In this document: positions 1 through 64,000 of the stretch, piece by piece
How positions within the stretch are numbered: position 1 is the stretch's first letter
How the letters are laid out: every line of letters starts with the position of its first letter
NCBI GenBank assembly: GCA_048013815.1
Contig: CM106585.1
Coordinates: 10,788,001-10,852,000, forward strand
Source of the DNA: Setoptus koraiensis
Taxonomy: Eukaryota > Animalia > Arthropoda
Direction: 5' to 3'
Length of the DNA: 64,000 nt
The notes under the pieces: generated by a model
Database searches by the model: none
Told to the model about the DNA's origin: nothing
The model's input: only the letters and a program-made list of their open reading frames with translations
Made by a program: the position numbers and the translations under genes

Positions 1-440
1 CATCACCACCAGCAACAACCGGTAGCGCATACTAGCCATCACCTACACGCTCATTTGCACGCAGCTCAACAACAACAGCACCAGCAACATCAGCAGCAGC
101 AGCAGCACCATCACAATCATCACCATCAACAGCAACAACAACAACAACAACAACAACACAACCACCACCATCAGCACCAGCAACACCATCACAGTCAGCA
201 CCACAGCGCCAATCACCTGAATCAATCTAATCTCGTGATCAACAGCAACGGTCATCATCACCAACAGCAACAACAACAACAACAGCAGCAACAGCAACAT
301 CAGTACGCGCAACCCGTGTCAGCAACTGTCAATGGTCACTCGCTGAATCATTCAGTTATGTCACCCAACGGCAACTCAATTGTGGCCAACAACAACAATG
401 CAGCGCCCGGCTACAGAACCAACAGCAGCACCAACAGCAG

Positions 441-478
<38 letters not shown>

Positions 479-1044
479 ACAACAACAACAGCAACAGTTC
501 CAGCGCAACGCTAGTTAACGGACTGTTGGGCGGAAGTAGTAGCAGCATCAACAGTATAGCGACCACAGTGGCGCCACCCATACCGGACAACAGGAGCCAA
601 TCGGTTGCGGCCATACACGCGGACAACTACAACAACCAACAGCTGACCAATGGTCACATAAGTCACACAACGCAACACCATACGCAACAACATACGACAA
701 CCACTCAGGCCGCCGCTCAAATTCAAGCCGCCGCCGCGGCCCAAATGAGTGAGGCCACAAATTTGGCCAGTCACTTGTATGCCGTGCAAACGAATGCGGC
801 TAGCGCAATGGCCGCCTACGCGGCCCAAACGAACGCCTGGCACCATCATCATCATCATCATTTAAATGGTCATCATCATCCCTTTTTGGCGGCCAGCGCT
901 GCCAGCGCGGCCATGGCGGGAATATCGGGAGTCACATCCGCACAACCGCACCACCACCAGGTGGCGGTCAATCAGCAACAGCAACTGTCTGCTCATCATC
1001 ATCAGTCTAGCTATCACCATCACGGACTGCACCAGACAGGTATC

Positions 1045-1075
<31 letters not shown>

Positions 1076-1299
1076 GTAACAACAATATGAAACAAGACAG
1101 CACAACCGGAAGTGACAACAACAACGGCTTGTTTGTTATGGCGGGCTCGGCGACGGCGGCCGCGCTGGGCCGCTCTAGTAGCGCTGTGTCGACAGTGTCC
1201 GATTGTAACTCGGGCAATTCGCTAGATGGCGACTTGAACTCGTCGGGCGACGGATCGGTGCCGGGCAGTCCGGGAGCCGCCAATCAGTCAATTATGTAA
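1..1299 (+). CDS. 3' part (5'-truncated) of a polyQ/polyH/polyN/polyA low-complexity protein, family not identifiable
   Basis: Frame 1 is open from base 1 (HHHQQQPVAHTS...) to TAA at 1297-1299. Composition is typical of a disordered transcription-factor tail. An AT-rich 3'UTR-like tract with AATAAA follows at about 1421. Confidence 0.7.
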
Positions 1300-1750
1300 C
1301 CATTACGACAATGACACTGATGAGTCGGGCACGACAAACTATGTAAATTTTTTACTCTTTTCTTCTATTTTTAGTTTTGTTCATTACGATCAGCGATCGG
1401 TGACTTTGTGCGCCTAGACCAATAAACAACAACAGTGACAACAACAACAACAACAACAACAAAATCAATAACAATAATGACGAACGAACGGCATACAACG
1501 GCCACATAATTATTATCCAACTAATTTATCACTATTACTATTATTATTTATTTATTTATTATTATTATTAAAATTTATTACAATTGAAATTTATTTATTT
1601 ATACATTTATAAATATTATTATTGTTATTCATTCATTGTCATTCGTTCATTACTATTCACAATCGCGTCTCACCTGACATACAATCGACGCATCGTAATA
1701 GCATCATACTACATTATTATTATTCACATTTATTATTTTTAACAGTCACA

Positions 1751-1927
1751 ATGATTGACCACCATGATGAGCGAGCCGACGAGGCCATTCTAGAGATGAT
1801 AATTGAGTTGGAATCGGATTGGTTTAAGCGAAACAATTCACCTACATTAGAAGAAAATTTTTACATACAACATTACATGAACGAAAGCGACAGAGAATAC
1901 CTGAGACAATTGGCACAATGGCATTAA
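1751..1927 (+). CDS. Putative small orphan ORF (58 aa, MIDHHDERADEAILEMIIELESDW...LRQLAQWH)
   Basis: Complex acidic/helical sequence between low-complexity AT-rich flanks. A T-rich AG (...ttttaacag) lies just upstream of the ATG. No recognisable family. Confidence 0.3.
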   Translation: MIDHHDERADEAILEMIIELESDWFKRNNSPTLEENFYIQHYMNESDREYLRQLAQWH

Positions 1928-2065
1928 CTGATTAATTAATCGCTTAATTAATTAATTAGTGATTAATTTTTCGCGCAATAGCAACAGCACATATCAACAA
2001 CAACAGCAACAACTATAGTTATAAGTTAATTATTATTACTATTACTCCATAACAAACAATTCAAG

Positions 2066-3375
2066 TCAACCAACACTTCTGGTAGTAGAAAATATGTTTT
2101 TTATAATCTTCTTCAACATTGCCAACTCTTTTTGACATTTAGTGTAAATATCGTCCTCATTGTTTTGGGGCCCACTTGCTAGCCCGCTGCTAGCGCCACC
2201 TATGTCGCCGCTGTTCAATCCGTCAATTGTGTTATTATTATCTTGTGCCGCCGCCGCAATATCCGTCTTGAATTTACTTTTGTTGTTATTTTGTGCTTGT
2301 CGCTCATGTTGTGCTTGTTGTTGTTGTTTGCTGTAATTGAAGTGCCTCTTAAATTGGGGCCGGTCACTGGTTTCTGTTCGGCTAAATTGGCCCACAGGCG
2401 GCGTTGCAAACGATGTAGCGTTGCCCGGTTTGTTACAGTGGTTATAGGTTGACGACGATGTTGGGTTGCTCGATGAACACAAAGTATCAGAATTATTAGA
2501 GCGTAAATGATCGACTTGCACAAAATTAGATCTGGATCTAGATTGCCGCCGTTGTTGCTGTTGTTGTTGCTGTTGTTGCTGTTGTTGCTGTTGTTGTTGC
2601 TGTTGTTGCTGTTGTTGTTGTTGCTGTTGTTGCTGTTGTTGCTGTTGTTGTTGCTGTTGTTGTTGCTGTTGTTGTTGCTGTTGTTGTTGTTGCTGTTGTT
2701 GCTGCTGTTGTTGTTGTTGTTGTTGCTGTTGTTGTTGTTGCTGTTGTTGCTGCTGTTGTTGTTGCTGGCTGACTAGGTGCTTTGTTGTGTCTCGGCCAGA
2801 TAAGATCGTTGTCTTGCCAACAGCGCCGCAACAAAGGCTATCACAATTTAGTTTTCGATTATCACCCTCATCATAAATGTCGCTGTTGTCGGTATCGGTG
2901 TCGGTGTCTGTCTTGCTATTACAGTGCGCGCACTTGTCTCCATGCTTCGTAGTTACCTGTGCCGGGTTGCTTGAAACATTGCGACTACCACACCACTTAC
3001 AACGCCAATCGGTGTTTTCTGGCAGATTGCAGCCAGTTGTTGTATCACAGTAATCTGTCCCCAGGTGCCCCCGATGTTGTTGTCGTTGTTGCTGTCGTTG
3101 TTGCTGTTGTTGTTGATGCAATTGCTGATGCAGTTGTTGTTGGTGCTGTTGTTGTTGGTGCTGTTGGTGCTGTTGTTGTTGGTGCTGTTGTTGTGGCTGG
3201 TCCTGGTGATGTTGTTGGTGATGTTGTTGATGGTGGTGGTCGCAGTGTTGTTGAGCACCGTAGTGTGTTGTTGCCGTTTGTTGTTGATTTGATGATGACG
3301 TAATTAGCGACTGTCCTAAGGGGCCAACTGGGCACTCTTTCGTGTCACATTTGTCGTTATTAAATTTGTCCACTA
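2066..3375 (-). CDS. Probable terminal exon of the sGC gene (polyQ-rich C-terminal tail)
   Basis: 1.3-kb open frame with a tandem CAG/TAG acceptor at 3373-3377. Both acceptors are phase 1 and so compatible with the phase-1 GTAAGT donor at 12541. Same QQQH style as exon 2; stop at 2066-2068. Confidence 0.5.
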
Positions 3376-6300
3376 CTGGACGGTAATAGCCGCCAACGAT
3401 GTATGAGAAATGGCAGTGATCACGTTTGTAGTGATAATAGGCGGCATTAAATGGTATTAGATGGTATTAGATGGTGTTAGACGGTGTTAGATAGTGTTAT
3501 ATGGTGTTAGATTATGTTAGATGATGGCATCAAATGACATTGTTGAAATCACACAAGCCATTGTTGGCCAATAGTTAGTTCACAAAACAGCCGCCAGGGG
3601 GGCGGGCGGGATAAGTGGTGGTCAATGATTGACAGTTGGATATTGTTGGATAAATCAGTCAATTCAACCAACGATACAACAAATACAGACACCAAATGTG
3701 GGCAACAAAATGTCATTAACCAATATTGACCAACGGAGCAAAACAAAACGAAACGGAACAGAACAGAACAGAACAGAATAGGAGAGTTAGTGAGAGATAA
3801 AAGAAGCGTTTAGATAAAAGTTGATCTATTTGGCGCTGTTACGCCAGTTGGCCCCATTTTAAATTTTAAATGCACCTGAGACTGTACAAACTATACACCT
3901 GTACACTGTACTTGTCTAGCCGTATCTGTCTAGCTATGGAGAGTACAATGATTTGAGTCAATGAGTGATAGTCTCAAGTTTGAAATTAATCGCACACACA
4001 CAACAAACAAGCTTGACAAACAATAAACATAATCTCACAAAGTTGGCCACTGCCAGTCGATTTGGGCAAATCTTTAGAAAATGGCGCACTGTGCAACTGC
4101 TCCTGACTTGCAGTTCTGTGCCGGTCGCCGTTCCACACTGGCTCACAGCCTGTGTGGGTCAGCGCAACCAGGTCTGACCGAGCCACCTCACAAAGAGGTT
4201 GTCAGAAGAGGCACTCCAAGGTATACCCTCCTTGTGCCCTACAAGTACCTTCGTCGTTGTTAGCCAAATTTCGGCTGGTGCTTGCGGCGCACAGCAAGTT
4301 GAAATTGCACGGCTGTGCACGGCTGCACAAGACAAGCACAGCAGTTGGCTCGACGAGCTGGCTAAAGCACTGGCAAAAGTTACGTCATCGCGTCATTGCT
4401 AGTTGACAGCAGCACCATTCCATCCAAATTGATTGCTTTGGTTGCTGCTTTGGCGCACTGCAACCACTCGCCGTGCCACTTCCGGTTGTGGCACGGTCAT
4501 CTGGGCATAACAGCGGTACCTGTTATGCTGGCTCAGGTGTTATGCTCAGGTGAGCCGCTGACCGGCTGACCGACTTGTGAGCTATGTGCGGGGGTGACCT
4601 AGCGATCGTGTGATGGCAAGATCTGTCTCGTCTCTTGTGTCTAGGTAGGGGCGACACTGTTGCGACTGACAAGTTGTGAGCGGTCGATCAAGTTACTCAC
4701 CAGTGTCGTCTGTTAGTGGACAGGGGGCACCAGTTGTCTCAATGGCGATTGTCCGATTATCTGGCTGGCCTTGTCATCTCATTATTTGAGCCAATTTCAT
4801 CATTTAAGCCACTCTCTTGATTTGATGGAGCGTTGCGACGGTTGCACAACGTTGTGTCCGTCACATTATGATATTGATAATTAAGCACATTGTTGTTATC
4901 TCGTCGGCGGACTGTCCATTGCAGAGTGTGGACTCTGTTGTAGAGTAACTGCAAGAATTAGATAAGATCGCTGAGCCAGAAGGGCTCCTGTCGAGCATAA
5001 AACAACACGCCAATTGTGCGCGCCCGACGCGGATCTCGTCAACAACGTCGGCAAGCGCGCGGGTGCAACTGTCAGCTGCTGCATACTGACAAGACAAGTG
5101 ACAGATCGCTAGATATGAGCGGCTCACAAAACCGCTCGGATATGCCGGCCCCCCGGAATATGCGCGCCGGTTTAGCTCAATCAGGCATCGATGATCGAGT
5201 CGTCGATTAGGCCATTATCATTATTATTCAGGCCACTCGTCTCGTCTCATTTCACCTCTCGCCCCTCGCCCCTCGCCCCCGCTCTGCCTGTGTCTCGCCC
5301 TACTGAGAATGGGCCTCACAAATCGTCAGCTAAATACCCGGGCTCAACTGAGCAGAAGATCCGCACGGGCCCACGAGTATTGTCAGATACCGCACTCGCT
5401 AGTTACCCCCATTCACAACAAACACTCGTGAATATCCACGCGTGCCAGGCTGGACGCCACGCGTGGATATCCACGCGGCGCCCACACATGGGGCCCGTCT
5501 ATGAATATTCACGATAGTCGGCGCTGCAGGTCACGCATGGCGAGCCACTCGGTTTCGGTTGTCGCCCAAAAGACGCCCAAAAGACGCCCAAAAGAGCTTC
5601 CAAGATTGGCCGCATGGCTACACACGCGCATCTAGCTGTAATCTACTCTAGTGGATGGTGTGAGTCGCACAACTCGCTCGGATATTTTTGGCCACACATC
5701 GCACGGTGAATACTGGCCATTAGCCGTTATAGATTGTTTTTCCGCATCCCCAATCGACAGGAATGTCTCGCCAGGGCGGGTGTTTGTTGCCTCACTTTGC
5801 TTGCGATCGCACTGGTCAGCTCACTGGTCAGCTCACTGGTCAGCTCGCCAGCAATCGCACTGGTCAGCTCGCCAGTGATCTCATTGGTCGGCTAGCCAGT
5901 GAGCCGGTGAGCCGGTCAGTCGGGCTGACCGGTCGGACGGGCCCGGCGTCACACACGCGTGCACTGGGCGCTGGCGAGACGCCGACCAAAGTGGTAAACA
6001 TTGTCAAGTGGCCGGGACGTGCGTCGGGCGAGCACGCGCGCGCGCCCCGGCAAATATCCCAAGATCGCACGCCGGCGTATCGCTGTCGCAGCGCTCGAAA
6101 TTTATATTTACACCAGCGCATAAACATTGTCGGGCATTTAACGCGGCGAGTTTATATTATGTTTATATTTATATTATCCGGGCCATTATACACTGGCGAC
6201 AGGCTGCACGGGCACGGGCACGGGCAGCCCGAGGCACACTTCCGTTTGCGATTGCGATTATGTGGGGCGCGCTGGTTGGCGGTTGAAAAGTGTGTACTTG

Positions 6301-9300
6301 TTGGTCGGCGCCACTGGCTGGCGTAACTTGAAACTCGCCCGCCAGACGGGCTAGATAGGGCCGCACGATATATATCTGGCCCGTGTGTTTGTATATATAT
6401 ATGTATTATATAAATGTATTATATAAATGTATTGTGCGTCGCAATAATAATGTAATCTCTGTTGGCCGCAAACAATGTCACCATTGAAACCGAAATGGCG
6501 CCTAAGCGCGCGTGCATGCGCCGCTATGCAGCGGCGGCCCAAGTTGGCGCCGTTTGGGGCCGCTTGGGGCCGCTCGGGGCCGCTTGGCGGGCCTCTGCGA
6601 GCAGGGGTAATTGCGTAATTGCTTCTGTTTGTTTGTGTTTGTGCCACTGGTGTGTCCACTACTTAATATATATTTGCCGTTGCAAACAATACACACCCCC
6701 ACGCAGCTTTATATATATATATATACAGCATATAGCGCCCTGCATACACGTGCTGTATATATATATATACAGCACGTGTAGCACGTACAGCGGCGCATAT
6801 ATCACGCTGGTGCGACACAACATGATAGATGATGAACAGAAATTTGATATAGTTGCAATACTTTAACCACTGGCCAACCACTGGTTTAATAGTAACAGTA
6901 AGCCGGGCTTACTCTTAAACCAGTATTATGTATGTAATATATATGTGGCAAGCGACACAATATACGACCCGACCCCGGATAGCGCCCTGTCAATCGATTG
7001 CGGCGCCCTCACTGTCAGCCGCTCGCACTAAGCTTTGCTGTCTCACGCTTGCTCCGGCTTCCGCCGACACTTGTCCCGCGCCGGCCCAGACTCCTCTTGC
7101 GCCCGTCCGACCCTCGGCCCGGATCGGCGCTGATCGGCGCGGCCCGCCGGACCGCTGACCGCCGACCGCTTCCATTGGTGCTGTTCGGTCGCGTGGTTGC
7201 CAACAACGGCCACTTGCAGTATCGCCTGGCCTGGCATTTGCGGGCAGGGCCCGCAAATATCGGCCATTAATTGGGCCCGAATTGCATCAAATGACGCGCT
7301 TGACGATGAGCGCGGCCGGCCCGCACTCGGCCCGTCCGCTACCAACACAACCCGCCGTCTACCAGAACAACCCGCCGTCTACCAGAACAACCCGCCGCCT
7401 ACCAGAACAACCCGCCGCCTACCAGAACAACCCGCCGCCTACCAACGAAACCCGCCGCCAACCATCTAACCGGCCGCCACTACCCGCCGGAGTGGGTGTG
7501 CCTGCTCACTCAATTAATTCAAGCCGGATAGGCTCTTTGCGCAGCGAGTTGTGTGGCTTGAATTAGAATGTTTTGCGCACAAAGTTTGGGGCGCAAAGAA
7601 AATTTGCGAATTTGAATTGTCGTGCGAATGCAAATGCACCGATGCGAGTTGCTGTTCGCTTGCACAAAACGCCCGTCGATACGCCGGGCCGCCTGTCGGG
7701 TTGCTGTCGGGTTGCTGCCGGGTTGCTGGCGGGTTGCTGCGGGTAGCGGGCGCGCATCGACGGATGCGGGCGCCCAATTTTCAACTACTTGTCTGCTTGT
7801 CCACTTGTCATGTCAGTTTCAAGCGGCCCTGTTGTTGACTATGCCAAATCTAGCATCTAGATCATCATTAGACCAGACACAACAGACACGCCGGCGCCCA
7901 TTGTGGTGCGGTATGGATGTGACAAGTGACAAACCGCTGCTCCATTGCTATGCAAATTTGTGTGTGTGTGTGTGTTTTGTCGTGTTTGTGCGTTGCGTTT
8001 GTCATGTGAATATCTCTCGTCTTGTATTATTACATAACGTCGTCGTCGTCGTCGTGCTCGTGTTTTTAGCTCATCAATGATGGATCGTCACACTACCACC
8101 GACACACACACACACACACACTCGTACCCTAGGTACCCGCCGCAATATACCCCGTGTGTACGTATAGTTATTTTTATATCACACATATAATAATATATCG
8201 ATTCGTTTGCCATTAATCAGCAATCAACTTTATCCGCTCGAGGCTGCTCTGCTCACAAACGCTGGCAAACGCGCAAAATGTGCCCAAAGAGCCAACTTGC
8301 GCCCTCTCGGGCACATTTTTATTTGCGCTGCCATTATTATGCGCGCGTTAGTTTTATTTATCTTTGGGTGCCACTATGAGACATGAACATTTATTGAATA
8401 ATAATGTCACGTAACACACCGGCCAGTCGGTCGCACTACAAAATCCGGTCCCCATGTATCCTCAATCCAACCAGACATCCAGCCGGATATCCATGCTAGC
8501 GCATGTGTGTATCCACACAAGAATATCAGCGCGACACTATCCACGCGATTCAGTCCTTTTCATTCAGACCTTTTGGGGTGCTTCGAAATGCTAAAATGCC
8601 TCGTTCGATTCATTCAATTACACGTCAATCTTACCGGGAAATTGACCTTTTCAGCAATGATGACTCATCATAAAATTAGAACAGATTGAAAGAATTGATT
8701 ATTTATTGCGAAACACACCACCATAATGCTTCGCCGGCAGGGGGGCGGGGGTCGCCATGAAACAGGATACTCCTACATATGATAATTTATATCGTTTTGT
8801 ACTGGCTGCCATAGTGAACGAGCACGGATATCGAGCGTATAAATACCGCCTGCCATTAAACTTGCCAAAACGGTGACGATGAAATTTCTGAGGCCAGAGG
8901 CGCACAGACAGAGGGAGATTGCTCGTTTTTCTCGCTCGCCCGGCCGCAATCTTGTCGGAGCAAGCGACTAAAAAACCGGCGAGTTTTGCCGACAAAATAA
9001 ACACGAAACCAAAGCTCGCCAATTGAATTAACGCAAGAAACGCGAGCGCCGAAAATCAACAAAATTTCCCTCGGCATCACATGACGATTTTAGCTCTCAT
9101 CGCATCACGCGATTTTGCGGATCGGGCAAGCAGGATAGACGGTGATAGTTGCGCTGGCAGAGACATTCATTTGAGACAGCAAATGATCGTTGCGGCGACG
9201 GCCACTTGAAACAACCAATACTAATGATAAATACTAAAAACAGCCAGCGATCAGATTAACCAAAGCAGCACCGGTGCAAGTTGATTATGTTAATATATGA

Positions 9301-12300
9301 TAATAAGTGTACCGCGAATTGACTGACTAACAATGTAAGTTACTTATGCTGCCTTTAGCTGGGCCAAACAACCAACAAACCGACCGATTGGATATTCATT
9401 GGTTGGCATGAATATCTGCGAATGCGACAATCACACATTGGATGGCGGGCTCATTTTGAGCACCGATCGTCTTTCAAATTGGCTCAACCATTACATAATA
9501 ATTAAATAATTGAATAATGCACTCAACGGACTCATCGCGCATTATAAATAGTATATAATTCAAAAGATACTTTTGTGGGTGAACTTTTTCAACACGGTCG
9601 CAGTCTAGTATTCACATGCAAATAACAGATTTGATACAAACTGTGCGAGTCGCATGGCTTCAGGTCTCAAGTGCCGGCTTCTCGGGCCTGACCCAGATAC
9701 GTCAAATACCGCGCGACCGGGCACAAGACAAAGACACGTGCAAAAGAACGAGCCGAAAGGAAGCTGTCGGAGACTGGGCCCAAATGTTACATAACAATAT
9801 CCAGATCAGCCGTCGGCTTGCTGCGGTCGTCCGCCGCCGCTTAGGTAACCCGTCAATGGGTATTGGAGAGCGGACACTTGAGTTGCGGCTCGGCGCGGCG
9901 GCGGCGGCCCCCCGAACGAGAAGAATTTTGCTCAAGTTTTGTCAAGTCTGAGCCGAGCGCGATACTGTCAGATATTGGTAGCGAGGTAAAGAATGAAAAT
10001 TGTTTTGCTTGGCCCACGCGGCACAACATAACATTTTGGCGCGCATTTATGGTGCAAGTTGCAAATATTTCATTCAATATCATGCAGTGGCCGGTCGGCG
10101 AGCGGCAATTTGACGACCACAATGATGATCGTCAAATTGCATGCCACTACAAAGGCGCCCCTATCTGGGCGACGCATCTCGGCAGCGCCAGCAACGACAA
10201 CAACAACAACAACAACAACAATAATGTATATCGGATATATATCACACACAGCTTCTTCGCTTTTCATCTCTTTCGCTCTCGTGAGCCACGATCTCTTGGC
10301 CAGCCAACAACAAAAACAGCGACAACAACAACACATCATAACACATTACGTCACATAACATGACATTAAACAGACAGCGGGCATCATTGGTGTGTTGCGC
10401 GCTGCACCCCAACGCCAACACCAAATATCCGACACCAAATATCCAGCGCCAAACATCCAGCGCCAAACATCCAGCGCCAAACATCCAGCGCCAAATGTCC
10501 AGCGCCAAATGTCCAACGGCAAATATCATTGTGCGCTGCCAGCATCAAACGCATTTCAGCCATTTCACACCATCTATGGCCGTATATGGCCGTAGACACC
10601 ATAGATGGTGCGATAGCGCGCTGGCATACACTGACCCGTAATGACGGCTGTGATATATGTCATTTGGCGAGATTTCGCTCGCGCTTGGGCCGCGATATTT
10701 GCGGATATTTGCGGACATTCGCGGATATTCGCGGATATTTTGGTTTTGGGATATTCGACTGGCACACGCGCAACTTGTGCCAGTTGAATATCCCAAAGAC
10801 GATCGACTTTTGCCAGTCATTGTCCAGCTGTCCGTTGGGCCGGCTGACAGTCGCACGCATTTATTTATATATATAAACTGCGTGTGTCTATATATACCCC
10901 GTGGTATATAGAGCATCGTGCCGATATCAAGCTCGCTTGATACGATGCGCGCGCTGCGCACTCTTGGGCGCCACAATAAATGCATCATCGTGTCGTTGCG
11001 CGATCACTGAGGCCGGTTGCGCAACGCCGTTGCGTAACGTAGCCTCATTAACGTCTACTCAATCTAATGAGAAAAGTCAGCTCGGCCGGCAAACGGCACA
11101 GCCAAGCCGACATTACACATACATTACGACATATTACGAGTTTGTCAAAGTGACTGCTCGCCGGCTCGGCACAGATTTAGTGAGCCACGTGCCGTGATGA
11201 GTGGACACATCAAGCTGACATGAAGAAAGTTATGAACCAACAAGATGCTTATGTAACCAATTCGGTGTCGCCAAGACCGTTACGTAAGCCGCATGCTATA
11301 TATAGCGAATTGCGTAACGCTGACTTGTGAGTGCATATATACGCTGCACGCTACACGCGCCGCGTGCGTTACCGTGCGTTATGAGGGCTGGTTTTGTTGC
11401 GACTTGCGGTATTTATGCCAGTTGTCGCAACTGACTGTCGCCTTTGTTGACGTCACAGCGACAGCAACGGCGACAACGACGACAACACCGACAACAACAC
11501 CGACAACAACACCGACAACAACAACAACCACAACAACGACAACAACGACAACAGCGACAACAACGACAACAGCGACAACGACAACAACGAGCCAGCAGCG
11601 TATAACATAAATATAACATGATGATATTAGTATATTATATAATGTAATAATAGTTGCCGGCTCACTTCATTTGAGACACACGACGCGCTCGTGTTGTTGC
11701 TGTCGTTGTTGTTGCTGTCGTTGTTGTTGCTGTCGTTGTTGTTGCTGTCGTTGTTGTTGCTGTTGTTGTGTTGTCTCATGTTGTTATTATTACGACTTTC
11801 GTTTGTCGTGCAGCGTTTAGACACTGGCTCGCAGCCCGTTACAGTCACACAGCCACACAAAGCCAGCGCGCGCGCGCGCGCTAGAGGGGCCAAATCAAAG
11901 AGTTTAGCCATCAATGGGCCCCAATGTGTTCTCTAACAGTGTGCGTGCGGGGCCCGAGGCGACCGACAAATCTAGAACAAACCGACTAAAGAATAAGACA
12001 AACTGGATTACGTCACACGTTACACTGTATACAACTTTGGCTGCTGCCTGGATGCTGCCGTCTCGCCTGTTAGGCCGAGCGGGGCCTCGCTGGCGCGGCA
12101 GCGTCACTCGCGGTCCCACTCTGGCCAGTCTAGCCGCCAGACTCTGACGGGGCCCCAACTAGCGCGTCCAGCCAGACAGCGCCAGTCGACAGACACAAAC
12201 ACGACGAGCCGTCGGATGAGACGCGCCGAGACAAACAAAGCGCCGGCAACGGCGCCCAAAACAACGCGCCCGCCAGACACTCTGGCCGGCGCGGCTCGCC

Positions 12301-15300
12301 GAGACCGTCCAGTGTCAGGTGGATCTCTCTGGCTGGTGGGATCTGGGCCCGGCCCCGGCCCCCGTACCTAATCTGTAATCCTCTTAAAGGCAACGGGTAT
12401 TAGTTGTGCGTGTCGCTGGCTGGCCGCTCGCTGGCTGGCCGGTCAGCCAGAACAGGCGCAAAGAAGCGCGGTGCGGGGCCCGCCAGCGACGGGCCGGGTG
12501 TGAGTGTGTGTGTGTGTGAGTTATATTGACTGGTCACTTACCCGAAGCGAAAGTATTATTATCACTGTTCCCGTCTGATTTCCTATTGTCTTGGCCTGTG
12601 GCGCTTGGCTGCTTGTTTGCTGCTGTTTCGGGCCCCACCGAGGCAAACTCGAAGCTGCCCATTGTGTTGTGCTTGTGGGGCCCATCGCGGCCACTACAAG
12701 TGTAATTAACAGTGGCAGTCGGTTGCTGGTCAGTGTTGCGCGACACGGCGTTGCACGATTCGCTGCTGCGACCTCTAAATTGATTAGCGGCCGCGGATAC
12801 TTGTTCGCGTTGCGTGACCGTTTGGCCGTTGTTGTCGTTGTTGCTGTCGTTGTTGCTGTTGTTGTTGCTGTTGTTGTTGCTGTTGTTGTTGCTGTTGCTG
12901 TTCGGGCCATCAATGTGACGACGGCGGTCGCTGTCGTTGTTGTCGTTGTCGTTGTTGTTGTCGTAACTGTTGTTGTCGCTGTTGTTGCTAATGGCGCTTG
13001 AATTATCACAATCAAGATATTGCGTAATGAAGTAAGTTTTGAAAGATATGCCACTTATGTTGGACCTGTTCTCCTCCAGAATGTAACTGTGCTTCTTGAC
13101 GAGATTTCTGTTGTGCCGGCCATCGAGTTCAACGAGCGCCAATGCGTGCCAAGTTGTTCGGTCGGTCGGTCGGTCGGTCGGTTTATCCGTGGTTGTGCGC
13201 CATTTATCCAGCCAGCAATTGAGCCACCGGGCCACCATTTAGCCGGTAGAGGGGGCGTCATTTGGCCATTTGGCCATTTAGCCATTTAGCCGTTAGTTTG
13301 GTGGTGGTGGAGCGGTCATTTGGCCATTAGCGGCACACACAACCGAACAAGCAGAGATAACGGCAATGATAACAACACAAACAAATTGATACGTTAGACA
13401 ACGTTAGTGATGTAAGCGATAATCCACACGCTCGCCGTATATTTATACGGGGCGCCCCATTATCACGTGTGCACACTCTGGATGTGGATATCGTATCACC
13501 TGGCGGTGGATACGATAAGCTACAGCGCTACTCTGGCCGTGCGGCTAGAGTACGGCGGCATTACGTAAGCAATTACGCTGGCTCGCCAATATTACTTAGT
13601 GTCTGGCCTGGTGGATATCTCATGGCACTCATCCATGGGCCATATCAGAGAGCCATACTACATAGAGTGGATATCCACGGTGAGCACAGTGAACAGTGTG
13701 CACAGTGTACAGGTATATCCGCACACTCACCTGTGTCACACAGGTGAGTGTGCGGATATAGCGGAAACAGCTGACCAATTTGCATAGACTCATGTAGTGG
13801 CCGGCAATACTTACTGGAGGGTAAAGTCGCTTATGTGTATCTTGCCGCCGACTCCGTTAGTTTCCAATCTGTTGGCCAGCGTGGTGGTGTTGCCAAACAG
13901 CGAGTACCTGGGCACTCTCAGGCCCACAATTCCCGCCATTACGGGGCCCGAGTGGATGCCAATGCGCATCTGATCGCACACAAGCCGGCACAATCGCCAA
14001 AAGGCCAAAGTCGCCAGTCGCCGGTGTCCAGTTATCCGTTATGATAATGAGTGTGCATAATAGCATATTCATTATAATATTATAATAATGTTTGCGACGC
14101 TCATAGCGGGCGCCAGTTGGCAGCAACGAGCGGATAAAAGCCATTGATGGGGCCCACCGGCCGGCCGGCATTGATGTGTGTTGAGTGCGCCAATTGCGTT
14201 GGTGTAATGAGCGCGCGCCAATTCGGAATATCGGGATAACAAGCAGAGAGGGCAAAACACAAGAAGATGGGAGGGGGGGGGGCAGACAGCAAACAAAGAT
14301 TAAGTTAGATTTAATGAGTAAAGTGAAAGTTGCCCATTGATTGAAAGCGGGGGCCCCAGCGCCCGTTGCCCAGTTACGTTCAGTTACATGGGGGCCAGTC
14401 GCATTAGTTGGCGGCGTTGAGTGGGCCCGCTAAACGGCACAGGCGCAGGTACAGGTACGGGCCGCCAGGTGAGCGGATGGCCAGGCCGGCCAATTGGCCC
14501 AATTGACCAATGCGCCGGTTCGGCTTGCGCTGGCCAGGCCAAAGGGCCGGCCGCCTCATAAATAATGTATCGCACTAGCGTCTTTGGCACGGTGTTACAT
14601 AACACCACGCCAAAGTGGCTCGTCATTTGCGCCGCTTGTGCCATTTGTGCGCGCCCGCACCGCCAGCCGGCCCCGGCCCGCACCGCTGGCCCCGTGCCCC
14701 GGCCTAATACCTCGGCCCCCTCCCACCGGCACCCGAAATAGCCCCGGGTTCGGTGTTCGGGCGGAGGGGGGGGAAGGGGCCGCACTTGGCCTTGCCACGG
14801 TGCGCCGGCCGGAGCGCTTAAGCCGGCCGCTTGGTGGCCGCTGCTGCTGGCTTGTTGGCCAGCAGCAGCGCCCACGCTAACTAACTTGCGTTCGGCCTTG
14901 CGAGCCAGCGCCGTGACGCGCAACATAGCTGGTGGCTATCGCTGTGTTATAACTGTCAGAATGTGTGCGTGTGTGTGTGTCCAGGTAACACCACCGATTG
15001 CATTACGTAACACGATGATATAACAGTGCGTTGCTAACTAAGCTGCTGCGTTGCGACAACAACAACAACAACAACAAGCCAACAACGTATTACGTAACAA
15101 GCCAACAACGACTAGCTGTCGTTGTTACGTAATTGTATTGTTTGTACTGTCGGTGCAGTGTGGCAGTGTGTCGTGTCGCGCCACGTAACGTGTCGTAACG
15201 TGTCCATCAAGCAAGCCAAGCAGCAGAAATGTTGCTGGCTGGCTGGCTGACCGGCTGATGGACGCATTGCAACGCATCACTATCAACCAAACTCACCTGT

Positions 15301-18300
15301 ATGGGCTCGTTGTCTGCGGGCGATCTAACGCTCGCTATCACCTTCACCATGTCCAATCCCATTCTGACGCAACGGTCAGCGTGATCCAGCAGCGGCTCGG
15401 GCAAGCCGCCCACAACAACGTACGCGTCGCCTATGGTCTCCACTTTATATACGCCATGGATATTTGTTAAATTGTCAAATTGTAAATATAATGTATTCAA
15501 TAATCTCACTATATCTATGGGGCGCACATTCTCTGAGCCGCACATTTTTGTGAAGCCAACAATGTCGCTGTACAAGCACGTGACTAACTCAAATGATTCT
15601 GATTCAACTTGAACGCCCTGGCTCAACAATGACGCTATCTTGGCCGGAAATATGTTGTGCAATATTTCGTTGGTTCGCTGATTTTCCAATCTCAATTTTG
15701 AATCCATTTGCTTCAGATCGTTGCTGGCCTGATCGAGTTTCTCAATGAGATCGCGTTCCTTTTTGTGCGAATGACTTATCAGCATTAAATCACGCGCTCG
15801 GTCGTGCAGCGCAAAATCCGACATGCTGAGGCCGCATTGAATCAGCTGATCCAGATTATCTACGCGAGCCGAACACAAATACAGACAATATTTGCCGTTC
15901 AGCAGCATGATCATCTGACCCTTCAGTCGCAATCTGATGGAGCTCGACTTTAGCTGGAGCCTCTCGTCCTCGTGCTGCTGCTCTAATTGTTGCTGTTCGT
16001 CTAATTGTTGCTGCTCGCTCGCTTGTTGTTGTTGCTGTTCGTTTTGGTACCGCTGTTCACTGTGATGTTGTTGTTGTTGTTGCTCACTATGATGTTGTTG
16101 CTGATGTTGTTGTTGTTGGCCGTGCTGTTGTTGGCCGTGTTGCTGCTGCTGCTGGCTCGGTTGTTGCTGCTCTTGGGCCGAAGGGTGCACTGGGCGCTGC
16201 ACCAACAATTGGCTGCTCTCTAGCTGGACGGAAGCCCTCTGATTGGTGGTCAAGTTGTACCAGTAGTCGGCCTGGTGATCGCCAGGGGGCGCGCTGCCGG
16301 AAATGGGGCACTTTGGGTGGTGTGATGACGGTTGATTATGCTGATTACTGGCCGCCGCCGCCGCCGCTGCTGCTGCTGCCGGCTCATGGTGCTGCTGCCT
16401 ACTGTCAGCTGACTGATGAATGAGGCCATTGTTGGTGTTGGCGTTGGTGCAGGCGATCAATGATGGATGGCGTTGCTCGTCGTCATCGTCGTCGTCGTCG
16501 TCGTGAATATGATGCTGTTGCTGCGTTTGTTGCCTATTTGGATTCAGCACCACACACTGTCCAGACTGCTCGTGGTGGGCGCTCGTGGTCACTTCCGGTG
16601 TCATAGGCGCCGCTGTCGTCGTTTTGTGCTGCCCATTCCCAAATGACCTGCCCGACGCCAGATGCGCCGTCTGATTGGCATGATTAGAGCCAATTAAGTG
16701 GCTCTGTTGTTGTTGTTGTTGCTGTTGTTGTTGCTGTTGTTGCTGTTGTTGTTGTTGTTGCTGCTGCTGCTGGTCAACGTCGTCGCGATCTGATTGATCG
16801 ATTACGCCAACACTAGCAGCAGTTGTTGTTGTTGATGACGCAACAGCGTTGCTATTCCCAATTGTCCCGCCAGGTGACCGGTGCTGCTCATCATCATTAG
16901 CCAACAGTCTATCAGTCATTATTAGATTATTCGCCTTGTTAGTGTGCCCACCTGTCGCCCCTTGGGCACCCTGGTGGCCGGTGGCGGCATCGAGCATTTT
17001 GGCCTGTCGCATGCGCATAGCGGCCGCCGTCAGCGGACACATGGACGGTCTCTGCTGATAGAGTTGTTGTTGGTGCTGTTGTTGTTGGTGCTGTTGTTGC
17101 TGTTGGCCAGCCGCTGCAGCGTCGGTGATTGATGACCTAGTTTGACTGACTAAAGATGATTGATTCAACCTAGTGGCTAGCTCGTCAACGAATTGACTGT
17201 CGGTCAATTTGTTGTCGTTGTCGTTGTCGTTGTTGTTTGCTCTAATTAACTCTCGCTCTAATGGCGTCGATGCTGTTGTTGATGCTGCGGTTGTCGGCTT
17301 GCCCTGGTGCTGCTGCTCACCTTGTGGACTGAACAATTGCAATGCCATCTTGCGTTGTCTGTCGGCATTTAAAACTAATGGACGCGTCTTCACCACAAAC
17401 ACTTGATTGGTGTGATCGACAATTGACTCAAAGCTAGTGTCTATCTTTGGCCTAATTATCTTAAATAAATGAGTGAATTTAATACCGTTATTGCTCTGCA
17501 ATATTGACTCTTTCCAATATAAACTAGTGATTCGTAGCAACGATTTGCCCACTTGAACAATCTTGAAATCCCTATCAAATATAACGTGAAACGGAAAGGC
17601 GTCCATCATAATCTCTGTATTAATTATAGAATCGTTGACATTGGACGATATGAGATCGTATATGTTCGACATGAGGCCCTGCTTCTTTTTGGAGGCGGCC
17701 GTGGCCGCTTGTTTGCCCAGCTTCACTGATTCCACTGTCTGCAGAATGCTGGCTCGCCGATCCGACGACGCTGGCAAGTTGCTGTTGTCTTGCTGCTGCT
17801 GCTGTTGCTGATTATCCGACGCAACAACCATGTTATTGTCGGCACTGTCGGCGCCCGCTGTCGTGCAATCGATGTCGTCTTCGTTGGGCAGATCGTTGTT
17901 GAAACTTGAGCGCTTTCTGTCTATCTTGAGTATCACATGATCATCGTTTGAGGATATTTTGACATTTTGTCCGGCCGTGGTTGCTGTGGTTGTTGTCTCG
18001 TTGCATTCGGTTATCATTATGTCCGTTTGGAAGAACTCTTTGGCCACTGCCATCACTAGACCTCGCACAATTGGACTGAGACCCTTTCTCTCACTATAAT
18101 AATGCAAATACATTGAGCCGCCCGTATCTCTGGCCTGCTGTTGTTGCTGTTGGGCGCTTGTTGCTGCTGGCGAGGGCGATCTGTTGTTGTTGTTGTTGTT
18201 GTTGCTGCTGCTGCTGCTGTTGTTGTTAGAGGATTGGCTGTTGTTGTTGTTATCACATGGTTGATTTGGCTCTCTGTCGTTGGCAGCGCCACCCGTTGCC

Positions 18301-21300
18301 GTGGTGGCCAAGCTCGTGGTGACCCTGAAAGAGGGCGCCCGCATTCCGGGATAAATAGAGGCCAAGTGGTCGTGTAGATTGTCTAAATTGGTTAAAAAAT
18401 CGAACAGGTTACTGCCTAAAACGCGCAATATCTGATCGTAGCCATTCTTTTGGCAATAAATCAAAAAGTGCTTTCCGAATTCCTCCAGGCAAGTCTCCAC
18501 GCTGAGACCGGACACAATTGAGGCCGCCTCCACCAATTTAAAGGTCATGTCGTCCTCGTACACCTGATGCATGAGGAACGAGGCCCCGCACAGCTTCACG
18601 CCCGATATGTTGCTGGCGAGGGGCCGGCGTTAGTTTTCGCGCCATTGATTCGTTTCATTTCATCGAGTTGGGTTTCGTCGAGTTGGGTTTGGTCGAGTTG
18701 CGTTTGGTCGGTTCACGGTCGCGTAATTGGATGGACAGGGACAGGGATAAAACAGGGGCCAAAGGGGGCCAAAACAGGCACGAAACAGGGACAGGACAGG
18801 GACAAAACGGGGATACAACAGGGATACAACAGGGGTAAAAGAGAAAACGGTTAGAGAGCGATGATTTGGTTAGTGCGCAATCGGCAATTTCGTAGCTCGA
18901 GGCCCCTCGTTTGTTTGTTTGTTTGTTTGCTTTGTTGCTATATCTTGTTTTATTTTATTTTTTGCCTTGTTTGTCTCGGCCTCTCACTGTCTCTATATCC
19001 AGATATATATATGACTGACAAACGAGTCGCCAGAGTGTGCGAGTTGGCTGCCCGACACGACAACCGTCTCGGCTAGATTACTAAATGGGGTCAATGCGTG
19101 TCATACACGCGTGTGACAACAAACTTGGGCACGGCAAACACTGCAACGTTGCAACTGAAACTAACGACAGGTGCCCAATTGTTCACTGGGTCTACCACTG
19201 CCAGTCAGTTACGTAATGTGGGCATTGATTGGGGGCCAAACTGCAAACAGTTTTTACAGTCATTTTCCCTTGGCTCGCAAACTGTATGTGCAGAGCAAAC
19301 AATCTTTGTCTCGGTTGTCGTTGTTGCTGCCGTTGTCGTTGTTGCTGCTGCTGTTGTCGTTGTTGCTGCTGCTGTCGTTGTTGCTGCTGCTGTCGTTGTT
19401 GCTGCTGCTGTTGTCGTTGTTGGTGCTGTTGTTGGCGGCGTTGTCGGTGTCGGTGTCGTGGATGTTCTCGGCGTCGTATTGGCGACGAGAGCGACAGAGC
19501 AAACAACGCGCCTGATACAGTGATACGTGTCGCACCTACTAATGAATTGGGCACGCGCCATCATGGGCGTCGCGCCAGACGCTGACCGACATCATGTGGC
19601 ATCGCATAAGATATATATATATATATTGTAGCTTGCCAGTTATATCGTATATTACGTATCGTATATACGTTATATCGTGCGACAATTTACCGTTATAACC
19701 GGCCAATGCAACACCGATATACAAATAAACAGATTGTCAATTAAATGGACAAGCCGGCCAGACAGCCGGACGTGGCAGTCTGGCAGCCTAGGGCCGCTCA
19801 ATGGCCAAATGAATAAAAGATAGAACAAGTGCTCAAACGTAAGTGGGGCCCCACAGACGCGCCCGACAGTCACAATCAGTGTGGCCGGCGTGTATTCATT
19901 GGTTGTTCACTGGTCACTATTAATAGCTTATATTAATGTTTGCTCACTCTCGCTCACCTTTGCGTGGGCCCGAAGCTGAGCGAGCGGCCGGCCAGCCAGC
20001 GAGAGCGGCTGTCAGTGGGGCCCCGGCTCGCAGCGACTCTCGCAATGGCGCAAACAACAATGACACTAAGCGACAGTTATAACAGTTATAAGTGATATAA
20101 CAAACTGGCTAGACAGACAGACAATTTTGTCGGTTGTTGCGGTTGTTTGCTGAGCGTGGCTGCCGGGCCCCGAAACACACAGCCAGCACTGGCGCTGCCA
20201 GGCTAACAGGGCTAATGGGGCCAGTGGCGCTGGTCTCATTTGCATATTTGATGGCAGCAGCTCTCTGCTTCAATGGTTAACACGTGTGCAAATACCCGGG
20301 GTCGTGTTGATGAGGCAACAAACAGACACAGTTATCAGCAATCCAAGACAATCCATTGAAAAATCAAATACCGACACAACGAGGCCATTTTTGCACAGGC
20401 CAGCCAATCCATTGTTTGCCGCTCGTTTCGGCTATATTTGTCGGTATATTCGTCGGTATATTCGTCGGTATATTCGTCGGTATATTTATCGGTATATTTG
20501 TCGGTATATTTGTGCACCGGCTGGCGCCCGCCAAACGAGCCTAGGTGAGAGACGAGATTTTTCGCGGGCCCCAAAACGCGTTATTGCTACTGATATTACA
20601 CTGATCATAGTGTATATAATACTACTACGTGTACCACTGTTATTATTGTGTTACTTCAGTCATTCACTTGTGAATAACGGCCCCCCCCCGTAATAAGCGC
20701 GAGCGGGGCAATGGGGCCATTTGTGGGCGCTGAGTATGCCAGTTATTATGCCAGTCATAATGCCAGCCATCACGGCCGGGCCATTATGCAGTTATTGAGC
20801 CAGTTATTTTGGGGGCCAGATATGGGGCTCGGCGGTTATTTGTTGTAGTCGTGTGTTATCCCTTAAATGGCTCGCATCGGTGAGAACAACAATTGATGAG
20901 CCAGTTAGACATGATTATACTATTATGACGATACCGCTGAGAGCACTGTTTGCGCGCGCCCCACTAAAGCAGCTCTAGGCAACAACTGTTAGCTGAAGAG
21001 GGCCCGACTTTATCGCTGCTAGGTATGCCTCGGAGCCAACTGGGGCCCGCGCGCCGCTCACCGATCGAGCGGCCGTCCGCTGGCGATCCGCTAAACGTCC
21101 GCCGGCCATCGACTGGCCGACAGTGACCCCACTGCCATGCAGCCATCACTTATTTGGCTCAACAAACAAGTGCAACCAAGTGAATCTTGATTCTTGATAG
21201 CGGCCGCTGATGACACGATGCCCGGATAATCGTCGTCGTCGTCGGCGCGCTCGCCGAGCCGTCGTCGAGTCGTTAGCGGCCCGTTAACGGGCCGCTAGCG

Positions 21301-24300
21301 GGCTGCCAGCCGGGCCCGGCCCGATTGGCCCACTCACCGCTAACTAGCTCAACTGGCCAGCTAAATGGCTAAACTGAGCGCCCAAGATATTGATGGCCGG
21401 CGATGATTTGTGTGCCAGCCAGTGTTTGCCCAGCGCCGTAATGGAGTGCGTGTTACTCAATTATCTGTCCGTCGGAGGCCCATGGATCGCCGGCCACAGC
21501 CAGCCAGCCAGCCAGCTCCAGTGATCGCCAGTCGGCGACGGTCAGCGCCGGTCAGCGCCAGCCAGCGCCCCCTAAGCGCCAGCCATTCTCGATCCGACGG
21601 GCAGCTTCGGACGGGCGCGCCCGGCGCTGCATACCGGCCTCACGGCCACATATTTGGTGGGGCCCGTGCGCTATATATAGCAGCCGTAGATACTCATTGT
21701 TGTTGTTGTTATTAAATGGGTATCATCTCGTCTGTCATAACTGTCACAAGGCAATCAAGCAATCATTTTCGTTTTGGTCGCCCAAACGCGCGCCCCCGTG
21801 TTTGTGTGCGCGCGCCCAACCGATCACCTGACCGAGCTAAACAGGTTAAGTGATCTAAATGGAGTTGGGGCCCCGATATCACGACTCAACGCCGATAATC
21901 ACTATGCAATCAGGCGGCCAGTGGCTAACGTGCCAGTGGCTCGTTTGGGCGCTCGTGGGCGCACCGCTGGCCCCAGCCAACAGCGACCTACTGAGCGCCG
22001 CTTTTTACGTGGCTCATAAATTGGTACGTGGCCGCTTGTGTCGCTGCCGCTGCTGTTAGGCGAGCCTCTGCTCTGGGGCTCGGGGCCCCAATGGAGCCCA
22101 GCGATGTGAATGGTGCGGTCAAGCCGGGCGAACCGTATCGCACACGGAGGGCAATATTCACGGATTGCAGCGAACGCACCAAACGAGTCGAGCGCATGCC
22201 TCACCGGCGACTCGCGCCAACGGGCCCCACACTGAAGGCGAAAAGAGGCGCCCAGAGGAGCGATTGCGAGCGTCAAGTGAGCGGCGGCCCAACGCGCCGC
22301 TCGCCGGCAACGAGAGGCCCACTCGCCGGCAACGAGAGGCCCACTCGCCGGCAACGAGAGGCCGACTCGAACGCGAGACAACAGAGGCCACGAATAAACA
22401 TATATATGTATATATATAAACATATATATCTTTATATATAAATGTGAATGAATGCAAATATTATGAAAAGGCGAGTCAGCACGTACGCGACTTGTTATGA
22501 TTGCCGCGTGCGTGTGTGTGTGTGCGCGCGTGAGTGTGTGTGTGTGCTTTATTTGCTCTAGTGCCATTAGAGCCGGAGCGGCGGCGGCGGCGAGCGGGCC
22601 AAGATAGCGACGACGGCGATCGCTCGGCGGTGACTATAGCGACTATCGCGACTATCGCGACTATCGCGACTTTGGCGCAGTTCGAGTAGTGCAATAAGGC
22701 GCTAGGTGAGCTAGCCCAAACGGTGAGCTAGAACAACAATAACGGCAACTTGTAGTGTCGTTGGCGCCGCATTACCGTTAGCCAGCTAACAACGGGCAAT
22801 AATCAAGTGCCTGTTGTGCGTGTGTAATTTGATTCGCGCCGGGGCACAAAACAGAGTGGGCGACAGGGGGAGCCAACAATCGAGCCGCTAGAGAAACATC
22901 ATCATCTCGAGATCAACCGGCTCTGACTGACTCTGTTCCGTTGGCTGGCTGTCGGGCCGGCTGTCGGGCTGGCTCTTGGGCTGGCTGTCGGGCTGGCTCT
23001 TGGGCTGGCTGTCGGGCTGGCTGTCGGGCTGGCTCTTGGGTCGGCTCTTGGGTGGGCTCTTGGGTGGGCGCGCCCGGCCGGTGCAACAGCGCAGTCGGTA
23101 GCGGGTAGCCGGCAGCGGGTAGCCGGCAGCCGCTTGATTTATTTATACGCAAACACGCTGCCCGCTAGCGGAGCTAGGTGAGCTTGCCGGCAGCGGGGCC
23201 CCTATTGCTGGCAATTATTCAGTTGCTGCTGGCGGGCCACACTTGGGCCCCATCGAGCCTGGCTGGCGGCTGGCTGGCTGGCTCTTTGTCGCTGCTTATA
23301 TCTAGCCAAGCAGCTAGATATAAATAAATATAAACTAGCCTTTGCCAGTTCCACTTTATTAACCTCCATTTATTCACACAAACACACGCACACACACACA
23401 CACGCACACACACACACACACACACACACGCGCACACACACACACACAACGGTATTTGAAGTGACAGTGTGTGTAAGCAAACATTGTGACATTGTGTCGC
23501 ACCAACTTGGCCGAGTGAATTGCCGGTGAATTGCCGGGGCCCCAACTGCACACACACACACACACACACAAATTAATGCCATTGGACTCTGTCGGTCGGT
23601 CGCTCGCTCGCTGGGCGACAGACAGAGAGAGAGTCCAATGGCAGAGGGGCCCCCTCAAGTGACTTGAGCGCCGGCGAGCTGACTGGCGGCGGCCGGCCGA
23701 GTCCAATTAGATGAATAGAGAGCGGCGCAGTCGTGACTATAATAACGACAACACTTACGCTTGTGTGTGCCTCGTCGTCTATCTGTGCAAATCAAGCCAA
23801 CAACGACAACAACTTGGCCGACTTTTTTACTTAATCTACACACACACACGCACGCATACGCATTCCAAGACCAATTCACCTTGGCTATATTAACTATCCG
23901 ACTAGCCAAATGGGCGACTTGAGCTGCCGTCGAGGGTGCCCAGCGGCGCCACCGGTGAGTCAGCGCTCGACGGCCCCCGCTACGAGGCTTATTTATATAT
24001 AAATATCGCCCCAACTGGCTGCGGGCTCGCACTGGCTGCGGGCTGGCTCAATTTCCAAGTGGAGCGGCGCGCGCTTTTTAGCATACATCTGTCGCGCGTT
24101 GGGGCCCCATTTTGCTTGGGGTCGTTTTGGTTGCGTTTGTTGATTATTCCATCTAATGACATCTCCGCCAGTCAGCTGAGTATTAACAACTCGTGGCACG
24201 AGTCGCACGCGCCAGCCACACACAAACAAAGCCAGCCAGCCAGCGTTGTGTTGAGTTGAGCTCAGCCGAGTCGAGTTGAGCCGAGCCGAGCCGAAATCTG

Positions 24301-25227
24301 GCGAATTCGCCGAATCAGAATCACTCACTTTCAATGATTTTGCACCCGCATTCTGGGCACAATCTGGGCACAATCTGGCCGCCGCCGCCGCCAGGTAACA
24401 ACCACAGCCAACAACTGCGGGCAGGCCCACAGAGTTTTGGGCCCATTATCTGCATCATTACATGCGCACACAAACCGTGAGCCGGCGGGCCCCGCAAGCA
24501 AGCGCAACTGTGACCGGCAAATCCTATTTGCCGCGCTAAGCTGTTTCGCTTTTCATTTAACTCGCCAGCAGCGCGACAAGCGCTTGTGCGTTGCGTAACG
24601 TCGCTCTCAATATGCGACTCTCGACTCTCAAAATGTAACTCTCCAAATGGGCGCTCGCATTTTTCGCCATTGGCCCCATTCGCGCCATTGGCCCCGTTGG
24701 CCGCGTTGGCCCCATCAGCCGCGTTGGCCCGTCGGCCCCGTTGGCCCCGTCAGCCGCATAGACCCCGTCGGCCCCACTGGCCCCACTGGCAGCCGCGCCA
24801 CCAGCCAGCCGTGGCCAGTGATTTAAATTCCTTGCCGCTTGCCGCCCGCCGCCGACTTGCGATGCCGGCCATCGAGCGATTGTTGCGCGCTAAAAGTCGA
24901 GCGGGCCCCACTCGGCGCAGCCAAACACCTGTTTCCTGTTGGCGGCATCATTGGCTGGCGCGGCCGCTCGCAGAGCGCTGGCTCCACTCTAGTGGCGGGT
25001 AGTTGCGCGCTAGTGGCGGCTAGTTGCGCGCTAGTGGCGGCTAGTTGCGCGCTAGTGGCGGCTAGTTGCGGGTAGCGGCAGCGTCAGCCTGATGGCGTCA
25101 GGCTCAAACGGCAACGGCGACAGGCGTCTTGCCAGTTTGGGGGCGCTGCCGTCGCGACGACGAGCGGCGCTGGCGGGCAAGCGCGACAGAGGCCCTAATA
25201 AAGTTGCTTGCTCAACCGACAACAGCA

Positions 25228-25262
<35 letters not shown>

Positions 25263-25672
25263 AATAATGCAGCGAGCCAGAGTCGAACAGAGACATCAGC
25301 GCACAGCCAGACATTAGCCGGAAAGGCAGCGAGTTGACACACCGAAACATAGAGCGAGAAAGGGCAAAAAAGTCGAGTCAGTGCGGATAATTTAACATAC
25401 ACAGACAAAGTCTAGCCAATTGCAGCGAGCGCGCTGAATCGGTAACGGCGACACGGTGACGCAACAAACAACGGCCGACAAACGCTTCGCTTAGCTGGCT
25501 CGAGTTGTCGTGCGTGTGCGTGTGATTTTGTCGGTATCGCACACGCACGCGACAACAATCTTGCGTTGTTTGGCTCGCTCTGTGCAGCTCGTGCCACGCA
25601 GCTCGTGCCACGTATTATGTAGCTTGTGTTATGTAGCGCGTATTATGTAGCTGATCGTCTTGCTGCAACTGT

Positions 25673-25704
<32 letters not shown>

Positions 25705-28700
25705 CTGTTGTTGCTGCTGTTGTTGCTGCTGTTGTTGCTGCTGTTGTTGCTGCTGTTGGCGCTGTCGTTGTTGTTGCTGGCGCTGTCGTGGGCGCCGTTG
25801 TGGGCGCTGTTGTTGTTGCTGTTGCCGTTGTATCGCGATGAGTGACACTCGAACGGTTTGTGTGTCACACGCAACCGACTACAACGAGGGGCCGCCAGTT
25901 GGCCGCAATCACGACAGGCCCCTGACACGCCGAGCGAGCGCGTGCAGCGGCCAACGAGGCGCCGCCACACGAGGGAACCGGCGGGCCGAGGGGCCGCCAG
26001 CGCGGCGCGGCGCCATCCGACGAGACGCAAACAAAAAACTGCCAACCGAGCGCACCCTCGCATCCCTAAACTGTTACTACACTGACTAACGGGCTCGCTG
26101 GCTGGGGCCCGGCCCGGCGTGTGACTGGTCGCGTCAGTCATACAGGCCGCCATCAGTGAGACCGCCGGTTGGGCGAGGCGCCGCCAACGGCGCAGCCGAG
26201 CAGCGCAAAAATTAATTGTAAAGTTCAGCCGACGCTGGCGCGCGCGCACAACTGACGCAAAACTAATTACTAATTAATTGTCGAACGCTAATCACCTGCT
26301 CGTCGGGCCGCGCCGGCCCGAGAAGCGCGCCGTTCGCGCTGTCTCGGCGTTCGGATCACTATGATGTTCAGGCGCTCGGATAACTGTGATGTTCGGGCGC
26401 TTGGATCACTGCGATGCTCAGGCGTTCGGGCCGGCCGCGGGCTGCTTCGGGCCGGCTCGAGCCGCCGCCAAGTGGCCAGAAATAGCGCGCGCGCGATGAC
26501 AATTGAGTTGTTGTAAATTGCACTCTGTAATGGATAACTCGCATCATCCTTCACCCGGACCGCAGTGGCGGCGCGACCGCCGCCACCGCTGCGCCGACCC
26601 GCCGACATCGGGGCCCCGTTGTGGTGCGCGCAGCTCATGAATGGCGCTGACGCGTCATGTTTGCCGACACGATCGTTTTGTTGTTTGGCGTGCTGTTGTG
26701 CTGTTGTGCTGGGCCGAATAGCCAGAATAGGCGCCCCTTCACGATGCTCACAATGCTCGCAATGTTCACAATGTTCACAATGGGGCTGCGCGAAAGTCGC
26801 TAGGTGCCCAATTGCAGCAGCAGCGGCAGCACACACTTACGAACAGGCTGGCATGAGGGCGAACACAGTGGCGAAATGCGAACAACATTGTTATTGTTGT
26901 GCGCGCTTCCTCGTCAAGGTGAGCGGCGTCGTTTCGACAGGTGAGCGCCGGCCGCCGAATTGGTTGTTCTTTGTCAAGATAACAACGTGCGATAGTGGCC
27001 CTAATAACTCGCTCGCTCACTCTCTTTTATGAGTTATATTATGTAACCGGTAGCGCCGTCGATGGCAGACGCTGCTGCCGGGCCGCCGCCGCCACCGCCG
27101 CCGTAAGTGCACGTGCAACAATGGGGCCGCCGCCAACAACAACAACATGGCGCGCCAACAATGGGGCCCAGTGTCGGCATGCGGTGGCTTTTGTCCGACA
27201 CACACACAACTTGTCGAAACGCATCGGATGCTGGCGATGAGCAGCGCGCCAAGTGCCGCTCGCTTTCGGGCCCGTCGCTCGTCGCTAGGTGCCCGTCGCG
27301 ACTTGCAACCGGCCACCGGCACCTAGCGACGGGCCACTGGCGCCCAGCGACTCGAACCTGGCGACGAGCGCCACTTGCCTGCCCGAGACAGCGACTCGAG
27401 AGGCCAGTTCCGACGTGCCGGCGACTCATCCCGCTCGACGCGCCACCGACTCATCGCGCGCGACGCGCCCCACCGACACCCAACGAGCTGGCATGTTTTT
27501 CATGTTTCGGAGGCCGCGCCGCGCCGTCAAGTTGCACCGCTGGCTGGTTTGCAACATCAGCATCGAGCAAGCTCGCAGCTCATCATATCCATCCGCTTCA
27601 TTTCTGGCCGATTTGAGCCGGCGTCTCGGTTAGGAGCGGGCGCAGGCGGCGGCGCTCGCTCGGGCGGCTCGCCGGGCCCGTGGGCCGACAGAAGTGGGGC
27701 GCAATTGTGGCAAAGTGAGCAAACTTGATGTAATATGTTTTATTGAGTTATGCAAATTGCAGCGCACATACTCACACAACAAGACGCTCGCCGTTGTTGC
27801 CGTGGCTGCCGTTGTCGGGCGCCGCGTTGTTGCCGTGGCTGCCGTTGTTGTTGCTGTCGGGCGCCTCGTTGTTGCTGGCCCCGTTACCGCTGCTGGCACG
27901 AGCACGGGATAAAAGCGCGCCAACGGGCCACGCGGCGGCCAACAAGCGAGAACAACACGTTGTTTGCACGAGCCAGATGGATTGATTTACACTTGTCGTG
28001 CCTACGCCGGCCGCCACAGCAGTCGATCTTTTCCTTTGCATGGGGCCAGCCTGCCATCTGGCCCCATCTCTAACTCACTTTATCAATTGCACTTGGCGTG
28101 CGCCCGCCGCTCGCGCCAGCCACCGAGCTGCCAAGCTCGCTGGCAGGCTCACTGGCAGCCCGACTGACTGGCGAGACTGGCGAGACTGGCGAGGCCGCCG
28201 AGACTTGCCAGTGGGGCCGCCGAGACGCTTATCAGGCTGCTGCCAATGAGATGAGATGAGAAAGTTTAATTTTTTATCCGCGCGCTCGCAGGGGCACTCC
28301 GCCCTCCAAACAACTACTTAAGCGCCATTTGAATTCTTCAGCAGGCGCCCCCGTTCGCGCGCACTTGTTTTGTGAGCGGTCTCGCCAAGACAGTGTTGGC
28401 TAGACACTGCGCACTGTTCACTGTGTATCACTCAAATTTAATACTCGCATGCGAGCCGTTGCCGTTGCCGTTGCCTCCAACGCCAACGCTGCTGCCACTG
28501 TCCAATATTCACGTATTTTGCGCAATGTGTCTATGGAGCGACGCCACTATTTAGGCAGATTAAACTGGGCCGCCCGAAACAATTTTGCTCACTGCTGCGC
28601 TGCCACACACACACAACAGGGTTACGCAACAATAACAAGGGATAACACCCACTAACCACGTATAACGCGCCGGATAACAGGGGGGCCCGCACCGGATAAC

Positions 28701-31700
28701 AGCACAAGCCGTCCGCTGGAAGCCTCGACAAGCCGCCATTAGTGCCGCCGCCGCCGCCGTTTTGGCCTTGGTAATCCCATTTCGCCCATTTTGGCTGGGG
28801 TTGGCGCTGGGATATTTCGCTGCCGGCCTGTCGTGGGCCCGTCGCTCGCCGTCGGACCGTTGCGCAGTGGCAAAGGGTTGCTCATTATAATATACGCCTG
28901 CCCGTATAAGAAGTTGTGCCCCCCCCCCTAACGATCTCATTCACTAAATTCTTTCGTTCTTTCTCGGCCCCCTCGAGGCTCCTTCGAGCTGCCGACGGGC
29001 CGTTGTGGGCCAAAATTTTTGGGCCGCGTTCTTGTGCGGCCGCTCGTCCTCTGCGATCACCTTCGCGTGTCGTTAGCGTTGTCGTTGTTGCTCTTTGAAC
29101 AACGTCAACGAGGCCAACAACAACAACAGCGGCAACAACGGCGGCAACAACAGCGACACCGTTCTACAATGTTGATTCATATCGATGATTATGCACGCAC
29201 GCAGTGACTAACCTTTGGCGGGGCCCGCTCATCAGCGCCCGCCGCTAACAAACAAATTGGCCGCTCTCGAGCGACTGGCGCCGCTCGGGCAGCAGCGAGC
29301 GCGACGAGCACGCCAAGCGGCCCGATTAGCGATTCGCGACTTGCGCCTAGCGACTTGCGACTCGCGACTCGCGAAACTCGTTATCGCAAGTCGCTGGGCG
29401 CACCAGCGATGCAGCCAGTCGCTGATTGGCGGCTGCAGCTGGCTAAATTAAACACTGCAAATGGGCCGATGTGTCGAGGCGTCACGGCGCCACTTGGCCG
29501 CTGAATTTTGCGTGTCTTAAATTGGCCATACATTATTTTTCAATTTAATTTTCATTATCTCGTGCGCACATGGCGCCCGCGGACGCCCGAGCCCGGCAGT
29601 CGGCCCGACGCGCCGTTCATCTAGCCAGCGCCGCCATCTAGCCAGCGCCGCCATCTAGCCAGCGCCGCCATCTTGCCAGCGCCTAAGCACTGGCTACACT
29701 GACAGCAAATAGACTGCGAGTGCAAACTCAACGAGTGCGACCACCGCCGGCGACACTGCTAAAAAGTGTTGCCAAAATTAATCTCTCCGACAACAGGGGG
29801 CGAATATCGCGCGCCGTTACCTAATCAGCGGCGCCTGTCGGGCCGGCCCGACGCAGTCGCCGGCCCGATGCAGTTTAAGCCCCAATTGACGTGTAGCTTG
29901 CATTTTGTTGTTGATGTTGCGCCGCTTGCAGTTTGTTTGCTCGGGCGCCGGCAATCAATGTGCTCGCTTCAATTGAGTTGGTTGCGCTGAAAATAAATCA
30001 AGCGATTGGCGCCCACTTATTCTTGGCATTGATGCGAGAACAAATGTTGTTGACGGGTCGGCCTCGTTTCGCCACAAGCCGCTGTGCCCCCAAACATTGC
30101 GCGGCCATACCCTGCAGAACTCGCGCTGTACCCGCCAGAACTCGCGCTGTACCCGCCAGAACTTGCGCTGTACCCTGCAGAACTTGCGCTGTGGCTGGCC
30201 AAAACTCGCGAGCGTTGCGCCGCCGTTTGGCGCCACTCGGAGTGGCCCCAACTGGCGAGCTCGCAAACTCGCCAGCTCAAAATCGCTTAAACTGGCGGCA
30301 AAAGCGCTCAAACTTGAGCCCAAACTCCGGCTTGCCAATGCATTGCGGGGGCTCTTTGGCGCCGTTATCCACTTGTCAGTGATAAGTTGATACACAGCTC
30401 ACATCTCGCAGCTCATAACTCATAACTGTGATCTCAACAACAGCGCCTATTATCGCTGTTTGTCCTCCAAGTCTCGCTTGCATCGCGCTGGCGAGCTAGC
30501 TGGCAAGTGCGCTGCTAGTTAGGCGGCGGGCGGGGGGGCATGTTGTGATCGGCCGGGCGTCGCGCAAAACCGATGGCCAGTTGCGCCCCCTCCCACGCTC
30601 AGCGCCCACACTCAGCGCAAACCGATCGGCCATTTAGGACTGGGCCGGAGCCGGCCCATTGAGGCGTATCAATTGGGGCCCGCGCTGTGTCGGAAACTGC
30701 AATGAAACACACCTATGATTTGCGCCTCGTCAGCTGATGAGGCCGGCGCAATGATACAACAATGTAAGCAATATGTATATGGTTGCGTAATGTACGAACG
30801 GGCGCGCACCGTTCCAGTTACGACCCGTTGCATAATGTTCAATAAATACATGACAGCGGCCGCTGGCCACACGAAAGCGCCAGCACGAAACGAGCGGCCC
30901 GGCAAGTGCAAATTGTCGGCCCGGCGAGTGCAAATTGTCGGCCCGGCGCCCTCGGTTCCGGCGCCACTTGACGGCCAATTGGCCCCGGCGAGGCGCGCCC
31001 ACCGGGGTCGCAGGCTAGATGGGCGTCGTGCCACGGCGGCGACACGAGCCCCGTGCAAACGACACGGTGTCAGCGATGCCAAGGGCCCGATCATCACAAG
31101 GGCACGAGGGCCAGACACGAGAGCAACGAGGCCGCACAGCTGACCGCCGGCTCAGCGGCATCGATGGTCGGACGGGCCGGCCGGCTCAGCGGCATCGGTG
31201 GTCGGTGGAGCGGGCCGGCTCAGCGGCATCGGTGGTCGGACGGGCCGGCCGGCGCGAGTCGATAATGAGACAAAATGAAGCGGAGAGAGTTATGGCCGTT
31301 TTGTAACTGGAGTTGTGCAGTCGGCCGGCAGTCAGAAATAGAAATGAAGATAAATTGGCACCTTCCATTCGCGTTGTGCCGGCCCGCTCGCTGCCGCTTG
31401 GCTGGCTCGCTGGCTGGCTGGCTGGCCCATTGATTGCCCATCGATTCACATAATTCTAGAGAGAGCCGCTCATATAACACACATATGGCAGCCAACATTG
31501 TGACATGTGATCGATGGGCATTGTCTGAGCGGTCTATTCGCTCGCTGGGGCCCCTATTTAGCCCGGCGTCATCTAGAGCCCGGCTAGTGGAGCCGCCGGC
31601 CTGGCCCCATTTCGGCGCTGGCTGGGCCGCTGTGCGCGGGCCCCACAATGAGCCAGGCCCAGTCGGGCATATCTGGGCCCGTCCGCTGGATTCGGGGCCC

Positions 31701-32686
31701 CAAATCTAGCAGAGGGGCCCCAAATCTAGCAGAGGGGCGCTTAGCGGACGATCTAGCCAGTCAGCAGTTTATCGTTGATAGTTTATCAACTGCTGGCTGG
31801 CTGGCTGGCGAGCTGTTAGACGCGCAGGCACAGGAGACAAGTGAGCAATTGTTGTATTGTTTTGTTATCGCTGGCCCCAGTGCCGAGCACAGCCAACGAG
31901 GCCAGCCAGTGGGCCGGTCGGCCAGCATCACCGCTGCCAACCACACACCATCTATTTTTTATCCGCCAATCCGCCAGGGCCTGTGCTTGTGCAGCCGATT
32001 TTACAGTTGCCAGCCGGCCACCAATTGGGGCCCCAATAGCGCAACAACATTGTGTGCGCCGGGCCCAATGTTGCGCCGCTTCATTGTGCCGCCTCCATAT
32101 AGGTATGTATATTTATTGATGCCTATTAGTGATGGTGCGAGCGGGTGTGCGCGCCAGTTTGCTGTTTGTTTGTGCCATTTAAACAGAAATGAGATGTCTT
32201 ATATTTTATATTTATTCGCTCGCAACCGTCATATTGGGCCGCGCAATTCGCGCCGGCAATTCAGCTCCGCACAATTGCCACGTCAGCCAGCCAGCCAGCC
32301 AGCCATTTGCACTTGGCGCGAATTTCCTTGGACAATAACGGCCCCCCAACGACCGCCAAGGGCCTTGCCGAGATGAGCGGTTGCGCAATGGTTTGAGCTG
32401 GAATTGTGTGGTGCAACAGCGAGTCGTGGTGGCTGTCGTTGTTGTCGTCGCTGTCGTTGTTGTTGCTGTCGTTGTCGTCGTTGTTGTTGTCGTTGTTCGG
32501 TTGTTGTCGTTGTTGTCGTTGTTCGGTTGTTGTCGCTGTTGGGCGACAACAAAAGTGATTATCATCACTGAATTCTATGAGAACAAGGGATGACAGCACG
32601 CGCGAGCAATTTGCACTGCTCGCGGCCTGGCCCCAGTTTGTGACAGCGCCGCTCACTGTGTGCAAGCGACAATTTCAGGAAACACA

Positions 32687-32725
<39 letters not shown>

Positions 32726-32851
32726 TATGATTGTGTTAGTTTGTTTGTTTGTTTGTGCGCCACTTCTCTAAGTGTATTGCCACTAGCAACTCGTGCCCTG
32801 TTGTTGTTGTTGCGGCCGTTGTTGTTGTGTGGTTGTTGTTGTCGCCGTTGT

Positions 32852-32886
<35 letters not shown>

Positions 32887-32899
32887 TTGGCGTCGTTGT

Positions 32900-32934
<35 letters not shown>

Positions 32935-35900
32935 TTGGCGTCGTTGTTGTTGCTAGCATTGTGGCTGTTGTGGCTGTCGTGGCTGTAGCGGCCGCTGTTG
33001 CCGGCGTTGGGCATGATTGAATTGCATCGGCAAATTTAATTGGGCCCAGCAGCCAGTGACGGACGCTCGGACACACCGACCGACTGAAAGGGCGCCCAAG
33101 TGGCAGCGCGCATTGAAACGGAAGTTGGCAGCGTCTTCCTTTTCATCGCCGGCAACTCGCTGTTGCGCTGTCAGCCATGGGGGCCATTTCGAGCCCGACA
33201 GCCAGCTGCGAATGGTTAGCTCGAGTGGCCACTGTGGCGACTGCAGCGACTATAGCGACTATTGCCACCACTGCGACTATAGCGACGATGGCGACTATAG
33301 CGACGATGGCGACTATAGCGACCATTGCGACCAGTGCCTCACACGCACACATCACAGTGAGCGATGCCTGGCAAGACAGCAATGGCACCAGCCATGGCAC
33401 TCGTCGGGGCCCCAGTGGCACTCGCGGCACCCTTGGCGCAACCCGTGCAAGCGGCTGGCAGCCGTGGCAGCATCACGACATTGTCGTCACATTGTTGTTT
33501 AACAGCCAGCTGTTCGGCTAACACTCATATCCACACATATCTGCACATATCCACACACACGCACACACACACACACACACACATCTACACATATCCACAC
33601 ATATCCACACATATCCGCGCGCGTTAAATCGGGGCCCCATCTCGTCTGGTTAGACAGCCGGCTCATTGTTGGACAGACAACACCACCAACTAACACGTTG
33701 TCACGTTGCAAGCTTGCTGGCGTGCGTGCCAAACGCGTGCCAGCGCAATCATTGTGCCACACAATAACAGCCCAAAACGTTATAGCGGCCACAGTGGCTC
33801 CCATAAACGCCACGTTATTGTGCCGTGCGGATATTGTGCTACACGGATATTGTGTTGTGCTATATGGATATTGTTGTTGCATGGCACACTAACTCTGTCC
33901 GTGGGCACAGTGGCTCGCTCGTGGCCGTGATAGGGCCCGTTCATCAGCGCGAGCGCATAGTGTTACCGTTCACCGTTACTCCTGGCCTGGGTCGCCTCAT
34001 CTCGCCACATCTCAGCCAGGCCTCAATTGGGCCTGGCGCGAGGTGGGTGTCGCGTTACTTGCTGGCGCTCACCGGGCCTCGCTGGGCCTCGTTGGGCCTC
34101 ATTGGGCCTCGTTGGGCCTCGTTGGGCCTCGTTGGGCGCGTGTGGCGCGTGCGGCAAGTGGCTAGGCGCTAATCGCTGGTCGTTAGTTGTGCAGGCTCGT
34201 CGTGCTGCCAGTGCCAAGCTGACGGTTGCCACCGACCGCCGAGCGATCCACCGACCGAGCGATCCACCGACCGAGCGATAGCGCCACCGAAATGAGGCCC
34301 GCCAAGAATTGGCCCGGTGTCGCCTTGGCCTGGCCCCAGCAGCCCAATTGATGATGTTGGGCGGCTCTGTTGCTGACACATTATGGCAAACGAGATTGAG
34401 AGATGGCACACAGTCAGCGACAAAAGCAAAGGTGACTGACTCAATGAAGGCAGCCGCGGAGAATAATGGCACACCAATACTGTGACAGCGGCGCCCAGAT
34501 AGCGACCGACCGAGCGGCCCGAAAGGGGACCCCGAGTAGGTTATAAAATGAATAAATCAAGTGTCGTCTCCATCTCGTCGATCACTCGCTGGTATCGTCG
34601 CGCGCATGCAGTTGGCATTGCGTTTCTGCTCGCTTGTTAGCCTCGCTGCCACCTAACGCTCTCTTGACATCGCCCAAATGAGCGAAATCACTAAAATCGC
34701 TCGCTCTCACCCCTGTCTCGCCAGCCCCGAGCCGGCGAGTCGAGCCTCTGGGTCGAGGCTTTGGCTCGAGCCTCTGGGTCGAGCCTCTGGGTCGAGCCTC
34801 TGGGCCGGGCCGGCGAGTCAAGCTGGCGAGTCGAGTGCCCGCGAGTAAAGCCAGCGAGTCGAGCCAGCGAGTCGAGCCAGTCGAGCCGGCAAGTGAGTGA
34901 GCGGATGGCCAGCCAGACAGCGGACGAGTGGCGGCGGGAGCCGCTGGCCGGCGAGCCAGCGAAAGAGGTCGACGTGCCAGCGAAAGAGGCCGGCGAGCGG
35001 CAAAACGACGAGCAAACAAGAGCTAGTCGAGACGAGTAAATCACTTGTCTCGGTTATCGGGTCTCGCCGGCCCGTTGGCTGGCCCCCTGTCCCGGTCCCC
35101 ACTGTCTCTGCTCCCCACGGCTAAGTGCACACACACGAGCGCGGGCACGGGCACAACGGTGCCCCAAGTGTGCGCCGCCCGAACGACACGTGCTCGCACA
35201 AAACAATTGGCCCCACAAAGCGGCCCCCCTCCCGCCCGAACAAGGTCGCAGCCCGTCGGTGAGCCAGCCAGCCAGCAATTTAGTACCCGATCGACTGAGG
35301 CCGACTGGCAACTTTTTGGGCCCTGGCCACTATTTAGCGCCGCCAGTTACAGTGACTGTGTTACTGCCACCACGACGTGCGCGCCGTTTTTGCAGCCGGG
35401 GGCCCACTGTGTCGACTGCGAAATGGCCCGCTAGGGCGCATGTGCCCCCAACGCTAGCGCACCCAGCGACAACAGCGCCAACAGAGCGGCAGCGGCAACA
35501 GCAATTGGGGCGCCCAGCGCGGCTACCGTCGCCAGCGACTGGCGCCACCATTACGAGGTAGCGACTATTAGCAGTGGGGAGACAAGCGAGACGAGAGCGA
35601 CAAGAACAGTTACAAAGTGTTGCCAGTTAAAAAATTAATTACCCGCTCCAAATTTAACTCTGGCTGGGGCGCCTTTGTGTTGTGTTTATTCGGATGTTGT
35701 TGTTGTTGTGCGCGTTCGGATGCTGCTGTTGTTGCCGTTTTTCGCCGTCGTTGGCTCTGGTGGGTGTTGTTGTTGGCGCGGTGTCTTGTGTGCCGCGCTA
35801 ACTGTCGCCCGGCCGGCCCGACGCAGCGAGCCAGCACAAACAGTCGGCTCGGCCCAAACAACGCTGGCCAGTTGCAACAAACAGTGGGCTGGCGCTGCAA

Positions 35901-38759
35901 CAAACAGTCGCCTGACGCCAAACAACTGCAGCCACTGGCCGCAGTAACTGGGGCTCTCGCTTCGACGAGTCCCCGCGTCGTCGTTGGGGCCCGCTGTGTC
36001 TGCTGGGGGCCCCAGCAGCGTGTGTGTGTGTGTGTGTGTGTGTCGCCTACGCTAGATTTGATAAGCTAGATTTGGCAAACACAGAACAAACGACAACGAC
36101 AAGCCAGGCCAGACAGAGAGAACAAAACACACACACTCCTCTTATCTCTGTCGGGCTGGCCCGCGGAGATGATGCAAGCCGTCTCCAGTTACCAACTGCT
36201 CGCTACTTTAAATCGCCCGTCGTGTTTGTACCGACCGTGTGAGGGCCGCCCCCACTGGCGCCCGCCGGCGCCCGCTGGCAGTCGCTGCCAGCGAGCAACA
36301 AACGGCCAGCGAGCAACAAACGGGCGGCGAGCGGCCAGCCCGAACCGCTGCTGTGTTTCCATTATTTGCCCATCAACTCTTTATCTGTTGTTGTTGTTGT
36401 TGTTGTTGGCCGGAGGAGGCGCGTTTGCTTCGGTGATTCTCGCTCGGCCGCTCTCATGCTGGCCAGCCTGCCAGGCCAGCGAACGTCGAGATTGGCGAGT
36501 CGCCCCTTCGCCCAATATGGCGGCATCTCGCCAATCTCCGGGCGACGCCAACAGCGCCGACAACAACAACAACGACAACAACAGCGCCGACAACAACGAC
36601 AACAACAACGCCGACAACAACGACAACAACAACGACAACAACATCAGCGCCGGCGACAACAACAGCGACAGCAGCCGACGCGACGGCCATCTCGAACGGC
36701 CGCGAACAGTCTCGGACGCGACGCTGTGAATGACTAAAATCAAATCAGACCCTCGGCCACTGGATTAAGACTCTTTGTTGTGGCCGTTGTCGGCGCTGTC
36801 GGCGCATTGTTGCCGTTGTTGCCGTTTCTATTTCTGGCCGGCTTATAATTTTGCTAAAAGATGATCCGAGGCGCACGCACAATTGATGATCTCTTGAGCG
36901 CCGCTCTGCAGCGCCGCCGCCAGAGACGCTGACAGATATCTGGCTGGCGCCGCTGGTCAGCGAGCGAGCTTTGGCGAGCTAGCTCGCCGAGTTGCTGTGA
37001 GCTGTCTGCTGTCCGCTGTCCGCCGTGTTTGCAAACAAGTGCGCCAGTCTGACTGGCGCACGGCCGGGCTAGAGAACGCGCCCAAGCGCGAACTCGCCAA
37101 CAAACAGTTACGTAACACAAAACAACAACAATCATCATATGTGCTCTCTCTCTCTCTCTCGCTATCTGCTGCCATGTTTACTGTCTCATCGCGCTGGCTG
37201 GCTGGCTCGCTCGTTCGGCGGCTCGCTCGTTCGGCAGCTCGCTCGCCAGCAAACAAGCGGCTCTCATGCTGGTCGCCGGTCTGGCCAGCGAAAAGAACCG
37301 AGGGCCAAAGTTTTGTCTGTTTTGTGTATGTGTGCGCGATTGAACGCGCGATTGTCATCTTGAGTTAATTGGTTCAAGCCAGCGCGCGCGCCCGCCAACA
37401 ACTTGAACCAGCGCCAGCCAATCGCACCAATGCAACTTATACAAGCGCCCCAATTAAGCTGGCCCCCCCCCACCCAATCTCAATAATGCAATAGGTTGCT
37501 ACTTTGGTTTTACACGTGCACGACGAGCAGCACGAGCAAAGAAACGACACGCTAATAGAATTGTCATCGCGTGTGTGCATGAGTTATGTGACTGCATTAG
37601 ATTGCGCTCACCCTATGCCCGTCGAGCCGCCACAGGCCGGCCACCCAAACCAAATCAAATGGGCGACAAAGCGCCAGACGAGAAAGGTCGGCCCGAAATG
37701 GGCCCCATTTGATTGAGTGCAACCAAATGAAATAGTGTGATATCGGTGCCAATATTTGTCAAGATTGCAGCCATTTGGCCGCTCACTGGTCGCTCGACGC
37801 TGGCTGGCCGGCTGGCCGGCTGGCTCGGCGCTGGCTCGACGCCGGCCCGACGCTGGCTGGCAATTCCCACTGCCGCTGGCCGGCAATTTCCTCTGCCCGC
37901 TGGCTGGCTGGCTGGCAATTCCCACTGCCGCGCGGCTCGCGATGGGGCCTCGCCGGCAATTACTGCTGCCGGCGAGGCCCAATCGAGAATTGAACTACTG
38001 CGACCGGTGCAGCTACGGCAACTACTGCAACTACGGCAACCACTGCAACTGCTGCAACCAAACAACCGAGCGGAGAGAATTGCAAATCGAACAGATTGAT
38101 TTATGTGCGCATTATAATGTCAACAATAATTGACAATAGATTTACTTTCTGTGGCCGCGCCACTCATCATCATCAGCTGTAGCCATGTATATCGGTGATA
38201 GATGGTTTTCTGTCACAATCGAACACACTGAAAGAATGCAATGATGGCCAGACATCAAATGGTCATCACTTGGTCGAGCGGCTCGCACAATCTTAGAGAG
38301 GCTGCCTTAAGAGAGCTATTAGGCTGATGTGAGTTTAATTGAATTAAATCAATTCCCAGCGCCTCTCAATGGTTCTATTCAATCAATGATTTAATTTGGA
38401 TGTGATCTGCGCGCTCAATGACCATTACCAGTCGGCCCCATTGCTCATCTCTCGCACATGCTCTCGGCGCGTTGTTGTTGGCCGCTTCTGGTGATTGTTT
38501 AGGCCAGTGTCAGGCAGCCGACATTAAGCTGTTGTCCAGAGCTGCTTAGCACACATAACAGGTCCCCCATATAGGTCCACACCAAGACCAAATCAAACTC
38601 GAGTGTGTTAGCCACTGCCAATGGTGCCAGTCTGAGGGCACGGGGTCGAACAGATTTCATCCATTGTGGCAGTAGCTTCGAGTCTCGGTCCGTCAAAGGT
38701 CAAGCTAATAGTTTAAGCGATAGCCTAAGCTCTCGACCGTTATTCAAATAGGCCAGCAC

Positions 38760-38808
<49 letters not shown>

Positions 38809-39455
38809 CACGATAAATGGGGGCTCCTCGTGTTGTTATTGTCGAGGCTGTTGCATTAGCATATCACTCTATCCATTGTTTGTTGTTGTTTGGTTGGTTG
38901 TTGTTGTTTGGTTGGTTGTTGCGTAAGAGCTAAACGCAAACACACACTTACACACGAACGCGCATTTCGACACACAATAGAATCAGTGTAGTCAATTAAT
39001 CTAGTTGATCACCCTAGCTTGACTCAAAGCTCACTCGCTCCATTCCGGCTACTAAAACTCGCAACTCGTCGCTCGCTTTACTCGGCTCTTCTTGCTGCTT
39101 TAGCTAACTTGAGTGTAAGTAAACTATTTGATCAAATTGATCCATTTGTTATGCAATTGTTATTATATAATTGAAATTCATACAAGTGATACAAAATTCA
39201 AGTCACTCATGCTGGGCTGTTGTTTGTTTATCCATGTGTGTCTATCTGTGTTTGCGGCAAACGTAATTGAATTGTCTGACACCAACGACCATGGTTGTGC
39301 CGCAATCGTGCTGCCGCTACTGCGATGGTATATGCAACGAAAATAGTACTAATAATAATAATTTTAATTTACACTTACAGTATCTCTTTCCAGGCGGCAT
39401 CGCCAAATAATTGCAACACCATATCCTCTAGGCAGCAATGTATGAAGCCGTACAT
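2066..39455 (-). CDS. GUCY1B1: Soluble guanylyl cyclase, H-NOX/PAS/coiled-coil/cyclase (whole gene span; beta1-like N-terminus)
   Basis: Firm join is complement(12542..13107,13815..13969,15297..18612,39379..39455). All introns are GT-AG with matching phases (2,0,2). The product starts [26 protein letters not shown] and carries [34 protein letters not shown] and RIGIHSG. The 3' extension to 2066 is less certain. About 1,370-1,800 aa depending on the 3' end. The symbol is family-level only. Confidence 0.88.
2552..2767 (-). repeat. Uninterrupted polyglutamine tract, 72 CAA/CAG codons
   Basis: 216 nt of (ttg/ctg)n on the plus strand, in frame with ORF 2066-3373. Confidence 0.95.
4385..4500 (-). 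CDS. Candidate alternative terminal exon of the sGC (…[17 protein letters not shown])
   Basis: cccAG acceptor at 4501-4502 is phase 1 compatible; the frame is open to TGA at 4385-4387. No homology support. Confidence 0.25.
4701..4760 (-). CDS. Candidate 60-nt symmetric (phase 1/1) sGC micro-exon ([20 protein letters not shown])
   Basis: Perfect G|GTGAGT donor at 4700 and a CAG acceptor at 4761-4763; preserves the frame. The polypyrimidine tract is weak. Confidence 0.3.
5426..5514. repeat. Nested inverted-repeat (foldback/MITE-like) element
   Basis: Outer 10-bp inverted repeat TCGTGAATAT/ATATTCACGA; inner 13-bp inverted repeat at 5432-5444/5458-5470; 18-bp perfect palindrome CGCGTGGATATCCACGCG at 5460-5477. 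No clear target-site duplication. Confidence 0.55.
7341..7460 (+). repeat. Minisatellite, 20-bp unit ACCAGAACAACCCGCCGYCT x6
   Basis: Direct inspection; the first and last units are degenerate. Confidence 0.9.
10421..10510 (+). repeat. Minisatellite, 14-bp unit CCAAAYRTCCAGCG x about 6
   Basis: Direct inspection. Confidence 0.85.
12542..13107 (-). CDS. GUCY1B1: sGC exon 4: end of cyclase domain plus Asn-rich tail
   Basis: cacaacAG|A acceptor completes CA|A (Gln) and gives [16 protein letters not shown]...KTYFITQY. It ends at G|GTAAGT; if unspliced it reads through to TGA at 12534. Confidence 0.8.
13714..13760. repeat. Perfect 47-bp palindrome (23-bp arms around one central base) in sGC intron 3
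   Basis: TATATCCGCACACTCACCTGTGT-C-ACACAGGTGAGTGTGCGGATATA. Confidence 0.95.
13815..13969 (-). CDS. GUCY1B1: sGC exon 3: cyclase catalytic core
   Basis: AG|ATG CGC ATT GGC... encodes [51 protein letters not shown]; donor CA|GTAAGT. Confidence 0.92.
15002..15133. promoter_or_regulatory. Cluster of three perfect RTTACGTAAY (PAR-bZIP/vrille-type) motifs in sGC intron 2
   Basis: Matches at 15002-15011, 15089-15098 and 15124-15133. Function is inferred only. Confidence 0.4.
15297..18612 (-). CDS. GUCY1B1: sGC exon 2 (3,316 nt): H-NOX, PAS, coiled coil and first half of the cyclase, with large polyQ insertions
   Basis: ACTAAC branch point and cgccAG acceptor at 18613-18614; donor CAG|GTGAGT at 15296; conserved sGC motifs throughout. 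Confidence 0.93.
20441..20513 (+). repeat. Minisatellite, 12-bp unit TCGGTATATTYG x about 6
   Basis: Direct inspection. Confidence 0.85.
30109..30193 (+). repeat. Minisatellite, 21-bp unit (CAGAACTYGCGCTGTACCCKS) x4
   Basis: Direct inspection; no unique spacers. Confidence 0.85.
33519..33620 (+). repeat. ATATCCACAC tandem units interleaved with (CA)n
   Basis: Direct inspection; shares the ATATCCAC core with the foldback at 5426-5514. Confidence 0.8.
38761..38802 (+). repeat. (AC)21 microsatellite
   Basis: Direct inspection. Confidence 0.95.
39379..39455 (-). CDS. GUCY1B1: sGC first coding exon (77 nt; not in the ORF track)
   Basis: ATG TAC GGC TTC ATA CAT...TGG AAA GAG ATA CT|GTAAGT encodes [25 protein letters not shown], the canonical H-NOX N-terminus. 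A possible 5'UTR intron lies at 39506-39990. Confidence 0.9.
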
Positions 39456-40666
39456 TGTGAGGCCGTTGTTGTTCAAGATGTTCTCCTGTTCTTGATTATA
39501 TGTTTCTGTATAATTATATACAGATTTCTATATGATGGATAATTTGCGTATATATATTTATATATACAGTCTATCTATTGAGTATTATTGCTAATATCTG
39601 AATGGAAAGTTTCTCGAGACTCTTGCTGCAGCCGTTGTATGTTTGTTGTTGTTGTTGTTGTTGTCGTTGTTGTCGTTGATGTCGTTGATGTTGTTGTTAT
39701 TGTTGTTGTTGCTGTTGTTGCTGTTGTTGCTGTTGTTGCTGCTGCGGCTGTTGTTGCTGTTGTTACTGTTGTTACTGTTGTGGTTGTCGTCACTGGGGCA
39801 CTATTGTTTCATTCATTCGTTCATTCGATGTGTTTAGTTTCAACTAGTCCATAATTCGCGTGCTCATTCACTAACGGAACAATCCAAACTGATCAGAGAC
39901 ACGACACAACAACTCAACAATTGCCGCGCCAATCGACCCCGCTCGCATTTAGCTATCATCACGCAAGCGCATTATACACAAATGTCTTACCCACCAACTC
40001 ACTAGTTTGCTCTCTCGCTCGCTAGCTGCAACAACTAACTAACAGGCCAGCGACTAAGAGGCTCTCCAAACCAACCATCAAGCCAACCAACCAACCAACC
40101 AGCGGTGGAGGCCAACGTGTGCTTGATAGATAGATCCGGGTTGTTTGGGCACGGTTTACGCAAGCGCGCGTTCTGTCACAACAACGTTACGTAACTAACA
40201 AATATAACGGCAATTGTATAGTAGTTACAAGATGTATAACTTTCAATGTGTGTGTGTGTGTGAAACATTGAACAACAATTTGATTGTCGGGTTAGTTTGA
40301 GTCTTCGTGGGTTCGGTGCTGCCGCAACACTTCGCGGTGAGCTAATACTAAACTGTATTAATATTAATGATAGAGAGAAAGAGAGAGGCACTGCCGTTTT
40401 GTCGAGCAATTGTCAATTAATATGGACAAATTGCAATTGCAAGCAAAAAAGCGCCACCAACTTTCGAAAAGCGCGCCACTAATCAAGTTTGACCTGGTGC
40501 GTTGTGTTGCAGCGTTCACAGTGCATTTTTGTGCGCTGTGAGATGAAAACCACGAGGTCTCAGAAATGTTATTATGTCATCTTGTTTTTGCGTAACACAT
40601 GTTCTCTCGTTTATACACATGTAATTATGCAGTGAATATATATTGTCACTTTTGACCAACAGCAAC

Positions 40667-42973
40667 ATGTCGTCGCTTGTTAGAATTAAGAACTTGCTAA
40701 ATCTTAGGCGAAATTTTGCCACCATAAGCAAAGTGCCCATCATTGAAGATGTGGAACGCATCCGAAACATCGGGATATCCGCCCATATTGACAGTGGCAA
40801 GACGACGCTCACCGAGAGATTACTATTCTATACGGGACGTATAGATGAAATGCACGAGGTCCGCGGCAAGGACAATGTGGGCGCCAAAATGGACTCAATG
40901 GAACTGGAACGACTAAGGGGCATAACAATTCAATCTGCGGCCACTTATGTCATGTGGAAAAAACACAATATCAATATTATTGACACACCGGGGCATGTTG
41001 ATTTTACCGTCGAGGTTGAACGTGCCCTCAGAGTACTAGATGGTGCTATATTGGTACTGTGTGCTGTTGGCGGTGTTCAATCGCAAACTATGACAGTCGT
41101 TCGCCAAATGAAACGATACAAAGTACCCTGTTTAGCTTTCATCAACAAACTAGACAGAACAGGATCGAATCCGGAACGTGTCCTACATCAACTCAGGGAT
41201 AAACTCAAATTTGACGCAGCCATGATTCAGGTGCCCATAGGTAATGAATCTCAACTGAAGGGTATCATTGATCTCATCAATGAACGGGCTATTTATTTTG
41301 ATGGTCAAATGGGAGAAAAAGTGCGCTTGGAACAGGAAATACCCAAAGATTATCAAGCAATAGTCAAGGATAAACGAAGTGAACTAGTGGAAACTTTATC
41401 TAATGTTGACGATGAACTAGGAACAATGTTTTTAGAAGATTTAAAACCTACCAATGCACAAATACACGAAGCCGTCCATAGAAACGTTCTATCCAGAAAG
41501 TTTGTGCCTGTTCTTTGTGGATCGGCTCTTAAAAACAAAGGCGTACAACCACTACTAGATTGTGTAGTCGATTATCTCCCAAATCCGTCGCAAGTTGTCA
41601 ATTATGCAATCGACGAATCTAAAAATCTAGATAAAATTGATAAACAAGATTCAAAATCTAAGGGGAAAAAAGGCTTGGATACCACCCCTCAGGAGTTTCT
41701 AAGAACTAACAAATTCCAGTCTGTTCAAAACGCAAAAGAGATCCGTGATGAAAGTGAAGACGATACAAAAGTGGTGTGCAATCCCGAACGCTCCGAAGCT
41801 CATCCACTGTTGGCTTTAGCGTTCAAACTCGAGGCGGGCAAGTTTGGTCAATTAACTTACGTAAGAGTTTATCAGGGCGCTCTGAAGAAAGGAGACTCAA
41901 TCTACAACACTAGGACCGGCCGTAGGACTAAGATAGGTCGCTTAGCGAGGATGCACTCGAACGAAATGGAAGAAATTGACATTGCCCTCGCAGGCGATAT
42001 TTGCGCTTTGTTTGGAATCGATTGTGCGAGTGGAGACTCTTTTGTTACAGACTCCAACTTGAAAATATCAATGGAATCAATATTCGTACCTGATCCAGTT
42101 ATATCCATGTCAATCAAGCCGAAGAGTGACAAGGCCGTAGATAATTTCCAGAAGGGAATTAAGAGATTCACCAGAGAGGATCCAACATTCAGATTCGAAT
42201 ATGATAGCGAGAACAAGGAGAGCGTTGTTTCAGGAATGGGTGAATTACATTTAGAAATTTACTCTCAACGCCTTGAAAAAGAGTACAACTGTCCAGTTGT
42301 CATGGGCAAGCCTAAGGTCTCTTATCGTGAAAGTATGACTAGCCCATGTTCATTTGATTATCTGCACAAACGTCAGAGTGGGGGTAACGGACAATACGGT
42401 CGCGTGGTTGGTATCGTTGAGCCACTACCGTCGGACACGAACACATCAATTTTGTTTTCAGATGAGACTAAAGGGACCAATATTCCCAAACAGTTCATTC
42501 AATACGTTGAGAAAGGCTTTAAGACAATGTGTGAGAAAGGTCCATTAACTGGTCATAGGATATCAGGTATAAAATTTAGACTTCAAGACGGAGCTTCTCA
42601 TATCGTGGACTCTAACGAATGGTCATTTTTAGAAGCTACTTATGGCGCGATGCGACAGGTGTTTGAGTTTGGAAACTGGACTCTATTGGAGCCCATCATG
42701 AAGACTGAGGTGACCAGTCCAAATGAGTTTATGGGTGATATTATGGGTTTGATCAACCGAAAGAATGCAGTTATACTGTCTACAGATGAATCCGAAGGAT
42801 GGACCACAATCACTGTGGAGGTTCCTCTGGAGGAGATGTTTGGATTCTCGTCAATACTTCGATCATCTACTCAAGGAAAAGGTGAATATTCGATGGAATA
42901 CTCCCGATACGCTGTTGCGAGGATAGACTTACAGGAAAAATTGAAACAGCAAAGTCAAAGTTCTTCTCGGTAG
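40667..42973 (+). CDS. GFM1: Mitochondrial elongation factor G1 (768 aa, intronless)
   Basis: Transit-peptide-like N-terminus; [44 protein letters not shown] and LLEP motifs. First ATG is at 40667 (the ORF track starts at TTG 40643). Confidence 0.97.
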
Positions 42974-43168
42974 TTTTTGTTATTGAGCTTTTTTTGAGCT
43001 TCAAAGTTTAATCTCATAAGTTCGAACGTATGCTTGAATGTTATGATATTCGTGGAACATGTTATTGTAAAATTTGAAATAAAAACGTACGATTTCCTGC
43101 TAATGGATTTAGCTTAGAATTTAAAACAGCCTTCTCTAACAGTGGGAATTGTCATTCAAATCATATTC

Positions 43169-45346
43169 TTACAACCAAACTACCTTTTGTAAAATATCTT
43201 TCTTGCTTAGATTGTTACTACGTCTTACAATCCCTTGAAATTCGAGATCTTGAATTGCATTGATAAATCTAGCTTTCAGCAATCCATCATCCTTTTTTAT
43301 CTTAAGTTTCTGGATTTTGGAGTCCTCATTTTTCTGAGGACCCCTTGTCTTTCTCCTCTTAGGGGGTTCCTCTTGTTCCATCTCACATACAATGTTGGTT
43401 CCTCTAGCTTGATCGGCAAAAGTTTCATATAGATCTTGTATGCACATATCTTCAGCTTCTTCGTAGATAATGTTGTAGAGCCTCTGGACGTCCACGTGTT
43501 GTTCACCTCGAGAACTAGTTGATGCTTCCACGTTTATAGACTCTTCCGGGCTACAAAACGATTGTCCATTCTCTTCGGATTTTTTTTCCGTGTCGATCAA
43601 TTCTAATCGAGACGTATACCTATTCGAAGATACACATTGCTCATTCATACTATCTACGTTGTCAAAGTAAACGATCTCGTGAAGAGGCATTCTGAGGGGA
43701 TTCTTGATTGTTGCTGCGTGTTCGAGGAGTTCCTCACCGAATTGTATGAGCAATGAGTTGTTTTTTTCTTTCTGCTTTTTAGACATTTCATCTAACTCAT
43801 CTTTCATACGCTGTTTCGCTTTGGAAGCTTTAGATCTCAAACCGAGCGATTCACTTGAGTCTGAGAAGGGATTCTGCTTGAAACTGGATTCATTCAAAGC
43901 CCAACCTATGTCTTCAAGGGTTCTAGTACCAGGGGTAACTTTCGTTCCTAAAATAACCTGACAGTCTTTCATTTTCATAATAGAGGCTTGGGATCGTTCA
44001 GTTAACTTGATGGAAAATTTTTTGATAATTTTGATAAGGTCTTTTTCCTCAAACTCTTGAGGACAAGACTTCACATTCTCTAGGCACTTGTCTAATCTTC
44101 GCAGCGCTCTATCAATACTTAATTTAGTGAATGAGCTCCTTGCCTCGTAAAATTCTGAAGATTTTCCGAGGTGTTCATCCACGAAAACCATTTGATACAA
44201 TTCATGAAGTGAACTTGGAAAGTTAATACCCATCTCGTCACGTAGTAGATGAAAGTAGTAGCTGAGTTGCGACATGAGGTACTTATGGTATAATGTGAGA
44301 TCCTTCACCTCTGATACAATCTTCTCCCTGGTAGTTTTTTTATTGTCCCAATCTATACTTGAAAATTCACTTGTGTCATCATTCGTTGCTCGAATAACAG
44401 AGGGTAAGTTTCTAACAGAACTGATGGCCGAGTCGAGTCGCTTGTTGAAGTTCGCCTTGCTCAAACCAGATTTTGGTTTGATCAACTCTGGTATGAAAGA
44501 TGTTTCATTATCATAGTGCTCTCTTAAGGCATAGGTATAGAGATACTTTGTGTGAGCGACCGTAGGGTCTCTCAATGTAAATTGGTTCCACAAAAATGAA
44601 ATCATCCTGGGACCTAGTTTGAAAGATATGTCATCATCTTCTAGCAACACTTGCATCACCTCTTCAACAGCCTCTCGATCCTGATCGAGCCTAACAACAG
44701 GAATTGGATTTGGCCTGATCATCCTCTGACGGTCGGGTGTCAGTATATAATTGATAGGAGGTCTGTCTGAGGCCATACAGAATATTAGTATAATATTAGG
44801 TTTGTCTTTGGATTCCGAATCAATAGTAGTTAGTCTAGTCATCATGTAATCTAAACAAAGTCGATCAATCAATTGAGTTTGTTCGAGAATCAAGACAACA
44901 TTTTTTGTTTGCGAAACTTCTTTTTCTACCAAGTTATTAATCACTTTCTTTTGTTTTATCAGTTTTGGTGTTAAACGTATTGTACGCATTTTGATATTAG
45001 CGAATCTTTCCTCAATTGCAGATGCAATATTTTCCAATGTCGGAGAGTGATCGCTGACATGCATACCTAATATTATGGCCATTGCATGAAGGTATCTGAA
45101 TGTGTCGTTCAAGAAGACAGACGGCCCCAGAAAAGTTTTAATATAATGTTCTATTCCTTCGATGAGGTGCCGATTTCTCTGAAGAAGTAAGTCATTGAAC
45201 TTGGAATCACAAATGGCCAGTTGTTTCTTTAGCATTTCGTCATAGATCTTATCCTGGGTATCATCCTCGTCCTCAGTGGAAGGCGGATCTTCTTCTATTT
45301 CCCAGGGCATGAAGCTGAGATCGATACAATTTTTTGGTACGTCCAT
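43169..45346 (-). CDS. ORC3: Origin recognition complex subunit 3 (divergent, intronless)
   Basis: AAA+-like VVLILEQTQ…IILIFCMASD segment, PLRMPLHEIVYF, and a C-terminal winged-helix ARFINAIQDLEFQGIV…KVVW; 725 aa. Confidence 0.75.
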   Translation of the reverse strand: MDVPKNCIDLSFMPWEIEEDPPSTEDEDDTQDKIYDEMLKKQLAICDSKFNDLLLQRNRHLIEGIEHYIKTFLGPSVFLNDTFRYLHAMAIILGMHVSDHSPTLENIASAIEERFANIKMRTIRLTPKLIKQKKVINNLVEKEVSQTKNVVLILEQTQLIDRLCLDYMMTRLTTIDSESKDKPNIILIFCMASDRPPINYILTPDRQRMIRPNPIPVVRLDQDREAVEEVMQVLLEDDDISFKLGPRMISFLWNQFTLRDPTVAHTKYLYTYALREHYDNETSFIPELIKPKSGLSKANFNKRLDSAISSVRNLPSVIRATNDDTSEFSSIDWDNKKTTREKIVSEVKDLTLYHKYLMSQLSYYFHLLRDEMGINFPSSLHELYQMVFVDEHLGKSSEFYEARSSFTKLSIDRALRRLDKCLENVKSCPQEFEEKDLIKIIKKFSIKLTERSQASIMKMKDCQVILGTKVTPGTRTLEDIGWALNESSFKQNPFSDSSESLGLRSKASKAKQRMKDELDEMSKKQKEKNNSLLIQFGEELLEHAATIKNPLRMPLHEIVYFDNVDSMNEQCVSSNRYTSRLELIDTEKKSEENGQSFCSPEESINVEASTSSRGEQHVDVQRLYNIIYEEAEDMCIQDLYETFADQARGTNIVCEMEQEEPPKRRKTRGPQKNEDSKIQKLKIKKDDGLLKARFINAIQDLEFQGIVRRSNNLSKKDILQKVVWL

Positions 45347-45743
45347 GATAAACGTGTTTGCGTGATAATAGTGAGCTTATCTAATAATAATAATGCTTTG
45401 TATAGGAAAATGATTACTATATTATGAAAGAGTGTCAGAACTGAAACACGTTTTTTGATTGATGAAACCAACGGTCGTTAATCTGACATTCTGAATACAG
45501 TCTGGTACAAATGTGGTATCATGCGCGACATTTTTAAAACATCCCCGCACGGTATAACGCGGGATGTTCCCGTGAGCCACGGGCCGTAACAACCCGCGTT
45601 TTTCTGCTTCAGCACACCACACGTGTCGTTGAAACCCGTTACACCCCAAAGCATTGATAAATAAAAAAGTCATGAATCATGGTAGGAACACGAACGAAAT
45701 CAAGGCTAACAACATTTGGTATTTATCGTTGAAAAAGATAGTG

Positions 45744-46649
45744 CTAGGGATAATAATTATTAAGTTTTATTAGGCGAGATGGCTCGACTTTATGGCGACA
45801 GACAGCACACTCCTGTTTGTATTTCAGCCACTGATGAATACATTCCCAACAATAAAGGTGACCGCACAAGGTACTTGTTGAATGTCGTCGAGGCTCCATA
45901 CACAAAGCACATCTAGTCTTACTATCGCTAATGGAGATGGTCTTTTCAGAAACAGTTTTCCCCTCGGAATATTCTCTACCTTGGCTCTCTGATTTCTTTA
46001 ATTTCGTTATACCTACTAATAATTCTACCATATACAAAAAACCAATGATTTTGTAGGCGGTTTTAAATCTTTGCGAGAAATGTAGTGTACTATCATTGAC
46101 ACCATAATTTGCGTTCATTAAGCGATTGCTCAAATGATAATAGTTTCCGTATAGAAAAAAAGCAACTAGGTGTGCTTTGTAAATCAGTGCAAGCTTTTGC
46201 TCTATGGATTTACTATCTAGTTTGCTTCCCATCGATTGCACGATATTCTTAATAAATTGGTTATCTTTGTTTCCTTGTGCTAATGTAGTGAGCTGTTTAA
46301 CCAGGTATTTTAAAATTTGACTGTCAAATGATTGCATTGAAACCATGAGTAAACGATTCAATAGGGACGGTGTCTGACCCGAAATGATATCTGTCACCAG
46401 AGTCACATTAGTGTACTCCTCTCCCAATGTTTTTCTATTTGACATAGTGGTGAATGCATAATAGGTGAATCGTGACACCGAAGAGATTACATTGCGAAAA
46501 TTCACCCAGGTCCTATTTCCGAGGAGCTGCTGTACGGCCTCATGGATGTCTGCATCAATCCACAGATTGTAATATTGGTCATCCTTTTGAGATGAACAAA
46601 TGATCTCAGCTTGTGATGCTGGCCATAACTGATAGTGTGTATTAGTCAT
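45744..46649 (-). CDS. PEX10: Peroxisome biogenesis factor 10 (RING E3 ligase)
   Basis: N-terminal A-x-x-x-EI-x-x-S-x-QKD, TLGEEY motif, and a C-terminal C3HC4 RING (CALC…CGHLYCWEC…CAVC). Confidence 0.92.
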   Translation of the reverse strand: MTNTHYQLWPASQAEIICSSQKDDQYYNLWIDADIHEAVQQLLGNRTWVNFRNVISSVSRFTYYAFTTMSNRKTLGEEYTNVTLVTDIISGQTPSLLNRLLMVSMQSFDSQILKYLVKQLTTLAQGNKDNQFIKNIVQSMGSKLDSKSIEQKLALIYKAHLVAFFLYGNYYHLSNRLMNANYGVNDSTLHFSQRFKTAYKIIGFLYMVELLVGITKLKKSESQGREYSEGKTVSEKTISISDSKTRCALCMEPRRHSTSTLCGHLYCWECIHQWLKYKQECAVCRHKVEPSRLIKLNNYYP

Positions 46650-47084
46650 TATCTTGTCGTTGTAATACAGTTACTGGCCAATAAAATTTACACAGGCAGT
46701 CAGATCCATAAAACGATTTGTCGATTCCTGAAGAAATAAAATGAAGTATGCTGGTGCTGGTTGAGAACGCCAAATTTGAAAATAATGAATATACTTCGGA
46801 GAATTTTCATTACCTTAAAATAAGCATTCTATGCACTCGTTTATGAACACAGTATACATTCCTATGCGTCTTCATTATTTCATGATTTATATTGCGCGCC
46901 TCTGGTCATGGTCGAACTTTCTGCAAATGGCTGAATTTCACTGTTGTCCATTCTGATTGAATTATCTTTTCGGTAACACTCATATGAAGCGTATCAGCGA
47001 AACGTGAGCCCGGTGAGCTCGCTTACATAAGTCCAATGCAAAACCAAGATTCACTCAGTCAATAACCCTATCAAATTTCTCACC

Positions 47085-48344
47085 ATGACCTCATCATCAT
47101 CAGGTGTATCTTGGATTAAGGAAAAGGTTAATACGTTGTTTTCATCGGTCTCATTGTCCTATTTATTCAATTCACATAACGGACCCACCAGACCCAGGAA
47201 GCCAGAGAACCAATTTCGAGCAAAACCCACTAAATATTTAACCCCATTTATAAAACCAGTAACTCCTTCTGACGTCAGCTATCCAATATTCAAACATGTT
47301 TCTGATAATACTTTCAGGGTGGTCGACGAAAATCTACCCTCCAGCTCAAAAATTAAAGCTTATGACGTTTTTGAAAAGGAGTACGACAAAATTTTTCCAC
47401 AAAACATTAGCTACAAGAGGGAAAGCGCATTCAAGATTGCAGCTGATGCTAGAATAGCAGAGAAGGCCAAACAACTCAGAGATAAAAGGTATCAAGAAGA
47501 ACAACTACGAATCAGAACCGACAGAGAAGCCCTAGCCGAACAAGTGAGACGTCCTATACAAAAACAATATACATCATCTTTTGAGGCTTTTCATGATGCA
47601 AGTGAACTACATCAGGACAGAGATCTTATCGATCGCAAAGAATTCTATAGAAAACGTCCATTGCCAAAATTGACTAGTGATCATTTGAAGCTTCTAGATA
47701 GAGCCTGCAGGTACCAACCTGTGGACGAAATTCTCGTCGAGCTTCAAGGAGTACGGATAACGCGCAAGGACATACACACTCTTATGGGTCTCAATTGGTT
47801 GAACGACGAAGTCATTAATTTCTACATGACCCTCATCGTAGAACGAGCCAAACTTTCAACCAAGCTACCGAAGGTCTACACCTTTAACACTTTCTTCTAT
47901 ACCAAGCTACGCTCATCTGGTCATTCTTCGTTGAAGAGGTGGACCCGAAAAGTTGACATTTTCAGCTATGATCTCTTAACTATACCTGTACACGTTGGTC
48001 AGAACCATTGGTGCCTGGCATTGATAGACTTTAAAAATAAGAAAATATCATATTGTGATAGTCTCGGCGGTTCGCCTCAAGGCTGCCACGCAACACTGGC
48101 AGACTATCTTCGAGATGAATCCCTCGACAAGAAGAACAAGGAATATTGTTTAGACGGATGGGAATTTCACACAGCTTATGATGATATACCGCAGCAAAAG
48201 AATGGGTCAGATTGTGGTGTGTTTACATGTACTTATGCTGAGTATTTATCTAGAGAGGTACAACTTGATTTTGAACAAAAAGATATGCCTTATTTCAGAA
48301 AGAAAATGATTGTTGAAATAATGTTGAAAAGACTTCTTACTTGA
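47085..48344 (+). CDS. SENP1: SENP1/Ulp1-type SUMO protease (C48)
   Basis: WLNDEVINFY, catalytic HW (NHWCL), Asp in LIDF, and QQKNGSDCGVF with the catalytic Cys. Confidence 0.85.
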   Translation: MTSSSSGVSWIKEKVNTLFSSVSLSYLFNSHNGPTRPRKPENQFRAKPTKYLTPFIKPVTPSDVSYPIFKHVSDNTFRVVDENLPSSSKIKAYDVFEKEYDKIFPQNISYKRESAFKIAADARIAEKAKQLRDKRYQEEQLRIRTDREALAEQVRRPIQKQYTSSFEAFHDASELHQDRDLIDRKEFYRKRPLPKLTSDHLKLLDRACRYQPVDEILVELQGVRITRKDIHTLMGLNWLNDEVINFYMTLIVERAKLSTKLPKVYTFNTFFYTKLRSSGHSSLKRWTRKVDIFSYDLLTIPVHVGQNHWCLALIDFKNKKISYCDSLGGSPQGCHATLADYLRDESLDKKNKEYCLDGWEFHTAYDDIPQQKNGSDCGVFTCTYAEYLSREVQLDFEQKDMPYFRKKMIVEIMLKRLLT

Positions 48345-48551
48345 TCTAATGAATTTTGGATACTTTCGTTAGTAGTAGTGATAAATGAAATACGGCTTAG
48401 CGCGCTTGAATGTTCTGATAGCAATGAATCTCGAATAATTGTTACAAAAATCTATGTTGGGCAAAAGCAGTATAAATAGAAAACGTTATGAGACGATAAG
48501 AACTTATGTACAGACAGAGACAGTTTGTATAGTTGAGACGGATGGTTTTAT

Positions 48552-51500
48552 TCAGAGAGAGTCTTTTTTGATATGATCTCTCTTCCATGTAAAATTATTA
48601 TAAATTTTCAATAGATATTCTAAATCATGTTCCTCGGTTATAATAAAATCATTAAATCCAGAATTCAATCTTAGAGCGCATTGTACACAATATAGTTTCT
48701 TATCCATACTTCTTGTAAGGAAAAGATTAAAAACTTCGAACTCGCATATCGAGCAATATTTCGACTGTGCAAGGCCGTCCTCCTTCTTGTGCGATAGTAT
48801 TTTTTTATCCGATTTCTTGATTAATTCTCTGACCATTCGACAGTATCGCAACGTCCGGAAGAGCACATGCTTCATGTCAGTGAATAAATTTTCATCGAAT
48901 ACTGTGGCAATATTGTTGGCAATATTCCATGTTACCTGAATCATAGGGATCAAGGATTTTCTAAATACTAACTTGTTCCATTCATACCTAAAGGCAGCAG
49001 ATTTATATTGTTTTGCACATAGGGGGCCAACTGACCAAGAAATATTATTGCACCAGCCGATAGCTTGAATCCAGTATATTGTTCCAGAATTTACCCAAAC
49101 GAGATCGCCTGGTCTTTGCAGAAATCTGTACACAGGAATGTCATTGGATAGTAAATCAGTCAATTTCGGCCACCATGAACCATCGATGAAATTGAGGCCA
49201 TTCTTCTCACATAGTTTGGCCATTTCGACAGAATATTCTTCAGGTACTGCGAACCACTCACAATCTCCCGGCCCAACATTTATGTTAACTCTACAAAGAT
49301 TACCTTCCTCTTGATGGCCCAATACTCTACATCCTGGAACTTTCATACTTAAATCTACTGTATTTACTCCAATTAAAATGTCACCTATATGACTCAAAAT
49401 GTTTGACGCAGATGAGCATTTTACAAAACTGGGTAATTTTGTTAGTTCATGTAGCTGAGGTCTCCAAATCTTCTCATCTGAAATATCAATCTTGCTAGCC
49501 GACCTTACAAGCTTGATTTTTAAATCCCGCTTCATCTTTTTTATGTTATTATTCTTATTCGTTGAGGCTTGTTGTTGTTGTTGCCCGGTATTTAGTTTTG
49601 TGCCTCCTTGTAGTGTTGACCCATTAGAATCAGTTTCTGATTCTCGATTCAAACCCTGCTTGCTCGATGCGCTACCATGATGGTTACTCTTCATCTCTTG
49701 TTCTTCTTGCAGAGACTCTCTAAAGGAAGCTGCTTGATAATTTGCATATCTCCCAATGGTTGTTTGTGAAACTCGATAATCGCTTCGCCAAACGGTTCTA
49801 TTTCTCTCCAAATTCCAATTTTCTTCTGGATGTTGAAATAAGTAAGTTTGAATTTCAATCGGGTGATCTGGGCCAGTTTCAACCAATGTTTTTGTAGAGA
49901 ACAAACCAAGGTCTAATTTCAAAACACTTGCCATGTTTCGAACAACAGTTATAGGATTTGTGAGACAAAGATCTCTCAATTTACAAGATAGAGCTTCCTT
50001 CTTACTTTCCAGCTACGAATGTAATATTTTGTTGGACAATTAGATACATTAGAGTCAGTGATAATTTTTCAACTATTTTTGAAGACGAATGAAGAATGAA
50101 AATTAAGAAATTTGTACTTACAAAAATACTCGGCGCTGGCGGGTTTAATTTATCTCTCTTGAGTGGCGGGTATGGTGCAGATATTCGACATGGTGGAGTC
50201 TCTTCATAAGATAATAAATTAATATCAATTTTTCTAGCCGGTGACAAGTTTTTGCATGATTCAATCACTTGTTCGGTAGTCATGTTAATCAGAAAATCAG
50301 GACTTAGTTGACTAGAGTTCTTGGAGCTTCCATAGTTTGGATTCTTCATCGGGAGAGATTGATCTGCGTACATGTGCTCTTGTTTCGTTATTTGATGTTG
50401 CGCTACTTGTTCTGATTTGTTCATAGATGTATTTATATTGTTAATACCATTATACATAACTAACCCATTGATGTTAGGATTTGGCTTGACATGGTTCGGT
50501 CCATTCTTCAGTGTTGCACCGCTCAACAAGGCAGCCGGTCTTGTCTGGGATACAAGTGGATTTTGACTGCTATAGTGAGACTGCTTGTCAGTTGGATGAT
50601 TGTTACCAACAGAGAGAGTCGGATCGTTTTTTGAGCGCTCAAGGTTCCAGAGATCTTCAAGGCCTATTAATCGATTGCTGACTTGAGTATCATTTGATGA
50701 GGCTTCTATAGACGTCAATTGCGACTGTAAGAATTTTATTCTGTCCTGAATGGGCCGGTCGACATTACTAGCATTGGAACGTTGTACATGTTGATAGCAT
50801 TTCAAAGCATCTTGGAATTGATTGTGATGTTCATATAGTGCACCCAAATTTGACCAAGCAATGGTGTGCGTTTTATCAAATTGGACGGACCTAATGTAGG
50901 CTTGTAGTGCGTCATTGGGCTGATTCTGTTGATGGTATAAAACTCCCAAGGAGCACCATGTATCAGCGGTGGATTCTTCTTTGTCAACGGCGCTCCTATA
51001 TGACGCAAATGCATCACGATATTTACCCATACTAGTAAGACATCGTCCAAGATAATAAGATGTTTTGCTATCGCAATTGGCCTTATAGGATAGTTCAAGA
51101 TATGACAGTGCACTTTCTAATTTACCTTGCTGCATATGAACAATCTGTTGTTTATTATGATTATTCAGAGAGTTCTGAGGTGGTGCCAGTGTCTCATCAC
51201 TATAATGCATATAGCCAAGTTGTCGATGTATAATAGCACTAAGTGTTTGAGTAATGCCATCTTCAAGTAGTAATTTTTCATATGCCTCCTCTGCTTGTCT
51301 AAATTTACCTCTAATTTCCAATAAATGTGCAAGGTGGAATTTTATATCTAATGAACTAAAATTGCATGGCCTATGGTCGTGCAAGGCAATATGAAAATGC
51401 TTTGCTGAAAGATCAAAGTCTTTCAAAGTCTTAAATATTAGACCTAGGCGGGCGTGTACATCGTTGGATCGTTCAAAGTTTGGCTCGACATATAAAGTCT

Positions 51501-51774
51501 GTCTAAATGCTTTTATAGACCAATCATATGCATTAAAATACATATATAAAAGTCCTAGGCCGTAGGTGATTGGCACATGGTTCCATGGTTCTTTTAAACA
51601 CGAATAGTGTTGTTGATATGCCTGCAAGGCGCTAGTGGCTAGCGCCTCGTTGTTAGTTAGTTCGATATCTTTTAAGAGCTCTTCTATTGCTTTGTAATCA
51701 TTATAGAGTCCATCGTTGAAGAATTTTACTAATCTGTTGCTATGACCCTTGTTATCAAAGGAGTTTTTTTCCAT
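48552..51774 (-). CDS. KDM6A: UTX/KDM6A-family protein (TPR + JmjC + Zn domain), 2 exons, 1,037 aa
   Basis: complement(join(48552..50012,50122..51774)) with a phase-0 GTAAGT…TAG intron at 50013-50121. TPRs, LKLDLGLFSTKTLVE, GHQE, NINVGPGDCEWF and CxxC…CxxC are present. Confidence 0.95.
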
Positions 51775-52701
51775 CTATTGCTTGTTCTAATGAAAAATCT
51801 CAAGTCTAAATCAAATTCGAATATAGTTGTGTCATTCATCTGTTAGTTATTGATTCATTGTTCCACAAAACCATTCCACAACTAAATGATGATGCTATTG
51901 ATAAATTTCTCATGGAAAAGCTGTGCCATGGATAATAATAATGTCTGGTATAATATTTATGAACAGTTATTTTTTACAGATGCATCATGGTATTAGTAAA
52001 TTAATATATTAGTATATAATATCAAAATATAATAAATTAACGTTGTTTATATTCATTGTCTTATTTTCAATAAAATGACATCTGAATTTAAGTTTGGCGT
52101 TTTTGTGTATATTCGCCCGCACGAGTGCTGGTAAAATTCTCACATTGTGGTAAGCTATTCAGATCTAGGGGACTTTTGCATCTTGATTTGGCGCCAGATT
52201 CAAACGCTTTTTTGTCGAAATTCACTGGAAATACATTTTTTTTTCTATTGATCTCATTATTTGTAGCAATATTATTTGAGACATTTACGATCTACAAAAT
52301 CTATTACATAACGGGTCATATTTAACTATACAGGATTTATGTTAATTAATAATCAATATAATGAATGAGAACAAAAACAAACAAAAAATATCGCGCCACA
52401 TTATAAGAATACTCTGAATGCAGATGCGCTTCTTGTATTAACCCCTGTTTTCATCACAATGTTTATGGACATGTATTGAAGGGTGCTACTATTGTTCATC
52501 TCTCATCGTTTTTGCATATTATAACCAATATTGTCGAGCTTGTTGACCTGAATTGGGCACCATATTTTATATAAGATAGTCCCAATAATTTATTAGTATC
52601 AGATAGCTAAAATTAATCGATCACCTATTATTTCAAGACAACCACTGATTTATTCAGGGGGGACTCAATTTTCATATCACGGTCTGTGTGTCACTGGCAA
52701 A

Positions 52702-53988
52702 ATGGATTTGATATACAGTGTGGAGAAGGATGTTGACAAGGTTTTAGATCTATTTGAGTCGTACAGGAACACGTCCAACAATACCATAGATGAACTGATC
52801 AAAACTATAGAGAAGTCTCGGTCCGATCTGTTGGAAAGTATTCGTAAGTAGTATACTTACAGTCATTAGGCTCTAGTCTGTATCATGCTCTATCACAAAA
52901 AAATAACCATATTATTTAAATTCTTGTTCAATAAAACATCAGCTCCTAGTCAGACAGAATTTACAGCCCAGCAAGCCTCTACCATCCAAAAGACAATCAA
53001 TCACATCCGTCAGACTTGCACTAAGCTTGTCAATGCTCATAGAGATGTTCATGCCTCGGTGGGGAAGATTGGCAAGGCAATCGATAAGAATTTCGTTGCG
53101 GATTTCGCTTGTTTTGCTGAGATAGGATTGCTGGAATCACCTAAAAATGTGAATTTGCTCAACCAAGTCATCGTTGAGCATTTTTTGCGCCATGGAATGA
53201 TGGATATAGCTGAAGAAATGATCAAGGAAGCAAACATGAACTATGGTGACAATCAGAAAGCTCGATTCACTGAAATCAATGTTATATTAGAATCTTTGAA
53301 ACGGAGGGAATTAACTCTTGTCCTCGAATGGTCAACACGATGGAAAGAGCTTCTAGATAAACAAAACAGCTGTCTAGAATTTAAAATTCATCGTCTAGCA
53401 TTGATACAGTTATTAGAGCAAGGAGTCAGCAAGCAGGATGAAATCATACAGTATGCTAGAAGAAATATGCAAAATTTAGGTAAGAAGTACGAACGTGAAA
53501 TACAACATCTTATGGGTAGCTTGTTATATCTCAAGACAGGAATAAACAAATCGCCTTATTGTTATTTACTAGACCCAATAAATTGGGACGAGCTACGGGA
53601 CATATTCATCCGGGACGCTTGCGCTTTATTGGGCTTAAGTGTTGATAGTCCCTTATCCATAACGATAGATGCTGGTTGTGTGGCATTACCAGCTTTGCTC
53701 AACATAAACCAGATGATGCTTAAGCAAAAAGTACAAAATGTTTGGCAGTCCAGAGATGAACTACCAGTGGAGATTGATCTGGGACGTAAATTGCATTTCC
53801 ATTCAACATTTGCTTGTCCAATATTACGCCAGCAGAGTACTGAAAACAATCCACCTATGCGACTTGTTTGTGGTCATGTGATTAGCAAAGAAGCATTAGA
53901 TAAGCTTGCAACAAACAATGGAAAACTTAAATGCCCGTACTGTCCACAAGAGACAGTTATTGCTGAAGCTAGGCTAATACACTTTTGA
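52702..53988 (+). CDS. RMND5A: RMND5/GID2 subunit of the CTLH E3 ligase, 2 exons, 395 aa
   Basis: join(52702..52843,52943..53988) with a phase-1 GTAAGT…CAG intron. N-terminus MDLIYSVEKDVDKVL, GKAIDKNF, LisH/CTLH, and RING FACPILRQQ…CGHVIS…KCPYCP. Confidence 0.92.
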
Positions 53989-53996
53989 ATCACAAA

Positions 53997-54287
53997 TCAA
54001 TATATATGTAAATCTATAAACTTATATAGGAGACCATAGACAAAAGTCTTGTCAAGTTCAAACCCATCTAATAAATGACTTTCCACACGAAATTTTCTGA
54101 AAATTTCAATTATGTCGTTCTTCTCCCTACCGCTATATTCAATCCAAGCTTGAAAAGTAGATCTCAGGACATACTGCGTTCTTTCCAATAGCAAAACCAA
54201 TTGTTGTGTCCATGTACTTTTCGAAGTTATCCAGATTGAATCAAAATTTGATCTGAGCCTTGATATCACTTCGAAGATTGAGCGACA
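53997..54287 (-). other. ATG-less 96-codon open frame with protein-like composition (orphan exon or gene relic)
   Basis: CRSIFEVISRLRSNFDSIW…KFIDLHIY*. Its stop lies 8 nt from the RMND5 stop. No start codon or clear acceptor. Confidence 0.25.
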
Positions 54288-54542
54288 TCAATGGTCAGAA
54301 TAGATAATATTATGAGTAGACGGGAACTTGATTAAAATCATAGAGTTGTTTCAATGCAAACTATTGACTCATTCTATAAGAATCTACACCATGGAAAGGT
54401 TCTTTAGGTAAACAAAAGAAGTTGCATATAGTTCAAGAATTCGAAACATACTTTTCAACTTTGACAAAAATATCAGAACGACAAGGGTATAAACAATTGG
54501 TTTCCATATAATGGCACATAGATGTTAATATAGATCTTTAAT

Positions 54543-56981
54543 TTATTTGTCGCTTTTATCACTTTCAACAAGCTGCTCAAGCGCTTCGGAGGCCTCACCA
54601 ATCTGAGATGATCTAAAAGATTGCAACTTCGCTTGCTGTTGTTGTTGATGCTGCTGTTGCTGAGGGTGATTTGATGATGAAGCTATCTGATGAGATTGAG
54701 ATGTATTTGGGCCATGATCCATGATGTGCTGACCAAACTTAGAAGAAGAAGATATTACCTGGCGCTGATGATGCTGATTAGATGATGTTGGTTTACTCAA
54801 GTTGCCGGTGCTGTTGTTGATGCCGGTGCTCTTTTGGCGTAGATAGTAATTTTGTTGCAAATCTAACTGATTATTGCTCGCTGAAGTCATTTGGCCGGGA
54901 TGAGACATTGCAAAAGGGGGATTCATCACTAATATTGGAAAGGATTGAAGATGTAACTGCTGTTGAGGCTGCAACGCAGTAACAAACTGTTGTTGCTGGG
55001 GGTGATGTGTGTTTGAGTAAGGATGAGATATTATTTGATTATTTGGAATATTAACAATATTTGGGTATTCAAAGCCTTTTTGTGAAATCCTGATCATGTT
55101 ATTAGCAACACCAGTTACTGCGCAAGGAAAACTAGATGATTGATTAATTACAGTTGGATTTCCTGAGGAAGTTGTCGAGGAAGTCGCGGATGAAATCCTC
55201 GCTATTTGGTCTAACAAACTAGATAATTCATCGTCATCTGAAATAGTGGCTCTACTATACTCTCCTCCGCTATCGTCTGATAAAACAAATGCACCATTAC
55301 CGTTAACTCTATCACCTTTGAAAATTTGCATCTGATGATTGCTCTGTTGATGACGATGATTCGCCGCCATGGGGTTACTATCACAAACACCTAAGGTGTA
55401 TTTGTTTTGAAGTTGATTGTGGGTCAACAATTGGTGATTAGATTGTATCGTTGTCGATTGAAGATGTCGATAGGAATCATTAGAGGTGATAGGATTGCTA
55501 GCTGGAACTGCTTGAAGGGGATAACTACCAATGTTATTCGAATTTGATCTATTGTTGTTGATTTGCTGTTGCTGCATTAAAGACTGATTGTTTGATATTA
55601 TATTGGGACTTGGTTGGAATAGTTTAGAGCGAGAGGGTCGAAATAGGAATGTCTGACTTCTATCATTCATGTTAACACTATCTGGATTGACTATTTTCGG
55701 ATTATTGCCAGATGATACATTAGATTGTTGTTGCTGACGATTGTTGACACCAGCAGTACCAAGGTTACTACTACTATTATTGCCGTTGTTACTTGAATTG
55801 TGGGCTTGGTTGTTTGATGCAGAACCGGAAAATCTATGCGAGTATTGCACCGATGAGAATGGCCTTAGCGAAGAGGTATGATAGTTACTACTATCTGCCT
55901 GATTGGTGCTAATGAAATTTGTCGAAGATGAGAAAGGGGGCTGTAAGTTGACTATGGGTTGAGGCATAGCCATGGTGTGGCCATTTGCAGGCACATATGG
56001 ATAATAAAACTGTTGGGGTGCTTGTAGTTGTTGTTGTTGTTGTTGCTGTTGTTGTTGTTGTTGGTCGTAGTAATTGGATGGGTTTAAGATCCTATTTTGT
56101 TTTGAGTTATTATTAATATAGACTGCTAAAGATCTCTTGTGATAATCAGCAATCTGGTCCTCGGATAGATTAGGGTAGGCATAATGATGTAACAATTCTT
56201 GCTGGTGATTAGACTTGTCATTATTTAAGTTATTGTGTTGCAGTATTTGACTATTGTTTGATAGTAGTATATCACTATTGATTGTTGCAATACCGTCCAA
56301 ACTATTACAGACTGTATCACGCAACTCTTTGAATTGTCTCTCAAGGCAGTTCAATTTGGCTATGCATTGAGCCTGCTGACGGAGAATGAATGAAGTTTCA
56401 ACGGAAAAGCAGGCATCATTAGAGGATATTGATATGCTCTCCTCATCTTCATCATCTCTATCTTCATCTCTAGATTGGTCATCTTCTTGATCGCCAATTC
56501 TGTTGCTTGCATTTAAACTACGACCCCCAGCAACAGGTACTAGAGGCAATGGGGGTGGTGGCGAAAAATGTGAGTTTGTAACAGTTCTTTGGGGTCCGTT
56601 TGTGTTGAGTTGATCATCATCTTGGTAATTATCGAAGGCAGTTCTACCATTTAGCAAGGTATCTGGTGGAAATTGTTGTCGCTTTGCGAGATCTGACCTA
56701 GTAGTCAAGCTTTTGATATTACTATTAATATTGGAACTACTTTCCTCCTGACTACTACCCCTGACTGATGTCGAGTGCATATTAGCAGATTGAGATAACT
56801 GCCTCAAGACAGAATTTTGTCGTTGACTCGAAGCAGCATGACTTTTACTGCAACTGGGAGATGAACTATGTCTTGAAGAATTTTGTGGTATACTTTTGGA
56901 ATCCAATGTTTGCTCTTGGTTAGACCTATTTGTATTTATAATATTATCACTCGACTTCTCTCCAGTCGCCCCGTGGTTCAT
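54543..56981 (-). CDS. Uncharacterised 812-aa S/N/Q-rich protein with a short coiled coil
   Basis: 2.4-kb ORF starting at ATG; coiled-coil-like FILRQQAQCIAKLNCLERQFKELRDTV. An AG 10 nt upstream of the ATG could indicate an upstream exon. Confidence 0.75.
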   Translation of the reverse strand: MNHGATGEKSSDNIINTNRSNQEQTLDSKSIPQNSSRHSSSPSCSKSHAASSQRQNSVLRQLSQSANMHSTSVRGSSQEESSSNINSNIKSLTTRSDLAKRQQFPPDTLLNGRTAFDNYQDDDQLNTNGPQRTVTNSHFSPPPPLPLVPVAGGRSLNASNRIGDQEDDQSRDEDRDDEDEESISISSNDACFSVETSFILRQQAQCIAKLNCLERQFKELRDTVCNSLDGIATINSDILLSNNSQILQHNNLNNDKSNHQQELLHHYAYPNLSEDQIADYHKRSLAVYINNNSKQNRILNPSNYYDQQQQQQQQQQQQLQAPQQFYYPYVPANGHTMAMPQPIVNLQPPFSSSTNFISTNQADSSNYHTSSLRPFSSVQYSHRFSGSASNNQAHNSSNNGNNSSSNLGTAGVNNRQQQQSNVSSGNNPKIVNPDSVNMNDRSQTFLFRPSRSKLFQPSPNIISNNQSLMQQQQINNNRSNSNNIGSYPLQAVPASNPITSNDSYRHLQSTTIQSNHQLLTHNQLQNKYTLGVCDSNPMAANHRHQQSNHQMQIFKGDRVNGNGAFVLSDDSGGEYSRATISDDDELSSLLDQIARISSATSSTTSSGNPTVINQSSSFPCAVTGVANNMIRISQKGFEYPNIVNIPNNQIISHPYSNTHHPQQQQFVTALQPQQQLHLQSFPILVMNPPFAMSHPGQMTSASNNQLDLQQNYYLRQKSTGINNSTGNLSKPTSSNQHHQRQVISSSSKFGQHIMDHGPNTSQSHQIASSSNHPQQQQHQQQQQAKLQSFRSSQIGEASEALEQLVESDKSDK

Positions 56982-57087
56982 ATTGGTGAGACTATAGACT
57001 GTTTCTCACTGAACACTACTTCCAGTATAGATTATAGGTATATATTGCATTTGTGTTACGATGACTATCTATAAATATCTAAATATG

Positions 57088-57125
57088 TATATATATATAT
57101 TTATATATATATATATATATATATA
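57088..57125 (+). repeat. (TA)n microsatellite
   Basis: Direct inspection. Confidence 0.9.
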
Positions 57126-60100
57126 CATATATGTGGAATATGTAGAATTCCTATCGTTTAGTAGAAGTGAATGATGATGGGCAGTTACATTCTAATAATA
57201 TAGCTCATGTACCATACAGCCCATATAGTTTTGTTGTTGTTACAGCTGTAGTCGGATTGCATCTGCCGTAAATGCGTTCGGTTCAGTTCTGTGTATATGA
57301 TATAGTGACGCAATCAATCGTCAACTTGAAATTAAATTGCCGTGAAACCTTCCTTCTCTCTGCTCGGTTGTTTGTCAATATAATGCCACATCGAATGTTG
57401 TCGTTTAATGCTGTTAATTTTGTTTTGTTGTATTAATATTATGACAATTGTTTCATTATTACTTGATACACTTCTTCGGTGCAAGAGTATACCAGATTAT
57501 GTTCTAGTTTTCTTTACTCTTGGAGTGTGACTCTTCATATACTATTAATTTGCCTCCATAGATTGTGAACGAGATAGAGTTATCATTATAATTCGCTGTA
57601 AATCCCTTCAAGCGAATGGTCAACGTCGATGAATTCTTTGTCTATCTGGCCCAGATTAGTTTTTACTAAGATGATTTGATTAATGAGCTCATGTCTTTCT
57701 CAGTATCCAATCTCTACTATCAATACTTCGCCCACAGTAAATTGATGCTTCTAGTCCTTGATGGACATCTCCTGCTTGAATAAAATTATAGTGCTGAAGA
57801 AAAAGAAGAATGATAAAGATAATAACATTAGAAACCAGAAGTCAAGATTGTAGCAAATGAGTCTATAGAAAATGTAAACAGAGGTCTTCCTAAGTTTCAG
57901 CCTCAAAACAATTGATAGACTTGTTGCTCAAATAATTTAACATGATCATTGACTTGTTAGAGGATAATCGTGGATTGTTGAAGTCTCGTGTTTTATCAAC
58001 GAAACTGTTTTTGCTGATTTTATCCGGGCCAACAAATAGTGAGCCACCTGCAAACCAAAATGAATCATTCATCTGTCATAGCCGCTCAGATGGAAGATGT
58101 CGCTGTTGTGAACGATCATAATCACAATAAGTCGACTGTCGTATATCAACATTAACATCTCAATTCAGATCTATCTCTCACAATATCAAAGTCAATCTCT
58201 ATCTATACTGAGAGTGCTTATTTGTTAATATTTTCACAATAGATTGATGCTGCTTCATTTGGGAATATACTATTACTATTAGAATTTTAAACATCCAACA
58301 ATAAATATGTTGATGTAAGATTTTCATCCTATCGTTAAATTGTTCCGCTATAGTTAATCACTTGTAGAATTTACATTGACTTACATGTACTATTCTCATT
58401 TATAGTGATATCATAGGTGATGTTGGTTTTTCATGATACCCTCAACAACTACAATTTAGATAGATTCACGAAGCGATTTTGGTATTATTGTTTTGACAAT
58501 ATTGAAACTTACGTTCTAACGTTGTTTTGAGGATAAACTGTAGTGTGTGTCGGTTTTCGTCGCAATTGGTTACTAATAGCAACTATGACTATGTATTTAT
58601 CATAAATTTCAGTCCAACGTTAGGCGGATATTTATATTTGTGGTCGGCAAGCTTGAGGGCACTTATCTCCAAATTCACTGGCAGATTTCAGCTGTGGTTG
58701 TTTGTTGGAAGGTATCAATGATGCTTATGGTGTGTGTGTGTTCTAAAAATAAATTATAATAATATTTCGAACTGAAAGTGGTTAGTATCTTGCGTTGATA
58801 TCTTCTACTAACTGTTCGACTTGTGCTTCAACATACAAAACTGCACAATTGATTATCTTTGCTCTGTCTATATCAAAGAATATCGTGTTGAATATCGTTT
58901 TCGTTGAATAGACGTGGCGGGTCTAATGAGGCCCCTTGATTGTCAATCGAGTGTGTAAGTGACGATAAAGGTCAATCGTTCTGCTCTTCTAAGGCATTAC
59001 TAGCATAACATTAGCATTAGCTAGAGAGTGTCTACATGTTTCCTGGTAGGTTGCTTGACTGAGAGTTTATTGAGCTTTGTGTCCTTGGGGTTGTTGTTGA
59101 TGGTTGGTGAATGGTTTTTTGGTGATGTAAGGCAAGCAAGTATGGATGTACATGGTGGTACATCGGTGTCTTTGTGTTTCGTTGTTTGCATCTTGATTTT
59201 TATTACAGGATGGACATGGTTTCATATCTAGTGTTTGTTTTCTTTTTCTGTCTAATATTAGGCCGTGTTTGTTGCTAGGTTACTAAGGTGGATTCTTATT
59301 TCATGATGACGATTATATGAGAATAGGTGAGACGGTATGATCTGTATTAAGGCCTTCAGAGTGTGTACTGATAATAGTAATAATTACGTGGTTTTAGTTG
59401 GGGTCGATCAGAGGCATCCTGTTGAACAAAATTAAGTAATAATGTTCCGTGTAATATTAATTGTGACTACACCAATAATGTGGTGATAATAATAATATTG
59501 GAATGTTTATAATAATAGATGGATTGGTAATAATTGACCGATTGTATTAATTGACTGATTATAATACTTGCGTCGAGGTCAGGCATCGTGTTCCACAATT
59601 GATATCATCTTAGCAATAGTGAAATAATAATAATAATATTGATAATATTGATAATATTTAATAATAGCAGTAACAAAGAATTGGAGAGATCTTGATGTTA
59701 TAGATAATTGATTGGTTGTATAATTTGTGATGGGTATGTATTTTTCTAAATAGTTCTAAATGGGTTTCGATTGTTCTATGAGGAATAATAATAATAATAA
59801 ACGAAAACAGTTGATGCTAGCCGAGACTGGCTTCGTTGTTATTATTATCTCTCTCTCTCTTTCGCTCTGACTGTCTGTTTCTCTGTGTGTTGTCGTCGTA
59901 GCTGGGTTGGTCCACCGACAACGGCACACAACGATTGAGTTCAGTTTCTGTTTCTGTTGTTGCTGGCGCCGCTCACTGGCGTTGCTACTCTAGTTTAAAG
60001 TCTTGGTGGTTGTTGTAAGACGCAAGGTGGTGGTAGCTGAAATCAATGTGAGGGTGATACTCAACAACAGCAACAACAGCAACAACGGCAACAACAACAG

Positions 60101-61122
60101 CAACGGCAACTACCAAGATCGTAGCTAACTAGATTGTTGCTGATTGCTCGCTTCGTTGCCCGTCTACCTGCAGTCTAACTGCCTATCTACCTGCCTGTTG
60201 AAAATTATAGCGGCCGCCTCGCTGCGTTCTCTCCAAATACTATGCCACTGTTACTGCCAATACAACAACTAGCAAGCTAGCATATAAGAATTATTCCATA
60301 CATACAGGCCATACCAATGTAATGCTTGTAATACTAATAATAAATGACAACAGCAACAATAAGACTGCTAGCCCGACACAACAATTGTTGTGTGTGTGTG
60401 TGTGTGCTGATGAAATCACTCAATCTATACGACTGCTATCTATCATCATGATCTCTGTAAACCAATTCTCTGTATCTCTCTCAATTGTGTTCCCTCTCTC
60501 CGTTTCGATCGATAGTCGTAGTGTAGCCGTCGCTGTTCCTGCAGTTGCAGCAACTGCCGCTGCTCTTGCTAATGCATATTTCCATTAGGATCTCAACAAC
60601 AGCAGCAACAACGGCAGCGACAACAGCAACGGCAGCGACGACAACGCCAACGACGACAACAGCAACGACAACAACAACAACAACAGCGACAACAACATGG
60701 CCAGCATGAACGGATCAGTGTAACGTAGCAATTCTCTATACACGCCAGCCAGTGTCGTAAGAGTGGTGGTGGCAGTCGATCATTCAGTAGTGAACAGGTA
60801 GCAACCATGGAATGAGGACAGTGAAAAAACACACTCTCTCGTTCTCTCGTTCACTTGTTCGCAGTCGATGTGTTATTGTCGCCGAGCACACGGCACTTCT
60901 TGGGGATACACCTGTCAGTGAGTCACTGGTGGCACGGTGTCCACTGGCTGGCCATTGTTGCTAATCACTTTTGGAGCTTTTGCTCAAATTGCTTTCTGGG
61001 CACCCTGGATTTATGTTGCATATAGTTCGTGGGACAGCGCCAGCCACAACATTTGTGGCGACAACACCAGCAGCAACATCAACAACAAACAACAACGACA
61101 ACAGCAGCAGCAGCAACAACAA

Positions 61123-61157
<35 letters not shown>

Positions 61158-64000
61158 ACAGCAGCGTGTGTGCAGCTGAGTATACACAACAATGCTCGGT
61201 GGTGTGGTATGAATAGTTAGTACAGTGTTGCTGCAATAGTGTGCAGTATGTTGGAAACATTGACCGAATTGAAACATTCGAACATTGGGCTGCAGAATTC
61301 CAAGTTCGAGCGCACACACCGAATGATTCTGTGGTATGGAACATTCGCCGAGTCACCTTTGCATTAATGCAGGTGAGTCACTGGGTAAGGTGGTTGCTGC
61401 AGCATTGGCGCTAGATTCGAATTGGCCGGGCGCTGCGTCGGACGCAACGAGCTGCAGCAAGAACGTCGAGTGCTTGTTGCGAGAATGGCAATTAGAGTAT
61501 AATTATTGGCCATTTTCAAACTAGACGACGACGACGACGACAGGTGTTGTTTGCAAGCGGCGTGACGTGAATGGCGCGCGATAATTTGCCGCCAGTCGAG
61601 TCGGGCGAGCCGATGTCGGCATGAGCTGATGTCGGCTCGCAAGAGTTTATATCGGCGGGCACAGGTGAGTGCCACATCAAGCGCGCGCGCCTATTGTGTA
61701 ATTGGCATTGGCGACGGCGATGTCGTCGTTGTTGTCGTGGTTGTTGTCGTGGTTGTTGTCGGTGTCGCTGTTGACGTCGGTGGTGAATATCGCATGGAAT
61801 CGCTCATGTTATCGCTCGCATTATTATTGTGTTGTAAATGATGATTGTACATGTATGATATGATACGATATGTGTGCATCACGGGGTACAGGTAGGGGGA
61901 GTGTTGTCGTAAAAGGACACACACACACACACGCTGGTTGCCTAACAACGGGCCAACAACAACGGGCCAACGACAACAACAGCGGCCAGCGACAACACTG
62001 GCCGAGCGGCTGGCATGAGAAAGTGACAAGAAGAACAGGCACAAATCCATATATGATCCACATCCATGCGCTTGTGTTGTTGTTGTTTGCCTATGTTTAT
62101 ACATGCGACAACGCCCACGCTCGGCCAATCGGCAAGCGCGAGCTCGCACCATCGATAATGAGGCTCGGCAACAATCGTTGTGTTTGTGTCACTAGGCCAG
62201 TGGGTGATGGTTGGCCTTGTCCACTCACGGCATATGGCGCAACATGGGAAGGAGAGGTATCAAAGTCTCACGAATTGTGCACATATCCAAATGTTTTATT
62301 GCACGGCTCGCTTGATGACAGTTGAAAGTTCACACACGGATTCTCTCACCGCGCACCGTATATTGTTGTGCCGTGTATAACAAGTGGCAAACAACAACAA
62401 CAACAACAACATCAGCAGCATCAGTGTCGTCAGTGTGTGGCCCACTATTGAATCAACGGTGTTGATACAAGCGCTGCTATACTTACACATACCAACCAAT
62501 ACAATTGTGCTACAATCAGTGATCTCGGCTGCACAATGCTCTCACCGGCCCGCCGTGAATATGTCCGACCGTGCACGGCTGGACATGCCCATTGGCAATT
62601 AGCGCCAGCTACATTGTCGAATGCGAACCAGTTTCTCGTCGTCTATGGCGAGCCTATCATTTGGTGGCGAGCCCGTTGTGAGCCCGTCAGGCTGGCAAGC
62701 CGGCCAGCCCGGCAAAGGTCGCCAACATCAAGCCAACATCAAGCCAACAAATTGCACAGCGACTCACAAAGCTGGCGAGCGGTCCCATTGGTCGGTCGAC
62801 TGTCGGTGACAGTCGACCGACAACTGTGATTGGGGACAGCTCGCTCGCCGTGAGCGAAAGTGTCCATCATCATCATCACGATACTATTTTTAATTGCGCG
62901 CCAATTATCCCGTTGCCCAACAGCCGCTCGCATATCTCATATATGAGATATGATTTGAGTCATATCTCCCCGTCAGAGAGTCTCTGTCAGACTGTGACTG
63001 TCACAGTCTGACAAGAATCTTGTCACAAGATATCGTTTGCCTGCTACACACTGCAGAATGTCAGTCTGGCTGGTTCCGTTTTGGCCGACACTCTCGCGAG
63101 TCGCGACGCCCGCAAGTTGTGGGGCTCACAAAGCTTGTGAGTCAAAATGCGAGCGAAGCAAACAAACGAAAACAGGAACAATTGACAATTGGCGATATTG
63201 TTGTTATTATTGTGTTATTATGTAAACACACCAGTGTGTTTACATTTGGTGCTGTATGCGCACACAACAGTGGCTGTCACCGCTTCAGGATATCCACTTC
63301 AGGACAGCGGATCCAGGTGAGCGCTGAAAGCGTTGACTGCGACGACAGAACAAGCAGAAAAAAAAATATGATACCTTCTAACTGTTGTCGTTTGCAACCT
63401 GTTTGCATACTGGCCAAATGATGAGACTTGCCGAATACAACTGCGACGGCTGCGGCGCAACATAACGGAAGGAGGCAAAAAGAAACAATTCGCCCGTAAC
63501 ATGCCCGACATTGGACAGGTCTCGGCAAGGCTCGGCAAATCTCGGCAAGGCTTGTGTGTGTGTTTGCGAATTCCAACAGTGTGTGAATCTTCTCTGACGA
63601 CGTTATTCTGGTACCTTTATACCTGTATACCAAGTGTGTGTTATGTAACAAGTGTGCAAACGCAAGTGCTCGCTCGCTCAGTGCGCTCAATTACAATCGT
63701 AAAAAACCTATCTATCTGTATCTGTCAAATTCATAATATGCGATCAACAATTGTGTAATAGCACGCAAACAAAATATTGATGGAAACGCGAGCACTTTGA
63801 CGTCAAGCTGCTGCTGCCGCTGTCAAACTGCTACAAGCACACACACACACACATTACGCAATATCACCTTGCCATTTGCCATTGATCGCTGCTATGCCGT
63901 GGTTGTTATTAGTTATACCATCGTTGCTGTCTGACTGAAAATTAGTCTGACATCCGACATCAAGCTGGGCGAGTTCAATCATCGAGTCCATGCAATGGCA

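What the first reader, a model, noticed from the sequence alone, without database searches (positions are those of the whole stretch)
12542..15620. Hybrid sGC: beta1-type heme sensor joined to an alpha-type catalytic half-site
Seen: the cyclase domain has both metal-binding Asp residues (SDIVGF at 15564-15566; GDAY at 15426-15428) and the MRIG Arg. The beta-side set is degraded: RYSLFG for [14 protein letters not shown] for NTVNLTSR, and no MKGK lysine. The linker [16 protein letters not shown] also looks alpha-like (IFP…QG). Established: in mammalian sGC, alpha1 supplies D486/D530/R574 and lacks heme, while beta1 supplies the heme His105 and E473/C541/N548/R552/K593. Inference: this subunit binds heme like beta but catalyses like alpha. 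With a canonical beta partner it could form a two-heme heterodimer; alternatively it is an ancestral-type or altered-specificity homodimer.
Basis: partly seen in the sequence, partly recalled or inferred. Interest (0 to 1): 0.78.

Follow-up and report, generated by a model that had tools for sequence, protein, structure and literature searches.

The report
Heme-keeping alpha-type guanylate cyclase subunit
This mite gene encodes a nitric-oxide-sensor enzyme subunit that keeps the heme-binding site of a "beta" subunit but has the catalytic half-site of an "alpha" subunit; it is not a one-off hybrid, because it belongs to an old, unnamed animal gene family found from sea anemones to ticks.

Summary
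A four-exon minus-strand gene (39455-12534, 1373 aa) encodes H-NOX, PAS, coiled-coil and cyclase domains. It has the heme His and YxSxR, a non-polar NO-type distal pocket, both metal Asp and the phosphate Arg. The beta-side set is degraded: C541 is Ser, N548 is Thr, and there is no KGK lysine.

It is not a recent chimera. In a 72-sequence alignment the same residue pattern holds in a clade I call X: anthozoans, a jellyfish, a placozoan, an annelid, a centipede, ticks and mites. Clade X is monophyletic (100/99) on PAS+coiled-coil and on PAS+coiled-coil+cyclase. It is separate from canonical alpha, beta1, beta2-like and Gyc88E, and it groups with alpha (96/90; alternatives p about 0.05). The H-NOX tree shows no significant conflict.

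X, alpha and beta1 lie in tandem in a sea anemone and in a chigger mite. Three close relatives keep all four exons under strong purifying selection. Beta-side positions drift while alpha-side residues are invariant.

Most likely it is an alpha-type subunit that still binds heme and needs a beta1-type partner, giving a two-heme NO receptor. That mechanism is inferred, not shown. No RNA data exist, and I found no paper describing the clade.

The parts
39379..39455 (-). Exon 1: start codon and first H-NOX helix ([25 protein letters not shown], split codon Leu). GT donor.
   Evidence: Motif scan and tblastn with tick, placozoan and annelid orthologues. Splice phase joins in frame to exon 2 with no length change against Ixodes. 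85-88% identical at the same relative place in three relatives, dN 0.07-0.12 against saturated dS.
15297..18612 (-). Exon 2: rest of H-NOX, PAS (HNOBA), coiled coil and the N-terminal half of the cyclase domain.
   Evidence: Pfam HNOB 6.8e-39, HNOBA 2.2e-38, Guanylate_cyc 8.4e-26. AG acceptor and GT donor. The donor position after '...PIQ' is shared with X, alpha and beta1 genes of Leptotrombidium and Actinostola.
13815..13969 (-). Exon 3: cyclase segment MRIGIHSG...[16 protein letters not shown]...KIHISDFTL.
   Evidence: Pfam Guanylate_cyc 1.8e-18. PDB alignments. 94-96% aa identity in three relatives, dN about 0.03-0.05.
12534..13107 (-). Exon 4: end of the cyclase domain without a KGK motif, an Asn/Ser-rich tail, and the stop codon.
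   Evidence: tblastn with the Fragariocoptes and Capitella proteins. Splice phase gives the same length as P0019. Found downstream of exon 3 in two of three relatives.
18372..18374 (-). Proximal heme ligand His106 (beta1 H105).
18087..18101 (-). Y-x-S-x-R heme-propionate motif (Y197, S199, R201 = beta1 Y135, S137, R139).
18069..18071 (-). Distal-pocket Ile207 (beta1 I145). Non-polar, so NO-type; Gyc88E has Tyr here.
15564..15566 (-). Metal-binding Asp1042 (alpha1 D486; Gly in beta1).
15426..15428 (-). Metal-binding Asp1088 (alpha1 D530).
13964..13966 (-). Triphosphate Arg1133 (alpha1 R574; Thr in beta1).
13901..13903 (-). Ser1154 at beta1 C541. Cys in most clade members; Ser in this mite, its three close relatives and Fragariocoptes; Ala in D. 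farinae.
13880..13882 (-). Thr1161 at beta1 N548, the ribose-orienting Asn. Thr in alpha and in nearly all clade members.
   Evidence: Residue role from PMC2576301.
13868..13870 (-). Arg1165 at beta1 R552. Varies K/R/Q within the clade and is Gln in the three closest relatives.
18111..18314 (-). About 65-aa low-complexity insert in an H-NOX beta-hairpin loop, between beta1 residues 124 and 127.
   Evidence: A shorter insert sits at the same place in P0019.
15945..17369 (-). About 470-aa poly-Q/N/D low-complexity insert in a PAS-domain loop.
   Evidence: (HNOBA matched in two stretches). The length of this exon's product varies from 645 to 939 aa among relatives.

Best explanation
Shown. The locus is an intact, selectively constrained four-exon gene of an acariform mite. 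It encodes a 1373-aa soluble guanylate cyclase subunit. It belongs to an old metazoan paralogue family, here called clade X, which is distinct from canonical alpha, beta1, beta2-like and Gyc88E-type subunits.

All sampled clade members combine two things. First, a complete NO-type heme site: His, YxSxR and a non-polar distal Ile. Second, an alpha/C1-type catalytic contribution: two metal Asp plus the triphosphate Arg. All lack the beta/C2-type contribution: the ribose Asn is Thr and there is no KGK Lys. On PAS+coiled-coil+cyclase the clade groups with alpha. In a sea anemone and a chigger mite its gene lies in tandem with the alpha and beta1 genes.

Inferred. The protein binds ferrous heme and senses NO (or CO) but not O2. 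It cannot build a full active site with itself. It dimerises through its PAS and coiled-coil regions with a subunit that supplies Asn, Arg, Lys and the guanine-reading Glu/Cys. Canonical beta1 is the most likely partner. That would give one composite GTP site plus one pseudo-site, and two heme sensors per dimer.

In evolutionary terms it is best read as an alpha-side paralogue that kept the ancestral heme site which canonical alpha lost. It is not a fusion of a beta1 sensor to an alpha cyclase.
For: Gene model: GT/AG at all junctions, in-frame joins, and the same length as orthologues across each junction. The same four exons occur in order in three relatives, with dN 0.03-0.13 against saturated dS.

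Domains: Pfam. PDB alignments fix the residue numbering.

Residue table of 72 sequences: every clade-X row except Nymphon P0062 has H105/Y135/S137/R139. All have D486, E473, D530 and R574. Almost all have Thr at 548, K/R at 552 and no KGK. Position 145 is Ile in nearly all (Phe in D. farinae, Met in Capitella, Leu in P0062). Alpha rows share the catalytic pattern but have lost the heme residues. Beta1 rows have Gly/Thr at the alpha positions and the full beta set. Beta2-like and Gyc88E rows have the complete set.

Beta-side positions drift inside the clade: 541 is C/S/A and 552 is K/R/Q, with Gln in the three nearest relatives. This is what one expects if they sit in a pseudo-site.

Trees: clade X is 100/99 on PAS+coiled-coil and on PAS+coiled-coil+cyclase. 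X+alpha stand against beta1+homodimeric types at 96/90 and at 91/93 on cyclase alone. The H-NOX tree does not nest X inside beta1 and does not reject X+alpha (p-AU 0.24).

Synteny: X, alpha and beta1 lie within 35 kb in Leptotrombidium. X, alpha-like, beta1 and a second beta1-like gene lie within 38 kb in Actinostola.

Residue roles (Asp/Asp/Arg from one monomer, Asn/Arg/Lys from the other) come from PMC2576301.
Against: There is no biochemical or expression evidence. No RNA run was available, and the laid contigs were genomic.

The partner is inferred only from residue complementarity and from linkage in other species. No alpha or beta1 gene lies in this window, and this genome's sGC census was not possible.

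X+alpha sisterhood is only moderately supported. The alternatives X+beta1 and X+homodimeric types have p-AU 0.050 and 0.046 on 370 columns, and X+beta1 has 0.29 on cyclase alone. The trees are unrooted, because no receptor-GC or AC outgroup was at hand.

Thr for Asn lowers activity but does not necessarily abolish it, so a weak homodimer cannot be excluded.

The large low-complexity inserts in H-NOX and PAS could affect folding. Without cDNA I cannot exclude that parts of them are spliced out.
Confidence: 0.6

Rival explanations
1. The subunit works as a homodimer, an 'ancestral-type' or atypical sGC. Its two symmetric sites are weakened but functional, with Thr replacing the ribose Asn and another basic residue replacing the missing Lys.
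For: It keeps E473 and, in this species, Arg at 552. Most clade members keep C541. Homodimeric heme-bearing sGCs exist: Gyc88E/MsGC-beta3 (cited in PMC1435932) and a choanoflagellate sGC active alone.
Against: All known homodimeric types sampled here keep Asn548, Arg552 and KGK. Clade X lacks Asn548 in nearly all members sampled (the long-branch Nymphon P0130 has Asn) and lacks KGK in all. Position 552 drifts K/R/Q and 541 drifts C/S/A, including Gln at 552 in the nearest relatives. This indicates no catalytic constraint on that side.
Confidence: 0.13
2. It is an alpha-type partner, but of a complete-set subunit (beta2-like or Gyc88E-like) rather than canonical beta1. A related option is that it competes with canonical alpha for beta1, mainly as a regulator that titrates the partner.
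For: Any subunit with Asn/Arg/Lys could complement it. Heme-bearing heterodimers with split catalytic roles have precedent in C. elegans GCY-35/GCY-36 (cited in PMC1435932). Mites and ticks keep a canonical alpha as well, so this protein is an extra alpha-type subunit.
Against: The gene is linked to alpha and beta1, not to beta2/88E-type genes, in the two loci examined. The invariant metal Asp and Arg across sampled cnidarians, a placozoan and bilaterians argue for catalysis rather than mere titration.
Confidence: 0.15
3. It is a recent domain-shuffled chimera: a beta1 H-NOX fused to an alpha cyclase in the mite lineage.
For: The H-NOX piece matches only beta1 among solved sGC chains. The cyclase exon resembles alpha/C1.
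Against: The same architecture and residue pattern occur in cnidarians, a placozoan, an annelid, a centipede, ticks and mites. The clade is monophyletic at 100/99. H-NOX is not nested in beta1 and does not reject X+alpha. The similarity to beta1 is shared retention of heme-site residues.
Confidence: 0.02
4. It is a gene-model artefact or pseudogene: exons 3-4 (or exon 1) belong to another transcript, or the locus is decaying.
For: No RNA evidence is available. Intron 1 is 20.8 kb and the low-complexity inserts are huge.
Against: Exons 1-3 are conserved in order and strand in all three relatives, and exon 4 in two of them, with dN far below dS. Splice phases fit. The cyclase-internal intron position is shared with other sGC genes. 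The annotated Fragariocoptes protein P0019 spans the same junctions. No other cyclase exons lie in the window.
Confidence: 0.03

Closest known systems
Canonical sGC alpha subunits (GUCY1A1/A2; insect Gyc-alpha-99B, 'head-specific guanylate cyclase')
   Same: Same four-domain architecture. Same catalytic contribution: both metal Asp, the triphosphate Arg, Thr at the Asn548 position, K/R at 552, and no KGK. Closest group on PAS+coiled-coil+cyclase (96/90). The genes are adjacent in a mite and a sea anemone.
   Different: Canonical alpha has lost the heme ligands (His, YxSxR) and its H-NOX evolves fast. This protein keeps them all. It falls outside the alpha clade (100/100). Mites and ticks have a canonical alpha in addition.
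Canonical sGC beta1 (GUCY1B1; Gyc-beta-100B)
   Same: H-NOX heme site, non-polar distal pocket and Cys78. It is the best solved-structure match for the H-NOX domain.
   Different: Beta1 lacks Asp486 (Gly) and Arg574 (Thr), and supplies Asn548, Arg552 and Lys593. This protein is the reverse. It is outside the beta1 clade (100/97 to 100/100).
Atypical/homodimeric sGCs (vertebrate beta2 and echinoderm beta2-like; Gyc-88E/MsGC-beta3)
   Same: Heme-binding H-NOX together with both metal Asp and the Arg. Some database records of clade members are auto-named 'beta-2'.
   Different: Those carry the complete catalytic set, including Asn, Arg and KGK. Gyc88E also has a distal Tyr for O2. This protein lacks the Asn and Lys and has a distal Ile. 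They are separate clades.
C. elegans GCY-35/GCY-36 (and Drosophila Gyc-89D with Gyc-88E): heme-bearing subunits proposed to act as alpha-like/beta-like heterodimers
   Same: A precedent that both partners of an sGC heterodimer can carry a heme site while splitting the catalytic residues between them (PMC1435932).
   Different: Those are O2-type sensors of the atypical lineage. This is an NO-type pocket in a different, much more widely distributed clade linked to alpha and beta1.
Adenylyl cyclase C1 domain
   Same: Exon 3 scores best against the C1 domains of AC5/AC8/AC9, which also have Thr in '..VTLAN..' and supply the metal Asp and Arg.
   Different: It is a guanylate-type Glu/Cys(Ser) enzyme in the sGC architecture. 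The likeness reflects the shared role, not membership.

Membership tests
Soluble guanylate cyclase (H-NOX-PAS-CC-cyclase) | HNOB + HNOBA + class III cyclase domains in one soluble chain | tested here: met
   Pfam HNOB 6.8e-39, HNOBA 2.2e-38, Guanylate_cyc 8.4e-26 and 1.8e-18. Full-length alignment to sGC subunits.
Canonical beta1 | Heme ligands His105 and Y135-x-S137-x-R139, with a non-polar distal pocket | tested here: met
   H106, Y197, S199, R201, I207.
Canonical beta1 | Supplies Asn548, Arg552 and Lys593, and lacks the alpha-side Asp486 and Arg574 | tested here: not met
   Thr at 548, no KGK, and Asp and Arg present at the alpha positions.
Canonical beta1 | Falls in the beta1 clade | tested here: not met
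   The beta1 clade (100/97 to 100/100) excludes it. The H-NOX tree also keeps it outside beta1 (90/71).
Canonical alpha | Supplies Asp486, Asp530 and Arg574; beta-side Asn and Lys lost | tested here: met
Canonical alpha | Heme-free pseudo-H-NOX (His105 and YxSxR not conserved) | tested here: not met
   All heme residues are present, whereas the alpha rows are degenerate.
Canonical alpha | Falls in the alpha clade | tested here: not met
   The alpha clade (100/99 to 100/100) excludes it. It is the neighbouring group (96/90).
Beta2 / Gyc88E-type homodimeric sGC | Complete catalytic set in one chain (Asp, Asp, Arg, Glu, Cys, Asn, Arg, KGK) | tested here: not met
   The Asn and Lys are missing, and Cys is Ser.
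Beta2 / Gyc88E-type homodimeric sGC | O2-type distal Tyr (Gyc88E branch) | tested here: not met
   Ile here; Tyr145/Gln149 in Gyc88E rows.
Clade X (unnamed; records auto-named 'beta-1-like' or 'beta-2' in ticks and mites) | Monophyly with cnidarian, placozoan, annelid, myriapod and chelicerate members | tested here: met
   100/99 on PAS+coiled-coil and on PAS+coiled-coil+cyclase. Nearest named sequence is Fragariocoptes P0019 (82% over the cyclase core).
Clade X (unnamed) | Heme residues plus alpha-type half-site in the same chain | tested here: met
   table; relatives.
Clade X (unnamed) | Actually binds heme, senses NO and needs a beta-type partner | not testable with these tools
   Needs protein expression, spectra and activity assays.

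The most novel reading that the evidence does not exclude
Clade X is a previously unrecognised third lineage of NO-type sGC subunits and the surviving form of the ancestral alpha-type subunit, still loaded with heme. It arose with alpha and beta1 by tandem duplication before the cnidarian-bilaterian split, and the X-alpha-beta1 array is still intact in a sea anemone and a chigger mite. It forms two-heme X/beta1 NO receptors in cnidarians, annelids, myriapods and chelicerates. It appears to have been lost in insects and vertebrates, though I did not test that directly.
Probability: 0.4. Interest if true: 0.75.

Novelty: new variant of a known kind. Interest (0 to 1): 0.6.

Why it matters
Textbook NO-sensitive guanylate cyclase has one heme, on beta1, and an alpha subunit whose H-NOX is an empty relic. 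How that asymmetry arose from symmetric homodimers is an open question. A conserved family that is alpha-like in catalysis yet keeps an intact NO-type heme pocket would be a natural intermediate, especially as it is still linked to alpha and beta1 in two distant animals.

It predicts two-heme NO receptors, possibly with different NO dose-response, in ticks, mites, cnidarians and annelids. This makes the question directly testable with recombinant proteins.

It also flags systematic mis-naming ('beta-1-like', 'beta-2') and merged gene models in public annotations. Because sGC is a drug target, a chelicerate-specific subunit absent from the top hits for vertebrates and insects might interest tick and mite biology.

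Tried and rejected
1. RNA evidence. The look-up of sequencing runs found no RNA holder. The three runs laid were genomic contigs covering the introns, with no splice joints. Transcript structure therefore rests on homology and selection.

2. My first AU tests used a faulty clade list that omitted three nested rows. They gave meaningless rejections. I discarded them and repeated the tests.

3. The H-NOX-only tree is unresolved at depth, and the alpha H-NOX rows are very long branches. I used it only to show there is no nesting in beta1 and no significant conflict.

4. Rooting. No receptor-GC or AC outgroup sequence was available as a file. P0068 turned out to be a sponge (Oscarella) sGC, not a non-animal outgroup. 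Polarity is argued from character states only.

5. Synteny look-ups. The Montipora protein was not on record. The Capitella locus showed no neighbouring sGC within 10 kb.

6. Search for alpha or beta1 in this window: none.

7. Seven literature searches found no description of this clade. Absence from the held library is not proof.

8. The 'alpha-like linker' argument was examined and down-weighted.

9. I did not run the large representative-protein search, because the word search and family scans had settled the family. No structure prediction was run, because the spliced protein has no reference and it would not decide the question.

Full report
WHAT IS THERE

The finding's range (12542-15620) is the 3' part of a larger minus-strand gene. 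A 1130-aa open frame at 15207-18599 carries Pfam HNOB (6.8e-39), HNOBA (2.2e-38) and the first half of Guanylate_cyc. A small frame at 13811-14008 carries the next part of the cyclase domain.

I completed the model using orthologues as guides and the junction sequences. It has four exons: E1 39455-39379, E2 18612-15297, E3 13969-13815 and E4 13107-12534. All junctions are GT/AG. The joins are in frame, and at each junction the length equals that of tick or mite orthologues. The product is 1373 aa.

The best hits are mites and ticks, and an earlier scan note also calls this genome a mite.

CHECK OF THE OBSERVATION

- Asp of SDIVGF at 15564-15566.
- Asp of GDAY at 15426-15428.
- Arg of MRIG at 13964-13966.

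phmmer alignments to the human alpha1 and beta1 chains of 6JT0 fix the numbering:
- The two Asp are alpha1 D486 and D530.
- The Arg is alpha1 R574.
- The Ser of RYSLFG is beta1 C541.
- The third Thr of NTTTLANR is beta1 N548.
- The following Arg is beta1 R552.

No KGK follows. On the sensor side, His106 (LHDHL), Y197-x-S199-x-R201 and a distal Ile207 are present. The H-NOX piece matches solved beta1 chains at E 1e-36 and no alpha1 chain.

The 'alpha-like linker' is literally there but weak. IFP is found only in some relatives, and QG only in this mite (its nearest named relative has EG).

IS THE GENE REAL AND CONSTRAINED?

No RNA run exists for it, and the contigs I could lay were genomic. Instead I fetched three related contigs (L004-L006). 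Exons 1-3 occur in all three, and exon 4 in two of them, in the same order and strand.
- E1 is 85-88% identical at the amino-acid level.
- E3 is 94-96% identical.
- E4 again lacks KGK.

Nei-Gojobori estimates give dN 0.03-0.13 against saturated dS. The intron that splits the cyclase domain after '...PIQ' sits at the same place in X, alpha and beta1 genes of Leptotrombidium and Actinostola. The annotated Fragariocoptes protein P0019 spans the same junctions. A mis-joined model or a pseudogene is unlikely.

WHAT FAMILY IS IT?

Three word-index searches gave the closest relatives, canonical beta1 and canonical alpha. I aligned 72 sequences with E-INS-i, splitting merged gene models first. I then read the key columns. 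Four patterns appear:
- Canonical alpha: alpha-side Asp/Asp/Arg present, Thr or Ser at 548, mostly Lys at 552, no KGK, heme residues lost.
- Beta1: Gly and Thr at the alpha-side positions, full beta-side set, heme residues present.
- Echinoderm and hemichordate beta2-like, and Gyc88E: the complete set; Gyc88E also has a distal Tyr.
- A fourth group, here clade X: heme residues present (one divergent row, Nymphon P0062, lacks the His), Ile145 in nearly all, Asp/Asp/Arg present, almost always Thr at 548, Lys or Arg at 552, no KGK.

Clade X holds the window's protein and sequences from these taxa:
- Other acariform mites: Fragariocoptes, Medioppia, Dermatophagoides and Leptotrombidium.
- Ticks, with two paralogues each.
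- Mesostigmatid mites.
- The centipede Strigamia.
- The annelid Capitella.
- A placozoan.
- The corals or anemones Montipora and Actinostola.
- The jellyfish Sanderia (identified).

Within the clade the alpha-side residues are invariant, while the beta-side positions drift:
- Position 541 is Cys in most, Ser in this mite, its three close relatives and Fragariocoptes, and Ala in D. farinae.
- Position 552 is Lys, Arg or, in the three closest relatives, Gln.

That asymmetry is what a subunit shows when these positions face the non-catalytic pseudo-site. The roles of the six catalytic residues, three from each monomer, are as described for a eukaryotic GC structure (PMC2576301).

TREES

- On PAS+coiled-coil (206 columns), clade X is monophyletic at 100/99, alpha at 100/99 and beta1 at 100/97.
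- On the cyclase core (164 columns), alpha and beta1 are each recovered as clades, while clade X is recovered only weakly (76/39, with the placozoan row outside it). X+alpha form one side of a branch at 91/93.
- On PAS+coiled-coil+cyclase (370 columns), X is 100/99 and alpha 100/100. The split {X, alpha} against {beta1, beta2-like, Gyc88E, sponge} has 96/90.
- AU tests make the alternatives borderline: X+beta1 has p 0.050 and X+homodimeric types p 0.046. On cyclase alone, X+beta1 is not rejected (p 0.29).
- The H-NOX tree is unresolved at depth. It keeps X outside the beta1 clade and does not reject X+alpha (p 0.24).

There is therefore no significant conflict between domains, and no sign that a beta1 sensor was grafted onto an alpha cyclase. 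The likeness of the H-NOX to beta1 is shared retention of a slowly evolving heme pocket.

The trees are unrooted. Homodimeric types, and class III cyclases in general, have the complete residue set. The simplest polarity is therefore one loss of the beta-side residues on the branch leading to X+alpha, followed by loss of heme binding in alpha only. This step is inference.

GENOMIC LINKAGE

Two database proteins are merged gene models. Reading their loci shows the following:
- In Leptotrombidium deliense, the X gene (4574-12102, +), canonical alpha (20383-31416, +) and beta1 (38918-36856, -) lie on one 39-kb contig.
- In the anemone Actinostola, X (10001-17311), an alpha-like gene (29374-31259), beta1 (34985-37604) and a second beta1-like gene (43683-47504) lie in series.

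Several vertebrate records are alpha+beta1 fusions in the same order, in line with the known adjacency of GUCY1A1 and GUCY1B1 (my own knowledge). This points to an old tandem array, X-alpha-beta1.

In the present window the array is not kept. No other cyclase exon is present. The neighbours are housekeeping genes.

HOW IT MOST LIKELY WORKS

Shown: an intact heme-type H-NOX with an NO-type pocket; intact dimerisation modules; a cyclase domain that can supply metals and one phosphate contact but not the ribose Asn or the second phosphate Lys; long-term conservation of exactly that pattern.

Inferred: the protein binds heme and NO, and is catalytically incomplete on its own. It pairs with a subunit carrying the complementary half, most likely beta1. 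That gives one active site, one pseudo-site and two hemes.

Rivals are:
- A weak homodimer.
- Pairing with a complete-set subunit, or a mainly regulatory role.
- A recent chimera, effectively excluded.
- A model artefact, unlikely.

WHAT IS KNOWN

Reviews and phylogenies that I could read recognise alpha, beta and atypical groups. They do not describe a heme-retaining alpha-type clade (PMC1435932, PMC7400543, PMC10073611 and the choanoflagellate preprint). Four further searches added nothing.

Heme-bearing heterodimers with split catalytic roles have a precedent in C. elegans GCY-35/GCY-36 (cited in PMC1435932). The principle is therefore not new. The lineage, its NO-type pocket, its breadth and its linkage to alpha and beta1 appear to be.

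Public names for members ('beta-1-like', 'beta-2') are automatic and misleading.

VERDICT

The gene is an ordinary member of an under-described, ancient sGC family. The interest lies at the family level.

Noticed in passing
L003 (Leptotrombidium contig) 4574-38918; L002 (Actinostola contig) 10001-47504: Public gene models P0002 and P0001 merge two and three neighbouring sGC genes into single proteins of 1028 and 1750 aa. Read apart, they reveal a tandem X-alpha-beta1 array conserved between a chigger mite and a sea anemone.
   Followed up: yes
window 15945-17369 and 18111-18314 (minus strand): Exon 2 carries very large in-frame low-complexity inserts: about 470 aa of poly-Q/N/D inside a PAS loop and about 65 aa inside an H-NOX hairpin. 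Exon 4 adds an Asn/Ser-rich C-terminal tail. The length of this exon's product varies from 645 to 1130 aa among relatives.
   Followed up: partly
L004 13327-13479, L005 12572-12724, L006 13213-13365: In the three closest relatives the residue at beta1 R552 is Gln (ANQLE), whereas this window and Fragariocoptes have Arg. The rest of exon 3 is 94-96% identical.
   Followed up: yes
window 18613-39378: Intron 1 is about 20.8 kb. It is GC-rich (55-62%) and full of simple repeats, with no convincing coding frame. Exon 1 sits at the edge of an AT-rich block, about 1.2 kb from a divergently oriented EF-G gene.
   Followed up: partly
window 40625-57005: An AT-rich (36-43% GC), compact block of long, apparently intron-poor housekeeping frames: EF-G (40625-42970 +), ORC3-like (43172-45376 -), Pex2/12 RING (45747-46670 -), Ulp1 protease (47031-48341 +), KDM6 JmjC (48555-50012 -) with a TPR part (50005-51774 -), CTLH-RING (52870-53985 +), and an 820-aa frame without a Pfam match (54546-57005 -). 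This contrasts sharply with the GC-rich sGC locus.
   Followed up: partly
window 2069-3466 (minus strand): A 466-aa open frame with no Pfam match, Cys-containing at its start. Its nature is unknown.
   Followed up: no
P0020/P0028, P0022/P0021, P0024/P0036: Ticks carry two paralogues of the clade. One has Arg or Lys at position 552 and an IFP linker; the other has Lys and an ILP linker. This suggests a duplication within Parasitiformes.
   Followed up: partly
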